IMG/VR virus record: IMGVR_UViG_3300045131_002929
Coordinates: 82,618-146,617 of that record
Source: a virus
Length of the DNA stretch: 64,000 nucleotides
Strand: one strand, 5' to 3'
A program made the translations under genes and the position numbers. The first letter of the stretch is position 1. Each line of letters opens with the position of its first letter. Below, piece by piece: positions 1 to 64,000 of the stretch. The notes below the pieces were generated by a model that was not told the origin of the DNA, did no database searches, and saw only the letters and a program-made list of their open reading frames with translations.

Positions 1-1224
1 TGGTTCGACGACTCGCCGCTGTCCAGCGTGAACGCGGCGTTCGGCGGCGTCTGCCGCTTCTGGTGGTGCTGGATGTACGGCGTCTACTACGGCTTCGTGC
101 CTTTCGACGTAACTTGGCGGACGGGCGAGCCTTTCGAGCAGCGAGGCATGGGCGTCATCCCGATGAAAGGCAAGGACACGTACAATCCCGGCAGGAACGC
201 CGGGAAATGGTGCGACTGCGGCCTGGAGCTCTGGGAGTCGCCGGCCCCGAATCCGGACATATGGCGCGACGGACCGAGCAACTACCCGCGCGACAGGCTC
301 GTGGACTTCGAGGCCGAGGCGGCCGTGGAGTACGACGGCGGATCCCTATACGGGCCGCGCGTGACCGTAAGCAATGACAAAGTCGTGGAGTGGTGCCTGG
401 TGGACGGAGTGTGGCCGCCCGCGCGGCATATGATGGACGGCAGTTTGCGGTACGAGGCGGCATGCCCTGACCCTTATAAGAAGACAAGCGGCGGCACCGG
501 TTATTTCACCACGGGCTTCAACCTGCCCTTCGGCGGCGGGGCCATGTGCGAAGGCGCCAAGAACAGAAGCCTGAAATGTGAATACGATCAGTACGAAGAC
601 GGCGTGGCCGTGGTGCAAGTGCGGCTCAACTCCAGCATGCCCTGGCAGTATGAGCGCATCTTCTGCGTATCCTGCGTCGGCGACTTCTTCCTAGGCTCGA
701 CGCAAGGTTCCATCGGCTCAGTAGGGTGGGTGGCCGAAGGGCCCGGCGAGGTGTCGTGGACGGAGAAAGACAAGATGGGCCGCAAGACGATCAAGCTGTG
801 GAACGCCGGCGAGGCGGGCAGCGTGAGCACGTGGTGGCAGACTCTCGAGATCCGCTCGCTGGCTTCCGGCAGAGGGGCGGCCCGCGTGGAGATCTTCGAG
901 GATCGGACCGATGTGCGCACCGGATCCGAGGGGTCGACGGGCTTCGAGGACATAGAAAACAGCGTGACGGCCTATTCGACCATGGACGCGGTGGCCAGCG
1001 ACGCGTATGTGCCGCCTACGGCGCCTGGCGTGCCGCCTTACGCGGTCCACTCCACGCTCCAGGAAGCCGGATCGCTCACCATAGCAGGTTCGAAGGACCC
1101 CGTGGCGGCCTCGGCTTGGGCGACCGGCCGCAAAGGCGGGTCCAAGGGTCGTTGTTATTTCGCGTTCTCCAAGGTGGCGCTGCCGGCCATGGTCCGGGTA
1201 GCCACTTCTTTCACCTTCAAATAG
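1..1224 (+). CDS. hypothetical protein, 5'-truncated (possibly virion/tail-associated)
   Basis: Frame is open from base 1 to TAG at 1224; phage-typical codon usage; rich in Trp/Gly/Cys; no motif recognised. Confidence 0.6.
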   Translation, partial: WFDDSPLSSVNAAFGGVCRFWWCWMYGVYYGFVPFDVTWRTGEPFEQRGMGVIPMKGKDTYNPGRNAGKWCDCGLELWESPAPNPDIWRDGPSNYPRDRLVDFEAEAAVEYDGGSLYGPRVTVSNDKVVEWCLVDGVWPPARHMMDGSLRYEAACPDPYKKTSGGTGYFTTGFNLPFGGGAMCEGAKNRSLKCEYDQYEDGVAVVQVRLNSSMPWQYERIFCVSCVGDFFLGSTQGSIGSVGWVAEGPGEVSWTEKDKMGRKTIKLWNAGEAGSVSTWWQTLEIRSLASGRGAARVEIFEDRTDVRTGSEGSTGFEDIENSVTAYSTMDAVASDAYVPPTAPGVPPYAVHSTLQEAGSLTIAGSKDPVAASAWATGRKGGSKGRCYFAFSKVALPAMVRVATSFTFK

Positions 1225-1236
1225 AAAGGATCGGCC

Positions 1237-1995
1237 ATGTTCTCAATGGGCGAGTTGATTGCGTCGAGGCGGAGCGAGCTGCTGGCCGCCTACCCGGAGA
1301 TCGAGGAGCTGCTGGTGGGCCAGTCGCGCGGCGGATGCTTCAGCTGCTCGGCCCGAAAGGCGCTGAGCGCCGTCCGCGCGCTCGGTAAACGTGTGGACGG
1401 CCTCATACCAGACGAAGTTTTCAAATCCGTCACCGTCGGCGACCTGAAAACAGGCGGGCGGGGAGCCTTCATGGCCGGAAAACCGGAAGCCTACTCGCCT
1501 GACGCGTCGGATATGGACGACGAAGCGCGCGTGGGCTGCCTCGACTGCGTGCTCAAACACCTCGCGCGGGCGCTCGTACTGCTGGAGGAGAGCGAGCTTG
1601 GCTACCCGCAGCACCGCGACCTGGCCATAATCCAGGTGGAAAAAGCCTTGACCCACGCTCCAGATGACGCGGAACTGCGAAAAATAGCCGCCGCCATCAA
1701 CTCAGGAGGCCTTTTCGGCGCTTTCGCCAAGGCTGTAGGCCTGATAAAGACGAAATTGGACTCCGGCAAGGGCGGTAGGTGGCTTTGGATGGCAGTCGGC
1801 CACCTCGGCGAGGCCGAAGCGGAGGCTTTGCTCGACAATCAGATACTCGCGGAGGAGATCAGGCAGTTCAGAGTCGCGCTGATGGGCGGCGTGAAGCTCG
1901 ACATGAAGGCTTTAATGGACAAACTGGAGATGCTCAGACGCCGCCAGCGCGACCTGGAGGCCGCGAACATGCCTAAAAGCGAGTGGAATTCGTAA
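1237..1995 (+). CDS. hypothetical protein with CxxC motifs (GCFSC, GCLDC)
   Basis: SD-like GAAAGGA before ATG; N-terminus resembles the product of 2020..2238. Confidence 0.7.
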   Translation: MFSMGELIASRRSELLAAYPEIEELLVGQSRGGCFSCSARKALSAVRALGKRVDGLIPDEVFKSVTVGDLKTGGRGAFMAGKPEAYSPDASDMDDEARVGCLDCVLKHLARALVLLEESELGYPQHRDLAIIQVEKALTHAPDDAELRKIAAAINSGGLFGAFAKAVGLIKTKLDSGKGGRWLWMAVGHLGEAEAEALLDNQILAEEIRQFRVALMGGVKLDMKALMDKLEMLRRRQRDLEAANMPKSEWNS

Positions 1996-2019
1996 AAAAA
2001 TACCTGAAAGGCGGCCGCC

Positions 2020-2238
2020 ATGACTCCGGAACTGATAAAAACGAACAAAAAACTGATTCTGAGCGTGTTTCCGGAGGCGGCCGGGGCCTTCGAGGCCGCC
2101 TCAGGGTGCCGGAGCTGCGGTTCCGCCCGGGCTCTAGGCGCGCTATTTTCTATAATAGCCCGGCTCCCTAAGAAGGGGCGGGCCGTGGATAAGCTGGCCG
2201 GCATCATACCAGCGCTGGTTCTCCGGGACAATCCGTGA
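2020..2238 (+). CDS. small CxxC protein, paralog of the N-terminus of 1237..1995
   Basis: FPE...GCRSC.SARAL...IIP aligns with YPE...GCFSCSARKAL...LIP. Confidence 0.6.
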   Translation: MTPELIKTNKKLILSVFPEAAGAFEAASGCRSCGSARALGALFSIIARLPKKGRAVDKLAGIIPALVLRDNP

Positions 2239-2254
2239 CTCGAAAGGCATTCCG

Positions 2255-2605
2255 ATGGCTTACATAGAGCTAAAACACAGCCTACAGCTTGAAAACGGGC
2301 GCTGGAGGCTGAAAATGTGGACGGCGAAGGCCGTCGACATGTCCGAAAAGGTGTTCGTGTACCAAAAAATGCCTGATTTACCCTACCAGCAGCCCGATCT
2401 GGCCTATTTCGTGAACATAGCTTCGGCCGCGGACATGGCTGACTACCCGGAAGACGCGGCAGGGCCTGATTTTCCGTTTTTCAGGAAAAACGGAGCCGAT
2501 CTCAGCTTCGCGTCGCTGGTCATGGCGGAGCAGGCGGCTGAGTCGGCGGCCGGCGACGCCGGCGCCTTGGCCCGGACAGTGACTAAACTCGACGTCTATA
2601 TATAA
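2255..2605 (+). CDS. hypothetical protein
   Basis: ORF in operon context; paralogous to the next gene. Confidence 0.7.
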   Translation: MAYIELKHSLQLENGRWRLKMWTAKAVDMSEKVFVYQKMPDLPYQQPDLAYFVNIASAADMADYPEDAAGPDFPFFRKNGADLSFASLVMAEQAAESAAGDAGALARTVTKLDVYI

Positions 2606-2617
2606 CAGGGGGGCGCC

Positions 2618-2914
2618 ATGGCTTGGTCCATTGATACGAACACCTACGGCTCGGACGAGGAGCGCTCGCCTGGGTTCCGCCTCACTGTGCGGGTCACGGG
2701 CGGCTACCCTTTCGTGTACGACGGCGAAGACTTCCTGAACACGGCTTCCTGCGCCGACATGCTCGACATCCGCTCGGAGGCCGAGGCGGCGGCCGGGCCG
2801 CTCGTCAGGCGGGCGGCCATCGACCTGGTGTTCCGCTGCCCCGACGCCCTGGACGACATGCTGGCCGCGGTGGAGCGCGACCTGGCTATCCTCGAGAGCT
2901 TCGAAAACAGCTAA
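2618..2914 (+). CDS. hypothetical protein, paralog of 2255..2605
   Basis: FVY...FLNTASCADMLD...VRRAAIDLVF vs FVY...FVNIASAADMAD...FRKNGADLSF. Confidence 0.7.
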   Translation: MAWSIDTNTYGSDEERSPGFRLTVRVTGGYPFVYDGEDFLNTASCADMLDIRSEAEAAAGPLVRRAAIDLVFRCPDALDDMLAAVERDLAILESFENS

Positions 2915-2921
2915 AAGCTGG

Positions 2922-3458
2922 TCATTTGGCGGCGGCCTCGGCCCGCGCCATCTCCTCGTTCAAAGCGGGGTCCGCAGCGCGGGCCGCTTTGATCTCCGCC
3001 AGCATCTCGGCCTCGGCCTGAGCCAGCTGCTCCGGGCTCATGATGTTGTCGTTGAGGATCGGGTTCAGCCCTCTGTCCGACTGCGCCCTGGCCGCTAGGC
3101 AGGCCCTTGACAGCGCCGCCAGCATGTCGTGGTCGGCGGCGGCGCCGCCGGACCGTCTGCCCAGCTCCGTGATGGCCGCGATGCGTTTGGCGGCCTCCGT
3201 CGCCGAGAGCATTCTGAATTTATCCTCGCCGTCGGCCATGTCGACATACTCGGTGACCACGAACCCGCCCCGCGCGAACACGCGCTTTATGTGCACCTTC
3301 TGCTGGTTGTCGGGCGACGCGCGGATCACTCCGGCGAATGACGTCTCGGCCTCCTGGGGCAGGCTTCGATCCTTCAGGATGTTAAAAACCGAACTTGCGC
3401 CTTTCTTGTTTGCGCATGAAGCTTCTTTTCGTGTAGCCTTTACTTTCTGGACGGACAT
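2922..3458 (-). CDS. hypothetical protein
   Basis: Codon bias favours the minus strand; SD-like AAGGTGG upstream. Confidence 0.65.
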   Translation of the reverse strand: MSVQKVKATRKEASCANKKGASSVFNILKDRSLPQEAETSFAGVIRASPDNQQKVHIKRVFARGGFVVTEYVDMADGEDKFRMLSATEAAKRIAAITELGRRSGGAAADHDMLAALSRACLAARAQSDRGLNPILNDNIMSPEQLAQAEAEMLAEIKAARAADPALNEEMARAEAAAK

Positions 3459-4305
3459 TGCCAGCCACCTTACTTTTGGGGTTCTCTACTGCCACTACCT
3501 CGCCGGGGTGGAGATTCACCAAGCGCTCCGCGTCCACCTTGGACCACTCGTAGCCTTTGGATATGTTCAAAGCCCTATAATGGGCCGAAGCCTCGAGACC
3601 GTACGCTCCGGAGCATACCGGACTGGACGCGCATACGATTATCCTGCCTATCTTCGACTCCGACAGCGCCAGAAAAGGATTCGGCGTGTACCCCTTCCAG
3701 TTGGAGGGGATCACCATCGACAGCGCGCCGAGGCCCGCGTCGGCGGCCGCGGCCTGGACGGCTGCCGCCGCGTACGGCCTGTCGAACACGAAAAGATCGC
3801 CTATCTCCCTGTCGAAACCTGCGCATATGGAGGCCTTTATGAACGATCTCAGTATTTTTATGAACGTGAACGAGTCGTACAGGATCAGCCCGGAGGCCTG
3901 CATGGGCCGCAGCGACGCCGGGAACACAAGGAAGCTGCCTGCCGGCGACTTGGCTATCATGTCGCACGGGCAGGGCTGGCTCTGCGTCCGCTTCTCCCAC
4001 ACGTAGCTGTAGTCGGGCAGTCCGCGGATGAACTCCAGGGCCTCGCGCCTACTGGCCAGCCCGATGAAGTTCGAGCCTGCGGTCATCACCCGGGACGAGT
4101 AGCGCAGCTTGGCCAGCATGTACGCCGCGTGCGGCTCGTCGACGAGCTCCGCGAGATCATCGCGCCGGGCCTTGAACCAATTCCAGAAGCTGGCCGTGTA
4201 CGCGTCCTGCGAATGCAGACATTTGGGGCAGGCTATGTAGGGCGAAGGCTCACCGCACTTTGGACATAGACCGCCAACGGCTGTAGAGTATCTGAGACGC
4301 TCCAT
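3382..4305 (-). CDS. hypothetical protein with N-terminal Zn-ribbon (CPKC...CPKC)
   Basis: Start moved to the ATG at 4305 (MERLRY); the upstream part of the tracked ORF is the antisense of 4330..5556. Confidence 0.6.
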   Translation of the reverse strand: MERLRYSTAVGGLCPKCGEPSPYIACPKCLHSQDAYTASFWNWFKARRDDLAELVDEPHAAYMLAKLRYSSRVMTAGSNFIGLASRREALEFIRGLPDYSYVWEKRTQSQPCPCDMIAKSPAGSFLVFPASLRPMQASGLILYDSFTFIKILRSFIKASICAGFDREIGDLFVFDRPYAAAAVQAAAADAGLGALSMVIPSNWKGYTPNPFLALSESKIGRIIVCASSPVCSGAYGLEASAHYRALNISKGYEWSKVDAERLVNLHPGEVVAVENPKSKVAGNVRPESKGYTKRSFMRKQERRKFGF

Positions 4306-4329
4306 GTCAATCACCCGGAGGATTAAAAA

Positions 4330-5556
4330 ATGCGTGATCAATACGACGATGCGGATAGAGGCCAGCTTTTCAGACTGGGTAAAGTAATCAACATTCCCGA
4401 GTTTGTCAAGACCGCCAGCGTATCGGATCCTGAAGACTTGAAAGGCCTGGCCCCATCCTCGTTCGGCGATCCGGCGCGGCGCAAGTTCCCGCTGGGCAGC
4501 AGGCACGACGCCTGGCTGTCCAGACTGTACTTCGCCAAGAACGCCTCGATGTATAAGGACGCCGGCGAGCGGTCGGCGGTCCGGGCGCGCATAGAGCGCG
4601 CGGCCGGCGTTTGGGGACTGCCCGCCGAGTACGAGACGAACGGCGGGATGCCTAAAAAGGCCAGGCAGCGGTTCTCGATCCCTATCAAGGCCGCCGGCGG
4701 CTGCACCTTGGACTCGCTGGTGCTGGACTCGCCCCGCGATCTCGAGAAGGCCGCCATCCAGATCTTCGACAACAAAGGGCTGTTCACTTTCGACCAACGC
4801 AGCTCCGTGGCCCGCAAAATGTCGCAGCTGCCCATCTGCAAAGAGGCCGCGCTCAGGCCCGACGTCGCGGAATACATGGAAAAGGCCGCCGGATACGGAA
4901 TGGCCTCCAAGTCGGACCTGATGGCCGCCGTAAGCTCACGCGCGCTGCTCTACGACAAGATCGACCCGGCGGTGGCCGCCAGAGCCTCCACGCTGGCCGA
5001 CAAGCTCGCGGAGGCTTCGGACCTCATGCCCGCCGACCTTGGCAAGGTGGCGGCCGTCCTAGGGGCCTGCGACGAGGCCTGCGGACTGAACAGGCACTAC
5101 TCGCGCGGGCTGCAGACTCCGGAGGAGGCGGTCTTCAAATGGACATGCAAGACGGCTTCCGAAGCTTTGCGCGACGGCAAGGTGCGGCTCATGAACGGCC
5201 GCTCGGTGCCTATCGAGAAGCTCTCCGAGGAGGTGCTGGACCGCTATTTCAACGACGTCCAAGGCGAAATCCCGACGGGCAGCCATATGGACAAGCTGGC
5301 CATGGCGGCGAGCCTGCCGCGGCCGGACGCGGACGATCTGCTGAAGTACGCGGAGGTCGACGACCTGAACCAGGAGTCGGCGGACGGCGACCGCCCGCCC
5401 GTGGACAGGGACGCCACGGGCAGGGACGCCGCCCACAAGGCGGGCAAGGCGAAGCGGGACTACGAAGAGGGTCGCGACGAGCCTGCCGCGACGGACTGCA
5501 CCGGCAAGAAGGCCAGCCTGCTGGCCATGTTCGCGAAGGCCGTCACCGATGACTGA
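4330..5556 (+). CDS. hypothetical (probable virion/head-associated) protein with multiple K-x-A motifs
   Basis: SD GGAGG; motifs VKTAS, EKAA twice, CKEAA, CKTAS, GKKAS. Confidence 0.75.
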   Translation: MRDQYDDADRGQLFRLGKVINIPEFVKTASVSDPEDLKGLAPSSFGDPARRKFPLGSRHDAWLSRLYFAKNASMYKDAGERSAVRARIERAAGVWGLPAEYETNGGMPKKARQRFSIPIKAAGGCTLDSLVLDSPRDLEKAAIQIFDNKGLFTFDQRSSVARKMSQLPICKEAALRPDVAEYMEKAAGYGMASKSDLMAAVSSRALLYDKIDPAVAARASTLADKLAEASDLMPADLGKVAAVLGACDEACGLNRHYSRGLQTPEEAVFKWTCKTASEALRDGKVRLMNGRSVPIEKLSEEVLDRYFNDVQGEIPTGSHMDKLAMAASLPRPDADDLLKYAEVDDLNQESADGDRPPVDRDATGRDAAHKAGKAKRDYEEGRDEPAATDCTGKKASLLAMFAKAVTDD

Positions 5557-6181
5557 GAAATATAGAGACGCGGCTGAGGCTTTCGCTGATCCGGAGCTGT
5601 TCGGATCAGCGGCGCTCGTCCTCGCCTACGACATGCTCGGCGACTTCTTCGAATGGGAGCCTGAGACCATCGAGGCGGACCTCCGCGCCAACGGCGCGCG
5701 GCCGGGGCGCGGCTGCATGGACCGGCTTATGGCCGCTGCCACCGTGCGGTCGTCCGCCGCCTTCCACGAGAGTCTGGAGACCTTCATGGACGTCTGCCAC
5801 GCCTTGAACTTCGGCAGGGTGTCGGCTTCCGCGATGTCGAACGCGGACCTGGACGACGTGGCGTGGGGCTGCGTCGAGGCCCGCGTGATAGAAGGCACCG
5901 AGGCCTTCGACGCGAACGGGTTCGCGGACGACGTCAGACTGTACGCTGGGTTCCTGCTCGACAGGGCCGGCTTCGACAAGGCGCCGCGCATACTGGACTT
6001 CGCCGAGCTGCCGCAAGGCCGCGGGGCCGACCTGCCGCTGGACGGCACGCTGCTCGGCGTGTTCGCGTCGAACGTCGCGGAGATGACGGAGCAGCTGGAC
6101 GCCGGCGCGTCGGCCCGGCTGCAGAAGCTGTTCGAGCAGATGCGCCGGCTGCCTTTGCGCTCAGGCAAAGTGCCTAATTAA
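5549..6181 (+). CDS. hypothetical protein
   Basis: Start overlaps the upstream stop; converges on the terminase gene. Confidence 0.7.
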   Translation: MTEKYRDAAEAFADPELFGSAALVLAYDMLGDFFEWEPETIEADLRANGARPGRGCMDRLMAAATVRSSAAFHESLETFMDVCHALNFGRVSASAMSNADLDDVAWGCVEARVIEGTEAFDANGFADDVRLYAGFLLDRAGFDKAPRILDFAELPQGRGADLPLDGTLLGVFASNVAEMTEQLDAGASARLQKLFEQMRRLPLRSGKVPN

Positions 6182-8904
6182 GACCACTGGGCCTGCGCCG
6201 GATCCGTCAGATCCTCCACGTCCAGCGTGGGCGTCAAAGTGTCCACCAGGCTCGGGTACATGCCCCTTATGTGCCATATCGCCGAGCACGCGAAATTCAG
6301 AGCGTGGGCGAAATCGTCAGTGCAGCCGTCCTCCCTGACCATAAGCGTGTACGAGGACCCCCGCGGCGTCTCATGGGTCTCCTGCAGTATGGCCATGAGA
6401 TCCCTCAGAATGTCAGGGCATGTGTCGTACGCCGGCAGTAGGACCTTGCGCCGTTTGATCATCTCGAACAGGATCATCAGCGACCTGGTCTTGTCCATGT
6501 TGTAGCATGACCGGCCGCCCTGGCCTTTGTAGTAGGATATCACCTTGCGCGAGGAAGGCGAGAACACCAGCTGGAACGGGATGACCTGGCTTGCCGGGTA
6601 GCCGGACTGGATGAGGACCGCCTCGCGGATCATGCCCGCGCCGGAGAAGTCGTGGGCGATATAGGCCGCCTTGGACATCTGCGCCAGATCTATCACCCGC
6701 TGCGCCTCCTGCTCCGGCTTCATGCCCATAGGCAGCCGCTCCGAGTACATGCAGATCAAGTCGTCGTTCGGCGGCCTTATGCCGACCAGCGAGACGGCCG
6801 TCGTGGACTCACCCGAGGACCCGAACCCGCTCCAGTCGACACCCATGACGACCGGCCCCATGCACTTCAGATGATCGCCGAGCGCTGAAAGCGTGTTCGG
6901 CTTGCCGTGCGACGCGGCCCTTATGTCCTCTTCCGTGAAAGGCTTGGCGCCCTCGTCGCAAGGCTCGCCGAGGATCTCATTGTTGAACTTGGCCTTGCTG
7001 TAGGCGCGCGGGCCCTCCATCTTGCCGAGCAGATCCTTCCACTTCACCTTGCTCCAGCAGTGGATCGGATGCACCGCCTGCGGCACGTGGTACCCCTCGC
7101 AGACGCCGCGCAGCCGCGGCCGGGCGTGGACGAAGAAGCCCTTGCGGACGTCGAGGTCGGAGCCGCACTTCGCGCAGCAGCAGGTCTCCTTGCCTATCAT
7201 GCGCTCTAGGTCGTGCGCCAGGGAAGCCACGTTCTCCTTGCCGCAGCCGCAGGGGGTCACCCATTCCGCCATGGAGGAAGATTTGAAGAGTTTGGACAGC
7301 GTGTTGGAGTTGGTCAGCGGCGTGCCCGAGAACTGCAGGAAGCCGGCCGTGTCCTCCTGGGCCGACGTGCACTCCTCGATGACGGGCAGGAATTCCTCGT
7401 TGATGTCCTGGGCCTCGTCCACGGCCACCTTGGCCACCGCGAAGCCGCGGAGCCGATCGGGGTCGAGGAAGGCGTACGAGAAGTTCAGCGTGGAGCCGTT
7501 CGCCAGCACCTTCTCATAGATGGACTTCTCGCGGCCCTTGTCGACGAGGGCGCGGGCCGTGTCGGAGCTGGACAGCAGGACGTCCACGTATTTCGTGGAG
7601 AACCGCTTGGCCTGCTCGTAGCGGGGCTGCACGAAAAGAGTGTGGAAGTAAGGAGTGACCGCGCCTTGTATAACTCCTTGACTGGCGAGGCTTAGTGAGT
7701 TATGGCTGACTATTCCGTCTAGGATGAAATTATGATGAGTGTCGACTTCTATGTCCAGTGTAAGCGCTGCCGGTATTGGTTTTATGCTTACTATCTCGTC
7801 CCATCTCACGTCCCCGAACGCCGCGCCTCTTATCTTGCCGGCAGATTCCGGCAGCGGCGGGAATGGTTTGCCTGGTACCTGTAAATAGGATTTGAATAGC
7901 TCCAGCCCCCTTCGCGTCTCTACTCTAACGACGTAAGAATCTAAGCACCTTTTACCATTGCGCGATGTCTTCCGCCTGGTTATGGAGGAAGGTATTCCGA
8001 ATTTAATCAGTAAAGACCTCACGCCCATGGCAAGTTTTCTTGACGCGGAGCTGTAGGAGCACTCCACGGCGCCTCGCGGCGCGTGCGCGCCTATATGGCC
8101 ATCCGTCGCCCACAGCCTTGTGAGAAATAAAACGGTGTCCTCTCTGTTCAGATCAAACGCCCATTCAGGTATGAACTTGGTGTCGGAATAACAACCGAGC
8201 AGCCCGTCCGCCTTCAAGTACTCTACGAAAATAGAATGCCGAAAAAGCCTGACGTGCTTCGCCGTCGTGCCGTATTTGCCGGACACTTCCCCGGCATTCT
8301 CACCCACTAAATCTATAAACTCGTCGAGAGCCTCTCCCGGGCAGGCTGTGAAGACGACGCGGTCTCGATGCGCCATGGACCCGTCGCCTATCAAGTACGC
8401 GGTGACGGCGATTCTAGCCCTGGTCTCTACCCTGCTGGAGAAAGACCCGTGCCTCGCCAGCGACGCCAAACGACTGCCTACCTCCAACTTGGACGCCGCT
8501 TCATACCCGGAATACGTCAACAGCCTGTGGTTCGGCGTGACCGAGAAAGCGGACCCCATACGAGTCTCTATCCGGAGCAAAGGCTGCGTTCCGTTGTCGA
8601 AGATATTGAGTATCCTCTGGGAGTCGGCCTTGAATTCAGGGTCGACGCATGAGACCTCATCACCAACCTTCAGCTCGAACGCTTTTTTATACAAACCATT
8701 GGACAAACGTACTAACTCGTTGATTTCAAGACATTTCCCCATTTGACGTCCGCACATATAGATAAGACGTTTCGGCTGCTCCAATCTGAAGAAAGGCTCG
8801 AACATGAAATGCCGCTCGAGCGTGAGCGATTTGCCGTTCAGTTTGAATAGCCTTAGAAGCGGCACGAGATTGTCCAGTTTCACTTTCGGCTCTTCAGCCA
8901 TCAT
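6178..8904 (-). CDS. terL: terminase large subunit precursor (intein-containing)
   Basis: Walker A GRQMGK|S split by an intein, Walker B VAVDEAQD, coupling motif SGTP, nuclease residues MGVDW and DDFAHA; internal Cys clusters. Confidence 0.85.
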   Translation of the reverse strand: MMAEEPKVKLDNLVPLLRLFKLNGKSLTLERHFMFEPFFRLEQPKRLIYMCGRQMGKCLEINELVRLSNGLYKKAFELKVGDEVSCVDPEFKADSQRILNIFDNGTQPLLRIETRMGSAFSVTPNHRLLTYSGYEAASKLEVGSRLASLARHGSFSSRVETRARIAVTAYLIGDGSMAHRDRVVFTACPGEALDEFIDLVGENAGEVSGKYGTTAKHVRLFRHSIFVEYLKADGLLGCYSDTKFIPEWAFDLNREDTVLFLTRLWATDGHIGAHAPRGAVECSYSSASRKLAMGVRSLLIKFGIPSSITRRKTSRNGKRCLDSYVVRVETRRGLELFKSYLQVPGKPFPPLPESAGKIRGAAFGDVRWDEIVSIKPIPAALTLDIEVDTHHNFILDGIVSHNSLSLASQGVIQGAVTPYFHTLFVQPRYEQAKRFSTKYVDVLLSSSDTARALVDKGREKSIYEKVLANGSTLNFSYAFLDPDRLRGFAVAKVAVDEAQDINEEFLPVIEECTSAQEDTAGFLQFSGTPLTNSNTLSKLFKSSSMAEWVTPCGCGKENVASLAHDLERMIGKETCCCAKCGSDLDVRKGFFVHARPRLRGVCEGYHVPQAVHPIHCWSKVKWKDLLGKMEGPRAYSKAKFNNEILGEPCDEGAKPFTEEDIRAASHGKPNTLSALGDHLKCMGPVVMGVDWSGFGSSGESTTAVSLVGIRPPNDDLICMYSERLPMGMKPEQEAQRVIDLAQMSKAAYIAHDFSGAGMIREAVLIQSGYPASQVIPFQLVFSPSSRKVISYYKGQGGRSCYNMDKTRSLMILFEMIKRRKVLLPAYDTCPDILRDLMAILQETHETPRGSSYTLMVREDGCTDDFAHALNFACSAIWHIRGMYPSLVDTLTPTLDVEDLTDPAQAQWS
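7699..8733 (-). mobile_element. intein with LAGLIDADG homing endonuclease in the terminase Walker A (345 aa)
   Basis: Begins CLEINELV; block B SVTPNHRLL; EN motifs AYLIGDGS and LWATDGHI; ends HNFILDGIVSHN followed by Ser +1; lower GC than flanks. Confidence 0.93.
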
Positions 8905-9577
8905 AGCACCTATGTTTCAGGGCCGCGGCCCATGTTGGCGTAGGCGGGCGGCCCGCCGACGGTATGTCCGCGAGCGGCAGGCAGCTGGCCGCCCGCCACT
9001 CGGCCGGTCCGGAGAAAGGGCAGTGCGCGCAGAGCCGGTCCAGGCCCCAGACCGCCGTCGGCGGCTCCGCGCGGTAAAGGTCGGCCATGCCGAGCAGCCT
9101 GGCCTGCGGCACCGCGCCGCTGCACGGCAGCCACCCGCGCGGATCCAGCGAGAAGCCGCACCGGTAAGGCATCCTGCACGGGGTCGAGGCCAGCCCTAGG
9201 TCGGTAGGCGAGGCGAACACCGGCAGGTGGGCCTTGAGGCGCGGCGGCCGGCCCCCGAGCCGCACCGCCCGGCGCCAGCGGCCCGGGGGCGGCGGCAGGA
9301 CGCCGTTGGTGTCGACCTTCACAGAGCCGACCAGGCCGGCGTCGACGGCGGCCGCCAGCAACTCGGCTATCTCGGCGAAGGCCGGATGCAGCAGCGGCTC
9401 GCCGCCGGCCACCTTCACCCGCTCCGCCCTCGCGCCGGTAGCCGACAACTTATCGATAAATGACGCTATGGCCGCAGGGTCCACCAGTCCCGCGTCGGCG
9501 GGCCGGAGATGGCACAGCCGATTGCAGTCGGGGCAGGCCAGGTTGCAGGCCATGACGATGTTCAATTCCACACGCAC
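8894..9577 (-). CDS. radical SAM protein
   Basis: CNLACPDC (CxxxCxxC), AGGEPLLHP, DTNG, and extra C-terminal cysteines (SPASM/twitch-like); overlaps the terL start. Confidence 0.85.
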   Translation of the reverse strand: MRVELNIVMACNLACPDCNRLCHLRPADAGLVDPAAIASFIDKLSATGARAERVKVAGGEPLLHPAFAEIAELLAAAVDAGLVGSVKVDTNGVLPPPPGRWRRAVRLGGRPPRLKAHLPVFASPTDLGLASTPCRMPYRCGFSLDPRGWLPCSGAVPQARLLGMADLYRAEPPTAVWGLDRLCAHCPFSGPAEWRAASCLPLADIPSAGRPPTPTWAAALKHRCYDG

Positions 9578-9595
9578 TGCTACTTCCTACGGTAG

Positions 9596-9625
9596 GTTAA
9601 AAATAAGCCGGATCCAGTCATAATA
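9596..9625 (+). promoter_or_regulatory. candidate promoter NTYAAA-N17-CATAATA
   Basis: GTTAAA-N17-CATAATA; same architecture at 27614 and 47123. Confidence 0.45.
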
Positions 9626-9700
9626 TACCAGTCTGCGGACCTAACTATTTTTTTTAACTCCGAACTCTGGCCGGCCCAACAACACGAAAGGAGAGGCAGT

Positions 9701-9874
9701 ATGCGTAAAACGGCAAGAAAGGCACAGAGGGTGAGGGGGTTGGAGTTCGCGGACGGATCGAAAGGCCCGGCGCTGTCGACGCCAGGCTTGAAGACGGCCA
9801 GGCGACCGGACAGGAGCGAGGGTGTCAAACCGAACCCCGGCGACGCCGACAGAAGGCGCGGGTCCGGTGGCTGA
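9701..9874 (+). CDS. small basic hypothetical protein (57 aa)
   Basis: SD AAGGAG before ATG 9701; too short for the ORF track. Confidence 0.45.
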   Translation: MRKTARKAQRVRGLEFADGSKGPALSTPGLKTARRPDRSEGVKPNPGDADRRRGSGG

Positions 9875-9878
9875 CGCC

Positions 9879-10058
9879 ATGGACAGACTGCTGCGGATGC
9901 TCAACGACGCCGTCGAAGAGCATTCCGCGGACGAGCCCGACGAGCTGTCGGGGGAAGGGGATTTGGAGTCGGAGGAAGCCGGCGGCCAGCCCGTTACGGT
10001 CAATGAATTCCACAACCACGGGGTGGTCGTAATACAGAACAACCACTATTACCGCTAA
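9879..10058 (+). CDS. small acidic hypothetical protein
   Basis: Follows 9701..9874; start codon uncertain. Confidence 0.4.
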   Translation: MDRLLRMLNDAVEEHSADEPDELSGEGDLESEEAGGQPVTVNEFHNHGVVVIQNNHYYR

Positions 10059-10074
10059 AGTTGGCACGGGGTTT

Positions 10075-10405
10075 GCGTCGCGCGCGAATATAGTATTATC
10101 TTATTTTTAGTATTTAATAATACTCTTAAGATTTATCCTATTTCGCGCGCGTGTGTGTGCACGCCCGCGTACGCGCCTGCGATAAGTATTATTCTTATTA
10201 AAACTATTAAACTGTAAGAATAAGAGTAATACCTTTCTCGCGCGCGTGCATGGGCGCAGGTGCGGGGGCGTGCAGGCCTGGGCGTGCGGGCGCCTTTTAA
10301 GAATAAAAATATATATTTTATTTATGCAGCTTCGCTGCTAATAAATAAAAATATATTACGAAAACGAAGGCGTTTTTGAAAAAGAAATTTGGAAAATTGT
10401 GAAAT
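10075..10405. other. candidate replication origin (AT-rich blocks alternating with CG/TG purine-pyrimidine blocks)
   Basis: Only long strongly AT-rich non-coding tract in the window; lies just upstream of the replication operon near the strand switch. Confidence 0.55.
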
Positions 10406-10473
10406 CGATCGGAGAGCCTCCGCTCGGGTGGGGGCTGCGCCCCCCCTCGCTGGGCTCCGAAGATCGAAGCCAT

Positions 10474-10652
10474 GGGAGCTCGGAGCTCGGAGCTCGGATC
10501 ATTCACAGCTAGCCGGCTTCGAAGCCTGGGCTAACATTCAGCTTCGAAGCTTGGGCTAACATTCAGCTTCGAAGCTCGGATCATTCACAGCTAGCCGGCT
10601 TCGAAGCCTGGGCTAACATTCAGCTTCGAAGCCTGGGCTAACATTCAGCTGC
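10474..10652. repeat. composite tandem repeat (82-nt period; 25-nt subunit) carrying five GCTTCGAAGC palindromes
   Basis: Palindromes at 10516, 10541, 10566, 10598 and 10623; GGAGCTC x3 in front. Confidence 0.9.
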
Positions 10653-10682
10653 GACAACCAACCAACCGAACAAGGAGGCCGA

Positions 10683-11753
10683 ATGTCCAGAATCATCTTC
10701 ATCGGGGACGGCCACATGTCCGAGCTCGCCTGGAAGTCCAGGCCTTCAGCTCGGTGGGACGCGAAGTCCGCCCTGCTGGCCATCGTCGGCGCGGAACGCG
10801 GCAGGGCCGACGCGCTCGTCTTCTGCGGGGACTGCTTCGACAGCAGAAGGCCCTCGCCGGACGAGTTCAAAGCCATGGCGGACTGCCTCGACGGCAGCGG
10901 CCTCAGGGTCCTGCACGTCCAGGGCAACCACGACAAATGCCGCGGCGAAGGCTGGATGAGCCTGCTAGGCTCGGAAAGCCTGCACGGCCGGGTCGTCGAC
11001 GTCAGCGGGGTCAAGCTGGCCGGGGTGGACCACAGCGGCCCGGACGAGCTGGAGGCCGTGCTAGGCGGGATCTGCGACAGCGGGCCTTTCGACGTCCTAG
11101 TCCTGCACCAGGCGCTCAGCGAGGCCGGCAGCAGGGAGCCGGGATGCCTCAGCAAGGCGGACGTCCCGCACTGCGCCCGGATCGGCATGGTGGTCGGCCA
11201 CACCCACAACCCGATGGCCTGCCGGGACTCCGAGGGCCGCTGGGTCGTCAGCCCGGGCTGCACCCACCGGCGCAAGGTGGACGAGCCGCCCGGCACGTAC
11301 GCCGTCCTCGAGGACGGCGCGTTCAGCTCGGAGCGCGTCCAGTGGGGCCGGGAGCTGCTCGAGCTGACCGCCGAGGCGGCCGCGGCCCGCGAGGAGCCCG
11401 CGGCCGATCCGCCGCAGCTGGCCAGAGTGCGCGGGGCCGACCCGCGCACTCTGGCGAAAGCCTGCAACAGGCTGGCCAAGCTCGGCCTGCTGGTCTTCCC
11501 GCAGCTCGAGGCGGGTCCCGGCAGGGAGGCCGTGAAGGTCAGCGTCGGCGAGCTGTGCAGGCTCGAAGACGCGATATCGTCGTTCGCCAGCTCGCCGGAC
11601 ATGGCGGGCTTCCTGCTGGCCGCCTGCTCCGAGGGCGTCAGGGAGGTCGATCACAGGTCGGAGGTCATGCGGTCCGAGCGGGCCGAACTCGAAAGGAGGC
11701 TGGCAGATGCCCAGGCTGTTAGGAATGCGGGCGTCCAATCTGGGCGTCCATGA
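10683..11753 (+). CDS. Mre11/SbcD-like metallophosphoesterase nuclease
   Basis: IGDGH, CGDCFD, QGNHD, LHQ and GHTH motifs; SD AAGGAGG. Confidence 0.85.
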   Translation: MSRIIFIGDGHMSELAWKSRPSARWDAKSALLAIVGAERGRADALVFCGDCFDSRRPSPDEFKAMADCLDGSGLRVLHVQGNHDKCRGEGWMSLLGSESLHGRVVDVSGVKLAGVDHSGPDELEAVLGGICDSGPFDVLVLHQALSEAGSREPGCLSKADVPHCARIGMVVGHTHNPMACRDSEGRWVVSPGCTHRRKVDEPPGTYAVLEDGAFSSERVQWGRELLELTAEAAAAREEPAADPPQLARVRGADPRTLAKACNRLAKLGLLVFPQLEAGPGREAVKVSVGELCRLEDAISSFASSPDMAGFLLAACSEGVREVDHRSEVMRSERAELERRLADAQAVRNAGVQSGRP

Positions 11754-13722
11754 GACGCTCGAGGTGGCGTTCCCGTCGGGGATGACGCTGCTCAGAGGCC
11801 GCAACGGGTCCGGCAAGAGCACGATGCTCGCCGGCCTTTTTTTCGCCTTGGCGGGCGACCACCCCGAGGAGGGCAAGACCAAGGCCTCGCTGCTGGCGTG
11901 GGGCGCCAGGAAAGGCTGGGTCGAGGTCGACTTCGAGGCCGAGGGCAAGGCCTACAAGGTCCGCCGCGCGCTGGACGCGGCCGCCGCGTCGCTGGAGGGC
12001 GGCGAGGCTAAGATCACAGGCGCCAAGAACGTCGACGCCGCGGTGGCCGACCTGCTCGGCATGGACCGCGACTCGCTGCTGCTGGCCGCCTTCATGAGCC
12101 AGCGGGACAGCACGGACATCCTCACGGCCACGGAGTCCAAACGGCTCAGGGAATGGGCGCGGCTGGCCGGCTTCAAGCACGCCGAGCGCGTCAGGGAGCG
12201 GCTGCGGGCGGCCTCGGCCGAGATACCGCCGCGGCAGGACATGGCGCAAAGGCTGGAGGCGCTGCGGGCCAGCTTGGCGGATAACGAGAAAAGAACGGCG
12301 GCGGTGGAAGCCTCGCTAGCGCCCCTGGCAGAAACGGCAGCGGCCGCAAAAGCCGCGGCCCTCGTCTATATACCCTCCGGCATCAAAGCCTCTGAAAAGG
12401 CCCTCAGAATCGCTGAAAACGCCATTAGCCTCGAAAAGACGCTGGTGGGGCTTATGGCGCTGCCGCCTAGGGCCGAGGTCAAACCGCCGCCCGACGCCGG
12501 GCTGCGGGCCAAGGCGGCGGCCTGGTCCAGGGCGTACGAGCTGGCCGGCGCGATCGCCGAGGCGGAGCAGGGCTTGAAGGCCATGCCCGAAGCGGCGGCC
12601 GTCGAGCGGGAGCTGGCCACGGCGCGGCAGGAGGCGGAGGCCGAGACGGTCCGGTCCGGCCTATCCGCCGTCAGGTCCGGCCTGAAGGCGGGCATGACGT
12701 GTCCGGTCTGCGACAGCATCCTGGCAGCCGATCCGGGCCAGATCCTATCGATAGGTTCAAACCACAGGGCGGCGGCGCGCAGGCTGGAGTCGGAGCTCGC
12801 GGCCAGAAGAAAAGCCGACGACAGACTGGCGGGCCTGAGGGCGGATTTCGATAAGTCGGCGGCGATGGCGGCGGGCTTCGACAAAGTGGCGTACGACGCG
12901 GCGATGACGGCCGCGGAGGGCGCGGCGCTCGCGGCGCGGGGCAACAAGGCCCGCGACGAGCTGGAGGCCGAGGTCGTCAGGCTGCACGAGGCGGGCCTGC
13001 GGTTAAAGGATATCGCGGCCGTGCCGGACGACACGCCGGACCCCGCTCTGCTCAGAAAAGCCGCCGACGATGCTTCTATTATTCTAATAGAAGCAAAATC
13101 CGAGCTTAGACACTTGCAAAGCTTGAAGGCGATGCTAGTTTTAGAGCTGTCTGAGATCGAGGCTTGGGAGGCGTTGCGGGCGGTGGAGGACGCGCAGCGG
13201 TCGTTTCTGGAGGGATCCAGGGCGGCGCTCGCTCCGGACGCGGCGCCAAGGGCCGCGGCGGCCGCGCTGGCCGCCCCGCTGGCCCAGGCCGTGTCGGCCC
13301 AGCTGTTCATGATGGGCGCCCCCTTCTCGCTATCGATAACCAGCGAGCTGGAGCCGCGGGCCGTGAAGGACGGCCGTAACGTGTCGCCGAGGGATCTATC
13401 AGGCGGCCAGCGGGCCATGCTGGCGGTGGCCGTGAGGCTGGCGCTGGTCGAGACGCTGGCGGGCGGGGTGCCTTTCCTGGTGCTGGACGAGCCCACGCCG
13501 CATCTCGACGAGCCGAACAGGGAGGCGCTCGCGGCGGCTTTGACGGCCACCAGGGACTCGCTGGCGGCCTCGGGGATCCAGATGATAGTGTGTTCGCACG
13601 AGCAGGAGCTGCTGCCGGCGGCCGACGCCGAGATAGTGTTCCAACAGGTTGGAAAGAAGGTGGCAGATGCTGACGATATCAGGGAACCTCGCGATGGTGG
13701 CGCCGTGGGAGCCGACGCTTGA
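11707..13722 (+). CDS. Rad50/SbcC-like SMC ATPase
   Basis: Walker A GRNGSGKS, coiled coil with CPVC zinc hook, LSGGQ signature, LVLDEPT Walker B, H-loop. Confidence 0.9.
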   Translation: MPRLLGMRASNLGVHETLEVAFPSGMTLLRGRNGSGKSTMLAGLFFALAGDHPEEGKTKASLLAWGARKGWVEVDFEAEGKAYKVRRALDAAAASLEGGEAKITGAKNVDAAVADLLGMDRDSLLLAAFMSQRDSTDILTATESKRLREWARLAGFKHAERVRERLRAASAEIPPRQDMAQRLEALRASLADNEKRTAAVEASLAPLAETAAAAKAAALVYIPSGIKASEKALRIAENAISLEKTLVGLMALPPRAEVKPPPDAGLRAKAAAWSRAYELAGAIAEAEQGLKAMPEAAAVERELATARQEAEAETVRSGLSAVRSGLKAGMTCPVCDSILAADPGQILSIGSNHRAAARRLESELAARRKADDRLAGLRADFDKSAAMAAGFDKVAYDAAMTAAEGAALAARGNKARDELEAEVVRLHEAGLRLKDIAAVPDDTPDPALLRKAADDASIILIEAKSELRHLQSLKAMLVLELSEIEAWEALRAVEDAQRSFLEGSRAALAPDAAPRAAAAALAAPLAQAVSAQLFMMGAPFSLSITSELEPRAVKDGRNVSPRDLSGGQRAMLAVAVRLALVETLAGGVPFLVLDEPTPHLDEPNREALAAALTATRDSLAASGIQMIVCSHEQELLPAADAEIVFQQVGKKVADADDIREPRDGGAVGADA

Positions 13723-15109
13723 GCCTTCGCTCACGGTCAGGCGCAAAATATTCGATCCGCGCTCCAAGACGCCGACTGAGAAGCTCGAGCTGCTGTATTC
13801 GGTCGACAAGTCCGGAGTCGGCGGCTACGTGCCGGCGGGGCTTGCCGAGCGGGTAGCGCGGGCGCTCGTCAAGATGAGGGGCGCGTGTCCGATCAAAGAC
13901 CTGCGCAAGTGGGCGGCGCTGCCGACGCCGGACTGGTCCAGGATAGACCTCACCAAGCTGCGCGACGGCCAGGCCGAGCTGCTGGCCGCGGTGGCTTCGA
14001 GTCATAGCGGCGTCATCGTGGCGCCGCCGGGGTTCGGCAAGAGCACCTGCCTGTGCTTCATGTGCATGGTGTACCCGGACGCCGTCATCGTGGTGGCCAC
14101 GCCGAGGGTGTCCGTCGTGCGGACCATAGCGGACAGGATGAAGACCTTTCCGGCTTTGGACGGCCAGGTGGGCGTCATGTGCACCGGCAGGAACGACGGA
14201 TGGACGAACCGCATCACGGTGACGACGACCAAGGGCATGGAGAAGGCGCGGTACGCCGACTGCGACCTGCTGGTGCTCGACGAGTGCCACTGCGCGGCCG
14301 CTCCGGGGGTATCCACGGCGCTGGCCAAGTTCCACGAGGCCCGCAAGTGGGGGCTTAGCGCGTCGCCCACGGGCCGAGGGGATAACGCCGACCTGCTGCT
14401 GGAGGCTTTGATCGGACCCGTCCGGTTCGAGCATACCTACCAGCAGGCCGTGTCGTCCAAGTCCATCGTGCAGATCGACGCCATGGTGGTGCGCAACAAG
14501 GAGCCGAGCCCCGGCAACTACGGGACGCGGATAGCCATGAAGCGGCACTGCGTGTGGCGCAACAACAAGCGCAACGACCTGATCGCCTCCGCGGCCAGGA
14601 TATGCAGCAATCAAGGCCAGACGCTGATCATGTGCGAGACGGTGGAGCACGTCATGGAGCTGCGCAAGCGGCTGCCTGGCTGGGTCACCGTGTATGCGGC
14701 CTGCGACAAGGCCCGCTACCAGGGCTTCGTAGACAAAGGCATGACGGACGAGCCATTGAAAAGCGCCGACGACCTCATCGAAGTTCAGAAGAAATTTGAG
14801 CGCGGTGAGATCAATAGAGCTATAACCACGATGACATGGCGTGAAGGAGTAGATTTTGTCAAACTAGCCTTCCTGGTGAGGGCCGACTCTATGTCGGGCG
14901 AGATACCGGCCATACAGATAACCGGCCGGCTCAGCCGCACGAACAAAGGCAAAAGCACAGGAATACTGGTGGATTTCCTCGACGAGGCGGACACTCAAAT
15001 GCGCGCCTCGGCCTGGAAAAAGATCAAGCTCTACAAAGCCAAAGGTTGGAACGTCAACGTGATAGACGGTGTGGACAAGCTCAAGAACCTAGTCGAGGTG
15101 GAGTTTTAA
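13667..15109 (+). CDS. superfamily 2 DExH helicase (UvsW-like)
   Basis: APPGFGKS, LDECH, GLSASP, EGVD, QITGRLSR. Confidence 0.88.
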   Translation: MLTISGNLAMVAPWEPTLEPSLTVRRKIFDPRSKTPTEKLELLYSVDKSGVGGYVPAGLAERVARALVKMRGACPIKDLRKWAALPTPDWSRIDLTKLRDGQAELLAAVASSHSGVIVAPPGFGKSTCLCFMCMVYPDAVIVVATPRVSVVRTIADRMKTFPALDGQVGVMCTGRNDGWTNRITVTTTKGMEKARYADCDLLVLDECHCAAAPGVSTALAKFHEARKWGLSASPTGRGDNADLLLEALIGPVRFEHTYQQAVSSKSIVQIDAMVVRNKEPSPGNYGTRIAMKRHCVWRNNKRNDLIASAARICSNQGQTLIMCETVEHVMELRKRLPGWVTVYAACDKARYQGFVDKGMTDEPLKSADDLIEVQKKFERGEINRAITTMTWREGVDFVKLAFLVRADSMSGEIPAIQITGRLSRTNKGKSTGILVDFLDEADTQMRASAWKKIKLYKAKGWNVNVIDGVDKLKNLVEVEF

Positions 15110-15110
15110 G

Positions 15111-15611
15111 ATGGACGAGCATGACGAGATGCTGGCGCTGCTCGGCGGTCCCTACAGGATCACGGGCAACCCAGGCTGGCCGGGGCTTAAAGCCAGGCTC
15201 GACGCCATGGGCGCCACCTGGCCGGAGTTCCTGCGCGCGGTCTCGTACGAGGCCGGCGCCTCGAAGCTCGTACCGGGCTTCCTCGTGTCGCCGGCCGCCT
15301 TCGAGCTGTTCGCCAGGGCGCGCGAGACGCAGCTGGCCGAGAATGAGATGCGCTGCCAGATGCAGCGCAGGCGGGTGCTGACCCTTCTCAGGGAAGGCAG
15401 GACCCCTGACGACATAGCGTCGGACGGAACGGAGTGCCTCTGCGCGGTGCTACGCTACTTCCTCGCTAGAATGGCCGAATCGCCCGACGCGGACGCGCTA
15501 AAGGCTGGAGCCAAGCACGAGGATGAGGCCAATCCAGACCTCACCTCGAAAATAGTAGGATGGGACCCAGAATGGCAAGAGTATCTGACAGAACTCCGCC
15601 ACCGCAGCTAG
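15111..15611 (+). CDS. hypothetical protein in the replication operon
   Basis: Tightly packed between two helicases; GC3-biased codons. Confidence 0.65.
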   Translation: MDEHDEMLALLGGPYRITGNPGWPGLKARLDAMGATWPEFLRAVSYEAGASKLVPGFLVSPAAFELFARARETQLAENEMRCQMQRRRVLTLLREGRTPDDIASDGTECLCAVLRYFLARMAESPDADALKAGAKHEDEANPDLTSKIVGWDPEWQEYLTELRHRS

Positions 15612-17080
15612 AGCTGACCAAGACCAGCTACGACGTGCTGGCCATGCACGTGGTCAGGGACCCTGTGGTGTTCGCGGAGTTCTGTGAGCGCACCAGCCCG
15701 ACCACGTTCGACAAGGTGCTCTACATGCCGCACGACATGATAGCGGAGGCGGCTGCCAGGGTATACAGGGAGACCAAGGAGCTGCCCGGTCCGCTATTCC
15801 TCCGCAGCAAGCTGCTGGAGGTGCTGAGCGAGCATACGCTGCCTGACGAGGCCAAGGCTGCGACGCTGGCCTTTTTCGACATGGCGGCGGCGGTCGGCGA
15901 GGAGTATCTGACGAGGTCTTGGGCTCTCAAGATACTGTCGGCGGTCATCTCCGCGCAGGTGGCGAAGCGCTCGGGCGAGAAGCTGATGCGCGCGCTGGAG
16001 CAAGGCTCCAACCTGGACCACGCGTTCGAGCAGATCATGGCCGACAAGGACCGGCGCCTGAGCGGAATAGGCTCCAAGAAGTCCGGGATAAACCCGTTCG
16101 AGTGCATGGAGCGGCTCATGGTGAAGTCCGAGTACCACGCGACGGGCGTGGACTTCCTGGACGTGGTGCTAGGCGGCGGGTTCCGGCGCGGCGACCTGGT
16201 CGCGCTGCTCGGCGGAACCAGTGGCGGCAAGACCACCCTGGCGCTGCAGGTGGCGTTCGAGTGGATCCGGCAGGGGCCGGACAGGCACACCGTGGTGTGC
16301 TCGTACGAGCAGCCGGCCGAGGGCGACATAGCCGAGAGGCTGATGACGCTGGCCACCGGCATGCCCTCCTCGAACTTCAGGGGCAGGCCTTTCGCGGATA
16401 TCGACCACGCCGCGATAGACATCTTCAACAAGAGGCTGTCGGCGGACCAGCGGTCGCGCTTCCACTTCAAGGACATGTCGGAGGGGGAGCACGGCAGGCG
16501 CGGCATGGCCGACATCAAGGCGGCGCTGGCCGAGTTCGGCTGCCCGCGGCATGACGGCGCCCCCACGCTGGTCGTGCTGGACTGGCTGCAGCCGCTGCTT
16601 CAGCGGGCCATGTCCGGCTCGGGCCGGGAGGCTTCGGACTCGTCGCAGCTTCGACTGTACGGCGGCATGTTCATGGACGAGCTGAAGTCGTTCAAAAACA
16701 AAGAGAACGTGTGCGTGTTCATAACGCACCAGCTGAGTTCTGAGGCCGCGGCGGCGGCGCCGAGCCGCAAGCCTGTGTGCCAGGACGCCGCCGAGTGGAA
16801 GGGCTTCGCCAATCTTACCGACCTGACGTTCGCGCTCGGGACGCTGTCGGACGAGTATGTGGCGTGGCTCGTGGCGAGCAAGACCCGCGGGATAGCCAAG
16901 CAGTCGCGCTTCCTGAAGCTGAAGGGCGAGCTTTGCCGCTGGGTGGACGCGGAGTCCGAGTACATGGTGTCGTCGTCAGGGAAAGTCGTGTCGAAGGACA
17001 TGGAGATGGAGGACGACTCCGAGCCGCCGCAGAGGCGCGGCGGCTACCGGCCGACTGCGGCCTCGCAGTTCATGCGCTAA
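15560..17080 (+). CDS. DnaB-like replicative helicase
   Basis: TGVDFLDVVLGGGF, Walker A GGTSGGKT, SYEQ, VVLDWL, THQL, KTR; adjacent to the primase. Confidence 0.82.
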   Translation: MGPRMARVSDRTPPPQLELTKTSYDVLAMHVVRDPVVFAEFCERTSPTTFDKVLYMPHDMIAEAAARVYRETKELPGPLFLRSKLLEVLSEHTLPDEAKAATLAFFDMAAAVGEEYLTRSWALKILSAVISAQVAKRSGEKLMRALEQGSNLDHAFEQIMADKDRRLSGIGSKKSGINPFECMERLMVKSEYHATGVDFLDVVLGGGFRRGDLVALLGGTSGGKTTLALQVAFEWIRQGPDRHTVVCSYEQPAEGDIAERLMTLATGMPSSNFRGRPFADIDHAAIDIFNKRLSADQRSRFHFKDMSEGEHGRRGMADIKAALAEFGCPRHDGAPTLVVLDWLQPLLQRAMSGSGREASDSSQLRLYGGMFMDELKSFKNKENVCVFITHQLSSEAAAAAPSRKPVCQDAAEWKGFANLTDLTFALGTLSDEYVAWLVASKTRGIAKQSRFLKLKGELCRWVDAESEYMVSSSGKVVSKDMEMEDDSEPPQRRGGYRPTAASQFMR

Positions 17081-17100
17081 CAGAAAGGAACAAATGCCAA

Positions 17101-18156
17101 GTGCTTAACAACCCCCTATATGACGCGCTGCGCAAGCTCTACGGCAAGGTCCAGGTGGCCTGCGAGGGCGAGCAGGGCGTCATCACGGAGACGACGCGCG
17201 GCGATGGATGCCTGATCGCGACCCGCGCGTCGGGCGGCGAGCAGTACAAGCTGAACTGCCCGGTCTGCGGGGACACGCGCGGGCGGCTGTACATCAGCCA
17301 CTGGGCGTACCGCGTCATGACGAAGTCCGAAAAAAGACTGTGCACGAACGGGCTCATGCTCTGCCACAACGAGAAGTGCGACCTGCAGGATGTCAGATCC
17401 GCCATAGGCCGCGCCATCGGCCAGATGGAGGCCGGGACCATCCGACAGTGCGACATCGCGGCGGCCAAGAAGACGAAGATCATGGAACTGCCCGACAACG
17501 CGGTGCCTATCAACTCGATGGACGCGCCGGCGGCCTGCAAGGAGTATCTGGAGGACAGAGGCTTCGCGTTGGAAAGCCTCTACAGGGACTTCAAGGTCCA
17601 CGCCGTCGAGCGGCTGAAGGAATACCCGGAGCACGGCCCGAAGATCATATACCCGGTCTACTGGAACGGGGAGTGCGTCTTCTGGCAGGCCAGGCTTACC
17701 TACACGCCGACCAAGGAGCAGGCCCGGGCAGGGCATCACAAGTACTACATAACCCCTGGCGCGAAGAAGTCCGACTACCTGTACAACAGGGACGGGGCTT
17801 TGAAGTCGCTGGCGGAGGCCAGGCCCGGCGCCACCCGCTTTGTTGTTCTAACAGAAGGTGTTACCGACGTTCAACGCGTCGGGACCTGCGCTATGGCGTT
17901 CTTCGGCAAAGCGCCGTCGACCACCCAGCGGCAGATCATACGCTGGACGCCGCTGCACAGGGCCACCGGCATCCTGCTGCTGGACCCGGACGCGGCCGAC
18001 GACGCGGACGAGTTCATGGCGGAGAACGGCGGCACGAATCTATTCGCGGGCGGGCTGTACAGGGTCGACCTGCAGGACAAGGATCCGGCGGAGCACACCA
18101 CCGGCGAGATATGGAACAAGATAATCAAAGCTGTAAGCGCCGGCCAGGCCGGATAA
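17101..18156 (+). CDS. DNA primase (Zn finger plus TOPRIM)
   Basis: CPVCGD...CHNEKC, VLTEGVTD, LLDPDA, KDPAE; GTG start after GAAAGGA. Confidence 0.82.
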   Translation: MLNNPLYDALRKLYGKVQVACEGEQGVITETTRGDGCLIATRASGGEQYKLNCPVCGDTRGRLYISHWAYRVMTKSEKRLCTNGLMLCHNEKCDLQDVRSAIGRAIGQMEAGTIRQCDIAAAKKTKIMELPDNAVPINSMDAPAACKEYLEDRGFALESLYRDFKVHAVERLKEYPEHGPKIIYPVYWNGECVFWQARLTYTPTKEQARAGHHKYYITPGAKKSDYLYNRDGALKSLAEARPGATRFVVLTEGVTDVQRVGTCAMAFFGKAPSTTQRQIIRWTPLHRATGILLLDPDAADDADEFMAENGGTNLFAGGLYRVDLQDKDPAEHTTGEIWNKIIKAVSAGQAG

Positions 18157-18193
18157 CAGGAACGAAACAACAGGAGGAAGAGGGCATGCGAAC

Positions 18194-21100
18194 GTGAACA
18201 TTTCGATGTGGCGAAGCGGATCGAGTCCGCTGACAGGGCCGAGGATAGCGATCGACACGGAGACGGAGCTGATCGTCGACCACAGGACGCCGCCGCTGGT
18301 CCTGATGCAGGTGTACAGCGGCGGGGACACGGTGCACCTGGTCAAGTGGCAGGACGCCAAGGAGTACCTGGACAGGCTGTCGGAGGCCTGCCCAAAGTCC
18401 AGGGTCGTGTTCCACAACGCGCCTTTCGACATCGCCGTGCTGGACGGCCACCAGTGGCTGGAGACGGGCGTGGAGGACGGCCGCATCGGCGACACGATGC
18501 TCAGGTTCGCGCTGTGGAAGCTCGCCACCATGGGCGACTACGTCGCTTTGAACCTGGCGACCGCGGCAAGGGACGTGATCGGCATGCCGCTGAACAAATC
18601 CGAGGACATCCGACTCACGTTCAGCAGGGACATGATCGAGCCGGACGCCGCCCATAAGGAGTATGCCGCCGCCGACGTCATCGCCACCTGGCGGATCGAC
18701 GAGGCGATCCCGAGGAGCGGGACGCAGACGGAGGAGACGCAGGTGAAGGCGGCCATGGCGCTCTACGACATCTCCAGGACGGGCTTGGCCGTGGACGAGC
18801 AGCGAAGGGCCAAGCTGGAGGCCAGGTTCACCAGAAAAGTCGAAGAGACGCTGGAGATCCTGGACGCCAACGGGTACGTGCCCGGCAAGACCGGCAACAA
18901 GGCGGCGCTGCAGACGGCCCTGAAACTGATCGAGACCATGTACGGGATAAAGCTGCCGCGCACGGAGAAGAAGGGCGAGATAAGCGTGTCGAAGGAGGCC
19001 ATGGCCGAGATGTCGGAGGACATCCCGTTCCTGTCAGCGCTGAAGGAGCACGACCATTACAACAAGATCCTGTCAACGTACCTGCAGAAGGGCGTGGCAG
19101 GCGTGGACGGCCGCGTCCACACGCGCTTCAACACCCTGATAAAAACAGGGCGCACGTCGAGCTCAAAACCAAACCTTTTACTGCTCAACGAGTTACAACT
19201 CGCTGCATAATGTTGGAGGTTGTAAAACCCTTTGAATTGCTGGGATATCCTTAGGTCAACACACCACAGCGTGGCCGGCGACGGCGGGCGCGAAGGTTTG
19301 AGAAGAGGTTGACAAAAATACCTAAAAGGTATATAATAGATGTTAGGTATTAACAGGGGACAATCAGCAGGTAAGGGACTATGGTATGCAAGCAGACTCT
19401 CTGATAAGACTCGCGTTGAACGCTAGACTAGGCGACGGTTGTTTCTGGAAGCACCCTGAATGCGTGAACTACAAACTCGTATTCACAGGTACGAATAGAG
19501 ACTGGATCGCCTATAAAGGAAGAATGTTCGACAGGGAACCGAAGCTAGCGAGGAAAGCCGGATCGACTAGAGAAGGTGTATTCAAGAACTCTAAAGATTT
19601 GTGGAGCGTGACCACCCTGGTGGACCCGTTGTTCACCGAGTATAAGCACAAATCTATAGGAGAATGCTTCGACGAGGTTCTTAAAATCGACTTCTACCAC
19701 TGGTTTTTAGACGACGGGTCGGTCATAGAGAGGCGTGATTCATTCAAAGGGCGCCGCATGAACTACAGATACATCCTGTATCTAGGCAGCCTGTTGAGTG
19801 GTGACGCCTCCGACGAGGGCAGCTTCTTCGAAATGGTCGATCGAGTTTTCAAAGACACGCTGGCAGGCGCGAACCATGGAACGATCTCGCAGAACGGGTG
19901 CTCTAAGAACCCATGTAACGACAGGGCGTGGCAGATACCAGTCTGCATCGGACGCGAGCTCGCGATAGGGGCAGGCCGTCTAGGAGTCGAGGGATTCGAG
20001 AGAAAACTCAGATACAACCCATAGTTCAAACTTCAGAGACCATCCCGCAAGGGAGTAGGCGACCCAGGGTGAAGGGCGTCGAAGCAGAGGGGCGGTTCGA
20101 TCCCGCATGATATGGTCCGCTCACCATGGCGACATGGTGAAAGACGCCTGACCCGGGCGTCTCAACAAAAGGCAACAGCTACCAAGGGCCGACGGCATTC
20201 GAGGGATGTACATCCCGGCCGACGGTCACGTGTTCTCGGCCACGGACTACGCGCAGCTGGAGTTATGCGCGCTGGCGCAGCACTGCAAGACGACCTACGG
20301 TAAGTCGAAACTGGCCGAGGTCATCAACGACGGCACGGACGTCCACAAGTTCCTAGCGTCCAAGATATACAACATCGACGTCGGGCAGGTTACGAAAGAT
20401 CAGAGGCAACTGGCTAAGGCAGCCTCATTCGGTCTACCTGGCGGATTAGCCGCCCGGACATTCGTGACGTACGCCAAGGGGTACGGTGTGGACATCGACG
20501 AGCCGAGGGCTCAGGAGGTCAAGGCCATCTGGCTTAAAGCTTTCCCTGAGATGGAGGAGCACCTAAAGCCGATCAGCGTGGAGGACGACTACGGCAGGCC
20601 GTGTTTCACGGCGGTGACGCTGACAGGGAGGAAACGAAGCAACGCCACGTACTGCGAGGCTTGCAACTACGTCTTCCAAGGCCTTAAACTAGCTGCGTGA
20701 GGCCTATAAACGGGGTGAATTCGAAGGAAGCCGACTTGTCTATACCAGGAACACTGGTACGGTAACTTCGAGCCAAACCCCCATGGCGACATGGGGGAAG
20801 CGTGTAACGACTAGGTTCCCGAGTCTCACTGAGACGGTAATGGAGCCCAAGAGCGCCCTGGACCCTTAATAAGGGTTGTGACATAGTCTAAACTGACGCG
20901 AAGACTGGTGTTGCGTCAGAAGCGCCGGATAAAGAGCCGGCGCGGTAATAACATTGGCAGCGGACGGAGCGAAGCTCGCCCTCTGGGAGCTCCGCAAAAA
21001 AGGGTTGCGAATTACAAATTTTATTCATGATGAAGTACTTGCAGAGCTACCCGAAGGCAGCATAGACGATCTCAACCAGGAGGTGCACGACATAGAGCGT

Positions 21101-21271
21101 ACGATGATCGACGCGATGCGGCAGGTACTGCCCGACATCGACGTGAAGGCCGAATCGGCCTTGATGGACCGCTGGTACAAGGCGGATGGCATGAGGGACT
21201 CGGCAGGGCGGCTCGTCGTCATTACCGAGGCTATGATCGAGGCCGAGCAGGCCAAAAAGAAGAAAAAGTAA
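18194..21271 (+). CDS. family A DNA polymerase, spliced from exons 18194-19177, 20173-20685 and 20957-21271
   Basis: 3'-5' exonuclease AIDTET and FHNAPFD; joining the exons gives TGRTSSSKPNL|QQLPR, motif A DYAQLEL, motif B RQLAKAASFG, NYVFQGL|AADGAK and motif C IHDE. Confidence 0.92.
19309..19337 (+). promoter_or_regulatory. consensus sigma70 promoter inside intron 1, upstream of the endonuclease
   Basis: TTGACA-N17-TATAAT, exact consensus. Confidence 0.85.
19386..20024 (+). CDS. intron-encoded LAGLIDADG-type homing endonuclease
   Basis: ARLGDGC and YHWFLDDGS motifs; low GC; lies inside intron 1. Confidence 0.75.
   Translation: MQADSLIRLALNARLGDGCFWKHPECVNYKLVFTGTNRDWIAYKGRMFDREPKLARKAGSTREGVFKNSKDLWSVTTLVDPLFTEYKHKSIGECFDEVLKIDFYHWFLDDGSVIERRDSFKGRRMNYRYILYLGSLLSGDASDEGSFFEMVDRVFKDTLAGANHGTISQNGCSKNPCNDRAWQIPVCIGRELAIGAGRLGVEGFERKLRYNP
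20686..20956 (+). mobile_element. group I intron 2 in the DNA polymerase (271 nt, no ORF)
   Basis: Exon end GGCCUU pairs with guide GAGGCC; GCUGC pairs with 3' exon GCAGC; terminal G; core elements GAAUUCGAAGGAA, AACUUCGAGCC, GUAACGACUA, GACAUAGUCU. Confidence 0.9.
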
Positions 21272-21290
21272 CCAAACACAGGAGCACCAA

Positions 21291-22613
21291 ATGGCTTACA
21301 AAAGCTCACACACGTCCAATGAGCGCGAGGAGCGCGGGAACTACATGATCAGCAGCCGGTACCCGAACCACTATTTCACAAAACCCAACCAGCAAGGCAT
21401 GAAACGCTGGGAGTTCAGGCTCTACCCGGCATACGACCAGGAGCGCGGCGAGTGGCTGCCGCAGTCGTTCCACGCGGACGGCGATCCGGTCAACGGGATC
21501 GGCGAGTCGTTCCGCGCGTACGAGTGCGCCATGTTCCTCGGCAACAAGATGATCAGCTTCATCAGCGAGACCACTGACTACCCAGAGAAGAACAGCCCGG
21601 CGTACATGTTCGTGAAGCGGATACTCAAGTTCTTCGAGGAGGAGGGCAAGCGCCGCGTCGACCCTGAGTGGCTCAAATGGCGCGACACCTTCAAGCTGTC
21701 CGTCCCGGGCGTCTGCATGCTCACCCAAGGCCTGCTGCTGCACAACCACGAGGGGCCGGTGGCCGACAAGATGGGCAACCCCCGCGGCCCGTGCGTGATC
21801 TACCTCCCAAGGTCGGCCACGATGGACATGGAGCCCAAGCTCACGACGAAGATCCAGCAGAACAAGCCGCTCTCCGCGGAGAACAGCCTGATCGGAGACA
21901 TCACAAGCCCGGAGAAGGGCCGGATCATCGTCATCACGACCACTCCGTCCCAATCCTTCGGCAACAGGCCCGGCAAGAACACGGAGCTGTATGTCATCAA
22001 CTCCGGCGCGGAGTTCCCGCTGGATCCCGACTACTGCCGCCGCAGCTACGTCCCGTGGGCGCAGCTGGTCCAGCTGCACGACGCCAAGTGGCAGATCGGG
22101 AAGCTGGTGGAGACGTTCGACGCCAAGAGCGTGGACTACGCGCTCGGCAAGGATCCGGACTACGGCAAGCTGCTGCCGGAAGGCGTGAAAGGCGCCCACT
22201 GGAACCACCCGAGCGAAGGCGCCCCGGTATCCATGTACCAGCCGCCCGCGCCGCCGGTCTACCAGCAGCCCGTGTATCAACAGCCCGCGTATCAACAGCC
22301 GCCGGCGCCGCCCGTCTACCAACAGCCGGCGTACCAACAACCAGCCCCCGCCGCCTACCAGCAGCCGGTTCCGCCCGCCGCCTACCAGCAGCAGGCTCCC
22401 GCCGCCTACCACCCGCAGCAGCCGGTTCCGCCGGCCGCCTACCAGCAGCCGGCCTACTCGCCAAACGTGGTCGTCGACGCGGACGGCGATGTCACGGTCA
22501 TGGACGAGGGCGCGCAGCACGTGGCCCCGCCGGCGAACCCGGCCGCCAACGAGCTGCTCCGGTCCATCATGGAGGAGCGCGAGCGTCAGATGAAGGCCCA
22601 GGGCCTGAAGTAG
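21291..22613 (+). CDS. putative single-stranded DNA-binding/recombination mediator protein with YQQP-rich tail
   Basis: Sits between polymerase and RecA; N-terminal FRLYP segment is reminiscent of gp32-type SSBs; function is inferred. Confidence 0.5.
   Translation: MAYKSSHTSNEREERGNYMISSRYPNHYFTKPNQQGMKRWEFRLYPAYDQERGEWLPQSFHADGDPVNGIGESFRAYECAMFLGNKMISFISETTDYPEKNSPAYMFVKRILKFFEEEGKRRVDPEWLKWRDTFKLSVPGVCMLTQGLLLHNHEGPVADKMGNPRGPCVIYLPRSATMDMEPKLTTKIQQNKPLSAENSLIGDITSPEKGRIIVITTTPSQSFGNRPGKNTELYVINSGAEFPLDPDYCRRSYVPWAQLVQLHDAKWQIGKLVETFDAKSVDYALGKDPDYGKLLPEGVKGAHWNHPSEGAPVSMYQPPAPPVYQQPVYQQPAYQQPPAPPVYQQPAYQQPAPAAYQQPVPPAAYQQQAPAAYHPQQPVPPAAYQQPAYSPNVVVDADGDVTVMDEGAQHVAPPANPAANELLRSIMEERERQMKAQGLK
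22236..22458 (+). repeat. degenerate coding tandem repeat encoding (Y)QQP/PPA units
   Basis: About ten TAYCARCAGCC-like units. Confidence 0.85.
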
Positions 22614-22620
22614 CAGCCAC

Positions 22621-22650
22621 GGCCGGCGGGCCCGCAGCCGCCGGCCTATT
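22621..22650 (+). terminator. possible intrinsic terminator or stability hairpin
   Basis: GGCCGGCGG/CCGCCGGCC stem with a short TATTT tail. Confidence 0.4.
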
Positions 22651-22668
22651 TCCAAACATGAGGCTTAC

Positions 22669-23868
22669 ATGGGTTTCTTCGAAAGTTACATAGAGGAGGC
22701 GCGGAAGAAGTTCGGCGACGACAAGCTTCTCGTCGGCAAGGAGGAGGATCAAGACCTGTTCGGGGTCGAGCTGCCCTCCTTTTCGCTCCAGTATCTGATC
22801 CACAGCAACATTCTGCCGATGTCCAAAATCATCGGCCTGGCCGGGCCGCCCGCCTCGTTCAAGTCGGCCATGGGGTTCGAGATCCTGAAGTGGCACGCGC
22901 AGGCCGGCGGCTACGGCCACCTGATCGAGACGGAGAACAAGCTGAACCCCGCGTTCCGGGACAGCGTCCTCGGCAAGGAGGCGGCCAGAGCCGTGAAGAC
23001 CGACACTGTGGACAGCGTGGAGCAGGCCCAGATGCTGTTCAGCAACGCGCTGAAGTACTACAGGTCCAAATGCCCGGGCAAGGACATCCCGTTCGCCGTC
23101 GACGTGGACTCGCTAGGCGCGTCGGCCGCGGCGGCGATGCTCGACGAGATCGAAAAGACGGGCCACGCGTCCAGGACGTACCCGGAGGCGGCGCTGCTCT
23201 GGACTTTCTATTTCAAGAAGATCAGCTCCGACATCATCGGACTGCCTTTCACGGTCGTGTTCACGAACCACCTGAAGGAGAAGATGGACAGCAAGGTGGC
23301 GTTCGCCGAGAAGCCGACCACCAAACAGGGCGGCGTGGCCCAGGACTTCCACGCGATGTACTACCTGTACTTCACGCGGGTGGCCGACATCAACCTGGCT
23401 TCCAGGGAGGGCGCGCTGATCAGCATCAAGGCCCATAAATGCGGCACGGGTCCGGCCCGGCGCAAGATCGAGGTGCCTGTCCTGTGGCATTTCGAGGAGG
23501 ACCCCGAGACCGGCAAGACCAGGCAGATCACCACATGGGACTGGCACGCCTCCACGGCCAAGCTGATGGTGTCGGAGCAGATCGTAGGCAGGATCCGCGA
23601 CGTCTCGGACGTCACGGTGCAGTCCAATAGGTACTCCTCGAAAAGGCTCGGCGTGGCCAGCGTGTCCGACACGGAGCTCGGCGCGGCGCTGTGGGCGGAC
23701 AAGGCCTACATGAAGGAGCTGCGCCAGGCTACCGGGTTCCCTGAGTGGCGAGTATGGTCCAAGCCGGAGGTCAAGCAGGCTAAACCGGAAAAGGCGGAGA
23801 AGCCTGCCGCGGCCAAGAAGCCGAAGGCCGAGAAGCAGTCGGAGCCGGCGAATGGCGCGGACGCCTGA
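22669..23868 (+). CDS. RecA/UvsX-like recombinase
   Basis: Walker A variant GPPASFKS, IETE, VDSLGA, VFTNH and GG..QDFHA (RecA GG.ALKFYA-like). Confidence 0.78.
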   Translation: MGFFESYIEEARKKFGDDKLLVGKEEDQDLFGVELPSFSLQYLIHSNILPMSKIIGLAGPPASFKSAMGFEILKWHAQAGGYGHLIETENKLNPAFRDSVLGKEAARAVKTDTVDSVEQAQMLFSNALKYYRSKCPGKDIPFAVDVDSLGASAAAAMLDEIEKTGHASRTYPEAALLWTFYFKKISSDIIGLPFTVVFTNHLKEKMDSKVAFAEKPTTKQGGVAQDFHAMYYLYFTRVADINLASREGALISIKAHKCGTGPARRKIEVPVLWHFEEDPETGKTRQITTWDWHASTAKLMVSEQIVGRIRDVSDVTVQSNRYSSKRLGVASVSDTELGAALWADKAYMKELRQATGFPEWRVWSKPEVKQAKPEKAEKPAAAKKPKAEKQSEPANGADA

Positions 23869-24316
23869 GGGGTTCTTCGACGGGTGGGACGCGGCCAAGG
23901 CGAAGACCAAGGCCGCGGCCACCCTGAGCTACGGCGCGAAGGCGCTGGAGAAGGTCTGGCCGGGCTGCGTGGAGCGCAGGCGGCTGAAGGAAGGGGCCAA
24001 CCCCTTCCAGGAGGCATACCACAAAACAGGCGCCCGCGTGTTCGACGAGATGACGGCGTTCAAGGCGGACGCCAGGATACAAACACTGCTAAAAGGCTTT
24101 TTCAAGTCCGAACTGTGGAAAAAGTTCGCCGAACGGCTTGAAGAATCCAAAGAAGCGGCTATCGTCTTCAACGTCGTCGGCGCCGGCGATTGGGTGGTGC
24201 ACGCCAGGCGGAACTGGCGCAGGCCCGACGCGGGCCGCCCGCTGATCATGTATAGCGGCTCCGAGGGCGGAACCGTGGTGATACAGGAAATGGCTCAACT
24301 CGTCGAAAGGCAGTAG
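23852..24316 (+). CDS. hypothetical protein
   Basis: Overlaps the recA-like stop; codon bias. Confidence 0.6.
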   Translation: MARTPEGFFDGWDAAKAKTKAAATLSYGAKALEKVWPGCVERRRLKEGANPFQEAYHKTGARVFDEMTAFKADARIQTLLKGFFKSELWKKFAERLEESKEAAIVFNVVGAGDWVVHARRNWRRPDAGRPLIMYSGSEGGTVVIQEMAQLVERQ

Positions 24317-24319
24317 ACA

Positions 24320-25153
24320 ATGGGAGAGATCGTAAAAACCGAGCTGGCAGGGACGCAGGATCTGAAATCCGAGGCCGTGGGCAGGGAGACGCTGGAGAAG
24401 CTGCGCGAGATCGCCTCAGGCAGCCACAAGCATGAGAGCTACCAGGCTCTTGTGGAGTACCACAGGCGGCACATGCGCGGCTTCTACCGGAAAGCCATGG
24501 TGGCGCGGTGGGAGCTTGGCCACGACCTGTTGAAGATCAGGAACGGATCCGTGTACGGCGAGAAGACGCTGGAGAAGTTCGTCGAGGACCTGAACGACCC
24601 TTCGTTCTCCACTAAGCTGGCTTACGCCTGCGCCCAGTTCGCCGAGATGTTCTCCCCTGAGGAGCTCTGCGAGACCATGCGCTACGAGCATGTGTACTGG
24701 GGCGTCGTGACCCGGCTCATGCGCGTCAAGGACCGCGAGGACAGGCGCAGGCTGATGAAGGCTCTGGACTCAGGCGAGATACAGGCGTCCAAGCTCGACG
24801 AGGAGCTGCGCCGGATGAAGGATTCCGCGGAGGAGTCCGAAGCGCCGGACGAGGATCTCGGCGATTCGCGCGTGGAGAGCGGCGAGGCCGGCCAGTCGGA
24901 AAACCCGCAGGAGCGGAAGACCGTCACGAAAGGCTTCAGACAGCTCATAGAGCACTGCGCCCTGCTCCGCAAAGCATGCAAGCAGGCCATGAAGGATCTC
25001 CAGAATCTGGACCTGGTGGCGGACAACGACGAGAAGTACGAAGAGGCCGTCGAAGTCATGTGCGACGCCGTGGAGGAAGCCTCCGCCGCCATCGAGCTGC
25101 TCTCGGAGTATAAGACCGAGGCCGCGCGCTACGCCACCCCCTCAAGAAGTTAG
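24320..25153 (+). CDS. DUF1016/YhcG N-terminal-like protein
   Basis: WELG...YGEKTLEKFVEDL...FS...QFA...WGVVTRLMRVKD.EDR pattern, recognised by eye. Confidence 0.5.
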   Translation: MGEIVKTELAGTQDLKSEAVGRETLEKLREIASGSHKHESYQALVEYHRRHMRGFYRKAMVARWELGHDLLKIRNGSVYGEKTLEKFVEDLNDPSFSTKLAYACAQFAEMFSPEELCETMRYEHVYWGVVTRLMRVKDREDRRRLMKALDSGEIQASKLDEELRRMKDSAEESEAPDEDLGDSRVESGEAGQSENPQERKTVTKGFRQLIEHCALLRKACKQAMKDLQNLDLVADNDEKYEEAVEVMCDAVEEASAAIELLSEYKTEAARYATPSRS

Positions 25154-25162
25154 GAGGCGGCG

Positions 25163-25696
25163 ATGTCAGGCCCAGCTTTGCGAAGATGCCTGTTGTGCCG
25201 CCTGCGGTTCTGTTCGAGCTGCTCAGGCGAGCGGTACTGTCCGACATGTAGGAAAAGACATAAGACAAGGTTGCAGTCCGGCGTGGAGGTCATACCGTGC
25301 ACGGCCTCCATGGAGCGGCACATGCAGACCGTCGAGCTGTTCGGGGCGGGCAAACTGGAGATGGACCCGAGCCCCGAGCTGCTGACGCGGGTGGACAGGT
25401 TCCTGGCCGACCCTGGAGCCGACTTCGACGACTCCGAGATATATGACCTGATCGACAAAGCCTCTAAACCCAAACGAAGGAGCACGCGAACATGGGCCAC
25501 GAAGAAGATCGCAAGGAAGCCGGAACTGGCTCCGCCCGCTCCTCCGCCGCCGAAGGCTCCGGAGCCGCCGGCGGTGGCGGTCGAGCCCGGCGAGTCCATC
25601 ACGGCGTCCGCCGGCACTCTCACGAAAGTACGCAGAGTCCGCGCCGGCAAGGCGCGGCAGTTCGCGGCCTGGGATGACGACATGCTCTGCGGCTGA
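25163..25696 (+). CDS. hypothetical protein with N-terminal Cys cluster
   Basis: SD AGGAGG; CLLC...CSSC...CPTC. Confidence 0.6.
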   Translation: MSGPALRRCLLCRLRFCSSCSGERYCPTCRKRHKTRLQSGVEVIPCTASMERHMQTVELFGAGKLEMDPSPELLTRVDRFLADPGADFDDSEIYDLIDKASKPKRRSTRTWATKKIARKPELAPPAPPPPKAPEPPAVAVEPGESITASAGTLTKVRRVRAGKARQFAAWDDDMLCG

Positions 25697-26663
25697 CGAG
25701 GCCCCCAGGCTGCGCCACGCCGAGGCGGCGAGACTGCGCGACGAGGTTTTCAAGGCCCTGCGCGCGGAGGGGCTGGCGGGCGACAAGCCCACGGCCCCGG
25801 ACTGCAGAGCGCTGGCTTTGGCGGCTTGCGCGGCCTTAGGGCTGCATGGCGCGATGACCGCCAAAGCCGCCGCCGACACGCTGCTGCACAGGTTGTTCGG
25901 CAAGCCGGTCACGGCCAAGCTGCTATACGCGGCCGCGGCCGCCCTGGCCGGCAACAGGGACGCCCTCGAGGCGGGCGACGCCATCGCCGAGTGGGACGGC
26001 CGCGCGGAGACCTGGACGGCGCTAGAGGTCATAGACGTCGTAAAGGCGGGCCCGGGCCGCCGCGAGGTGGCCATGCTGGCGGCCACGGGCGCCCCGGCGG
26101 GCATTGTATTCAGACCGACGCTCACTGACAGGTACGCCCAGTTCCTGCTCCGCGAGATCGGCTATCCCAAGTTCAAACCATGCTCCGCCAGGGAACTGTT
26201 CGGGCTATGGCTCACCTGCAGGGTCCGAATGGACGGGACGCGGCCTAGGCTCGCCTCGGTGTGCGCCTCGCCGGCGCAGCGCAAGCGCACCGCCGCCATC
26301 AGGGCCATAAGGCACGGCGGGTGTCCTTTCAACAAGCCCACGGAGTGCGAGGACTGCTTCCGCGGACTGGACGCGTGCCCCGGGGCCGTAAGGCCGGTAT
26401 CGTTGGAGAGGACGGAATGCGCCGCCTGCGGCCGCCAGCTATGGCTGGAGCCGGGCGCCGTCAAAGAATGCTACAAATGTTCAGAAAGGATGGCGAACCA
26501 TGATTCGATTCAGACCGAAGGACCAGCCGAACGGGCCTATGTACATGCCGGCGGCGGATGTGACGCGGATGCTGCCGAAGGCTGTGTCGGCGTCGCTGCG
26601 GGGGCTGGAGGGCCGGGAGGCGATCCAGCCGGACTTGAGGACGCTGGCCGCGAGGCTGGCTGA
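25674..26663 (+). CDS. hypothetical protein with C-terminal Cys clusters
   Basis: Codon bias; several CxxC pairs; 3' end overlaps the next gene. Confidence 0.55.
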   Translation: MTTCSAADEAPRLRHAEAARLRDEVFKALRAEGLAGDKPTAPDCRALALAACAALGLHGAMTAKAAADTLLHRLFGKPVTAKLLYAAAAALAGNRDALEAGDAIAEWDGRAETWTALEVIDVVKAGPGRREVAMLAATGAPAGIVFRPTLTDRYAQFLLREIGYPKFKPCSARELFGLWLTCRVRMDGTRPRLASVCASPAQRKRTAAIRAIRHGGCPFNKPTECEDCFRGLDACPGAVRPVSLERTECAACGRQLWLEPGAVKECYKCSERMANHDSIQTEGPAERAYVHAGGGCDADAAEGCVGVAAGAGGPGGDPAGLEDAGREAG

Positions 26664-26967
26664 ATTCATACATTCCGCCTACGACCCGAAGGCTTCGTGG
26701 GAGGCGGCCGCCCTGCCAAGCGTAGGCAGGCTCGAGGACGGGATAAGCGAAGAGGCGTTCAACGCTTTCCTCAGGCAGTTCCTGGCCGCCATGCTCGACC
26801 TCTACTGGCACAGCGCCAGGGAGTGCCCGGCGGATCCGACGCTGCCGAAGGACGTGGAGTCGGCGCTGTCGTTCGCGGCCGTGCTGCGGACCATGCCGAA
26901 GAAGCTGCGCGAGGAGTATCTCGAGCATGCCCGTTCCGTGAACTCGCTGCCGGGGCGCCTGGACTGA
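26500..26967 (+). CDS. hypothetical protein
   Basis: SD GAAAGGA; codon bias. Confidence 0.6.
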   Translation: MIRFRPKDQPNGPMYMPAADVTRMLPKAVSASLRGLEGREAIQPDLRTLAARLAEFIHSAYDPKASWEAAALPSVGRLEDGISEEAFNAFLRQFLAAMLDLYWHSARECPADPTLPKDVESALSFAAVLRTMPKKLREEYLEHARSVNSLPGRLD

Positions 26968-26968
26968 C

Positions 26969-27625
26969 ATGTCGGACACCATAGGCGACGCGTGGAGCAG
27001 GAAGTTCCGCGTGGACCCGAGGCGGCGCGCATGCCTGAGTTTCGCTACGGACGGGCTTGGATCCGACTCCGTGCCGATACAGATAGGCGTAAGGATAGGC
27101 GGCGAGACCGGGTTGTGGTATGTGACGGGCGGCGACCCGCGCAGAAACGCCGACATCACCAGGATCCTGAGCGACGAGTACAACAGCAAGGCGCTCGCCG
27201 TCGACGACGCCGTAGGCGAGCTGGCGGCTTTCATGGCCAAGCGCGGCGACCCGCAGCTCATTCTGCTCAACTCGCTCAAATGGAATAAGAAGACGCTGCC
27301 TGTGATGCTGCCGCGGCTGTGGGCCCTGCTCAAAGGCAGGGCGCTCATCGGCCTCGGCGACGCCGTATGCGCGTACAAGCACGACGGCTTCGAGCTTTCC
27401 GAATCCCCGACCCTGCAGGCGGGGGCCGACAAGGCGGCCTCGCTGTTCGCCGGACTGCCCGGCTACAGCAAGCGCAGGCTCCGCGAGCTCTGCGAGGAGG
27501 CCGGCGTCGAGGCCGCGATCGTGCGGTCCGAGGAGTTCAGACCATGGGCCACGCTATGCGAGAGCACGCTCCTGCGCCTGGACGCCCTCTATGAGGCGCA
27601 TCTGGCCGAGCCACTTAAATTATAG
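26969..27625 (+). CDS. degenerate DnaQ/DEDD-like exonuclease fold protein
   Basis: CLSFATDGL...PIQIG...ITRI...SKRRLRELCE resembles ExoI-III spacing but lacks the acidic residues. Confidence 0.4.
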   Translation: MSDTIGDAWSRKFRVDPRRRACLSFATDGLGSDSVPIQIGVRIGGETGLWYVTGGDPRRNADITRILSDEYNSKALAVDDAVGELAAFMAKRGDPQLILLNSLKWNKKTLPVMLPRLWALLKGRALIGLGDAVCAYKHDGFELSESPTLQAGADKAASLFAGLPGYSKRRLRELCEEAGVEAAIVRSEEFRPWATLCESTLLRLDALYEAHLAEPLKL

Positions 27626-27643
27626 CCGGGCCAGGGCATAATA
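27614..27643 (+). promoter_or_regulatory. candidate promoter NTYAAA-N17-CATAATA
   Basis: CTTAAA...AGCCGG-N7-CATAATA, same as at 9596. Confidence 0.45.
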
Positions 27644-27821
27644 CATTGAGCGGAGTCCCTAAGATGTCGGACCACGACGTCAACGAGCAGATGCGGATCG
27701 TCACGGGGCTGCTCTCGATCCTAGGCAAGATCGGGACGGCCTCCAAGGAGGCGACCAAGAACAGGCCCGCGGACGAGCGGGCCAGACAGACGGCTAAAAA
27801 AATCAAAAAGGGAGAACGGCG

Positions 27822-28181
27822 ATGAGCAGCAATCTATGGAAACGCATCGAGTCCAAAGCAACACGCGGCGTCGGCAGGGGCGACTGGGTCTGCGGCCGCA
27901 TAATGGAGGACGTCCTGGAGTTGGGCCGGATCCATCCAAGCGGCATCGTCCAGGATATTCTGGCGAAGGCCGCGCAACTGCATGCGGATGTCCTGGCCGA
28001 GCACAAAGACAGAATGTCGTGCTCGATGAGTCTGTTGGCGGCCAAGCCGGCGAGCGCCATGCCGCGGGCCCTGGCCGCGGCGGATGACGCTGTCGCCAAG
28101 AAGCTGAGGGGCGCGGTTGAAAAAGCGAGCAAGTCGGAGTCCGGCATCAACAACCTCGGGCAAGCCTTCCCGAAGGCCTAG
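27822..28181 (+). CDS. hypothetical protein
   Basis: SD GGGAG; followed by a terminator. Confidence 0.6.
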   Translation: MSSNLWKRIESKATRGVGRGDWVCGRIMEDVLELGRIHPSGIVQDILAKAAQLHADVLAEHKDRMSCSMSLLAAKPASAMPRALAAADDAVAKKLRGAVEKASKSESGINNLGQAFPKA

Positions 28182-28203
28182 GCCTTCGAGGCTCCGCTCA
28201 AAG

Positions 28204-28230
28204 AAAACAGGGGCGACCCTGTTTTTTTTT
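28204..28230 (+). terminator. intrinsic terminator
   Basis: AAAACAGGG-GCGA-CCCTG followed by T9. Confidence 0.8.
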
Positions 28231-28234
28231 AGCC

Positions 28235-28672
28235 ATGCTGGACAACAGAATGTTCAATGTGTTCGTGGAGGAGTGCTCGGTGGCCAGACGGGTGCTCGGC
28301 ATGGGCTTCGTTCGGGTGTCTTATCTGTTCGGACTGCCGCCGGACTTCCCGACAGGCTCCGAGGCCGGCAGCTTCATGGTCAAGGGCTGCGGCAAGGCGT
28401 TGGTGTTTCTGAACCCGGATCCCGGCGACGCCGTAAGGACCGAGGAGGACGTGAAGTATCTGGCTTGGCACGAGATGCTCGAGCTGCTGCTCACCCACAG
28501 GCTCAAGATGTTCGCGGCGGACGCGGCGCGGGGCAAGTTCGACAGGGCGGCGTGGGAGCGGCGCGTGCACGAGGTGGTGCACAGCCTGATAGGCGCGCTG
28601 AAGCCGGATCTCATGGACTCCGTGCTGGACGTCGAGCCGCAGGCGCGCCGGGACGAGGAAACCGAGCTATAG
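28235..28672 (+). CDS. hypothetical protein with zincin-like HEMLE motif
   Basis: LAWHEMLELLL (HExxH variant). Confidence 0.55.
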   Translation: MLDNRMFNVFVEECSVARRVLGMGFVRVSYLFGLPPDFPTGSEAGSFMVKGCGKALVFLNPDPGDAVRTEEDVKYLAWHEMLELLLTHRLKMFAADAARGKFDRAAWERRVHEVVHSLIGALKPDLMDSVLDVEPQARRDEETEL

Positions 28673-28729
28673 TTATAACTGACGGGACATCGAATCCGAC
28701 AGGCTGCCTACGAACGAGGGGGCGTTTCT

Positions 28730-29710
28730 ATGTATAAGGTCAGCGAGAACGAGGGTGGACTACTTGCAGGGCTGGCCTCCCTGATGCAGCTCGGCGATCC
28801 GGGCACGCCCACCATTCCGGGACACGACGACAAAAGCAGGTACATAGGCGACCTGATCATGCAGGCCAGGGCGCTACGCTATCTGGAGCGGCAGAAGCAG
28901 AGCGCGGCCAGCATGCGCGAGATACAAGTGTTCCCGGACATCAACGCGGACAAGCGGTACAAGGGCCTGCTGAACAAGCGCAGCGAGGAGGCCGCGGGCA
29001 TCGAGAAGCTGGCGATAGGCCCGCTGGCCGCGCTGCCTTGGATGTTCGGCGGCCCGCTGATGGCCTACTTCGGCTACCAAGGCGCGAAGGACGCGCTGCA
29101 CTCGGGCTCGGCCGCGATAGCCGACCTGCGCAGAGGCGACATCGACGCGGCGGTCGGCGACGCGGGCTGGACGGCCTTCGACCTGGCGACGACGCTGCCG
29201 ACCGGCGGTTTCCTGCTCAGGGCGCTAGGCAAGGGGCTCAAGGCGGGCGCCGTGTCGAGCAAGGCCGGCCGGGCGCTGATGAGCGGCGACAAGGCGCTGC
29301 TGCAGGCTGCCGAGGCCGCCACGCGGAAGAATCTGGAACATATGGCGGGCAGCGGCCAGGCTAAGAAATGGACGGCCCTGCACGCGAAGCCCACCGGCCT
29401 GCTGAACTGGCCGCAGAAGCTGCTCGAGAACAGCGTCGGCGGCGACGTCAACGCCGCGGGCAGGATGTGGGGCGCGGGCCGCAAGCTCGACGAGAACCTA
29501 GCCCTCAGGGCGCTGGATCTGCCGAACAGACTCGGCTTCATGCCGGCTTACCTAGGCGTGAGCATGGGTGTGCCGATGGTCATGGGCGAGCGCGGGTATG
29601 AGAAGAGGGAACGCGAGCTGGCCGCCGACAGCGAGCAGGCTCGCGAGAAGCGGAAGCGGAAATTGGCCGAGCAGATGGGCATACCATACTTCGAGGCCGC
29701 TGGCAATTAA
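28730..29710 (+). CDS. putative virion/ejected protein (K-x-A motif, hydrophobic segments)
   Basis: IEKLA followed by a hydrophobic Gly-rich segment. Confidence 0.65.
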   Translation: MYKVSENEGGLLAGLASLMQLGDPGTPTIPGHDDKSRYIGDLIMQARALRYLERQKQSAASMREIQVFPDINADKRYKGLLNKRSEEAAGIEKLAIGPLAALPWMFGGPLMAYFGYQGAKDALHSGSAAIADLRRGDIDAAVGDAGWTAFDLATTLPTGGFLLRALGKGLKAGAVSSKAGRALMSGDKALLQAAEAATRKNLEHMAGSGQAKKWTALHAKPTGLLNWPQKLLENSVGGDVNAAGRMWGAGRKLDENLALRALDLPNRLGFMPAYLGVSMGVPMVMGERGYEKRERELAADSEQAREKRKRKLAEQMGIPYFEAAGN

Positions 29711-29725
29711 CGGAAAGGATGTCCA

Positions 29726-30349
29726 ATGGGAATCAAAGCTGAGATGGTTGATCTCGCAGCCAGGATCGCGATGGGAGGCGTCCACGCGGCTCCTTTCGGC
29801 GCGATAGGCGGAGTGTCGGGCGTCATGAATTCGGACTCGACGGGCGGCGCGCTCGTCGGCGGCCCGCTCGGCGCGCTGGGCGGGGCCGGGGTCGGCTTCT
29901 TGGGCGGCGCGCTGGGCCGCGGCCACGAGGCAGGCACTATACAGGCCCTCAAAGCCCTGGAGTCGATCGCGGCAGGCGGTGCCGGCGGCGTGGTCAACGA
30001 GGACTTCTCGGACGACACCTCGCACAAGGTGCTGTCGGGCATGCTGCTCGGCGGCGGCCTCAGGGCCGGGCGCGAGCTAGGCAAAGGCGTAGGCAGGCTG
30101 ACAGGCGCGAGCGGCGAGGGGGCGGCCAAGTCCGTAGCCAAAGAGATACCGGAGGGCGAGGCCGCCAAGGGAATAGGCGCGGGCGGCCACCTGGCCAGCT
30201 TCCTGACCTCGGCCCTGGCGATGCCGGTGGCAGGCGCGGCCGGCATGGGCCTCGGCCGTAAGGTCGAGCAGCAGCACAAGGAAAGAAGAGCCGATAAGGA
30301 TCAGCATAGAAGGCTGGTCGATATGCTGATGGCGAAACGTAGCAAGTAA
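29726..30349 (+). CDS. glycine-zipper protein
   Basis: GALVGGPLGALGGAGVGFLGGALG and further GxxxG segments. Confidence 0.7.
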   Translation: MGIKAEMVDLAARIAMGGVHAAPFGAIGGVSGVMNSDSTGGALVGGPLGALGGAGVGFLGGALGRGHEAGTIQALKALESIAAGGAGGVVNEDFSDDTSHKVLSGMLLGGGLRAGRELGKGVGRLTGASGEGAAKSVAKEIPEGEAAKGIGAGGHLASFLTSALAMPVAGAAGMGLGRKVEQQHKERRADKDQHRRLVDMLMAKRSK

Positions 30350-30367
30350 GACGAGCGTTCATATCTT

Positions 30368-30407
30368 AAAAGCGCGTTTCCGCTATTGCGGGGGCGCGCT
30401 TTTTTTT
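30368..30407. terminator. intrinsic terminator, possibly bidirectional
   Basis: AAAAGCGCG...CGCGCT followed by a T run. Confidence 0.75.
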
Positions 30408-30420
30408 ATCGAGGTGGAAT

Positions 30421-30669
30421 ATGAAAACAAACGACGTCCGGGCCATGATGGCCGGAGCGGAGAAGGCGGGCCGGCTCGTCGCCGGCGGCGCGGCGGCCGT
30501 GGCGAAGGCCCACGACGAGATGCTGACCAGGGGCAGGCTGCGGGCCGCGCTTTCGCTGGCGGGCGGCATTCTGGACCTGATGGGCCACGGAGATAGCCGG
30601 CGGCCGCAGCAGGTGGAGATCATCGAAGCGCGCGTCATAGACGCCGAGCCGAAAACGAGGAAAAAATGA
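30421..30669 (+). CDS. small hypothetical protein
   Basis: SD GAGGTGG; flanked by terminators. Confidence 0.6.
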   Translation: MKTNDVRAMMAGAEKAGRLVAGGAAAVAKAHDEMLTRGRLRAALSLAGGILDLMGHGDSRRPQQVEIIEARVIDAEPKTRKK

Positions 30670-30678
30670 GCGTACGCG

Positions 30679-30706
30679 GGCGGAGTGGCGGCTCCGCCTT
30701 TTTTTT
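30679..30706 (+). terminator. intrinsic terminator
   Basis: GGCGGAG/CTCCGCC stem plus T8. Confidence 0.8.
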
Positions 30707-30723
30707 AACTGGCCCGGCCGGAC

Positions 30724-30752
30724 TGGACAAAGGTAGTGGGCGGGGTTATCTT
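30724..30752 (+). promoter_or_regulatory. sigma70-like promoter
   Basis: TGGACA-N17-TATCTT directly after a terminator. Confidence 0.55.
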
Positions 30753-30758
30753 CATACA

Positions 30759-31010
30759 AGCCACCCATTCCGTTGTCGGGTGGAGACCGATGTTATAGGA
30801 TGCGGATTATGATTCAGCGGTTTGACCGTTCATAAAAACCAAGTGGACTGTCTATCCGCAAAGAAAACAAAATCAAGCATCATAAGCGCGGAAGACGGAT
30901 AGGGCAAAAAAACAGGGCCGGCTAGGCCCGAAGTCACGCCTGCGGACAGCTATGAAGCTGGTGGAAGCAGGAACTTAACCGATACGCACTTGTGCGTATC
31001 AGAAAGCAGG
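30759..31010 (+). ncRNA. candidate structured non-coding RNA or long 5' leader
   Basis: About 250 nt with no credible ORF and at least six hairpins seen by eye; no family recognised. Confidence 0.45.
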
Positions 31011-31018
31011 AACTCGAA

Positions 31019-31351
31019 ATGTCAAACTGGAACATGAGGCGGGCGGCTTATCTGACCGGTTATATGAGCGGCGGAATGAGCAAGCAGGCCGATAACGCGA
31101 AGACGATGACAAACCTCGAGGAGATGGGCACCTCAGTATCAGGCAAGGCCCTGGGTGCCGTGCAGGGCATCGACGAGCAGCAGCTCGCCAAGCTGGTCAT
31201 GGCGATCGTCGGGGCGGGCGGCGGAAAACTCGCGTCCAACTACCTTATGCCTAAGTTCATCCAGGACAGCCCCTACGGCGGGATCGCCGACCTCGCCGCT
31301 GTCGGCGGCGGCGGGCTGGCCGGATACATGGCGGCAGGAAACAAAGCCTAA
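31019..31351 (+). CDS. glycine-zipper protein with GY..S..K-x-A leader
   Basis: AAYLTGYMSGGMSKQA leader; two Gly-rich hydrophobic helices. Confidence 0.7.
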   Translation: MSNWNMRRAAYLTGYMSGGMSKQADNAKTMTNLEEMGTSVSGKALGAVQGIDEQQLAKLVMAIVGAGGGKLASNYLMPKFIQDSPYGGIADLAAVGGGGLAGYMAAGNKA

Positions 31352-31371
31352 GAAAAAAAGAGGACCGGCAT

Positions 31372-32544
31372 ATGATGACCGACTTCGAGAAAGCGGCGTT
31401 CTACGCCGGCTATACCTCCGGCGGGCTGCGCAAGACGGCTGCCGGAAGTTCTACCAACACCGATGCGGCCGACGCGCCGGTGATAGGCGGTCAGCAGGTC
31501 GACGAGGTGAAACAGGCCGGAGCCCCGCCACCGAAGCCTCAGCAGCAGCAGCAGCAGCAGCAGGCCGCCGGCAGTCCCTCTGTGCCGACGACGGAGGGGC
31601 CGTCCTGGCTGGAGCGCAACGGCGAGACCGTCAGCAAGATAGGTGTGCCGCTGCTCGGCGCGTGGCTGACCAACCAACTCTTCGGCAGCAAAGTGATGTC
31701 AGGGGCGGCCGGACTAGGCATCTACAGCATGCTGCCGAGCAACTTCAATTTGTTCGGGAAGGGGTCAAGCGCGCCTGGCGGCATTTCAAACGTGGAAAAG
31801 GCAGAGCAGATTCAAAAGAGTCAACAGCAGAACACGGCAGCCGTGGGTGGAAATCCTAAAGCCACGACGGCTGATAGGAAAACGGCCGCGCGGGCCTCCA
31901 TGAACAGCGACATAGACGTTCTCAACACCAAGGCTGACACGGTACTGGCTGTTCTTAACGACAAGCAGGTCACACTCCAGGATAAAGATGTGGCCGCCAG
32001 CAACGGACGCGAGATCAAGGATTTCGTCGAGTCGGCCCTGGCTAACGGGGGCGTTCCAAAGGCTTTCTTTGATCCTGGTAAATCTAAAATATGGGCGGCG
32101 TACTCGGCTATGTACCCAGGACCAGCTTCCAGTATCCTAAATGCACTGAATAAAAAACAAGGATACATGCCGAATGACCCGAATGGGTCGATCACAGGCC
32201 AAGGCGATGAGATGCGCTACTCGTCCCGCCCATTCAGAACGTCAACAAAATGGCCTGGTCTATACCGCGATTCGGCCATACAGGGTTTCCACGGACTTGG
32301 TTTGACGAACGGAGACCAGTCTAGCGAGCTTGGCGATCCTGCGCTGCCTTACTGGATCAGGCATACTTTGGGAGGTGCGGCCAGCGCGGCGGATACAGTA
32401 GAGCCGTATATAACAATGACGCACCCGGTAGGATGGGTCAAGGCGGCTCTTCGTGAAAATCCGTTGGATATGAGCAAGCAGACTGTTATACCCAACACAC
32501 AGCTGTACAACTACTTATATCCAGACGCCATAAAGTATAAATAG
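31372..32544 (+). CDS. putative virion/ejected protein with GY..S..K-x-A leader
   Basis: EKAAFYAGYTSGGLRKTA leader, polyQ, hydrophobic segment, lower-GC C-terminal half. Confidence 0.7.
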   Translation: MMTDFEKAAFYAGYTSGGLRKTAAGSSTNTDAADAPVIGGQQVDEVKQAGAPPPKPQQQQQQQQAAGSPSVPTTEGPSWLERNGETVSKIGVPLLGAWLTNQLFGSKVMSGAAGLGIYSMLPSNFNLFGKGSSAPGGISNVEKAEQIQKSQQQNTAAVGGNPKATTADRKTAARASMNSDIDVLNTKADTVLAVLNDKQVTLQDKDVAASNGREIKDFVESALANGGVPKAFFDPGKSKIWAAYSAMYPGPASSILNALNKKQGYMPNDPNGSITGQGDEMRYSSRPFRTSTKWPGLYRDSAIQGFHGLGLTNGDQSSELGDPALPYWIRHTLGGAASAADTVEPYITMTHPVGWVKAALRENPLDMSKQTVIPNTQLYNYLYPDAIKYK

Positions 32545-32556
32545 AAAGTATCAAGT

Positions 32557-33120
32557 ATGACGCAGTACAGGGGCTTCACGCAGGTGGCCGGCGACGACTT
32601 CTACGCCGAGGATCCGATCAACGGGATGACAGTCATCCCGGCCGAGCACGGCGAGGGCGGCGTGGACACGCCGGACGGGCCGCGCAGGTACCCTCAAGTC
32701 AAAGTCAAGAAGGTGGAGATCGTGGACGGCCAGGACCATGTGGTGGAGGAGGTCAGCGTATGCGGCCCTTCTTTCGCAGATGGTGGAAAATCGCCGGCCG
32801 ACCATAGGAAAGCGAAGCAGCCGAAAGGCCGGGCCGCGAAGGCGCAGACCGAGCCCGCGGCCAGGGAGGGCGTCAAGCTCACCCAGGTGAAGATAATAGG
32901 GCCCTTCGGAACGGCCGCGATACCCTGCGAGAGGGTGTTCCAGGATGGGAACATGCTTGTGCTCGTGACGCCGCCCGACGGCGCGTTCATATCGCCGCCC
33001 GCCTCCGACGAGACGGTGATCGTGTCGTGGGCCGGGCGCGAGCTGGAGGCGTACCCTGTGGACGTGGCTTTCCAGGATCCGTCGGACGGTAGAAGGTTCA
33101 TGGTTCTCATAACAGGATGA
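32557..33120 (+). CDS. hypothetical protein
   Basis: Codon bias; directly upstream of the putative portal. Confidence 0.65.
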   Translation: MTQYRGFTQVAGDDFYAEDPINGMTVIPAEHGEGGVDTPDGPRRYPQVKVKKVEIVDGQDHVVEEVSVCGPSFADGGKSPADHRKAKQPKGRAAKAQTEPAAREGVKLTQVKIIGPFGTAAIPCERVFQDGNMLVLVTPPDGAFISPPASDETVIVSWAGRELEAYPVDVAFQDPSDGRRFMVLITG

Positions 33121-33124
33121 CAGC

Positions 33125-34933
33125 ATGCCCTCCAATATATTCACGAACGACCTCAGGCTTACCAGCCCCCATTGGCGCGAGTACGGCTCCCCTTTCTCTA
33201 CATACGCAAGAGCTTTATATCCGACGACTTTAGAAGAAGTTTTTAATTGGTCGGAATTTCTGTGGCTTCATAACGGTTTGTATTCCAAGGCTTTACAAAG
33301 AGCGGTCCGTTATTTCATAACGCAGATCGAGGTCACAGGCGTCCGCGACTACAAGATCCGCCGCAAGTACTCCGACTACCTATGCGACAAGCTCGGGATC
33401 ATGAACATGCTGGCCCAGGTCGGCGACGACCACGTAGCTTACGGCAACGCCTTCGTCTCCATGTTCAAACCTTTCAACCGGAACCTGATCTGCCCGAAAT
33501 GCGGACTGTACCGACCGGCTGAGGTCGTGGACTACAGCTTCACGGGCTTCCAGTTCGTGGCCAAATGCTCCAAGTGCCACGTCAAAGGCCCGCAGGACGT
33601 CAAAGACATCCCGACGTCCACCGACGATCTCAGACTCATCCGCTGGAACCCGCGGTCCATCGAGCTCGAGTACCACTCGCTGTCCGGCGAGAAGCGCTTC
33701 TTCTATGAGCCGCACGCCAAGGTCAAAGGCGCGATCAACAGGGGCGACCGCATCGTGGTTGAGAACACCCCGATGGAGATGCTCGAGGCGGTCAAGAACA
33801 ACCAGAAGTTCCTGTTCAACCGAGGCGAGATCTACCACATGGCCAGCGGCGTGCCCGCGTCCTTCGTCGACGACACCGCCGGCTGGGGCCTGCCGCCCTT
33901 CCTGCCCAACTTCGAGCAGGTGGTGCAGCTGCAGATGCTGACTCGGTTCAACGAGGCCATCATGATGGACTACCTCGTGCCGCTTCGGCTGTTCTCGCCC
34001 GGATCGCGCGGCGGCGAGGCCGGCGACCCGCTGATCAACATCGACACAGGCCGTTTCATGCGGTCCATCGAGAACATGGTCAGGCAGCACCGCAGGGACC
34101 CGACGTCCTACCATTCCGTGCCCTACCCGGTGAACTATCAGGCCATCGGCGGCGAGGCCAAGCAGCTCGCGCCGGTGGAGATGCTCGAATACGCCACCGG
34201 CTCCCTGCTCAGCTCCATGGGCATACCGCAGGAGCTGTACAAGGAGTCGCTGGGCGCGGGCGGGCCGCCGATCGGCCTGCGCATGTTCGAGCGCAGCTGG
34301 ACTGGCTTCGCGTCCGATCTGAACCGCTTTCTGGACTGGGTGACCGGCAAATGCGTGGAGCACCTCATGTGGGAGGACGTCCGCGTGAGGCTCGTCAAGA
34401 CCTCCATCTACGAGGACGACGAGGTCCGCCAGACCAAGCTGAATCTGCTCGGCGCCAACAAAGTCTCCAACACGACGGCCTTCATGGCCTTCAACATCGA
34501 CTATGAGTACGAGGTCGACAAGATCCTCGACGAGCAGGCCATGTTCGACGAGAAGGTGGCGGAGATGCAGAAGAAACAGCAGGACGCGCAGCAGAACATG
34601 CAGATGATGGCGACGCCAGGCCCAGCGCCCGCGGCGGGCGGCCCGCCAGCCCAAGGTGGCGGCCCAGGCGGCGCGGCAGCCCCGGCGGCCCCCTCGCCAG
34701 GCGGTGGCGGCGGCACGCTGGAGGACATGGACATGCAGGCGGACCAGACCGCACAGCAGATCATAGCCATGCCTTCTGGACAAAGGCGCTCCCAGCTGCT
34801 AAACTTAAAGAAGACGAACGACGCGCTGCACGCGCTGGTCGTCTCGAAGATACAAGCCTACGAGAACCAGGCCGGCCAGACCGGCGTCAATATGACCAGG
34901 CAGGGGCAGATCCCTGTGGGGCAGCAACAATAA
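33125..34933 (+). CDS. putative portal protein with Zn-ribbon insertion
   Basis: 602 aa; D...YGNAFV portal-like motif, RWNP..I, GIPQE and a Q/P/G-rich tail; CPKC...CSKC insert. Confidence 0.55.
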   Translation: MPSNIFTNDLRLTSPHWREYGSPFSTYARALYPTTLEEVFNWSEFLWLHNGLYSKALQRAVRYFITQIEVTGVRDYKIRRKYSDYLCDKLGIMNMLAQVGDDHVAYGNAFVSMFKPFNRNLICPKCGLYRPAEVVDYSFTGFQFVAKCSKCHVKGPQDVKDIPTSTDDLRLIRWNPRSIELEYHSLSGEKRFFYEPHAKVKGAINRGDRIVVENTPMEMLEAVKNNQKFLFNRGEIYHMASGVPASFVDDTAGWGLPPFLPNFEQVVQLQMLTRFNEAIMMDYLVPLRLFSPGSRGGEAGDPLINIDTGRFMRSIENMVRQHRRDPTSYHSVPYPVNYQAIGGEAKQLAPVEMLEYATGSLLSSMGIPQELYKESLGAGGPPIGLRMFERSWTGFASDLNRFLDWVTGKCVEHLMWEDVRVRLVKTSIYEDDEVRQTKLNLLGANKVSNTTAFMAFNIDYEYEVDKILDEQAMFDEKVAEMQKKQQDAQQNMQMMATPGPAPAAGGPPAQGGGPGGAAAPAAPSPGGGGGTLEDMDMQADQTAQQIIAMPSGQRRSQLLNLKKTNDALHALVVSKIQAYENQAGQTGVNMTRQGQIPVGQQQ

Positions 34934-34943
34934 GGAGCCTAAA

Positions 34944-35804
34944 ATGGCCGACACATGGACCATGTACAAGCAAGCGTCGCGCGCGTTGAGCAAAAAAGCC
35001 GGGGCCAGCAGGCCGCAGCCGGCCGTCAAGCGGATCGCCAAGTCGGCCGCCGAGTCCGCGGCATGCCCGGCCATCAACAAGATCGCCTTCATGGAAGGCT
35101 ACATGAGCAAGCGCGCCGCATCATTGTTGGACGGGGCCAAAAAGTTTTTTGGTGTGGGCGGCGGCGGGGGCGGTGGCGGCGGGGGCGGCTTGACACGGGA
35201 AGTGGTGAATCAGTATTCCCACTTCGTCGAGCCGAGCACGTTAGATGCCCTCAAAGTTTTGAAAAAGGCTAGGATACAAGCAGTAGGCGATCCAGCGGAT
35301 ACCGCGTTCAAGGTCGCCTACAACAATGCCGACACGCAGACACAGGCTGCATACGACTTACTGTTCCGTAAGTATAAGAATGGGCTCAGAGCAGAAGACT
35401 TAAAAATCGGGCATGCGCTGGGGGAGGGCGAAGGCTTCGAACACCTCAGCGACGCACAGAAAGACGTTGTCTACACGCACAACCCAAAGATGGGCGCGAA
35501 AAGACCGGCGCATATAAGGGCCCGCGCTATGAACGCGAATCCCCTGGACGCTTTCGGTAAGAAGCACAATATAGATCCTTCTGATGATGCGGAGTTGGCT
35601 CTGCTTTTCAACACCAACCCCGCCACCCGGATCGAGTACGAAGACATCTTTAAGCAGATGAAAACGGATGACGCCATAGCGGCGGCCTCGGAGAAGCCGA
35701 GCATGCTCGGGCCTTTGGCCATGGGCGCCGGCGTGACCGGCGCAGGCGTGGTCGGCGGCGGCCTGATGTTCGGGGGCGGCAGCAAGAACGGCGACCTCGC
35801 TTAA
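34944..35804 (+). CDS. putative virion/ejected protein with K-x-A leader
   Basis: YKQA, SKKA, AKSA, KIAFMEGYMSKRA; polyG; C-terminal glycine zipper. Confidence 0.7.
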   Translation: MADTWTMYKQASRALSKKAGASRPQPAVKRIAKSAAESAACPAINKIAFMEGYMSKRAASLLDGAKKFFGVGGGGGGGGGGGLTREVVNQYSHFVEPSTLDALKVLKKARIQAVGDPADTAFKVAYNNADTQTQAAYDLLFRKYKNGLRAEDLKIGHALGEGEGFEHLSDAQKDVVYTHNPKMGAKRPAHIRARAMNANPLDAFGKKHNIDPSDDAELALLFNTNPATRIEYEDIFKQMKTDDAIAAASEKPSMLGPLAMGAGVTGAGVVGGGLMFGGGSKNGDLA

Positions 35805-35826
35805 AGCTCCGTAGAGAAGTTCCAGC

Positions 35827-35853
35827 AGGGGCCAAGCGCGGCCCCTTTCTTTT
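35827..35853 (+). terminator. intrinsic terminator
   Basis: AGGGGCC/GGCCCCT stem plus TTCTTTT. Confidence 0.6.
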
Positions 35854-35874
35854 AACTCTTCCCGCGGAACCCCC

Positions 35875-36795
35875 ATGCCAGACATCCCCAAAGACGAAGC
35901 GGCGCCCTGGTCGCTCAACTCCGCGCTGAACGCCTGGAACGGAGCCACGGGCAACTCGCCCCTCGTGCAGGGCCTGGCCCTCGGGCTGCCCACATACTTC
36001 CTCACCAAATGGCTAGGGCAGAAAGCCGAGTGGGAGTACGCCCAAAGGGCCGCGGAAGCCATCGACGACCCGGAGGAGCGGGCCAAGTTCCTGGCGGACT
36101 CGTACAACGGCAAGGCCTCCGGCAGGCTGGCCGCCATCTTAGGCTCCGGCGTCGGCCTTTCGCCTCTGCTTTTCAACACAGGCAACATCGTCAACTCGCT
36201 GAAAAGCGACAACCCGCTCGGCAACCTGGGCAAATCCGTGCTATCCTACGCGCCGGTCGACAGCTGGAGCTTCGGCGGCTCTAAGGCGCCGGCCGCGCCG
36301 CCTAAGGAAGGGAAGACCCCGGGCATTGAGAAAAATGAGGCTGAGATCGAGAAGCTGGCCGACTACTACATGCGCGACCCGTACCCTACTGAGCGCCGGT
36401 CGGCCTCGGACATGACGCTCGGCAGATCGTTCGTCATGCCGATCATCCGCCCGCCGATGTTCCTGCACGAGCAGGACATCCCGCAGCACAACTCCATGGA
36501 GCTGCTGGCGACCCAGCAGCCGGTGCTCGGCGGCCATCTGACGCACACGCTGACGAACGGGCTGGCCAACGCGGAGCCGGGCGGGTCGGGCATGATCAGC
36601 ACTTCGGACATATTCCACGGCTTGGTCGGCGCCGGCGTGGGCGCCGCGGCCGGCTGGGGCCTGGCCCATGTCATGGGCACCATCTTCGCCCAGCCGCCGG
36701 CTTTGAAGAATAAAATGGCCCAGTACGGGGCCATCGGCGGGGCTATACTAAACTCTGGGCTGGTGCCGAAGGCGGCCGGCTACCTTCTTAAGTAG
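35875..36795 (+). CDS. glycine-zipper putative virion protein
   Basis: IEKLA; GLVGAGVGAAAGWG. Confidence 0.7.
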   Translation: MPDIPKDEAAPWSLNSALNAWNGATGNSPLVQGLALGLPTYFLTKWLGQKAEWEYAQRAAEAIDDPEERAKFLADSYNGKASGRLAAILGSGVGLSPLLFNTGNIVNSLKSDNPLGNLGKSVLSYAPVDSWSFGGSKAPAAPPKEGKTPGIEKNEAEIEKLADYYMRDPYPTERRSASDMTLGRSFVMPIIRPPMFLHEQDIPQHNSMELLATQQPVLGGHLTHTLTNGLANAEPGGSGMISTSDIFHGLVGAGVGAAAGWGLAHVMGTIFAQPPALKNKMAQYGAIGGAILNSGLVPKAAGYLLK

Positions 36796-36866
36796 GCCGG
36801 CTCGGACCGGCCTGCGGGCAATCAACAGACGCGCGTCTCGGCGTGTCGGAAAGGCGGCTGATCGAA

Positions 36867-37097
36867 ATGGCTGACGTGAACGCATTAAACAGAGTGCTGC
36901 TGCCTACTGCGGTGGGCTCGCTGGCGGGGTACGGAGTCGGCTCCATGGACGCGCCGACGTCCGAGGACGTCAAGATCGCGCTTACCGAGCACAGCCGCAA
37001 GCGCATAGAGGAGGCGATGGACTCGCTGGTCAGGACGCGCAGGGTCGAGGAGCTCAAACGAAAGGTGCTAGGCGATGGCCAGACCCTCAGGCTTTGA
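36867..37097 (+). CDS. small glycine-zipper protein
   Basis: AVGSLAGYGVG followed by a charged helix. Confidence 0.6.
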   Translation: MADVNALNRVLLPTAVGSLAGYGVGSMDAPTSEDVKIALTEHSRKRIEEAMDSLVRTRRVEELKRKVLGDGQTLRL

Positions 37098-37398
37098 CGC
37101 CAAGTACGGCGCGCAGTGGTTCGACGGGCTGCCTTTCAAAGGCGCCCCCATGGACATAAAGAAAGGCGACCCCGACGACAAGCAGCCCGTGCTCAAGCGC
37201 GACGTGAAGATAAGGCAGTTCGACACCTCCTCGCCCGAGGATATGGCCGCATGGCAGGGCGTGATGCAGCAGGTGGCCGACGGCCTGTCGGTCGTCTCGT
37301 TCGAGGAGAAGCAGTATGTGCCCGAAACCAAATCCTGGCGGGTATTGGTCAGGTGGTTCGAGGAGTACTACACCAACCCGGAGACACCCCCGAAATGA
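37075..37398 (+). CDS. hypothetical protein
   Basis: Codon bias; coupled overlaps with neighbours. Confidence 0.65.
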   Translation: MARPSGFDAKYGAQWFDGLPFKGAPMDIKKGDPDDKQPVLKRDVKIRQFDTSSPEDMAAWQGVMQQVADGLSVVSFEEKQYVPETKSWRVLVRWFEEYYTNPETPPK

Positions 37399-38270
37399 AT
37401 CCACTCATAGCAGATCAGGTGGCAGGCGTAGGCCAAGGCCTGCTGGACGCCTCCAAAGCGAACAAAGAATATGTCGACAAGGCCATAACGGCCGGCGGGC
37501 TGTCCGCCCTCGCGTCCGTGCTGATGGGCCTCGCCATGCGGCAGGGCAAGAAGAAGCCGGACCAGGGCAAGAAGCTCAGCGAGAGCCTGCAGCTCGGCGA
37601 CCTGTACTCCGATTCGGCCGATCCCGCGGAGGCTATGCGGCGGATATACAAGGCCGGCGGCGAGAAGACCGCCATGGACAAGGCGGACCTGCTGGTCGGC
37701 GGCACCGGGCTGGCCATGGCGTCGGCGGCGCCCGCGGTCATGTTCGCGAACGTCATGAAGCAGCGCAAATCGGAATCCGCGTTGGACGTCTCCAAGAAAA
37801 AGCTGCACGACGCCTTGGCGCGCTACCACCATCTGCTCAAGAAGGAGACGCTGTCGGGCTCCGGGGTCGAGGTGGACGAGCTCAAGGATAAGGCGCACGC
37901 CATAGTCAAAGAGGGGGCCGAGAAGCTGAGCGTGCCGATGGCGACGCTGCTTAGCGGACTCGGAATAGCGGGCGGCGCGGGCGGTTTCAACATAGCGTAC
38001 GACCAGGGCGCCAAACGGACGGAAGGCGCGGTGGCCATGAAGAAGATGCGCGAGGCCATCGAAAAGCAGCAGCGGCTGCAGGGCGCGCCGGCCACGGCGG
38101 ACGTCGGCATGACGCCCGAGGAGATGATAGCCTACGAGGCCCTGCGCAGGGAGCATTCCGGCAAAGGCCGCAAGGCGCGCGTGGCCCAGCCCGCCGCGGA
38201 GGATCAGCGGAGTTCGGTGTCGGCCAGTCCGGACGACCCCGCCTTGAAGGATTTATTGGCGTCCGTCTAA
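37395..38270 (+). CDS. putative virion/ejected protein with repeated hydrophobic segments and K-x-A motifs
   Basis: ATG 37395 overlaps the upstream TGA; GEKTA motif; three Gly-rich hydrophobic helices. Confidence 0.65.
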   Translation: MNPLIADQVAGVGQGLLDASKANKEYVDKAITAGGLSALASVLMGLAMRQGKKKPDQGKKLSESLQLGDLYSDSADPAEAMRRIYKAGGEKTAMDKADLLVGGTGLAMASAAPAVMFANVMKQRKSESALDVSKKKLHDALARYHHLLKKETLSGSGVEVDELKDKAHAIVKEGAEKLSVPMATLLSGLGIAGGAGGFNIAYDQGAKRTEGAVAMKKMREAIEKQQRLQGAPATADVGMTPEEMIAYEALRREHSGKGRKARVAQPAAEDQRSSVSASPDDPALKDLLASV

Positions 38271-38285
38271 AATAGGTGCTATGCC

Positions 38286-41200
38286 ATGGCGGAACCCAAG
38301 CAAGAGCTGCCCGGGCTTGTCGGCCTGAACGACTACGACGCCCGCCGCAAGCTCATATTCGACTACGCGCTCGAGGGCGTCAAGACCAAATTCCCGGTGG
38401 AGAACACCCAGGTCAGACTGAAGGTCGACAACCTGGCGTACGACGACGATAAGAATTTCACGCCGATGGACCAGAAAGAGGCGCTGCTCAGCGGCGGCTC
38501 GCTGGGGCGCAAGCTGAAGGGCAACTGGGTTCTCGAGGATCTGAAGACCGGCGAAGTGCTGGGCCGGACCTCCAAGAAGACCATAGCCAACATCCCATGG
38601 CTCACCGACCGCGGAACTTTCATACGCAACGGCTCCGAGTCGAGCATCGTCAACCAGATGCGGCTGGTGCCCGGCGTCTTCGTCAAGAACACGGAGGACG
38701 GCAGGGTGGAGACCCATGTGAACGTCAAGCCCGGCACAGGCCATATGTTCAAAGTGTCGATGGACCCGGCCGATCCAGTGTTCGAGGTGATGGTCAAAGG
38801 CCGTAAGATCAAGATGTACCCGCTGCTCAAGGCGCTGGGGGTGCAGGACGCCGACATGGAGGCCGCGTGGGGCACCGAGATCCTCGACAAGAACCGCAAG
38901 CGCGACGACACGCGGTCGGCGGTGTCCGCCGCGCAGACGTTCGGCGCTTTCCGCAGGATCAACAAAACGGCGGACGAGGCCCCGAAGCCGCCGGCGCCGG
39001 AGCAGCCGGAGCTCGGCATAGAGGACGTGGCCGCCGCCTTTCAGAAGATGGAGCTCGACCCTGAGTCGGTCAGCTCCACTCTCGGCAAACCCTACGCCAA
39101 CGTGTCGCCGGCGCTGCTGCTCGACGCCACGAAGAAGATGATCCTGCTCAACAGGGGCATGGCCGAGGCCGACGACCGCGACTCGCTGGAATTCCAGCGG
39201 GTACACATGGCGCATGACTTCATCAAGGAGCGGATCGTCAAGGATTCCGGCGGCATGATCTCCAAGATGTTGTGGAAGGCCACCGCGAAGCGGTCGCCGG
39301 ACGCCATACCGGGCGGTGCGCTGGACAAGCATGTCGACGCCCTCTTCAACTCCGGTGGGCTCACCCAGTACGTCGAGGAGATCAACCCGCTGGATCCCTA
39401 CGACCAGGCGCAGCGGCTGACTCGGCTCGGCGAGGGCGCGCTGGGCGACGCCGTGCCCGACGAGGCGCGCGCAGTGCAGCCCACCTTCCGCGGCTACGTG
39501 GATCCGATACGCAGCCCGCAGAGCTCGGCGGTAGGCCTGGACATGCGCATGGCCCACGGCGTGAAGGTCGGAGCCGACGGCCTGCTGTACAGGGAGATGG
39601 TCAACGCCAAGACGGGCGCCGTGGAGTGGGTCAGCTCGACCAAGGCGGCGCGTTCCGTCATAGGCTTTCCGGAGGCCCTTAAAAGCAAAGACGACTATGT
39701 CCCGGCCACGGTCAAGGCCGAGGGCCTGCAGTATGTGCATAAGGGCACGGTGGACTACGTGATGCGGAGCCCCGGCGACCTTTTCTCGACAATAAGCAAT
39801 CTAGTGCCGATGGTGTCCGGGACGAAAGGCCAGCGGCTGCTCATGGGCGCCAGCTACCACCTGAGCGCGCTGCCGCTGCTGCACCGGGAGGCGCCGCTGG
39901 TCAGATCGGCGCTGCCCGACGGCTCGGATTCGCACAAGGCGCTGGCGCCTTACGCCGGCGTGGTCAGGGCGTCCGAGCCCGGCTTCGTGGAGAGCGTGGG
40001 CAAGGAGTCCATAAAAATCAAAGGCAACGACGGCAAGGTCAAAGAATACCCGCTGTACCACAACTTCCCTTTCGCCCGCAAATCCAGCATGTCCAACTCG
40101 GCGAGCGTGGAGAAGGGCCAGGCCGTCAAGACCGGCGACCTGCTGGCCACGAGCAACTTCTCCGACAAGAAGGGCGAGGTGGCCCTGGGTTTGAATCTGA
40201 GATGCGCGTACATGCCTTACAAAGGCTACCTGCACGAGGACGCCATAGTAGTCTCCGAGTCGGCGGCTAAAAAGCTCACGTCCGAGATGATGACGTCCGT
40301 CAAGATGCGCGACTCCGAGGGCGTGGAGCCTGGCCTGGCTTCGCACATGTCCAGCTTCCCCTCGGCGTTCAACGAGGCGCAGAGGCAGACCATAGGTCCC
40401 GACGGGCTGGTGAAGGTCGGCACCGTCGTCAGGCCGGGCGACCCACTGATCCTGGCCGTGAAGCGGCAGGCGCCGACGGTCGGCTCCATGGGGCGCAGGC
40501 TGACCACCGACCACGCCGTGACATGGGACCACCATGACGCCGGCGTCGTCACGGACTCCCGCAAGACCAAGGAGGGATGGCGCGTGCAGGTACGGGCCAA
40601 CTCCGCCGCGCAGCCGGGCGACAAACTTTGCTATTCGGACGACACCGAGATGCTCACGTCGCGGGGATGGAAGCGCGTCTCCAGCATTGACACTGCCGAC
40701 TATCTGGCTTCCAGGACCGAGGCCGGCGAGCTGGAATACGTGCAGCCGATGGCTATAGTGGACTACGAGTACGAAGGGCCGATGCACCTGGTGGAGACGA
40801 CGCAGGTGTCGCTGATGGTCACGCCCGAGCACAGCCACCTGGCCAAGCGGCGCGGCGCGGACGCTTTCGAGCTCATCCCGGCGGCCGAGCTGTTCGGAAC
40901 CAGATACAGGCTCAAGAAGGACGCCAAATGGAAAGGGTCTTCGCCTGAGTACGTGGACATGCCCGCCTACACGAGAAAAGCAGGCCAGGGCGGCGCGGGC
41001 GAATTGCTCGTGAAGGGCCGCAGGCTGAGTGTGGACGCCTATATGTTCCTACTAGGAGCCTACCTTTCAGAGGGTAACTGCTTCGCCTACGACGGCAACT
41101 ACGGCATAGAGATAACGCAGATCACCGAGCCCAACCGGAGCGACATGCTCGCCAAGCTGAGGGAGTTGGGGATCAAATTCAACGAGGTTAACAATAAGAC

Positions 41201-44200
41201 GAAGGTACGGCTGTACGGGAAGGACCTGGCGCTGCACTTCGAGCAGTTCGGCCGCTCGCACGAGAAGTTCATACCCGACTGGGTCTTCGACTGCGCCAAG
41301 CAGGACCTGGAAACGCTTTATGAGTGGCTGATGTGGGTCGACGGATGCCGCGTATCTACAAGCCACTCGTACTGCACGACATCCGAAAGACTGGCAGGCG
41401 ACATCCAGCGGCTCTGCCTGCACATAGGCCTGGCCGGCACGTTGAAGCGCAGAGACGCGACAGTGGGCGAGATCAAAGGTAAAACTTATGCTCTCAGGCC
41501 GCGGTACGACATCTCGATATACAGACAGAAGCTGGAGCCCGAGATCAACCACGGGCACTGCAAGCGCCAGAAAGGCCAGCGCGAGGAGTGGGCGGCCTAC
41601 TCGGGCCGCGTGTACTGCCCATCACTGCCGAGAAACCACACCGTGTATGTGCGGCGCAACGGCAAGACCTGCTGGTCGGGCAACTGCGGCAGGCACGGAA
41701 ATAAAGGTGTCATAGGGCTCATACTCCCGGACGAGCAGATGCCGAAGGACGCGCAAGGCAGGCCGCTGGAGGTTCTGCTCAACCCCTACGGCGTATCCGG
41801 CCGGACGAATTCCGCGCAGATGATAGAGGCCGCGCTGGGCAAGGTCGCGGCCAAGACGGGCAGGCCCTACGTCATGCCGCTGTTCGGCGACGATCCGGAC
41901 GGCTCGCTCATCAGTTTCGCCAAGGCCGAGCTGGCCAAGGCCGGCCTGCGGGACAAGGAGGACGTGTTCGACCCTTCGCTGAACAAGAATTTGAAAGACG
42001 TGTTCGTCGGCAGCCTTTACATGCACAAACTGCAGCATACGGCCGAGGCCAAGGCTGGCGGGCGGTCGTTCGGCGGATACACCCAGGACAAGCTGCCTTC
42101 CACTGGCGGGCATGACGGTGGTAAGCGTATTGGTAGTATGGAATGCGGGGCAATGTTCTCGCATGGCGCCATGGAGAATCTGAAGGACATGAAGCTGATC
42201 AAAGGCCAGGAGAACTACGACTACTGGCGCGACGTCAAGCTAGGCCGGACGCCGGTCATGCCGCGCGGCAGCTTCCTGTATGACAAATTCAGGGCGCAGA
42301 TGCGGTCGGCCGGCATTAACCTGGAGGACCGCGGCGCGAAGACGCATATATTCGCGATGACGAACGACCAGGCCAAAGAGCTTACGCAGGGCCGCGAGGT
42401 CCAGAACACGGACACCTACGACGCCAAGAAGTTCACGCCGATAAAAGGCGGGATGTTCGACGAGGCGCTGACCGGCGGCGCTGAAGGCAATCTGTTCGCC
42501 ATGGTCAAGCTGGACGAGCCGGTTCTGAACCCGATCATGGAGGATTCGGTACGGCGCATACTCGGCGTCACCATCAAGGATCTGGAGGCGCTGGCCTCCG
42601 GCGACAAGCCCTACAAGGACATGTACGGCGGCAAAGCCTTGAAAGCCAGGCTCGCGGACGTCAATCTGGACATGGAGCTGCTGAAGGCCCGCAACGCTGC
42701 GAAAGGCTCTTCCGGCGCCACGCGCGACGCGGCCGTCAAGAAGATAAGAGCCATAATGTCGATGAAGGAGCATGGCGTTCGGCCGCAGGATTTCATGATG
42801 GACGCCGTGCCCGTGCTGCCGCCGTCGTTCCGGCCGATAACCACGATGGACGGCGAGAACAAGGCCGCCGACGCCAACTACATGTACCGCGAGCTCATGT
42901 TCGCCAGGAACGACCTGCGCGACGCGGCCGCCATACTGCCCGACAAGGATCTGACCGACGCCCGCCGCAAGGTGATAGGGTCGTACAAGTCGCTCGTGGG
43001 CCTGCAGGACACCGACAACGCGGAGCTGTCCGACAAGAAGGTCGGCGGCATACTGGCCACCGTCTTCGGCAAGAGCTCGCCCAAAGTCGGCCAATTCCAC
43101 CGGCGCATGATAGGCATGTCGCAGGATCTCACCACCCGCGCGCCGATCATACCGGATCCGACGCTCCGGGTGGACCAGGTCGGCCTGCCTTTCAACCGCG
43201 CGTGGGAGCTCTACGAGCCTTTCGTCGTCAGGCGGCTCGTGCGCGGCGGCATGCCGGCCACGCAGGCCGCGAAGGCCGTGGCCGACCGCACGGGCCAGGC
43301 CGAGGCCGCCCTGCAGGAATGCGTGCGCGAGCGGCCGGTCATGATAAACAGGGCGCCCACCATGCACAAGCACAGCATAGTGGGCATGTGGCCGCTGCTG
43401 GTCAAGGGCGACTCCATGAAGGTGCCCAACGGAATCCTGGCCCCTATGGGGGCTGACTATGACGGCAACTGCGCCGACTTTAACACAGAACTTAAATTAA
43501 GATTATCAAAGTCCGCGCTTGAGACCTTCGCCGGTCTAGGGTACATTGTCGGTGTCGATGGGACACTAACAAAGGAGACCTGCATGCAGACGGCGGACAC
43601 AAAGGTGGCGATCAAGGCCGAAGGCGTGGTAGCTACCACGCGTATAGGGGAATTCCCCCGCGCTGGCGTACCTGGCAAGGACAGGAACGGGGCGGACGTG
43701 TACGAGGTTCCGGCAGGCGTCGAGGTTCTGACTCTCGACCCGGCTACGCTGAATCCTATATTCTCCGAGGTGACCACGTTCACGGAGGAGAAAGACTGCC
43801 CGTGCGTCGAAGTCGCAACCGACACGCAGTGCGTCATAGTCAGCGACAACGAGTCGCTGTGCGTGTTCGACCACGCCTCGGGCGCGCTCTCGAAGATGGC
43901 GCCGAAGTCTTCCGTGGGCATGTTCTCGCCTTCCGTGCGGGCCATGACCACCGGCGAGGACAAGCACTCCAGGGATCTAGGGTGGTGGGTAGGCGCCTTC
44001 GTGTCGGACGGATGGGTGTCTGGAAATTATGTCGGATACGCCAAGTCCGAGAAGGTTAAAAGGGACGAGTTCGTGCGCATCACCAGGGAGCTGGTGCACG
44101 ACAACTTCAACAGCCGAGAGCACGCCGCCTCCAAGGGCGTCGATAAACTCGGCGACAGCGTTAAACTGCATTTGAACGGCCGCGAGCTGGTCGACGCCGT

Positions 44201-45203
44201 GCGTGGCATGGGTTTCGTGGAGGACGGGCCGGATAGACAGGCTCTCCGCAAGCGCATACCGCCGAAAATGATCTTCGAGGGTTCGGACGAGTTCGCCTGG
44301 GGGTTGTTGTCCGGATTGCTGGACGGGGACGGTACGGTGGCCGTCAACATGCACACCGGCAAGCCCAGGTACACGCTGCGCTTCAGCACCTCGAGCAAGA
44401 GCCTGGTGGAGGGGGTGCGCGCGCTTTGCTGGCGCCTCGGGCTGCGCTGCTGCGTCAGCACCACCCCGCCCAGGGGGCATAGCAAGGAGGCGTACGTCGT
44501 GCTTCCCTCCGTGGTCGACGTACGGCCGCACGCCGGCAAATTAAGCTGCGTCGGGGCTTTAGAGCGCGAGAGGGTGGCAGGCCTGGCGGCGGCCACACTG
44601 CGCCAGGACATCAGGGACTACATACCGCTCACGCTCGATGAGGCGAAGAACTTGAAAATCAGGGCAAAGGATCTGGCCGAGAAGGCGGTGGTGTCGGCGC
44701 TTGATAAAAGGAAAGCCACGCCTTGGTTGAACAGGCAGTATCTAGCCAGGTTGATCGCCGGCGACTTCGCGCTTGAGAAGGCCTTCGAGGCCCGCATGAA
44801 TCCGCGGATACGCTGGGAGCACATAGAACGAGTGACAGACGCCGGCCGACGGGACGTGTACGACTTCGGCGTTCCCGGCTCCAAGGTGTTCGCCGTCGAC
44901 AAGGGCCTGATCATCTGGGACACGCTCACCATCCATGTGCCAGTGTCTGACCTGGCCGTCAAAGAGACCGTGCGCAAGATGATGCCGAACAGGATGCTGC
45001 TGTCCGGGCGCGATTTCAAGCTCACGTACAAGACAGGCCACGAGTACGTGCACGGGGCCTGGCTGGCCACGAAGCCGCCGAAGGAAGGCAAGGCCGTCGA
45101 GTTCGACACCGCCGCCGACGCGAAGGCGGCTTTCCGCGACGGCAAGATAGATGTGGACACGCCTATAAGAATTCGAAGCAGGGACATAGGGGGTGCCCGG
45201 TGA
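38286..45203 (+). CDS. phage multisubunit-type RNA polymerase, beta fused to the N-terminal half of beta', with two inteins
   Basis: Beta motifs GTFIRNG, RLLMGA, GYLHEDAI, GDKL|CGRHGNKGV, LLNPYGV, YMHKLQH, GGKRIGSME; beta' motifs VPVLPPSFRP, MINRAPTMH, GADYDGN|T, IHVPVS. Confidence 0.93.
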   Translation: MAEPKQELPGLVGLNDYDARRKLIFDYALEGVKTKFPVENTQVRLKVDNLAYDDDKNFTPMDQKEALLSGGSLGRKLKGNWVLEDLKTGEVLGRTSKKTIANIPWLTDRGTFIRNGSESSIVNQMRLVPGVFVKNTEDGRVETHVNVKPGTGHMFKVSMDPADPVFEVMVKGRKIKMYPLLKALGVQDADMEAAWGTEILDKNRKRDDTRSAVSAAQTFGAFRRINKTADEAPKPPAPEQPELGIEDVAAAFQKMELDPESVSSTLGKPYANVSPALLLDATKKMILLNRGMAEADDRDSLEFQRVHMAHDFIKERIVKDSGGMISKMLWKATAKRSPDAIPGGALDKHVDALFNSGGLTQYVEEINPLDPYDQAQRLTRLGEGALGDAVPDEARAVQPTFRGYVDPIRSPQSSAVGLDMRMAHGVKVGADGLLYREMVNAKTGAVEWVSSTKAARSVIGFPEALKSKDDYVPATVKAEGLQYVHKGTVDYVMRSPGDLFSTISNLVPMVSGTKGQRLLMGASYHLSALPLLHREAPLVRSALPDGSDSHKALAPYAGVVRASEPGFVESVGKESIKIKGNDGKVKEYPLYHNFPFARKSSMSNSASVEKGQAVKTGDLLATSNFSDKKGEVALGLNLRCAYMPYKGYLHEDAIVVSESAAKKLTSEMMTSVKMRDSEGVEPGLASHMSSFPSAFNEAQRQTIGPDGLVKVGTVVRPGDPLILAVKRQAPTVGSMGRRLTTDHAVTWDHHDAGVVTDSRKTKEGWRVQVRANSAAQPGDKLCYSDDTEMLTSRGWKRVSSIDTADYLASRTEAGELEYVQPMAIVDYEYEGPMHLVETTQVSLMVTPEHSHLAKRRGADAFELIPAAELFGTRYRLKKDAKWKGSSPEYVDMPAYTRKAGQGGAGELLVKGRRLSVDAYMFLLGAYLSEGNCFAYDGNYGIEITQITEPNRSDMLAKLRELGIKFNEVNNKTKVRLYGKDLALHFEQFGRSHEKFIPDWVFDCAKQDLETLYEWLMWVDGCRVSTSHSYCTTSERLAGDIQRLCLHIGLAGTLKRRDATVGEIKGKTYALRPRYDISIYRQKLEPEINHGHCKRQKGQREEWAAYSGRVYCPSLPRNHTVYVRRNGKTCWSGNCGRHGNKGVIGLILPDEQMPKDAQGRPLEVLLNPYGVSGRTNSAQMIEAALGKVAAKTGRPYVMPLFGDDPDGSLISFAKAELAKAGLRDKEDVFDPSLNKNLKDVFVGSLYMHKLQHTAEAKAGGRSFGGYTQDKLPSTGGHDGGKRIGSMECGAMFSHGAMENLKDMKLIKGQENYDYWRDVKLGRTPVMPRGSFLYDKFRAQMRSAGINLEDRGAKTHIFAMTNDQAKELTQGREVQNTDTYDAKKFTPIKGGMFDEALTGGAEGNLFAMVKLDEPVLNPIMEDSVRRILGVTIKDLEALASGDKPYKDMYGGKALKARLADVNLDMELLKARNAAKGSSGATRDAAVKKIRAIMSMKEHGVRPQDFMMDAVPVLPPSFRPITTMDGENKAADANYMYRELMFARNDLRDAAAILPDKDLTDARRKVIGSYKSLVGLQDTDNAELSDKKVGGILATVFGKSSPKVGQFHRRMIGMSQDLTTRAPIIPDPTLRVDQVGLPFNRAWELYEPFVVRRLVRGGMPATQAAKAVADRTGQAEAALQECVRERPVMINRAPTMHKHSIVGMWPLLVKGDSMKVPNGILAPMGADYDGNCADFNTELKLRLSKSALETFAGLGYIVGVDGTLTKETCMQTADTKVAIKAEGVVATTRIGEFPRAGVPGKDRNGADVYEVPAGVEVLTLDPATLNPIFSEVTTFTEEKDCPCVEVATDTQCVIVSDNESLCVFDHASGALSKMAPKSSVGMFSPSVRAMTTGEDKHSRDLGWWVGAFVSDGWVSGNYVGYAKSEKVKRDEFVRITRELVHDNFNSREHAASKGVDKLGDSVKLHLNGRELVDAVRGMGFVEDGPDRQALRKRIPPKMIFEGSDEFAWGLLSGLLDGDGTVAVNMHTGKPRYTLRFSTSSKSLVEGVRALCWRLGLRCCVSTTPPRGHSKEAYVVLPSVVDVRPHAGKLSCVGALERERVAGLAAATLRQDIRDYIPLTLDEAKNLKIRAKDLAEKAVVSALDKRKATPWLNRQYLARLIAGDFALEKAFEARMNPRIRWEHIERVTDAGRRDVYDFGVPGSKVFAVDKGLIIWDTLTIHVPVSDLAVKETVRKMMPNRMLLSGRDFKLTYKTGHEYVHGAWLATKPPKEGKAVEFDTAADAKAAFRDGKIDVDTPIRIRSRDIGGAR
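40629..41684 (+). mobile_element. intein 1 in the RNAP beta GDK..GRHGNKG motif (352 aa, LAGLIDADG)
   Basis: Begins CYSDDTEMLTSRGW; VTPEH; LGAYLSEGN and WLMWVDG; ends VRRNGKTCWSGN with Cys +1. Confidence 0.93.
43470..44921 (+). mobile_element. intein 2 at the RNAP beta' catalytic motif (484 aa, LAGLIDADG, C-terminal Asp)
   Basis: Begins CADFNTEL; VGAFVSDGW and LSGLLDGDG; block F VYDFGVPGSKVFAV; ends IIWD with Thr +1. Confidence 0.88.
43519..43586 (+). promoter_or_regulatory. internal sigma70-like promoter, SD and in-frame ATG inside RNAP intein 2
   Basis: TTGAGA-N17-TACATT (43519-43547), AAGGAG (43572-43577), ATG at 43584 in frame. Confidence 0.6.
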
Positions 45204-46801
45204 GCTCCGAACAGTCGTCGATCATCCATTTCGTGCCGGCCGAGGCCGAGGCCGACGTCAAGTCGAACGGGCTTATGACCGCGCAGGCCCTGTCGGCGGC
45301 CGGCCGGCCGGAGGGCGCGCGCCACCTGGCCAGCTATCTGGCGAAGATGAAGTTCAAGCCGGAGGCCAAAGCGGCCTACGACAAGGCGCTGGCGGGCGTG
45401 GCCGCCCCTACGGAGGATGAAAAGGCCGTGGCGGCCATGAAAGCCGTCCGCGGCGACACGCTGGCCGACTCCGGCGGCGACTGGGTGTATGGGTTCACCA
45501 AGGGGCAGGCGGAGCGCGTCCGCGGCATACTCGCGCGCAACCGCTCCAAGTGGCTGGACGGCAGGGTGCCGTACGAGATAGACCTGGCCGGCCTGAAAGC
45601 GGCGGATCTGCTCATGAAGGCCGAGAACACGGAGGCGCGCCAGATACTCGCCCAGCGCATAAAGGCCAATCGGCTGGCGGGCAGATCGCTGCTGCACGGC
45701 ATAGAGCATCCGCGGATCATGGTCAAGGGCGGCGTGGTGCCGCCTAGATTTCTGAAAAGGATCGAGATGCTCAAAGAGGGCGGCGATACGTTAGAGAAGA
45801 CACCCCAACTCTCAAAATCGGGACATAATGGAATGGACACACCCTTCGACCTGTATCTGACGAAAATGGCGGCGGCGCCACGGGTTAAACCCACGTTCGC
45901 AGCCGGCGGCCTCGGCGCCTCAGTGCCTGCCGAGGTTAAAAAGAAGCTGCTCGGCACGCCCGGCAAGGCGAAGCGGAAAGTCGACTTCGAAGAGCTGGTC
46001 GACAAAGGGGCGGTAGCCGATCCTTTCCGCAAACAGGCCGGGTGGCGTGAAGAGGCGGCCGGGTTGAAGGATGGCGTGGCCGACTGGGTGAAACGCACAT
46101 CCCAATGGGCGCGAGACCCGCTAAGCTTAAAAGCCCTCGCCGCCGCGCCGGGCAGGATACTCAACGACCCCGACGCGATGAAAATGGCGAAGACCGAGAT
46201 AGGGCCTTCTGCGGCGAGCCTCGCAAGGGTGATAGACGACAAGGCCGAGCTTAACAAAAAATGGAAGCCGGCGGTGGACGCGGCGCCCGATACACAACTT
46301 ATCGACAGAGCGCAAAAAGCCTATGCCAATCCAGTAGTCCGCGAGTTCGCGGCCAAGTCCGATCTGGATAAGCTGCGGACAGGCATAGAAGGCATTCCGG
46401 CCGGGTACGGCGCCTATAACACGTACAACCACGCGGCCGGCTGGCTTACTCGGAATTATCCGAACGCGACGGCCGTGCTAGACACCGTAGCGCCTAAATG
46501 GTCACCTAAGGCAAGGGAGTGGGTGGCGGAGCGGACCATCGACAAAGCCAAGGCCGGCGAGGCTCAAATGGCGGCGGCGCTGGACCAGAATAAGGGTAAA
46601 CTGGATATGGCGCAAAACCTGGCGCCTTTCTTCCCCATGTGGGAAGGTTTGAAAGGGGCGGCCGTCGGCGGGGCCAAGCAGCTGTGGGCGGGGGCGCCTG
46701 GATTCATAGAAAAGACGCAGGCCGGCGCGCTGCGCGCCGGCGAGCCGCTGGGCGGAATAGACAGGCGCGCGCTGGCGCCTATGCGAAATCAAGCTAGCTA
46801 A
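45200..46801 (+). CDS. hypothetical protein, possibly two fused genes (internal start at 45833)
   Basis: Internal MDTPFD..LTKMAA resembles the N-terminus of the next gene; FRKQAG motif. Confidence 0.6.
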   Translation: MSSEQSSIIHFVPAEAEADVKSNGLMTAQALSAAGRPEGARHLASYLAKMKFKPEAKAAYDKALAGVAAPTEDEKAVAAMKAVRGDTLADSGGDWVYGFTKGQAERVRGILARNRSKWLDGRVPYEIDLAGLKAADLLMKAENTEARQILAQRIKANRLAGRSLLHGIEHPRIMVKGGVVPPRFLKRIEMLKEGGDTLEKTPQLSKSGHNGMDTPFDLYLTKMAAAPRVKPTFAAGGLGASVPAEVKKKLLGTPGKAKRKVDFEELVDKGAVADPFRKQAGWREEAAGLKDGVADWVKRTSQWARDPLSLKALAAAPGRILNDPDAMKMAKTEIGPSAASLARVIDDKAELNKKWKPAVDAAPDTQLIDRAQKAYANPVVREFAAKSDLDKLRTGIEGIPAGYGAYNTYNHAAGWLTRNYPNATAVLDTVAPKWSPKAREWVAERTIDKAKAGEAQMAAALDQNKGKLDMAQNLAPFFPMWEGLKGAAVGGAKQLWAGAPGFIEKTQAGALRAGEPLGGIDRRALAPMRNQAS

Positions 46802-46814
46802 CGAGGTATTGAAA

Positions 46815-47120
46815 ATGGGAACTCCGTTCGACAATCAGTTGGAAGACATGGCCCGCGAAGGCCTGAGGAAAAGGGCCGAACTGGAAAAGCAGGCCTTATG
46901 GCCCGCGCTCCTGCTTAACGGAATACCGCTGGCTGCGATGCTGTACGGCGGGCTCAAAGGCATAGGCGCGTGGGGCGATCTATGGGGCGGGCTCAAAGGC
47001 ACTCTAGGCGAAGGGTTCAAAAGTCTACAGGGCACGCTGGGCAAGGATAACGCGCCTTTCCTGCACGGAGTGGTCAAACCGCCGCCGGCCGGAACCGCCA
47101 AGCCGGGCACGGTCAAATAG
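46815..47120 (+). CDS. small K-x-A motif protein with hydrophobic Gly-rich segment
   Basis: MGTPFD...LRKRAELEKQA then LWPALLLNGIPLAAMLYGG. Confidence 0.7.
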   Translation: MGTPFDNQLEDMAREGLRKRAELEKQALWPALLLNGIPLAAMLYGGLKGIGAWGDLWGGLKGTLGEGFKSLQGTLGKDNAPFLHGVVKPPPAGTAKPGTVK

Positions 47121-47122
47121 CG

Positions 47123-47152
47123 CTCAAAAAAGAAAGCCAGTCTGGCATAATA
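47123..47152 (+). promoter_or_regulatory. candidate promoter NTYAAA-N17-CATAATA
   Basis: CTCAAA-N17-CATAATA. Confidence 0.4.
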
Positions 47153-47169
47153 GAATGTAGGCTCGATTT

Positions 47170-47204
47170 AGCCGTTCCGTTTTCGGAACGGCTTTTCTGT
47201 TTTT
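47170..47204 (+). terminator. intrinsic terminator
   Basis: AGCCGTTCCG-TTTT-CGGAACGGCT plus T-rich tail. Confidence 0.8.
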
Positions 47205-47439
47205 AACGGCAACAACAAAACAAGAGGGGGACCTATGAAGGAAGTGCTGTGGGGCGAGTACAAGCGGGCGGCCGACGACGCGGCTTATTGCGCGCGCGTG
47301 CTGGAGCGGGTGTGGTCAACGCCTGACAAGACGGAGTGGGCCGCCAGGGCGGCGGCCGCCGAGGCCAAGGCTGACGCCGCCTGGGGCATGTGGGCGGCGG
47401 CATGAGCAACTGACTCAAACGGAAAGAAAGGAAAAAAAG

Positions 47440-47718
47440 ATGACGCAAGATTCCGACGACATTACGCTGCTCGAGGACTATTCGGGCATGATCAAGTCCG
47501 GCGACTACGCGGACGCTGCGCACTTGCTGGCCGCGGGGAACGGCTTCTCGGCCCACTGGACGGGCACGGCCGTCGACCTGGACATGCTCGACGCGGCCGC
47601 GGCCGCGGACTTTCTGAAGTGGTTCGCGGGCTCGATCCACGGACTGAACGAGCGCGAGCTCATCGACAACCTGTGGCCAGCCAAGGGCGAGGATCCCGAC
47701 GACATGGACATCGAGTAA
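47440..47718 (+). CDS. hypothetical protein
   Basis: SD AAGGA; codon bias. Confidence 0.65.
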   Translation: MTQDSDDITLLEDYSGMIKSGDYADAAHLLAAGNGFSAHWTGTAVDLDMLDAAAAADFLKWFAGSIHGLNERELIDNLWPAKGEDPDDMDIE

Positions 47719-47729
47719 AGGAGCGGACG

Positions 47730-48113
47730 ATGGAGATCAAACTGACAAGGCTTGATAAGCCGGCGTTCATACCGGTGAGCGGGATGTCGTTCCACGGCTC
47801 GGCCGAGCTTATCGGCTGGTACGTGGCCGAAGCCACGGACCGCGGCAACATCCTGGCCGAGATCGACCCGGCCGACCTGGCCAAGGTAGGCATGGGCGAC
47901 CACGTGGACCGCGACGTGCCGCTGGTGGCGGTCATTTACACGGACGAGGACTACGTCAAGCACCTCGTCATCAAGTACCTGCTGGTCAACTACTCCAGCA
48001 AATACCACTACACGCTGGAAATGGCTATGGGCCAAGGGTCGGCCCATTTGAACAGCATGGTGCAGGCGCAGCTGACCCGCATGGGGGATCTTTGGTCGGA
48101 CGCGCTGAAGTGA
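47730..48113 (+). CDS. hypothetical protein
   Basis: SD AAGGAG before ATG 47730. Confidence 0.65.
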   Translation: MEIKLTRLDKPAFIPVSGMSFHGSAELIGWYVAEATDRGNILAEIDPADLAKVGMGDHVDRDVPLVAVIYTDEDYVKHLVIKYLLVNYSSKYHYTLEMAMGQGSAHLNSMVQAQLTRMGDLWSDALK

Positions 48114-48122
48114 CGGGCGGCC

Positions 48123-48776
48123 ATGTTTGATCTTAAGTTCCTTGAGATCGACTGCCCGGACCCGCTGTTCCTGCCTTTGCGCGGGACCGCCCACCTGAGC
48201 GTGGCCCGCAGCTTCATCCAGATGAGCTGCGCCGGCGGCGGCCCGGAGTGGGACTACGAGCTGGGCCGCAACGACTGCGACGCCCTGGCCTTCGAGCTGG
48301 CCGCGGCGGGCGTCGCCGAGCTGATGGTGGACAAGCCGGTCAGGCGGGCCGCGATGCAGCCGGGCCAGGCCTGCGTCAGGCTGCGGCCGACGCGGTCGGT
48401 CCGCAGGACCGTGATGGAGGCGCTGGACGAGGACCATAGCCGCTATGTCTACTACGAGGTCGGCAACGGCGACCTGGACGTGGTGGCGCGGATCACGCAG
48501 GCCGTGTGGCTGCCCGGCCAGGGCTACCAGCAGTTGCTGTACGCCACGGCCCATGCCGTGCACCTGACGCGGGTGCCGGCGGTCATGCTGGCGGTCGGCG
48601 ACAGCCAATATTACAGCCCGCGCAGCACGCTGCCGATGCGCGGCGCCGGGCCGCCGGTGCTGCTGGATGAGCTGCGCGACGCGGTGGCCGGCATGACCGC
48701 CGGCTGGCTTACGCTAAGGGGCGGGCCCAAAACGGGCGAGCGGATGGCCGCGACGGTACGATTATTAACAATGTAA
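48123..48776 (+). CDS. hypothetical protein
   Basis: Codon bias; ends VRLLTM. Confidence 0.6.
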   Translation: MFDLKFLEIDCPDPLFLPLRGTAHLSVARSFIQMSCAGGGPEWDYELGRNDCDALAFELAAAGVAELMVDKPVRRAAMQPGQACVRLRPTRSVRRTVMEALDEDHSRYVYYEVGNGDLDVVARITQAVWLPGQGYQQLLYATAHAVHLTRVPAVMLAVGDSQYYSPRSTLPMRGAGPPVLLDELRDAVAGMTAGWLTLRGGPKTGERMAATVRLLTM

Positions 48777-48790
48777 ACGGGAGTTTTATT

Positions 48791-50083
48791 ATGGATATCA
48801 CGCACGCGCAGCTCAAGTCGTTCATCCCCGCCGGCCGCCGCGCCGGCCAGGCCATCTTCCTCGCCGGCGCCCCGGGCATCGGCAAATCGCAGGCCATCCG
48901 CGAGGAGGCCGTCGCCAGGGCCAAGGAGATCGGCCGCGAGTTCATCGAATGGAACAAGCAGTCATACGAGATGAAGTGCCTGCTCGCGGACGGCGCCGAG
49001 GCCGCCCGCTACTACGTATATGTGGACCTGCGCCTGGGCCAGATGGACCTGGGCCAATTGTTCATACAGGCGCTCAACGACAAAAAATATATGCAGATGA
49101 AATACCTGGACGCCTTCGTGGCCCTGAGCCACAAGGACGTCGAGGGCATGTTGTTTCTGGACGAGTTCAACCTGGCCAGCCGGGTGGTCATGGGGTCGTG
49201 CTACCAGCTGATCCTGGACAAGGGCATCGGCTCGCTGACGCTGGCGCCGGGGGTGCAGATCGTGGCCGCGGGCAACCGCAAGGCCGACATGTGCAACGTG
49301 ACGCAGATGCCGCCGGCGCTAGTCAACCGGATGGCGATGTTCACGCTGGACAAGCCGACCACGTCGGCCTGGATCGACTGGGCCTGCGCCCATTCCATCC
49401 GGCCCGACATCATGAGCTTCCTGCTACAGCACCCGGACCTGCTCACGGCGGAGCCGTCCAAGACCGGGGCCAACGACGCCAGCTTCGCCACGCCGCGCAG
49501 CTGGGAGGCGACCAGCAACATGCTTGACGCCCTGGCCTACGCCAAGGCGGACAAGGATGGCGAGCCGGTCCGGCGCGAGCTGACGATGGACGACGCCATG
49601 CTGGCGGCCGCGTCGCTGGTGGGCGACAGCCACGCCACGATGTTCGCGGCCTTCTGCATGAACACGCAGACGCTGGACGCCGACGCCATCCTGGCCCGGC
49701 CCGAGTCCGTCAACAATGTTGGCCGCCGGCCCGACGGCAGCGTGGACTTTTCCGTAAGGTGGTCCATCGTGGCCGCCGTGGCCGACCGCGTCAAGACGGA
49801 GGCGTCGCGCAAGACGAAGGCCACCGTGGTCCTGAAGCGGGCCGTCCTGGTGGCCAGCGCGATCGAGGAGGGCGAGCTGGCCGTGGAGCTGTGCCGCTTC
49901 CTACGGGTGTGCGGCGGCCTGGAGCCGTTCAAGAACGCGGTGATGAGCCTGGCGCACGGCGTCGGCCCGCAGACGCCCCCGGACTCGCCGGACATACCGG
50001 CCGCGTATAAGGCCGACTTCGCGATCTTCGCCAGGCTCATGCGGCTGGCGAACATACAGGAAATGGCGAAAAACGTGGAGTGA
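48791..50083 (+). CDS. MoxR/dynein-related AAA+ ATPase
   Basis: GAPGIGKS, LFLDEFN, AAGNR, ALVNRM, ATPRSWE. Confidence 0.88.
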   Translation: MDITHAQLKSFIPAGRRAGQAIFLAGAPGIGKSQAIREEAVARAKEIGREFIEWNKQSYEMKCLLADGAEAARYYVYVDLRLGQMDLGQLFIQALNDKKYMQMKYLDAFVALSHKDVEGMLFLDEFNLASRVVMGSCYQLILDKGIGSLTLAPGVQIVAAGNRKADMCNVTQMPPALVNRMAMFTLDKPTTSAWIDWACAHSIRPDIMSFLLQHPDLLTAEPSKTGANDASFATPRSWEATSNMLDALAYAKADKDGEPVRRELTMDDAMLAAASLVGDSHATMFAAFCMNTQTLDADAILARPESVNNVGRRPDGSVDFSVRWSIVAAVADRVKTEASRKTKATVVLKRAVLVASAIEEGELAVELCRFLRVCGGLEPFKNAVMSLAHGVGPQTPPDSPDIPAAYKADFAIFARLMRLANIQEMAKNVE

Positions 50084-51462
50084 CTATGGCCAAAACAAAT
50101 CCGGATAGCTTGGTCAAGTTCGGCGGGCCGCACGCGGACTGGGTGCGGCTCAAGGCGTCGGCGGCCGAGATCATCGTGTTCGCGAAGGCGGCGCTGCTGG
50201 ACAAGCACCCGTTCTTCGGCGGCCTGACCGCGGGCATGCGGGCCGTGGTCGACCCGGGCACGCCCACGATGGGCGTGGCCGCCACGGACACGCTGTATTA
50301 CAACCCCGATTTCGTGCGCAGCCTGTCCGCGCCGGAGGCCGTGGGCGTCATGGCCCACGAGGTCATGCACGTGGCGCTGAAGCACGTGCTGCGCGCGCCG
50401 AAGATGGACCGGACGTGGAACATATCCGCGGACCTGGTGATCAACGCCATGCTGCTGCATGTCGGATTCAAGCTGCCGGCGGGCGGCGTGCTGCCGGACG
50501 GCGACGACAAGTACGCGTTCACGGCGGACCCGGCCAAGTGCGCCGCCCACGTGTTCCCCGACTGGGCCGGCTTCGAGCTCGCGCAGGGCGCGGCCGGCGT
50601 GACGATATCGAACTGCCGCGCCCGCCACATGGAGGAGGTGCACCGGCTGTTTACGGCCGTGTGCCGCGACGACCCGGACCAGCGCGGCGATGGCGACGGC
50701 AAGGCGGGCGAAGGCGAGGGCAAGGGCGACGGCGACCTGCCGGGCCGGCCCATCGACTCGCATGACTGGCGGCCGCCAGCCGACGAGGCCGAGCATGCCA
50801 AGGCGGAGCGGGCCGTCAACATGCGGGTGGCGCAGGCCGTGGACGCCGCCAAGCGCAAGGGCAGCATGCCCGGCGACTTGGAGCTCATGGTGACCGCCCT
50901 GCTGGAGCCCAAGGTGCGCTGGCAGGACGTGCTGCGCAACTACATGACGGCGGCGCTGTCCGACGAGCAGACGTGGGCCCGGCCGGGGCGGAGCTCGTTC
51001 GGGCTGGGCATGTACATGCCGGGCAAGGCCCGCGACGGCGGCGTCGAGTGCGTGATCCACATCGACACCAGCGGCTCGTGCTTCCAGCAGGGCCCGGAGT
51101 TCCTGTCGGAGGTCGTCGGCATCATGCGCGACGCGCAGGCCACCGGCCACCTGCTAATGTGCGACGCGGCCATCGCCGGGGAGTGGGACCTTGAGAGCCT
51201 GGACGCGGCCTTCGCGATGCCCAGCATCAAGGGCGGCGGCGGGACCAGCCACAAGCCGGTCGTGGACTGGATCCTGGAGCGGGCGCCGGACTGCAAGCTG
51301 CTGGTCACGCTGACCGACGGCTGCAGCGACATGCCCACGACGCTGCCGCTGCTGGGCCGCCATACGAGCGTGATCATCGCGCTGCCGGTCGACTGCGTGG
51401 GCACGGCCCCGCGGCTGGACCATCTCGGCACGGTGCTGCCCATTGAGTCCGACGCGTGCTGA
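50080..51462 (+). CDS. DUF2201-type metallopeptidase plus vWA domain protein
   Basis: AHEVMHV zincin motif, WNISADLVIN, MIDAS IDTSGS, GGGGTS, LTDG. Confidence 0.85.
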   Translation: MTMAKTNPDSLVKFGGPHADWVRLKASAAEIIVFAKAALLDKHPFFGGLTAGMRAVVDPGTPTMGVAATDTLYYNPDFVRSLSAPEAVGVMAHEVMHVALKHVLRAPKMDRTWNISADLVINAMLLHVGFKLPAGGVLPDGDDKYAFTADPAKCAAHVFPDWAGFELAQGAAGVTISNCRARHMEEVHRLFTAVCRDDPDQRGDGDGKAGEGEGKGDGDLPGRPIDSHDWRPPADEAEHAKAERAVNMRVAQAVDAAKRKGSMPGDLELMVTALLEPKVRWQDVLRNYMTAALSDEQTWARPGRSSFGLGMYMPGKARDGGVECVIHIDTSGSCFQQGPEFLSEVVGIMRDAQATGHLLMCDAAIAGEWDLESLDAAFAMPSIKGGGGTSHKPVVDWILERAPDCKLLVTLTDGCSDMPTTLPLLGRHTSVIIALPVDCVGTAPRLDHLGTVLPIESDAC

Positions 51463-52019
51463 TAGAGCTGCGCGACGCGGCCGGGCTGGCGTACGAGCTG
51501 ATAAGGGTCGACCGCGGCGTGGCGCTGCGCTGGCCGGGGCCGGGGCTGCTGTTCATGCCGTTCCTGCTGGACGCCGGCCACGAGGCGGAGGCGGCGGAGC
51601 GCGTGACCTGGCGGCTGCACTCGCGGGCGCTGGCCCGGCTGTGGCTGGGCGGCGCGGCGCGGGTCAGGCTGCCCGGCCGGCCCGAGCTGACGTGCGCCAC
51701 CGACCTGACAGCCATGCTCGAGAAGTCCGAGGCGCTGCCGCCGCCGGCGTCGCCGCCGGACGCCTACGCGGTGTACGAGGAGTACGGCGAGGTGCGGCGG
51801 GTGTGGCTGAAGCGCGGCGGCTACTCGTCGACCTGCGCGCCCGTGCTGGCCACGCTGGCCCGCGACGGCCAGGGCGGCGACACGGCGCTATGGCCCACGG
51901 AGCCCACGCCGATGCGCGAGCGGCCGGGGCGGGTCACGGCCTGCCGCGGCAGGCGGGCCGCCGACGCGATGCTGCTACTAGAGAGGGAAGAGGCGCGTAC
52001 GCTATTGGGCGAAATGTGA
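51456..52019 (+). CDS. hypothetical protein ending ARTLLGEM
   Basis: Overlapping start; C-terminus resembles the tag array at 61.4-63.7 kb. Confidence 0.55.
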   Translation: MLIELRDAAGLAYELIRVDRGVALRWPGPGLLFMPFLLDAGHEAEAAERVTWRLHSRALARLWLGGAARVRLPGRPELTCATDLTAMLEKSEALPPPASPPDAYAVYEEYGEVRRVWLKRGGYSSTCAPVLATLARDGQGGDTALWPTEPTPMRERPGRVTACRGRRAADAMLLLEREEARTLLGEM

Positions 52020-52167
52020 AAAAGTAAAGGGGATTGGCGATGAGCGACGCACTTGCGCGTAGCAGAAAGGTAGCAGTAGTAGCATGACGCAAACGATAAA
52101 GCTGACGCTGATGTGCGACGTGTCGTGCGGCGAGCTGAACGCGCAAACCAAACAATAAGGAGTCAAA

Positions 52168-52419
52168 ATGGCCAAGATCATAACTGACAAGGAATTGCTA
52201 AAGGTGCTGGGTGGCATCATGAGTGCCACGGATGACAGGCAGACGTACTCGCGGCTGCTGGAGGATCTGGCGACCGTGGCGGCCGACTACACCGGCTGCG
52301 AGGTGGGCACGGTGAGCCCGCCCGACGACATCGTGGCCGCGTGGACCGTGGGCATAAGGGCGGGCGACGACCCGCTGCCGGAATTCTGGGCTAAATATGA
52401 CAAGGACGGCGAACTATGA
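52168..52419 (+). CDS. small hypothetical protein
   Basis: SD AAGGAG. Confidence 0.65.
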   Translation: MAKIITDKELLKVLGGIMSATDDRQTYSRLLEDLATVAADYTGCEVGTVSPPDDIVAAWTVGIRAGDDPLPEFWAKYDKDGEL

Positions 52420-52591
52420 TCGAGGTAAGAATCGAGCGGGTGTTCGAGATCGTAATCGGCGACACCAGCGCCAAGCTGAGCGAGTCGGAGGCGCGCGACC
52501 TGGAGACCTGCCTGGCGGTCGCGCTGGCCATGCCGGCCAAGGTGGCCAAGCGCGGGCCGGGCAGGCCGCGGAAGCCGAAAGGCGGCGCGCA

Positions 52592-52840
52592 ATGACTACG
52601 CCGCGCACGCTGACGATCATCCGCGACGACAAGTGCTGCTCGTCCGAGTGCCGTTGGCTGTGGGCCAGCACGTGCCTGCTGTTCCGGGACAACGGCGAGC
52701 CGCAGCACCTGTTCAAGAACGGCGACAGCCACACCCCATGCCCGGACTGCGACTACGCCATGGAGAACCTGGCGGACTTCCGGGCGCGGCGGCAGGCGCA
52801 GCAGGACGTCCTCGAGGACAACCTGGCGGTGTTTATATGA
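52592..52840 (+). CDS. small Cys-rich protein
   Basis: CCSSEC...C...CPDC; ATGA overlaps with neighbours. Confidence 0.5.
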   Translation: MTTPRTLTIIRDDKCCSSECRWLWASTCLLFRDNGEPQHLFKNGDSHTPCPDCDYAMENLADFRARRQAQQDVLEDNLAVFI

Positions 52841-53655
52841 CTGAGACGGACTATAAGACACTGGCCAGCGATCTGGCGCTAAAGCTCGTCACGGAGCAGG
52901 CCAAGCGCGAGGCCGCCTTGTTGCGGTACGCGGCCGCCGAGAAGGCGCTGGCCGAGGAGAAGGCGGCCCGGCAGGAGATGCAGACGCTCTGGTCCGCTAC
53001 GCTGAGGAGCCAGGCGGCTAGCGCGGCCAGCGCCGCCGAGAAGGCCCTGGCCGAGGAGCAGGTCAGGCTCAAGGACGTGAAGAGGGAGCTGGCGGCTAAG
53101 CAGGCCAAGTGCGAGGCCATGGCGCGGGAGCTGGTGGATGAGCATGCCCTTATGATGGAGGCCAAGGGCCTGCGCGAGAATGCCGAGGAGGCGTTGGCCA
53201 GGGAGACGGCCCGGGCCGAGGCCGCCGAGCAGGCGCTGAAGGCACTGAAGGCGCTGACCGAGAAGATGGCCACCGAGAAGTTCCGGCACGAGGTCGACGA
53301 GAGGGCCTCCACCACCATCGACTGGATGAATGCCTCTGACGAGCTGGAGGCCGCGCTGCGCGCTGAGGCCGCCGCTGCCGTCGATGAGGCCCTCGAGAGG
53401 GCCGACCGGCTGACCGGCCGGTGGACGGCCGTCCCGCTCGTGGACGCGGATGGCAACCCGACCGCATGGCCCAACTACGCGGTCAGCATCGCTGGCGAGG
53501 ATGGCGCGGCAGCCATAGCGGCCGACATATCCACCCTAAAGGCCCACGAGCAGGCCATCACCGATGCATGCACGGAGCAGCTGCTCAAGAATATGGGCTT
53601 GACGTCGAATCCGCCGCCCACGTCCATCGGAGTCGACGTCAGGAGCGTAGGGTGA
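52837..53655 (+). CDS. coiled-coil protein with internal AAEKALAEE repeats
   Basis: Heptad-rich sequence; start at ATG 52837. Confidence 0.6.
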   Translation: MTETDYKTLASDLALKLVTEQAKREAALLRYAAAEKALAEEKAARQEMQTLWSATLRSQAASAASAAEKALAEEQVRLKDVKRELAAKQAKCEAMARELVDEHALMMEAKGLRENAEEALARETARAEAAEQALKALKALTEKMATEKFRHEVDERASTTIDWMNASDELEAALRAEAAAAVDEALERADRLTGRWTAVPLVDADGNPTAWPNYAVSIAGEDGAAAIAADISTLKAHEQAITDACTEQLLKNMGLTSNPPPTSIGVDVRSVG

Positions 53656-53863
53656 ACGACGGCTGGCTGGTCGCCGTGCTCAAGGCCAAGGCCGAGTACG
53701 AGCAAGCGGCGACGCAGGCCAAGGCCGCGGACTCGGCCGACCTGTATCGCATCAGGTCGATCTACGCGGCGATGGAGAAGCGGCAAGCGGCCGTGCTGGC
53801 CAAGGCCCGCGCGTGGGCGCAGGCCGTGCGTGATAGCAAACAAGACGAAGAAGGGAGCGCGGT

Positions 53864-54457
53864 GTGATGGAAATGACGGTGACGAAGACGCACGAGGCCG
53901 GCTACGCCCAGGCGCTGCACGGCCTGGGGCTGCCCAAGGGGCTTACGAGCCGGGTCAGCCCCGAGGCGGTCGCCGAGTCGCTGGCTATGGCCGCGGGCGG
54001 CGACACGCTGGGCGACAGGCTGATCCGCGTGTCGGTGAAGTGCGCCAGGGCGGGCAACGGCCATGAGTCGTACCTGGAGCTGATCCAGACGTGGTGGCTG
54101 ATCCGCGCGCCGCTGTTCTTCTGGCGGCAGATGGACCGCTACCGGATGAAGTCGCAGATTTCGGAGTCGACGATGCATACGCTGCGCGGCCAGGAGCTGG
54201 GCCAGGGCGACTTCCTGCACAGGCTCGACGAGGCCGAGCTGGATCGGCTGAACGCCATGATACGGGACCCGACCGCGGACAGCGAGGCCATCGCCGCCAG
54301 GCTGCCCAACGGGTTCATGCAGTCGCGGGCGGTGTGCGCCAACTACCGCGAGCTGGCCGCCATCATGCGCCAGCGCAAGGAGCATAAACTGGGGGTCTGG
54401 CGGACGCTCACCGACGAGGTGGCGCGCCAAGTGGACCACCCGGAACTACTTACATAG
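53864..54457 (+). CDS. ThyX/Thy1-like flavin-dependent thymidylate synthase homolog (divergent)
   Basis: GHESYLE, IRAPLFFWRQMDRYR, SESTMH, LPNGF, NYREL, QRKEH; adjacent to dUTPase. Confidence 0.6.
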   Translation: MMEMTVTKTHEAGYAQALHGLGLPKGLTSRVSPEAVAESLAMAAGGDTLGDRLIRVSVKCARAGNGHESYLELIQTWWLIRAPLFFWRQMDRYRMKSQISESTMHTLRGQELGQGDFLHRLDEAELDRLNAMIRDPTADSEAIAARLPNGFMQSRAVCANYRELAAIMRQRKEHKLGVWRTLTDEVARQVDHPELLT

Positions 54458-54466
54458 GACAGCGAC

Positions 54467-54910
54467 ATGAGCGGACAAAAGAAACTCGTCATCGAATTCG
54501 CCATGGCGCCGGGCTGCGAGGACCTGGTGCCGACGCAGGCCAACCCGGACGACACCGGCTGGGACGTCAAACTGTCGATGGACTGGCTGGTCCGGGCCAA
54601 CGTGCCGACCGTCATGCCGACGGGCGTCGTGGCGCACCCGCCGGCCGGCTACGGCTTCACGCTGCGGCCCCGCAGCGGCCACACGTCGCGCGGGCAGCTG
54701 GTGCAGCTGGGCACGATAGACCACGGCTACGTCGGTGAGATCGGCGTCATCATGTTCTCCAACCGGCACATCCAGTTCCACCGCGGCGACAGCGTCGCCC
54801 AGCTGGTGCTGGAAAAGGTGCACGCCGCGACGGCCGTGGTCGTGCCGTGGGACACTAAACGCGAGACGGCCCGCGGCGCCAAGGGCTTCGGCAGCAGCGA
54901 CGCGCCATGA
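54467..54910 (+). CDS. dut: trimeric dUTPase
   Basis: Motifs GWDV, PRSG, GTIDHGYVGEI, GDSVAQL, RGAKGFGSS. Confidence 0.92.
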   Translation: MSGQKKLVIEFAMAPGCEDLVPTQANPDDTGWDVKLSMDWLVRANVPTVMPTGVVAHPPAGYGFTLRPRSGHTSRGQLVQLGTIDHGYVGEIGVIMFSNRHIQFHRGDSVAQLVLEKVHAATAVVVPWDTKRETARGAKGFGSSDAP

Positions 54911-55128
54911 AAGTCAAGCATAACGGCGTCATGGTGGACGTCTGCGAGAAGGGCTGCCCGGGCTACGCGTGCTTCTGGCCGCGCACCGACCCGGGCGTGT
55001 TCACGCAGGGCCAGGGCTACAAGTCGCGCGGCAGCGGCCCGGCGGGCTGGCTGTGCGGCACCCGGGAGATCCACGGATGCCCGGACAAGCCGGTGAGGAC
55101 AACAACCACAACCAAGGAAAAGCTATGA
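54907..55128 (+). CDS. small Cys-containing protein
   Basis: ATGA overlap; four Cys. Confidence 0.55.
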   Translation: MKVKHNGVMVDVCEKGCPGYACFWPRTDPGVFTQGQGYKSRGSGPAGWLCGTREIHGCPDKPVRTTTTTKEKL

Positions 55129-55325
55129 ACGAGAACAGGATGGCGAAGCTGCGGGACCTGCTGCGCGTGCAGGACCTCGACGGAAACTGGGACGCCAGCA
55201 GTTACATGCGCGGGCTGCGGAACGGGCTGGAGCTGGCGTTGGCCGTGCTCGAGGACCGCGAGCCGGCCTACAAGGAGGCCGCCGCCTTCAAGGCTATCAA
55301 GGAACGCGAGGCGACCGCGCCATGA
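55125..55325 (+). CDS. small hypothetical protein
   Basis: SD AAGGA; GNWD..YMRGLRNGLELA. Confidence 0.6.
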   Translation: MNENRMAKLRDLLRVQDLDGNWDASSYMRGLRNGLELALAVLEDREPAYKEAAAFKAIKEREATAP

Positions 55326-55350
55326 GCATCCTGGCGAAGGAGGCGGCTCC

Positions 55351-55587
55351 GTGAAAGATCCACTGTCCAGGATCGCCAAGCTGTGCAGAGACAACATAGC
55401 GGCGTTCGGCAAGAGCTACGACCCGCGCTACCCGGCCAAGCCGGGCCAGGCCAAGGGCCGGCCGATGACCGGCGCCAAGGCGGAGGGCGCCGGAGTGGCC
55501 GCGTGCGCCGAGGAGGTGCTCGCGGAGATACGGGCCATCAGGCGGGAGAACAGGCGGCAGGCGGATAGTCAAAAGGAGCTTAGATGA
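55351..55587 (+). CDS. small hypothetical protein
   Basis: SD AAGGAGG before GTG. Confidence 0.55.
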   Translation: MKDPLSRIAKLCRDNIAAFGKSYDPRYPAKPGQAKGRPMTGAKAEGAGVAACAEEVLAEIRAIRRENRRQADSQKELR

Positions 55588-55934
55588 AGACCACCGTAAT
55601 CAAGATAACCCGATTGGAGATCGAAAACAACCGCGGCCAGAAACTGCAGCTGGATCCGGACGAGGCGTTGGCCCTGGCCGACAAGCTGCCGGCGATCCTG
55701 GTGGACATGGGCATCGACACGGACATCAAGCGGCAGGCCGCGGCGCTCGAGACGATCTGCCCGTGGTGCGGCGGCAGGAAGAAGCCGGATCACCATATCT
55801 GCAAAAAGTGTGCCGCAGCCCTCGACGACGGCATCCACACCGAAATCGCTCAGGCCAAACACAAACATTCCATGGACGAGGCCGCGTACCACGCCGCTGT
55901 CAAGGAGATTTGGAAGCGCGAGGCCGCGCGATGA
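55584..55934 (+). CDS. Zn-finger protein
   Basis: CPWC...CKKC; SD AAGGAG. Confidence 0.6.
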   Translation: MKTTVIKITRLEIENNRGQKLQLDPDEALALADKLPAILVDMGIDTDIKRQAAALETICPWCGGRKKPDHHICKKCAAALDDGIHTEIAQAKHKHSMDEAAYHAAVKEIWKREAAR

Positions 55935-56007
55935 GCGACGACGCGCCGCTGACCATCGAGTCGGACGGCGGCGTGCTGATGCACGGCGGCCGCACGGTCC
56001 GCATCCA

Positions 56008-56403
56008 GTGACGACGGACATCGACGGCGCGCCCATCGACGAGCACGGCTACGAATATCTGCGGCCGGGCTATCCGGGGGCGGACGCCACCTGGCAGGTG
56101 TGGGTGCCGCCGGGCGGGTGGCTATCCTGCGCGGACTACGGCGCCGACTGCGAGGATAGGACGCGGCGCAGGGCGTCCGCCGAGATCGACAAGCCGCGGA
56201 CTCCCTGGGACCAGCTGGACACGTGCAGGACCTACTACGTGACCTGCCCGTACTGCGGCCACGAGGACCGCGACGGCGGGGAGCTGTTCGGGTCCAGCTA
56301 CGACGACGAGGACGCGGAGAACGAATGCCACAAATGCAACAAGCTGTACTACATCAGCCGCCAGGTGGAGGCGGTCTACTCAACGAAAAGGAAAGGAGAA
56401 TAA
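56008..56403 (+). CDS. Zn-ribbon protein
   Basis: CPYCGH...CHKC; start uncertain. Confidence 0.5.
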   Translation: MTTDIDGAPIDEHGYEYLRPGYPGADATWQVWVPPGGWLSCADYGADCEDRTRRRASAEIDKPRTPWDQLDTCRTYYVTCPYCGHEDRDGGELFGSSYDDEDAENECHKCNKLYYISRQVEAVYSTKRKGE

Positions 56404-56405
56404 GC

Positions 56406-56783
56406 ATGAACGATGAAGTGCTATCAGCGTGGGCGCGGAATAGAATCAAACAGCTGGAGGAGGAAAACCAGCGGCTGAAAGTCGAAAAGATCCGCGGGGA
56501 GCCCGAGCCGCGGATAGGCGCCCTGCGGTCGCAGCCGCGCGACGGCCACATTATCGTGCAGATATATCGCGGCCAAGCCATAGGGTGGGAGGACGTAATG
56601 GCTCCGTTGGACGCTCCGGGCAAACTGTCGGCCGACAAGCAATTTGAGTTGCGCGCCCACGTGGCCGCCACGCTGATGGCGGGCATGCTCTCGCGCCAGG
56701 GCGAGTACGTCGGCATGGTGGCGGACTCCGTGCGGATGGCCGACGAGCTGCTGGCCGAGCTGGCCGGGCAGGTGGCGCCATGA
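56406..56783 (+). CDS. hypothetical protein
   Basis: SD AAGGAG; C-terminal AATLMAGML...ADELLAEL. Confidence 0.6.
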   Translation: MNDEVLSAWARNRIKQLEEENQRLKVEKIRGEPEPRIGALRSQPRDGHIIVQIYRGQAIGWEDVMAPLDAPGKLSADKQFELRAHVAATLMAGMLSRQGEYVGMVADSVRMADELLAELAGQVAP

Positions 56784-57355
56784 CTGACAAATGGGCTGCG
56801 TTCTTGGAGGCCACGGCGGCCGCGGCCGAGGCCGCCGACGAGCTTACACGCGAGCTCGACGACGGCAGCGGCATGCCGACAAGCGCGGCCGCCGAGCTGC
56901 GGGCCGAGCGCGACCGACTGAGCACACTGGCCGACGAGGCGTGGGACGCGTTCGTTCAAGGCGATCCGCCGTGGCCGGCGGGCATGCCGCGGTGTCCGTT
57001 CTGCGGCTGCGCCACGGGCTACATCCCCGTGCAGGGCTGGGGCTGCCTGCTGGTGGAGTGCTGCGTGGACCGTGGCGGCTGCGGCGCCCGCGGCCCCTGG
57101 CGGGATAGCGTCTCGGAGGCCGTCGCCGAGTGGCGCAAGGTCTGCGAGCGTGCGAGCGTGGTCATAAAGCACTGCGACGGCAGAGTGCGCGGCGTGTTGG
57201 CGAACACGTCGGCCATCGACGTGCTGCTGGTGGACGACAGCGAATGCCCGGCGGACATGTCGCCGGCCGAGGTGGCCGAGACGATGGCCGAAATCGCGGC
57301 CAACCACCGCGTCGAGCTGCCGGTGGACACGCCGTGGGTGGCCGATGCGCTCTAA
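56780..57355 (+). CDS. protein containing a Lar-like (restriction alleviation) Zn-ribbon
   Basis: CPFCG...VEC...CGARGP...EAVAEW. Confidence 0.6.
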   Translation: MTDKWAAFLEATAAAAEAADELTRELDDGSGMPTSAAAELRAERDRLSTLADEAWDAFVQGDPPWPAGMPRCPFCGCATGYIPVQGWGCLLVECCVDRGGCGARGPWRDSVSEAVAEWRKVCERASVVIKHCDGRVRGVLANTSAIDVLLVDDSECPADMSPAEVAETMAEIAANHRVELPVDTPWVADAL

Positions 57356-57686
57356 CAAGTGCTCGCTGTGCGGCGTCGAGGCCGCTGTCACGTACGGCGT
57401 GAGCCGGCGGGCCACGCGCAAGGCGTTGCGGGCCATGGGCGCGCCGACCGCCGACATCGTCTGCCTGTGCGGGCCGTGCATGGACAAGGCCGCCGAGCTG
57501 GGCTCGAACCGGCCCGTGCCGGCGGCGGAGCTGTGGGAGCTGGGCGGCCACGCGGCCGAGCTGGCCCGCATGGTCGAGGCGTGCGCGCCGCTGCGGCCGG
57601 ATGGGCTTACTGGCGAACAGGCGTCGGCCGTAAGGGCCGCCGCCTACGAGCTGCGGGAGCGGCTGTCGCGGTTCCTGCGCCGATAA
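57345..57686 (+). CDS. hypothetical CxxC protein
   Basis: CSLC...CGPC. Confidence 0.55.
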   Translation: MRSNKCSLCGVEAAVTYGVSRRATRKALRAMGAPTADIVCLCGPCMDKAAELGSNRPVPAAELWELGGHAAELARMVEACAPLRPDGLTGEQASAVRAAAYELRERLSRFLRR

Positions 57687-57708
57687 CAAATCAAACAAAG
57701 GGGATCGT

Positions 57709-58104
57709 ATGGGAATTCACGTAGGATTCGCATCGTTCCGGGACAGCGAGATCACGGAGCGGGAGGAGCTGCGGGCGGAGAACGCCAAGCTGCGGGCCGC
57801 CGCGGCGGCGCAGCCCGACCCAACCAAGTTCAGGATAATGGACCGCCGGCTCAGCGCGGACGGCAAATACACGGCGCTGGTGGCCATCTACGACGGCTGC
57901 ACGAACTACGAGGGCGTCAAGCTCCTCATCATGCGGGGCAACTGGCTCGACCGCAAGGTGGACCGGCTGGATCCGCATTTCAATCCTGGGTCGGCCGTGG
58001 TGGCCCGCTTCAGCCCGGACCAGGCGGGCACTGATCTCGCGTCGGATCTGTTCGGGTTCCGCGTGGGTCGGTTGGCCGACACCCGGATGTGGGACGCCAC
58101 TTGA
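57709..58104 (+). CDS. hypothetical protein
   Basis: YDGCTNYEGVKLL...LDPHF...VARF. Confidence 0.65.
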   Translation: MGIHVGFASFRDSEITEREELRAENAKLRAAAAAQPDPTKFRIMDRRLSADGKYTALVAIYDGCTNYEGVKLLIMRGNWLDRKVDRLDPHFNPGSAVVARFSPDQAGTDLASDLFGFRVGRLADTRMWDAT

Positions 58105-58129
58105 CAAAATATCGAAGTGGCTTTATAGT
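58101..58129 (+). promoter_or_regulatory. sigma70 promoter
   Basis: TTGACA-N17-TATAGT. Confidence 0.75.
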
Positions 58130-58225
58130 GTACCCCGTGCTACGATAGAGCGGCTTCATAGCATAGGCCCTTCTATGCAAACGAAGCGTAACAATGATGA
58201 ACAATGTGTAACTAGGTGCAATCCC

Positions 58226-58435
58226 ATGAAACTCGCTGAATACACGTCAATGTGCGTGTCGAAGCGCAGCCAGCGACTGGCCCACGCCATAGCGGAGCAC
58301 GAGGGCCGCAAGGTGTACAAGGCCATGGAAGTGGCGCTGGACGACTACGTGGCCCGTAACGGCATACCGCTGCCTGAGGCCAAGCCCGTAAAAGCCAAGC
58401 AGGCACCGATGGTGCAGGCCGAACTGGAATTTTAA
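58226..58435 (+). CDS. small ribbon-helix-helix-like DNA-binding protein
   Basis: Beta strand TSMCVS then two helices (AEHEGRKV...ALDDYV). Confidence 0.5.
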   Translation: MKLAEYTSMCVSKRSQRLAHAIAEHEGRKVYKAMEVALDDYVARNGIPLPEAKPVKAKQAPMVQAELEF

Positions 58436-58467
58436 CTAACGTCAAAAACAACAGAAAGGAACGGACA

Positions 58468-59292
58468 ATGGCGAACAGCAGCGAGATGATGGCCCCGGCC
58501 ACCTCCAAGTGGGCGTTCGAGGGCAGGCAGATGAGGATCGAAATGATCGACGGCGAGCCATGGTTCGTCGCCAAAGACGTGTGTGAGTGTCTGGGGTTGG
58601 GTAATCCGACTGAGGCTCTCAAGCGACTGGACGATGAGGAGAGCACCCTCATTTCAATTGAGGGTGCCAGCAACGGCCTGCCGGTAAACGCCGTCAACGA
58701 GTCCGGCCTTTACAACCTGATCCTCGGGAGCCGCAAGCCGGAGGCCAAGCGGTTCAAGCGGTGGGTCACCCACGAGGTGCTGCCCAGCATCCGCAAGCAT
58801 GGCGGCTACATCCTCGAAAGCAAACTGACGGAGATGCAGCGCGACCCGCGGGTCATGGGCAAGCTGTACATGGACCTGGCGGACGAGATGGACAAGCGCA
58901 AGGCCGCGGAGCGCAGGCTGGACGAGATGACGGTCGTCGCCACGGAGCAGGACGGCGTCATCCAGCGGCTGCTGCCCAAAGCGCAGTACATGGATCAGGT
59001 GCTCCAGCCGGACAACCTGCTCAGCGTCAACGTGGCGGCCGCGGACCTGGGCGTGTCGGCCATCAAGCTGAACAAGTTCATGGTGGCCCACAAGCTGGTC
59101 TACAAGCAGGGCAAGGTCTACATCCCGGGCGAGAAGATCAAAGACAAAGGCTTCTTCGACTACAAAAGCCACGTCATCGCCTTGGAGGGCGGCCAGTCCA
59201 AGACGGTCGAGCACCTCTACCTGACGCAGACCGGCCGCAAGTTCGTGGCCGAGCTGTTCGACAAAGAGCGCGGCCCTAAGCTGAGCGCGTGA
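58468..59292 (+). CDS. Bro-N domain antirepressor with ANT/KilAC-like C-terminus
   Basis: DGEPWFVAKDVC, NESGLYNLILGSRKPEAKRFKRWVTHEVLPSIRKHGGY, PKAQYMD, TQTGRKF. Confidence 0.9.
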   Translation: MANSSEMMAPATSKWAFEGRQMRIEMIDGEPWFVAKDVCECLGLGNPTEALKRLDDEESTLISIEGASNGLPVNAVNESGLYNLILGSRKPEAKRFKRWVTHEVLPSIRKHGGYILESKLTEMQRDPRVMGKLYMDLADEMDKRKAAERRLDEMTVVATEQDGVIQRLLPKAQYMDQVLQPDNLLSVNVAAADLGVSAIKLNKFMVAHKLVYKQGKVYIPGEKIKDKGFFDYKSHVIALEGGQSKTVEHLYLTQTGRKFVAELFDKERGPKLSA

Positions 59293-59293
59293 C

Positions 59294-59479
59294 ATGAGCA
59301 AAGACGACGTGAACATGAGCGACTGGTGGTTCGAGGGCAAGCTGGTCCGCGTGGAAAACATAGACGGCGCGCCCTGGTTCGCCGCCAAAGACCTGCGGGC
59401 CATCCACGGTTGGCCGCGGGGCGCTGAGATGACGCTGCCCGCCTGCGAGCGCAGGCCCGCGCCGGAGGCCGGCCGATGA
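59294..59479 (+). pseudogene. truncated Bro-N duplicate
   Basis: WWFEGKLVRVENIDGAPWFAAKDL matches the first third of the upstream Bro-N. Confidence 0.6.
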
Positions 59480-59832
59480 GCGGCCTGCGCACGCGCATGC
59501 AGGACTGCGATGACGCCCTGGTCGTCATGCGCGAGCTGGAGGTCGAGCACGAGTTCGACATCCACGGCAACAGGGAGATGCTGGCGGTGGCCTACAACAT
59601 CAGCCACGACAACCTCGAGCTGGTGGCGCTGTCCCGCGGCCCGGGAGCCGGCGACGACCGGGTGGTGTGCGACGACGAGGCGTTCCTCCCCGTCGAGGTG
59701 CTGGCCATGGCCGCCCACGAGCTGGATCGGATCGCGCGGACGGAACAAGTCCACGAGGATGAGTACAGACAGCTGCGCGACTACGTGCAGGACATCGTCG
59801 CCAGGCGCGACGACGAGGAGGACCTCGAATGA
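59476..59832 (+). CDS. acidic hypothetical protein
   Basis: ATGA overlaps. Confidence 0.6.
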   Translation: MSGLRTRMQDCDDALVVMRELEVEHEFDIHGNREMLAVAYNISHDNLELVALSRGPGAGDDRVVCDDEAFLPVEVLAMAAHELDRIARTEQVHEDEYRQLRDYVQDIVARRDDEEDLE

Positions 59833-60113
59833 GCGGCGGGTCATTCGACCATCAGAACTATCGGCTGATCGACATGGCCGACACGCTCGACGCGTTCGCC
59901 TACCGCTGCGCCAAAGGCGAGCAGGATGAGTATGGCAACCGCTGGCGGGCCGAGGCGCGGACGCTGGCCAAGATGCGCAAGACGGCCAAAGAGCTGCGGG
60001 TGCTGGAGCGCAAGCTGCACCTGATCGACTACTGGATGGCCGGCGACAGCAGCGAGGATAGCATTCACGCCGGGTGGCGGGAATGCGAGAAACCTGTATC
60101 GGAAGGCAACTAA
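59829..60113 (+). CDS. hypothetical protein
   Basis: MSGGSFD...IDYWMAGDSS. Confidence 0.65.
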   Translation: MSGGSFDHQNYRLIDMADTLDAFAYRCAKGEQDEYGNRWRAEARTLAKMRKTAKELRVLERKLHLIDYWMAGDSSEDSIHAGWRECEKPVSEGN

Positions 60114-60132
60114 CACAGCAAGGGAGAGTAAT

Positions 60133-61443
60133 ATGAGCAACACAGTGATCAACGGCAGCAAGAATGACAACGGCGGCGACAAGAGCTACGAGGAGTTAGT
60201 GGCAAAAGAGGCCAGACGTATCAAATTGATGGTGCTCACCGGAGTGAGCAATAAGTATGAGGGTCCGTTCGTATTGCCTTTCGGGTCTGATCTGCCGCCG
60301 CTGCCTAAAGGGTATTTCTGGATGACACCACCACTGGCTCAGGCCATGTTGTCCAATTCCATCGGCAACCGCAAGGCGAAACGGGGCAAGGTCGAAGCCA
60401 TGAAGCGCGACGCGCTTGCCGGGCTTAAGGCTGATCGCGGTGAGCATCGTCAGGGCGCCCCTAGCGGCCAGTGGTCCGGCTACGCAGGCACCCCGATACG
60501 GATCGACGAGCTGGGCCGGTCGCTGAACGGGCACAATAGGTTCCTGGTCGTGATTGAGCTAGGTGTCTGCATAATGCTGCCGGGCATAGACATCGTGCCC
60601 ACGTCGCAGCTGAACCACCGCGGCTGGCTGCCCGGCGAGGATATCGGAACCGTGCGGTCAAAGGCGGACAGTCTGAAGCAGGACAGTCACGTGGTGGCTG
60701 CCGCCGAGCTGCTGTTCGATCTGGCCACCAACATCAGGGGGCAGTACACGACTGAGGGTGAGATTGAAGCCGTGATCGAGGCGTTTCAACCGGAACTGGA
60801 TCAGATCGATCTAGCCTTTAGCAAGCGGAAGGGGGTATCCACGGCGGCGATACAGGCCGCGGTGGTCCTCGCCGGCACGCCGGACGCCTTCGAGCAGTAT
60901 CGGGCTTTTTGCTCGGACTGCAACGAGCGCCACGGCGTCAGGCTGACCAGTAAGCTAACACTATTGAAGAATCTCCTAACGGGGGCGACTGTCCCCAAAA
61001 ACGAAGGTGACAAGGAGATCTTCTCCGCGGAGGCCGGCAAGTCCCTCTGCGGCAGGAAACGTCAACGGGCTGACGCGGAAACACCGGACGTCGTGGACGT
61101 GGCTGCCTTCAACAGGGATATCCTTGAGAAGGCCACCCGTGGCCAGCGCGGTAATCTCAAAAAGATGGCCGTGGCCTACATGGCCTTCAAAAACAGCAAA
61201 CGCCTTACGCTGCAACGCAGCGAGGCGGACATCCTGAATGCCTTGCAGGAGATGCGCGGCATCGTCGTCAGGCGATTACGCACCCGTCTGCCGAGCAGCG
61301 TGCTGGCCAAACCGAAAGACCCCGTGCTTAGGGGGCCGGCCATCTCGAAGACCGGAGGGGCTAAAGGGGTGGTCGAGCCCCCTAACGAGACCAAAGGTCT
61401 TAAAGATATGATCGATCATCATAACGAGTCAGACGCGCAATAA
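60133..61443 (+). CDS. ParB/Srx-like N-terminal domain protein
   Basis: MTP.LAQAML...NR...M.RD...G.W...PIRIDELGRSLNGHNR (DGQHR-like); lower GC. Confidence 0.5.
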   Translation: MSNTVINGSKNDNGGDKSYEELVAKEARRIKLMVLTGVSNKYEGPFVLPFGSDLPPLPKGYFWMTPPLAQAMLSNSIGNRKAKRGKVEAMKRDALAGLKADRGEHRQGAPSGQWSGYAGTPIRIDELGRSLNGHNRFLVVIELGVCIMLPGIDIVPTSQLNHRGWLPGEDIGTVRSKADSLKQDSHVVAAAELLFDLATNIRGQYTTEGEIEAVIEAFQPELDQIDLAFSKRKGVSTAAIQAAVVLAGTPDAFEQYRAFCSDCNERHGVRLTSKLTLLKNLLTGATVPKNEGDKEIFSAEAGKSLCGRKRQRADAETPDVVDVAAFNRDILEKATRGQRGNLKKMAVAYMAFKNSKRLTLQRSEADILNALQEMRGIVVRRLRTRLPSSVLAKPKDPVLRGPAISKTGGAKGVVEPPNETKGLKDMIDHHNESDAQ

Positions 61444-61464
61444 ACGATATAAAAGGAGGCCCCC

Positions 61465-61845
61465 ATGGCCATCGATGCTCTTTGCGTAAACGCAGTCCGC
61501 CGGCCCGGGCTCAGGATGCCGGACTACGCCAAGGCGGCGCCGCGCGGCGAGTGGATCGTGACGTCGGATCCGCCGAAGGTCTACGCGCCGGACAGGCTGC
61601 GGCTGTTCGTCACGGGGCGCGGGCTGCCCCGCTGGGCCGAGCACAACACGGCGTTCGGCGACGCGTGGGGCCGGCCGCTGGACAAGCCGGCCAGCCGGGA
61701 CTACCTGGCGCTGGTCGTGGAGGGCACCGCGTGGCTGCCCGCTTTCGGGACGACCTGCGGCGTCGAGGTGGTCCAGGCCCCCACGGCGGCCGACATGGCC
61801 GTGCTGCGCACGCGGCTGGCCCGCCGCCGGCTGGGGGCCATGTAG
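61465..61845 (+). CDS. C-terminal tag array protein 1
   Basis: SD AAGGAGG; ends APTAADMAVLRTRLARRRLGAM. Confidence 0.7.
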   Translation: MAIDALCVNAVRRPGLRMPDYAKAAPRGEWIVTSDPPKVYAPDRLRLFVTGRGLPRWAEHNTAFGDAWGRPLDKPASRDYLALVVEGTAWLPAFGTTCGVEVVQAPTAADMAVLRTRLARRRLGAM

Positions 61846-61846
61846 C

Positions 61847-62218
61847 GTGCCGCTGGATGTCTGCGAGGGCGCGTGGCGGCTAGACTGCCACGACCACGTC
61901 GACTGGGGCGACAGCTACGTGGAGGTGGCGGCCATCTACCTGACCAAGTCGCGCGGCGCGCCCCGGTGGCGGCTCCACCGGGACATGCCCCTGGCCGACT
62001 GCCTGGCCCGCCTGGGCGACATGCGGCCATGGGCCGGCCCGGCCATAACCTGTGCCATGTCGGACATGCTGCTGGCGCCCGACGCTGACTTCATGGAGCT
62101 CCGGTCGGCCGGCCAGCGCACCCGGCGCAGGCTGCTGGCCACGCTGCGGCCGCCGACGCCGGCGGCCGTGAAGGCCATCCACGCGGCGGCGGCCCGGTTC
62201 AGGCTGGGCGCCATGTGA
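61847..62218 (+). CDS. C-terminal tag array protein 2
   Basis: Ends PPTPAAVKAIHAAAARFRLGAM. Confidence 0.65.
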   Translation: MPLDVCEGAWRLDCHDHVDWGDSYVEVAAIYLTKSRGAPRWRLHRDMPLADCLARLGDMRPWAGPAITCAMSDMLLAPDADFMELRSAGQRTRRRLLATLRPPTPAAVKAIHAAAARFRLGAM

Positions 62219-62241
62219 CAAACCAAGAAAGGAATCGACCA

Positions 62242-62871
62242 ATGACCATCGACATGATGCTGCGGGCGGCGTGGGCCGCCCTGCCGAAGTCGGATCCGCG
62301 GCGGGCGCTGCCGCAGTGGGCCACGAGCGATGCGACGGCCTTGACCTGCAGCCACCTGTTCGGCCCGGGCTACGCCGCGTGCCGCCTGGCCAACGGCTAC
62401 AAGGAATGCTATCAGTTCACCCTGATCAACGCGGCCGGACGGTGGCGGTTCCACAGAATGTGCATGGAGCTCAAGGACTACGCGGCCATGCACCTGGCGT
62501 GGCCCGGCCGTAAGTCCGCCGACGCGGTCAAGCTGGCCAAGCCGCGGGCCTACCTAGGCGCGTGGCGCGTGAAGACGCAGGCCGTCGAGGACTACCCGTA
62601 CGAGCGGATCGAGCACCTGACGTTCATAGGCAGGGGCAACGCCCGGCGGCCGGCCTGGGTCCAAAGCGACGCGATGGACAACAGCGACGGCTGGATGACG
62701 GGCAAGCCCAAGGCCAGCGCCCTGATGGAGGACATGGTGGCCGAGGGCGCCGCCGGCCCGGGCCGGGCGGGCGAGATCGTGCTGGAGTTCGAGCAGCTCG
62801 AGGCCCCGAGCGCCGCGACGCTGGCCGCGCTGCGCCGGTGCGTGGCCAGGCGCCGCCTGGGGACCATGTGA
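62242..62871 (+). CDS. C-terminal tag array protein 3
   Basis: SD GAAAGGA; ends APSAATLAALRRCVARRRLGTM. Confidence 0.7.
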   Translation: MTIDMMLRAAWAALPKSDPRRALPQWATSDATALTCSHLFGPGYAACRLANGYKECYQFTLINAAGRWRFHRMCMELKDYAAMHLAWPGRKSADAVKLAKPRAYLGAWRVKTQAVEDYPYERIEHLTFIGRGNARRPAWVQSDAMDNSDGWMTGKPKASALMEDMVAEGAAGPGRAGEIVLEFEQLEAPSAATLAALRRCVARRRLGTM

Positions 62872-63662
62872 TGCTCGCCGACGACTTGGCGGCGCAGGCC
62901 GCCCAGGCCATGGGGCTGGCCGCGCGCCAGTCCAACTGGTGGAGCAGCGAGCGCATGCCGGCCCCGGCCTTGCACGCCGCGCGGCAGGCCGCCGTGGTCG
63001 ACTACGTCGTGCGGCCGGGCTGGGCCGCGTGGACGTACATCGACAAGCGGGGCGAGACCAGGGCGGCCCAGCTGAGCCTGATCGCCTACAGGCTGCCCGG
63101 CGACCGCTACGAGGTGCGCGCCACGGCCGCCGAGCTTGCTGACTTCGACCGCATGTGGCTGGCCGACCACCCCGGCGGCAAGCCGACCGAGCGGCCGCAG
63201 CCCAGGCAGCCCAAGCCGCCGCCCGAGCTGCGCGCCCTGTGGCGCGTGGAATGCGATCGCGAGACCGCGGCGGACGGCTCCACGCGGAGCAAGGTGTTCC
63301 TGGTCGCGCTGACGGGCCCGGCCGGCATGGCCGCGGCCGCGGCGTGGGCGATCAACTACGAGCCGGACCCCGTGTCCGCGATCGGCATGTGCCGCATGAA
63401 CATAGCCGCCGACCACCGCATACACGGCGGCAGGCCGCCGAAGGACTGCTGCTGCCTGGGCAGGTGGCCGGGCATCATGGACGCCGGCCGCCGGCCGACG
63501 CCGGCCGACCTGGCCCGGCTGATGGACGAGGGCAGGGCGCACTTCGGATCCGCCAGGGACGCGGTCGAGTACACCCTGGTGGCCACGCTTATGGCCCCGG
63601 ACGCGAAATTGGCCGCGGCGCTGCGCCGCAGATTGGCGCGACGCACACTAACTAGAATGTGA
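62871..63662 (+). CDS. C-terminal tag array protein 4
   Basis: TGATG coupling at 62869-62873; ends APDAKLAAALRRRLARRTLTRM. Confidence 0.65.
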   Translation: MLADDLAAQAAQAMGLAARQSNWWSSERMPAPALHAARQAAVVDYVVRPGWAAWTYIDKRGETRAAQLSLIAYRLPGDRYEVRATAAELADFDRMWLADHPGGKPTERPQPRQPKPPPELRALWRVECDRETAADGSTRSKVFLVALTGPAGMAAAAAWAINYEPDPVSAIGMCRMNIAADHRIHGGRPPKDCCCLGRWPGIMDAGRRPTPADLARLMDEGRAHFGSARDAVEYTLVATLMAPDAKLAAALRRRLARRTLTRM

Positions 63663-63674
63663 AGGGATTTTAAT

Positions 63675-64000
63675 ATGGCAAGCAATGTGGCTCATGGCAA
63701 GACCAAGGACTACGCGGTGCTGGACAACTTCGTATACAACGCCGTGCCGCGCGACATGGCGCGCGACGGCACCGGCTGCGGCGGGTTCAGCGGCGCCTGC
63801 GGCTGGCCGAAAGGCGAGCCGTTGTTTCACGTTAAAGACGGCATCCTGCACAGCTACCGCATGCCCATCGGCATGCGGTGCAAGGGCGGCTTCGTGGTGG
63901 CGTCGGACTACGGTCAAAGCAGGAGCACGACCCGCCACATAGCCCGGTACCGCGCGTTCATCGGCGCGGGATGCTCGCCTGGCGGCGTGCCGGTGTCGGC
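63675..64000 (+). CDS. hypothetical protein, 3'-truncated
   Basis: ATG 63675 after AAGGGA; open to the window end (LHSYRMPIG...SRSTTRHI). Confidence 0.55.
   Translation, partial: MASNVAHGKTKDYAVLDNFVYNAVPRDMARDGTGCGGFSGACGWPKGEPLFHVKDGILHSYRMPIGMRCKGGFVVASDYGQSRSTTRHIARYRAFIGAGCSPGGVPVS

Follow-up and report, generated by a model that had tools for sequence, protein, structure and literature searches.

The 64,000-nucleotide stretch analyzed here (the window; positions 82,618 to 146,617 of the IMG/VR virus record IMGVR_UViG_3300045131_002929) contains a long plus-strand frame in which the motifs of an RNA polymerase (RNAP) beta subunit run into those of the N-terminal part of beta', and which stops shortly after the catalytic loop. 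The question raised by this locus is how such a chain could belong to an active polymerase and where the remainder of beta' is encoded. An earlier note, made from the sequence without database searches, had proposed a compact bacterial-like phage RNAP with its own split point, a separately encoded beta' C subunit and probable packaging into the virion. According to the analysis presented here, the gene very probably belongs to a two-chain RNAP of the type present in Salmonella phage Arash. In the phage studied here, the inteins of the enzyme would splice out, its chains would form the catalytic core and the enzyme would be packed into the virion for early transcription.

Results

Structure of the fused chain

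The precursor ORF (38286..45203, plus strand) is a single frame of 2305 codons, and its product would be reduced from 2305 aa to 1469 aa by removal of two inteins. Pfam domains of beta (Rpb2_2, Rpb2_3, Rpb2_6 and Rpb2_7) were followed by those of beta' (Rpb1_1 and Rpb1_2) on this one chain, and beta motifs indeed continue into beta' N motifs without a stop, as read earlier. The N-terminal part of beta (38286..40628, plus strand; aa 1-781, last residues GDKL) contains Rpb2_2, Rpb2_3 and the first half of Rpb2_6 and corresponds to RpoB 111-904. The C-terminal part (41685..42338, plus strand; aa 1134 to approximately 1351), with Rpb2_6 and Rpb2_7, was assigned by hmmalign to Salmonella RpoB. In this alignment, position 1340 of the 1342 RpoB residues is reached at aa ~1349 of the fused chain (P0001), and beta is complete. 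It includes the GxxGxKG lysine motif of the beta DPBB (Rpb2_6, PF00562, E 1e-42), in which CGRHGNKG rejoins GDKL after removal of intein 1.

Beta'-like sequence begins at aa 1355, equivalent to RpoC ~22, with almost no linker after beta. The segment up to the Mg loop (42339..43469, plus strand; aa ~1352-1728) harbors NRAPT at aa 1688 and the loop ADYDGN at aa 1723-1728. The final 93 aa (44922..45200, plus strand; aa 2213-2305, starting with TLTIHVPVS) are followed by a TGA stop at 45201-45203 and end at approximately residue 551 of RpoC (E. coli beta'). The earlier count of about 93 aa between the DxDG motif and the C-terminus is correct when it is made after intein 2. Also the suspected lack of the beta' Zn-finger cysteines was confirmed, since the zinc ribbon (RpoC ~65-100, C70/C72/C85/C88) is deleted at aa 1398-1403, with four residues in its place between GGMFDEALTGG and LFAMVKLDEP and no Cys among them. 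The junction, the zinc-ribbon deletion and the chain end were mapped with the family profile and Salmonella RpoB/RpoC, while the isolated junction segment (aa ~1280-1480) yielded no matches to PDB sequences in a phmmer search. The best matches among solved structures were bacterial beta (E 1e-113) and bacterial beta' (E 1e-86). Together with the spliced lengths of 1469 and 606 aa for the two chains, compared to 2749 aa in E. coli, they bear out the description of a compact, bacterial-like enzyme.

The second chain

The earlier note had seen the bridge helix and trigger loop nowhere in the window. Accordingly, Rpb1_5 (PF04998), which covers this region, had no match within the 64 kb, and its sole matches in the 146.6-kb record were located outside, at G000 22293-23996 (minus strand; G000 denotes record coordinates). 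This search of the whole record disclosed the separately encoded beta' C subunit. Its gene (P0003; G000 21534-24533, minus strand) specifies 999 aa, or 606 aa without intein 3; encoded therein are the bridge helix, the second zinc site and a trigger loop that lacks SI3. The gene is situated ~96 kb upstream of the fused-chain gene on the opposite strand. It adjoins head genes and lies beside genes whose products are homologous to the structural proteins gp218 and gp222 of Arash. P0003 aligns to RpoC 720-942 and 1189-1284, to Mtb beta' 664-873 and, from residue 1, to Arash gp216, whose length is identical to that of the spliced product. A complete lack of beta' C, the sign of a dead gene according to the earlier note, does not apply here, as its gene lies on the same contig.

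Inteins

Of the 2305 residues of the fused chain, 836 belong to its two inteins (aa 782-1133 and 1729-2212), which the earlier note did not mention. The boundaries of all inteins were set by comparison with intein-free homologues, and each of the three inserts matched LAGLIDADG_3. Intein 1 (40629..41684, plus strand; aa 782-1133, 352 aa; start CYSDDTE, end WSGN, +1 Cys) is inserted between GDKL and (C)GRHGNKG, within the GDK/RHGNKG motif of the beta barrel. It is absent from Arash gp206 (GDKV-TGLHGNKG) and from the homologues P0006 and P0007. Intein 3, which additionally matched Hint/Hom_end_hint, interrupts the bridge helix within the P0003 gene (G000 21534-24533, minus strand). Inteins 1 (C...GN/C) and 3 (C...SN/S) possess the features of class 1 inteins at their ends, namely Cys1, a C-terminal Asn and Cys or Ser at +1. 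Judged by sequence, the penultimate His is missing in both (Gly-Asn and Ser-Asn ends); for inteins ending in Gly-Asn, precedents exist (PMC1635734). Since the inteins reside in the three most critical motifs of the enzyme (beta lysine motif, Mg loop and bridge helix), its activity would depend strictly on splicing.

Intein 2 (43470..44921, plus strand; aa 1729-2212, 484 aa; start CADFNTE, end IIWD, +1 Thr) lies inside the DxDGD Mg-binding loop, where the corresponding intein-free alleles read DxDGD-T..HVP. It matched LAGLIDADG_3 and Hom_end, and its AlphaFold model (pLDDT 80) resembles the inteins TliVMA, PI-PfuI and PI-SceI (E 8e-20 to 1e-13), so that a LAGLIDADG domain nested in a HINT fold is predicted. 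Offset boundaries, by which N-C...W would be excised and G-D left behind, were unsupported; the register of blocks A and G and a rare allele (P0263, DFDGD/C...YD/T) fit the canonical ones. As encoded, the loop reads ADYDGN with the third Asp changed to Asn (AAC, 43467-43469) directly in front of the intein, a substitution that the earlier note likewise did not record. Cys1 and Thr+1 are present in intein 2, but its last residue is Asp and the -1 residue is Asn. Moreover, block B is S-x-N-E-S-L rather than TxxH, W or Y stands in the penultimate position instead of His, and the splicing blocks of 87 members of the intein 2 family contain no conserved His. Due to the lack of the usual splicing histidines and the Asp at its end, splicing of this intein is a prediction, with the junction peptide expected to be ...GADYDG[N/D]TLTIHVPVSDLAVK.

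The same -1 Asn accompanies intein 2 in ~100 diverged phages, in which Cys1 and the terminal Asp are fixed. With an Asn codon in place of the third metal-binding Asp, the product of canonical splicing would read DYDGN-T, and it is not certain that the mature enzyme would be active. One might speculate, albeit with considerable doubt, that this intein family splices non-canonically and supplies an Asp to the third metal position, for which either the -1 Asn would be converted or the junction would be offset. If true, the catalytic triad of the mature RNAP would become complete only through protein splicing, which would then be obligatory. The alternative, a multisubunit RNAP functioning with DxDGN, would be nearly as unexpected.

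The Arash-type family

Orthologues of the two chains are gp206 (1525 aa) and gp216 (606 aa) of Salmonella phage Arash (OQ632216), which are 29-32% (fused chain) and ~25% (beta' C) identical to their counterparts in this phage. Homologues were also detected in the Vibrio phages D69, D148 and D181. More than 700 metagenomic homologues of the fused chain show the same layout with a base length of ~1450-1490 aa. Stand-alone beta' C proteins of ~606-665 aa fell into more than 390 clusters, occurred on the same contigs as the fused chains and had the N-terminus M..TTxGR in all cases. On the basis of these sequence relationships, the ORF is identified as the larger chain of an Arash-type two-chain phage RNAP. 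Arash and this phage have in common the two-chain layout, the chain ends, a portal gene just upstream, a beta' C gene beside head genes and a sigma-like gene. What separates them is that the Arash genes lack inteins, encode the Mg loop ADYDGD and lie ~5 kb apart, while here three inteins, ADYDGN and a distance of ~96 kb on opposite strands were found. In the Arash paper, gp206 and gp216 are labeled beta and beta' with no mention of a fusion (PMC10585845), and our literature search for the fused beta-beta'N layout found no description. The layout is common to Arash and hundreds of uncultured phages, yet undescribed in the literature found.

Genome context

The portal protein gene (33125..34933, plus strand) is located 3.3 kb upstream on the same strand, and its product is 27% identical (E 1e-67) to the Arash portal gp204. 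Downstream, an ORF for 533 aa without family match (45200..46801, plus strand) has a GTG start overlapping the RNAP stop (GTGA). The ORFs flanking the RNAP gene had no PHROGs or Pfam annotation; the exceptions, both further downstream, were an ATPase and a DUF2201 protein. A terminator-like hairpin (47170..47193, plus strand; 10-bp stem and T run, a pattern match only) may end the transcription unit containing the RNAP gene. A promoter-like match at 38244-38273 was not above chance (5 matches versus 3.0 +/- 1.7 expected).

A single beta/beta'N set is present in the record. Alpha (PF01000, PF01193) and omega (PF01192) had no match in the 146.6 kb, which are ~79% complete, so that the missing part could contain another RNAP set or a subunit resembling alpha. 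A sigma-like ORF (G000 72076-72864) matched Sigma70_r3 at the cut-off and is 28% identical to Arash gp10; Sigma70_r2 gave no match and Sigma70_r4 a sub-threshold one.

Discussion

Proposed enzyme and rival explanations

In the favored scheme, the 2305-aa precursor would be translated and lose two LAGLIDADG inteins, leaving a 1469-aa chain in which the whole of beta stands head-to-tail with beta' ~22-551 (E. coli numbering), a segment in which the DPBB and the Mg loop accompany an N-part of the clamp devoid of its zinc ribbon. The beta' C precursor would lose the third intein to become the 606-aa second chain, and both chains would assemble into the catalytic core. The analogy with Arash suggests late production, along with the structural genes, followed by entry into the virion and injection, after which the enzyme would transcribe early genes. 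Orthology and the linkage to the portal gene speak for packaging, as far as the analogy carries. In purified Arash virions, gp206 and gp216 were among the most abundant proteins detected by mass spectrometry; with 3516 spectra, gp206 ranked first among the virion proteins, and sigma gp10 was present as well (PMC10585845).

A frameshift or assembly error at 45203 concealing a continuing beta', which the earlier note had considered, is ruled out by the family-wide conserved C-terminus. In the alignment, one end position is shared by Arash gp206 and 40 homologues without inteins, and the stop is therefore the normal end of this family. In addition, the next ORF is without RNAP similarity. In the more than 390 clusters, beta' C is a protein of its own whose N-terminus is conserved, and its gene is also present elsewhere on this contig. 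A decaying gene, full of selfish elements and deprived of a catalytic Asp, would account for the Asn at the third Asp position and for three inteins across two genes, but it is highly improbable. The frames contain no stops and no frameshifts over 2305 + 999 codons, GC3 is 0.79-0.88 along the whole gene like in the remainder of the genome, and the Asn has persisted together with intein 2, its Cys1 and its final Asp in the ~100 diverged phages mentioned above. Of the family positions, the exteins have kept 90 of the 94 that are invariant and 149 of the 159 that are near-invariant, which indicates purifying selection.

Two further possibilities accept a real enzyme. The two chains could form an intracellular RNAP that does not enter the virion, its position among structural genes reflecting timing only. 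No packaging signal or propeptide was identified, the one RNAP set seen would imply that the same enzyme also needs to transcribe middle and late genes, and the Arash authors themselves point out that abundant enzymes may co-purify with virions (PMC10585845). Nevertheless, we regard this as unlikely since gp206 tops the virion spectra, with gp216 and the sigma gp10 present, and since Arash and this phage share a conserved linkage of the RNAP genes to portal and head genes. Less probable still is a hybrid enzyme, in which an incomplete phage core takes alpha, omega or sigma from the host for assembly or initiation. It would be in line with the lack of a PF01000, PF01193 or PF01192 homologue in the record and with an enzyme far closer to bacterial RNAP than the phiKZ-type ones. 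On the other hand, the phiKZ and AR9 cores function without alpha or omega (PMC7598289), the beta-beta' fusion may itself stand in for the alpha assembly platform, and the phage carries its own sigma-like gene. Thus, a virion-packed, Arash-type two-chain RNAP is the interpretation that we prefer. As cultured members exist (Arash and the Vibrio phages), this type offers a tractable minimal bacterial-type RNAP for structures and for the question of alpha-free assembly.

Comparison with known systems

Inteins in RNAPs are known from Mja rPol A' and A'', Nph rPol A'' and the eukaryotic RPA2, RPB2 and RPC2 (PMC1635734). Like the three inteins described here, they are of the LAGLIDADG type, lie in the most conserved motifs near the active site and have to be spliced before assembly. 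Our literature search for an intein in the NADFDGD or DxDGD Mg loop with -1 Asn and C-terminal Asp, as in intein 2, found no report. A question about either intein chemistry or RNAP metal binding arises from the Asn/Asp arrangement at the Mg loop, and it is open to direct testing.

The assumption that the phage enzyme has its own split point needs correction, for the cut of beta' falls into the same post-DPBB segment as the cyanobacterial and phiKZ-type splits. In cyanobacteria and plastids, this segment is where gamma/RpoC1 and beta'/RpoC2 are separated, and among solved structures beta' N was matched best by a cyanobacterial gamma subunit (8h3v_E, E 5e-36). The start of phage beta' C lies ~20 residues earlier, with residue 73 of P0003 aligned to residue 53 of RpoC2. 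As the split is so close to the cyanobacterial one and also near that of phiKZ, it is not wholly peculiar to this phage. By contrast, beta is a separate gene in cyanobacteria whereas it is fused to beta'N here. Natural beta-beta' fusions, with the C-terminus of beta directly on the N-terminus of beta', occur in Helicobacter and Wolbachia, but these have kept the full-length beta', alpha, omega and the zinc ribbon. All cellular RNAPs we know of hold beta and beta' on an alpha2-omega platform.

Bacterial-like multisubunit RNAPs have also been described for large tailed phages, the mReC phages (Weinheimer and Aylward 2020, PMC7481178). These phages and Rhizobium phage RHph_Y65 possess separate full-length beta (~1361-1563 aa) and beta' (~1006-1127 aa) proteins. 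Membership of the mReC clade was ruled out by this layout, the supplementary table of that study giving separate ORFs for beta and beta' (PMC7481178). RNAPs of the phiKZ/AR9 type are two-barrel phage enzymes that lack alpha and omega, have beta' cut after the DPBB and include one virion-packaged set (PMC7598289). Their beta is divided into two or three pieces and never fused to beta', and two enzyme sets exist, while the phage studied here has an entire, fused beta, a single set and a sigma-like ORF. To our knowledge, phiKZ/AR9-type RNAPs have no sigma factor. The phiKZ-type sequences were too remote for the tblastn search, in which bacterial rpoBC was found at 1e-27. The Arash-type enzyme bears on virion-delivered transcription outside the phiKZ group. 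It represents a phage lineage in which the core has been cut to two chains by a different partition, beta and beta'N being fused and beta' C separate. Without N-terminal zinc ribbon or SI3, and with alpha and omega undetected, this core is ~25% smaller and still aligns residue by residue with bacterial RNAP.

The fused beta/beta-prime N chain

The RNAP gene at 38286-45203 on the plus strand forms one uninterrupted frame from ATG to TGA, 2305 codons long, and its GC3 of 0.85 resembles that of its neighbours. In its product, P0001, Pfam domains Rpb2 2, 3, 6 and 7 were found within residues 1-1307, while Rpb1 domains 1 and 2 occupy residues 1478-1728, an order which bears out the earlier note that beta motifs continue into beta-prime motifs in one chain. 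The chain was mapped on Salmonella RpoB and RpoC, whose lengths equal those of E. coli. Judged by alignment, the beta part is complete; its end (...FRAQMRSAGINLEDR) aligned to RpoB 1326-1340 of 1342, and, compared to E. coli, roughly RpoB 225-420 and 905-1048 are absent. Only 3-5 residues past the beta end, IFAMTNDQAKEL... aligned to RpoC 22-33, followed by ...PIKGGMFDEALTGG (RpoC ~52-64). The beta-prime Zn-finger cysteines are indeed missing as had been noticed, the zinc ribbon of RpoC (about 65-100; C70, C72, C85, C88) being replaced by AEGN ahead of LFAMVKLDEP, and neither P0001 nor a consensus built from 40 relatives has a cysteine at this site. The Mg loop ADYDGN aligned to RpoC 459-464, with asparagine at D464.

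After splicing, the fused chain comprises 1469 aa, compared to 1525 aa for gp206 of Salmonella phage Arash and about 1450-1490 aa in the family. It stops at about RpoC 551, and the 93 residues counted after intein 2 agree with the chain end originally placed about 93 aa past the catalytic loop. The last codon ahead of the TGA (45201-45203) aligns with the final residues of Arash gp206 and the family, while the downstream ORF, which begins at a GTG overlapping this stop, revealed no RNAP similarity by Pfam. The stop at 45203 is therefore genuine, and a beta-prime part continuing beyond it is ruled out by the C-terminus shared with Arash gp206 and the family.

Inteins and the asparagine in the Mg loop

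Intein 1 (residues 782-1133, nt 40629-41684, plus strand; CYSDDTE...WSGN, then Cys) lies between GDKL and GRHGNKG, a site that is ungapped in Arash gp206 (GDKV-TGLHGNKG) and in the relatives P0006 and P0007. Intein 2 (residues 1729-2212, nt 43470-44921, plus strand; CADFNTE...IIWD, then Thr) is inserted inside the Mg loop, where about 55 intein-free homologues possess DxDGD, mostly followed by T..HVP. Both inserts contain LAGLIDADG_3, and Pfam detected a LAGLIDADG domain at residues 2006-2069. The predicted model of intein 2 (pLDDT 80) resembles the endonuclease-bearing inteins TliVMA, PI-PfuI, PhoVMA and PI-SceI (E 8e-20 to 1e-13). With GC3 values of 0.79-0.82, the two inteins are nearly ameliorated. 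A further intein, the fourth of the record, resides in the large terminase gene (window 6178-8904, minus strand, 908 aa), with Intein_splicing, Hint and LAGLIDADG_3 at aa ~54-402.

Compared with 40 intein-free relatives, the exteins retain 90 of 94 positions that are invariant and 149 of 159 that are nearly so, and their sole catalytic difference is the Asp-to-Asn exchange in the Mg loop. The third aspartate of this loop is held to be invariant. The exchange is shared with other phages: among roughly 115 cluster representatives or family members showing an intein 2-type N-junction, nearly all have DxDG-N\|C, the exceptions being D\|SC (two cases), D\|C and E\|C (one each), and asparagine occupies position -1 in 98% of 87 aligned members, as found with a search pattern that admitted N, D or E only. 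This active-site intein family (window 43470-44921 and relatives P0124-P0270) has Cys1, and all visible ends read [W/Y/F/Q/R/M]-D, then T or S. Block B is S-x-N-E-S-L in the 87 aligned members, among which no conserved histidine was found in the splicing blocks. Canonical splicing at the canonical boundaries would leave DYDGN-T, so that the enzyme may tolerate the asparagine, or the residue may be converted afterwards, or the splicing chemistry may be unusual.

A second intein type occurs at the Mg-loop site of the relatives P0014, P0040, P0063, P0068 and P0070. It keeps DxDGD, starts with x-Q and ends with S-N\|T; its first residue is variable and Cys1 is lacking, thus there is no obvious N-terminal nucleophile. 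In 28 relatives (P0018, P0027, P0035, P0057, P0073 and others) the fused chain ends 21-49 residues past DxDG[D/N], and separate ORFs of 480-560 aa (P0126, P0135, P0138 and others) encode the rest of an intein, then a C-extein of ~90 aa. The arrangement resembles fractured genes whose products would be joined by split inteins, the N-piece of which is very short.

The separate beta-prime C chain

The IMG/VR record containing the window is linear, 146,617 bp long and about 79% complete; the window covers its bases 82618-146617. A profile search of the whole record recovered the separately encoded beta-prime C subunit that had been predicted: the sole locus matching Rpb1_5 is a 999-codon frame outside the window (G000 21534-24533, minus strand; L003:3535-6534). 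The first 210 residues of its product, P0003, aligned to Mtb beta-prime 664-873, reaching the bridge helix (GARKGLIDLQMATPDAGYL), which is interrupted by intein 3 (residues 211-603; CLHGDTL...AIVSN, then Ser; domains Hint, Hom_end_hint and LAGLIDADG_3). Since its GC3 is 0.62 compared to 0.85 in the exteins, base composition suggests a recent acquisition. The remainder aligned to RpoC 796-942 and 1189-1284; P0003 possesses the trigger loop (AEPMTQAVISSKHTGG) and all four cysteines of the second zinc site (DDC...TC...VC..KC), and lacks SI3. Spliced beta-prime C and Arash gp216 are identical in length (606 aa) and align from residue 1 onwards. Stand-alone beta-prime C proteins of about 606-665 aa, all beginning with M..TTxGR, form >390 clusters, many of which share contigs with fused chains. 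Neither a second beta or beta-prime N copy nor alpha or omega was detected in the about 79% of the genome represented by the record.

Genomic context and probable packaging

From the portal gene (33125-34933, plus strand; 27% identity to Arash gp204, E 1e-67) through 47120, every ORF lies on the plus strand with small gaps, and this run is followed by a strong terminator-like hairpin found by pattern match (47170-47193). Gene calls are ambiguous at 36795-38286, after the portal-side ORFs and ahead of the RNAP gene, where three frames (107, 384 and 191 aa) overlap and differ in their GC3. Some kilobases past the RNAP block, an ATPase gene (48791-50083) precedes one for a DUF2201 metallopeptidase/VWA-like protein (50080-51462, plus strand). 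Beta-prime C adjoins genes whose products are homologous to gp218 and gp222, structural proteins of Arash, and a sigma-like ORF of 262 aa (G000 72076-72864, L007:829-1617, plus strand, outside the window) is 28% identical to the Arash sigma protein gp10, with Sigma70_r3 at the cut-off. In purified Arash virions, gp206 gave the top spectra count and gp216 and gp10 were also detected, though the authors point out that abundant enzymes may co-purify (PMC10585845). Packaging of the orthologous enzyme studied here is thus a reasonable inference.

Comparison with other RNAP layouts

In RpoC numbering, the fused chain stops at about 551 and beta-prime C starts at about 587. Residue 73 of P0003 aligned to residue 53 of RpoC2 from cyanobacteria, and among solved structures the beta-prime N part is matched best by the cyanobacterial gamma subunit. 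In phiKZ-type enzymes, virion and non-virion alike, the cut likewise falls past the DPBB domain, at the position used in cyanobacteria (PMC7598289). On these alignments, beta-prime is cut at a site already known, to within about 20 residues. The earlier idea of a split point of its own hence does not wholly hold; the difference lies in beta, which is whole and fused. No description of the fused-and-split layout or of Mg-loop inteins was found in the literature searched, and the Arash genes for gp206 and gp216 are annotated as beta and beta-prime. The layout also differs from that of the mReC phages, which encode beta and beta-prime as separate full-length genes (PMC7481178), from Rhizobium phage RHph_Y65 with likewise separate full-length genes, and from the multi-piece enzyme of Ralstonia phage RP13. 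The phage described here is a further member of the Arash-type layout; its RNAP genes contain three inteins, and beta-prime C is encoded far from the fused chain.

Follow-up and report, generated by a model that had tools for sequence, protein, structure and literature searches.

PolD, a two-barrel polymerase, reads NCDGD in its acidic loop, with an asparagine at one position of the catalytic triad, and it functions with either asparagine or aspartate there (PMC7708050). About half of the archaeal species that encode PolD carry an intein between that asparagine and the cysteine that follows it (PMC7708050), and the flanks of the Pab and Pho PolII inteins read KRN/C...Q/CDGDED, slashes marking splice junctions here and below (PMC8175363). 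Inteins ending in Asp or Gln also splice (Amitai, Dassa and Pietrokovski 2004, as cited in PMC4031507). Tko CDC21-1 has no histidine at block position B:10 and uses Lys58 instead, and only two inteins without this histidine were known in 2014 (PMC4031507). Work on M86 Ssp DnaB likewise describes the activation of the N-terminal scissile bond in the absence of the block-B histidine (PMC6333167). The histidine of the NX motif is specific to inteins that start with serine (PMC10189870).

The locus described here lies in a window of 64,000 nucleotides, the whole stretch of viral DNA that was analysed (positions 82,618 to 146,617 of IMG/VR record IMGVR_UViG_3300045131_002929). It concerns the D-x-D-G-D loop of RNA polymerase, which binds magnesium and whose three aspartates vary as little as any residues known in biology; all three are kept in every known two-barrel RNA polymerase. 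Substitutions in the triad reportedly abolish nearly all the activity of the enzyme (a finding said to be that of Sosunov in 2005). In the window, the third aspartate is encoded as asparagine and is directly followed by an intein.

The polymerase gene and the intein in its catalytic loop

The gene is a single open frame, and the features relevant to the argument are the following:

38286..45203, plus strand: precursor ORF of a fused beta / beta'-N-terminal phage RNA polymerase, one open frame of 2305 aa
43455..43469, plus strand: catalytic loop D-Y-D-G-N, codons GAC TAT GAC GGC AAC
43470..44921, plus strand: intein 2, 484 aa, from Cys1 (TGC, 43470-43472) to Trp483-Asp484 (TGG GAC, 44916-44921)
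43788..43790, plus strand: Glu107 of the intein, acidic in 162 of 163 inteins of the N/C clade and His in 18 of 18 related Asp(-1) inteins
43842..43856, plus strand: block B, S-D-N-E-S, in place of the canonical T-x-x-H (S-x-D-H-S in sister clades)
43977..44789 (approximate limits), plus strand: nested LAGLIDADG homing-endonuclease domain (Pfam PF14528, E 9e-13)
44856..44921, plus strand: blocks F and G, VYDFGVPGSKVFAVDKGLIIWD, with Asp465 (F:4) retained
44922..45203, plus strand: C-extein, from Thr+1 (ACG, 44922-44924), TLTIHVP..., 93 aa and the stop codon

The ORF has Pfam matches to RNA_pol_Rpb2_6, Rpb1_1 and Rpb1_2 and shares about 29% identity with gp206 of Salmonella phage Arash. A second, canonical intein lies in frame within the same gene, and the polymerase amounts to 1469 aa once both inteins are subtracted. 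Asn (AAC, 43467-43469) takes the third place of the triad and is at the same time residue -1 of intein 2. At the same place, the intein-free relatives L005-L007 read DFDGD/TMTIHVP and phage Arash reads DYDGD/ALSMYLP. Alignment with 103 colinear intein-free relatives delimits an insert of exactly 484 aa between DYDG[N] and TLTIHVP. The junction proposed in the initial annotation, DYDG-N followed by Cys1, 484 aa ending in Trp-Asp, and TLTIHVP, is borne out by the translation, and its N(-1), Cys1 and terminal Asp recur in all 163 homologues of the clade.

Intein 2 has three of the features of class 1 inteins, Cys1, Thr+1 and Asp at F:4, the last being invariant across the intein family. It lacks the block B T-x-x-H with His B:10, the His at F:13 and the C-terminal His-Asn, so that none of the three canonical catalytic histidines is present (0/3). 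Glu128 replaces His B:10, a position that is Glu in 142 of the 163 N/C inteins, Ala, Asp, Pro or Gln in the other 21, and His in none; the preceding Asn127 (B:9) is found in 162 of 163. Lys472 (44883-44885) occupies what we take to be the usual place of His F:13, assigned via block F of Ssp DnaB, and is Lys in 146/163. Trp483 stands at the position of the penultimate histidine and Asp484 (44919-44921) at that of the terminal asparagine. Residue 107, upstream of block B, is possibly the equivalent of the NX-motif histidine of Ser1 inteins (PMC10189870).

The structural model of intein 2 has an intein plus LAGLIDADG fold (AF2 pLDDT 87.7, pTM 0.85). Its top Foldseek matches are TliVMA (7qss, E 3e-18), PI-PfuI (1dq3) and PI-SceI, with E values ranging from 3e-18 to 1e-12, and a phmmer search with the intein against PDB sequences gave nothing significant. 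The endonuclease domain contains the motifs GAFVSDGW (Asp180 at 44007) and GLLDGDGT (Asp285/287 at 44322-44330), keeps the conserved motif columns and matches the folds of I-DmoI and PI-SceI. Other class assignments were considered. A class 3 intein, with no N-terminal nucleophile, Cys at F:4 and a WCT motif, is ruled out by Cys1 and Asp F:4; a class 2 intein of the KlbA type (Ala1, Ser G:6, Cys+1) by Cys1, Trp G:6 and Thr+1; and a Ser1 oxyester intein with the NX-motif histidine (PMC10189870) by Cys1 and Glu107. A start at Cys38-Met39, past an AT-richer stretch, was also rejected, because the conserved C-x-D-F-D-[ST]-E-I at Cys1 fits block A. Intein 2 is best explained as a functional, mobile class-1-type intein with a nested LAGLIDADG endonuclease, one of a separate clade whose active site is acidic.

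Junction residues and mobility across the family

All 163 inteins of the clade read D-x-D-G-N/C...(W, Y, F or Q)-D/T(S), and the third triad position is Asn in every one of them and Asp in 103 of 103 intein-free relatives. A scan of IMG/VR DNA found no intein-free polymerase reading DFDGN-TM, against at least 94 reading DFDGD-TM. The initial annotation had predicted this alignment outcome, with the asparagine confined to intein-bearing alleles and the intein-free ones reading DGD. The three refuting conditions that it had named fail: a sequencing error at two codons is at odds with N(-1), Cys1 and the terminal Asp in all 163, no intein-free homologue reads DGN, and a decaying gene does not agree with an intact ORF in which the remaining Asp, Asp and Gly of the loop are invariant.

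The clade comprises 148 clusters among 1.84 billion representatives. The 181 inteins in which both junctions can be located all sit after D-x-D-G of an RNA polymerase, no other host protein having been found among them. A tblastn search with the intein against 50,697 phage records gave no match, which points to the lack of a cultured carrier, and a published description of this intein clade was not found in the literature.

Every one of the 176 inteins in the Asp-ending clades has the terminal Asp, and 13 of them, relatives inserted at this site, have Asp at -1 as well (12 with Ser1, one with Thr1). Since these Asp(-1) clades branch outside the N/C clade, the terminal Asp is an inherited family trait that predates Asn(-1), and not a compensation for it. 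The reciprocal exchange of N and D suggested in the initial annotation is rejected on this ground. The residues that do covary with Asn(-1) are Cys1, a Glu or Asp at 107 where the relatives have His, and a block-B Asn where they have Asp; no intein combines Asn(-1) with Ser1 (0/181). The N/C clade is monophyletic, and the pairing of Asn(-1), Cys1 and acidic 107 has one origin and one nested reversal, P0312. An intermediate, P0287, has Asp(-1), Cys1 and His107. P0312, with Asp(-1) and Asn at B:9, breaks the covariation between -1 and B:9 (Asp-Asp versus Asn-Asn), while that between -1 and residue 107 survives. In all, the replacements in the N/C clade are His107 to Glu/Asp, His B:10 to Glu, His F:13 to Lys, and the penultimate His to Trp/Tyr. 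The clade is far more diverse than the Asp(-1) Ser1 clades, a count biased by searches seeded with an N/C query.

In other related inteins inserted here the last residue is Asn (HN/T and SN/T). A side clade, D/(Q, E or A)...SN/T, is class 2-like, yet has Thr+1. In two relatives, L004 and L008, the split is real, with the break in the intein linker and only a very short N-piece before it; several proteins of about 540 aa that start at the internal Met look similar, but for at least one of them (P0188 / L009) the cause is a contig truncation.

In the extein tree the N/C label switches 34 times, the nearest extein neighbour is intein-free for 16 of 68 N/C alleles, and an N/C intein is also present at the identical site in phiKZ-like split beta' subunits. 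Intein-bearing alleles have intact ORFs and, in the loop, never vary at the first two Asp or the Gly. These patterns indicate that the host polymerase is under selection and that the intein is mobile. Compensating extein changes were sought in the 230 aa before and the 85 aa after the junction, where no column separates N/C from intein-free alleles (largest difference 0.62). Position +1 is Thr or Ser in 181 of 181 inteins at the site and in under half of the intein-free alleles, which have A, T, Q or E there. This conservation, against a variable +1 in intein-free alleles, argues for splicing with ligation and not for cleavage alone; from it and from the intact host ORFs we infer protein splicing with extein ligation.

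Fate of the asparagine

That the element is a real intein, that it is spliced in the canonical register and that it is the intein which demands the asparagine are, taken jointly, very probable. What becomes of the asparagine is less certain. The leading explanation, which is put forward tentatively and to which we give slightly less than an even chance, is that Asn is retained and that D-x-D-G-N is functional in the polymerase, though perhaps with reduced efficiency. Cys1 would form a thioester with the carbonyl of Asn(-1), the N-extein would be transferred to Thr+1, and Asp484 would cyclise, as in known Asp-ending inteins, and release the intein; the ligated polymerase would then read DYDGN-TLTIHVP. 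An Asp at -1, beside the Cys1 thioester and facing acidic 107, would either cyclise or be repelled and would lead to N-terminal cleavage in place of splicing. This would be the reason why Asn(-1) is demanded, Asp being kept only in the Ser1/His107 relatives. In the mature enzyme, the carbonyl oxygen of the asparagine could serve as a magnesium ligand in place of one carboxylate, as in the N-C-D-G-D of PolD. Whatever the cost, the spread of the element would be sustained by its homing endonuclease. Against retention, all three Asp are kept in every known two-barrel RNA polymerase, and the asparagine is clearly not neutral, because all 103 intein-free siblings have Asp and IMG/VR holds no intein-free DFDGN. 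The Asn of PolD, moreover, is at the first triad position and is native even without the intein, and the diversity of the N/C clade is odd if Asn is costly.

The strongest rival is rather unlikely but clearly ahead of the remaining ones: with the same intein and register, Asn(-1) would become Asp in the course of splicing or directly afterwards, and the mature enzyme would read DYDGD-T. The intein itself could catalyse the deamidation, for instance with the Cys1 thiol, acidic 107 and Lys472 attacking the carboxamide of Asn(-1), or a succinimide could form at Asn(-1)-Cys1. Necessity speaks for conversion, since Asp is universal here (103/103 intein-free siblings) and yet the N/C clade is large and successful (163 clusters, two host polymerase families), as does the fact that Asn is the sole residue yielding Asp by simple hydrolysis. 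The strict pairing of Asn(-1) with Cys1, never with Ser1 in 181 inteins, fits a thiol-dependent amidase step, but it is equally explained by the avoidance of Asp beside a thioester. Cys1 (163/163), an acid at 107 (162/163) and Lys472 (146/163) stand at classical active-site positions adjoining the Asn, a set that presumably resembles the Glu-Lys-Cys amidases by functional analogy and not by membership. A triad built on Glu128 is weakened, since B:10 is not invariant (Glu in 142 of 163, another residue in 21); the invariant acid is Glu/Asp107. Moreover, the Ser1 relatives and the nested revertant P0312 manage with an Asp that is encoded directly, we know of no intein that changes an extein side chain, and the spontaneous deamidation of Asn-Thr or Asn-Cys takes weeks and gives mostly isoAsp. 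If conversion took place, no earlier protein-splicing element would be known to modify a side chain of its extein, and an essential catalytic residue would be absent from the gene.

It is improbable that the Asn polymerase is crippled or dispensable, with the gene persisting through a selfish intein, or that the codons are assembly errors. Homing endonucleases can drive costly elements, and no isolate carrying the intein occurs among the 50,697 phage records; however, the same residues are present in 163 independent clusters, ORFs of 1700-3700 aa stay open with the other two Asp and the Gly invariant, and the same gene holds its second, canonical intein in frame.

A register shifted by one is more improbable still. 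In this case the segment from Asn and Cys1 to Trp483 would be excised, and the third Asp of the polymerase itself would precede Thr, giving DYDG-DT. The DNA alone is compatible with both ways of placing the insertion, the Asp(-1) Asp-ending clades give the same product both ways, the terminal Asp never varies (176 inteins), and the shift would explain how position -1 was freed to change. But Gly-Asn and Trp-Asp would have to be cleaved without a nucleophile at position 1 or +1 and without a cyclisable residue before the C-terminal bond, for which we know of no chemistry, while Cys1/Ser1 and Thr+1 are placed exactly for the canonical register, which is also that of the relatives at the same site ending in Asn (HN/T, SN/T). 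The initial annotation had raised a splicing that keeps the intein-side Asp, and this is the least likely of its three outcomes, having no plausible chemistry.

Equally remote is cleavage only. Asn(-1) would here cyclise on its own activated carbonyl, as C-terminal Asn thioesters readily do, and its succinimide would hydrolyse, so that the chain would end in Asn or in Asp alpha-amide (isoAsn); the 93-aa C-piece would be freed when Asp484 cyclises, and the polymerase would work as two chains. Such phage polymerases tolerate split subunits and L004 and L008 are split in the intein linker, but the latter are better read as trans-splicing split inteins, and Thr/Ser+1 in 181/181 inteins, which the polymerase does not need, points to true ligation by way of a branched ester.

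The implications are several. Over 160 gene clusters for phage polymerases, belonging to two polymerase families that are distant from each other, encode Asn at the third position, and only where the N/C intein is present. If the Asn stays, a multisubunit-type RNA polymerase would work on D-x-D-G-N, extending the precedent of PolD, and a selfish element could burden its host with a catalytic residue that is less than optimal; if the Asn is converted, inteins would be able to edit a flanking host residue chemically. In addition, this single insertion site offers a natural variant series for intein chemistry, with His-less Cys1/Asn(-1), Ser1/Asp(-1)/His107, nucleophile-less SN/T, canonical HN/T and split forms, plus one natural revertant. 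Protein engineering might also profit from inteins that are histidine-free, end in Asp and have a very short N-piece.

Comparison with known inteins

Intein 2 has the same fold, domain order, Cys1, Asp at F:4 and +1 hydroxyl nucleophile as TliVMA (7qss), PI-PfuI (1dq3) and PI-SceI (1vde) and, like class 1 LAGLIDADG inteins, it is inserted in frame within a highly conserved motif of its host. It differs from these three in having no His at B:10, F:13 or G:6, a terminal Asp and not Asn, a demand for Asn(-1), and an extra helix with a disordered linker after block A. In known inteins ending in Asp or Gln, the C-terminal Asp can cyclise for release, as proposed for intein 2 (PMC4031507). These keep the catalytic histidines and have no known demand at -1, whereas here the Asp is fixed in a lineage of at least 176 members. 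Compared with Tko CDC21-1 and M86 Ssp DnaB, it is a whole clade that combines Glu at B:10 with an acidic 107.

In the Asp(-1)/Ser1 sister clades, the invariant His107 upstream of block B fits the Ser1-specific histidine (PMC10189870), and the split of L004 and L008 after a very short N-piece resembles that of the atypically split PolB16 OarG intein (PMC10189870). Unlike the cysteine-less Ser1 inteins and PolB16, intein 2 is a contiguous Cys1 derivative in which His107 has become Glu.

A close parallel is found in the PolD (DP2) PolII inteins of Pyrococcus abyssi and P. horikoshii, which share the homologous acidic loop, Asn(-1)/Cys1 and an atypical terminus (Gln), the Asn of PolD aligning with an Asp of RNA polymerase (NCDGD versus DFDGD). 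The PolD intein is a mini-intein that lies after the first triad position, with Cys+1, a terminal Gln and the canonical histidines, whereas intein 2 lies after the third. The Asn of PolD is native and is kept in intein-less species, while intein-free alleles of the RNA polymerase always have Asp. With these differences, PolD may be taken, by analogy, as a precedent for the retention of Asn in the catalytic loop.

The polymerase gene and its two inteins

The IMG/VR virus record containing the window is 146.6 kb long. Within the window, one open reading frame encodes a fused beta and beta'-N-terminal RNA polymerase, whose closest cultured relatives (phage Arash gp206 and Vibrio phages D69 and D181) are about 29% identical to it. 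Two inteins are found within the precursor (slashes mark splice junctions):

38286-45203, plus strand: RNA polymerase ORF, single frame, 2305 aa, with Rpb2 and Rpb1 domains
40629-41684, plus strand: intein 1 (aa 782-1133, 352 aa), GDKL/C...SGN/CGRHGNKG
43470-44921, plus strand: intein 2 (aa 1729-2212), GADYDG-N/CADFNTEL...GLIIW-D/TLTIHVP

Intein 1 occupies the GDK...RHGNKG motif of beta and has ordinary termini (Cys1...Gly-Asn/Cys). Its block F starts V-Y-C, and its homologues sit in unrelated genes (nucleotidyltransferase, terminase, thymidylate synthase) of Mycobacterium, Gordonia and Corynebacterium phages and Lak megaphages. The polymerase stop codon overlaps by four bases a 533-aa ORF (45200-46801) that has no Pfam match; since the polymerase ends only 93 aa past the catalytic loop, this ORF may be a source of the missing beta' C-terminal functions.

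Insert 2 is an intein. Translation of the window gives exactly the junction sequence described in the initial annotation. Comparison with relatives that lack the intein and align without interruption through the site (DFDGD/TMTIHVP in loci L005-L007, DYDGD/A... in Arash and D181) sets the insert at exactly 484 aa. It contains a LAGLIDADG domain (Pfam), and its C-terminal two thirds align with intein-containing DnaB and RpoA'' models (NCBIfam). Block A is recognisable in the start C-x-D-F-D-[ST]-E-I, and blocks F and G in V-Y-D-F-G-V-P-G-S-K-V-F-A-V...I-I-W-D. An AlphaFold2 model based on 42 homologues (pLDDT 87.7, pTM 0.85) has intein-endonucleases as its top PDB matches: TliVMA (7qss, E 3e-18), followed by PI-PfuI and PI-SceI.

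Junction residues across the family

A set of 5.8 billion proteins, searched three times, and 1.84 billion representatives, searched exhaustively with phmmer, yielded 312 proteins, in which HMMs of the N- and C-exteins of intein-free alleles served to place the junctions. Of the first 186 polymerases, 103 lack an insert at the site and all of these read D-x-D-G-D, while 68 read D-x-D-G-N/C...(W, Y, F or Q)-D/T (or S). With later matches included, both junctions were located in 181 inteins at the site; 163 are N/C inteins (Asn(-1), the third triad position of the polymerase, followed by Cys1), and all 163 have a terminal Asp and Thr or Ser at +1 (one end that looked like KN/T in pattern matching is in fact YD/T). 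A scan of IMG/VR DNA found no intein-free DFDGN-TM polymerase (five matches, none in a polymerase); the control DFDGD-TM gave at least 118 matches, at least 94 with polymerase context. The initial annotation had named three things that would refute its reading: a sequencing error, intein-free homologues reading DGN, or a non-splicing, decaying gene. All three fail, because the junction is a family trait and DGN is limited to intein-bearing alleles. No published description of this family was found in the full-text literature, nor any cultured phage carrying the N/C intein by tblastn against 50,697 phage records.

Related inteins at the same site
Asp(-1)/Ser1 or Thr1...(W, Y or Q)-Asp/Thr: 13 cases
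Asp(-1)/Gln, Glu or Ala...Ser (or Lys)-Asn/Thr, without N-terminal nucleophile: 5 cases, plus locus L004 with Tyr
Asp(-1)/Ser...His-Asn/Thr: 1 canonical mini-intein
Asp(-1)/Cys: 1 case, P0287

In the intein phylogeny, the N/C clade is monophyletic (support 1.0, 68 tips), its sister being P0102, a D/S member (Asp(-1) followed by Ser1). Other Asp-ending D/S clades branch outside it, so the terminal Asp predates Asn(-1). The suggestion that N and D had been exchanged is therefore not borne out: the terminal Asp is the older residue, occurs together with Asp(-1) in related inteins, and does not compensate for the Asn. No extein column near the junction compensates for it either. Asn(-1) covaries instead with residues of the intein.

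Residues in the N/C clade and in the other inteins at the site (n=18)
Residue 1: Cys 163/163; mostly Ser
Residue 107: Glu/Asp 162/163; His 18/18
Block B:9: Asn 162/163; Asp 17/18
Block B:10: Glu 142/163; His 8/18, else Pro/Ala/Asp/Glu
Block F:13: Lys 146/163; variable

P0312, deep within the N/C clade in a 15-tip subclade (support 1.0), has jointly reverted to Asp(-1), Ser1 and His107 and retains the N-E-S block B; it is a second, independent instance of the coupling of Asn(-1), Cys1 and acidic 107. P0287, which combines Asp, Cys and His107 with a D-H block B, resembles the intermediate state. The three canonical catalytic histidines are all absent from the N/C clade, whose active site is acidic; only two inteins without His at B:10 were counted in a 2014 review (PMC4031507). 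Pasch et al. 2023 (PMC10189870) reported an overlooked histidine upstream of block B that is restricted to Ser1 inteins and close to the N-terminal scissile bond; in the Ser1 relatives, His107 is a candidate for this residue.

Proposed splicing, split relatives and mobility

The canonical register and steps fit all the conserved nucleophiles: a thioester would form at Cys1, the N-extein would be transferred to Thr+1, the terminal Asp484 would cyclise, and an O-to-N shift would give the ligated product DYDGN-T. All inteins at the site are followed by Thr or Ser at +1, a residue that varies in intein-free alleles (A 46, T 38, Q 10, others); this argues for a branched ester intermediate and ligation rather than cleavage alone. 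In thioester-forming expression vectors, Asp(-1) leads to N-terminal cleavage by cyclisation; Minteer et al. reportedly described in 2017 such off-pathway cleavage by an Asp adjoining an intein. An acidic residue 107 would additionally repel Asp(-1). Because Asp(-1) would cyclise or be repelled, the Cys1/acidic-107 clade would need Asn, whereas the Ser1/His107 relatives could keep Asp.

A strong Shine-Dalgarno sequence and start (AAGGAG at 43572-43577; in-frame ATG, Met39, at 43584-43586) lie within an AT-richer, low-confidence linker after block A of intein 2. Met39 is conserved in 54 of 68 N/C inteins, the surrounding linker being variable, and follows a purine-rich run of Glu/Lys-rich codons. 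This pattern suggests an internal start giving a separate endonuclease-bearing part, or the legacy of a split ancestor. Two relatives' loci, L004 (4740-5060) and L008 (5860-6030), are genuinely split in the same linker. L004, of the D/Y...SN/T type, is interrupted by an in-frame TAA 25 codons past DFDGD, after which come GGAGG and ATG. In L008, of the N/C type, ORF1 ends ...NLDFD-RSLSLTKTTSCGIVC and a stop, then AAGGAG and ATG precede ORF2 (P0190); G-N-C-x-D-F-D is missing, apparently lost by slippage between two DFD repeats. Both may be inteins split in an atypical way, with a very short N-piece, or else alleles in decay. A nucleophile-less side clade at the same site (P0087, P0138, P0180, P0308, P0069 and L004) has Gln, Glu, Ala or Tyr at position 1, T-D-D-D-P in block B, Asp at F:4, a Ser(or Lys)-Asn end and Thr+1. 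Class 2 inteins are similar but have Cys+1; the side clade may therefore use a splicing mechanism that has yet to be described.

The N/C intein is scattered on the extein tree (34 label changes), the nearest extein relative is intein-free for 16 of 68 N/C alleles, and Asp is kept in both LAGLIDADG motifs. The same clade also occupies this site in split beta' N-terminal subunits of phiKZ-like jumbo phages (...GADFDGN/C...VVYD/TVS...; P0249, P0253, P0265 and P0269 among others), a family only distantly related to the fused enzyme of the window; this implies that the intein has moved between host gene families and brought the Asn codon with it. Cultured members of the phiKZ-like group, for instance Vibrio phage pVa-21 (L010), lack the intein and read DFDGD/T. 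Intein-bearing alleles never vary in the catalytic loop's first two Asp or its Gly, so selection acts on the active site of the polymerase.

Fate of the asparagine

Our leading reading, held tentatively and at somewhat less than even chances, is that the Asn is retained in the spliced polymerase. Its conversion to Asp is the main alternative, held to be somewhat less likely. In favour of conversion, no RNA polymerase is known to have a residue other than Asp at the third triad position, and the intein-free siblings of N/C polymerases also all have Asp there. The large, successful N/C clade and the strict pairing of Asn(-1) with a thiol (Cys1) also favour conversion. Little weight is given to a shifted register, to a crippled enzyme or to maturation by cleavage only, the last running against the universal Thr or Ser at +1.

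Retention of the Asn is favoured because archaeal PolD works with Asn or Asp and carries an intein after Asn. PolD has a two-barrel catalytic core common with RNA polymerases and the loop NCDGD, and is functional with either residue at the RNA polymerase Asp position (PMC7708050). Roughly half of the archaeal species that encode PolD have an intein exactly between the loop Asn and Cys (PMC7708050), with flanks KRN/C...Q/CDGDED (PMC8175363). The phage polymerase resembles PolD, then, in having an Asn in the catalytic loop where RNA polymerases have Asp, and an Asn/Cys intein junction.
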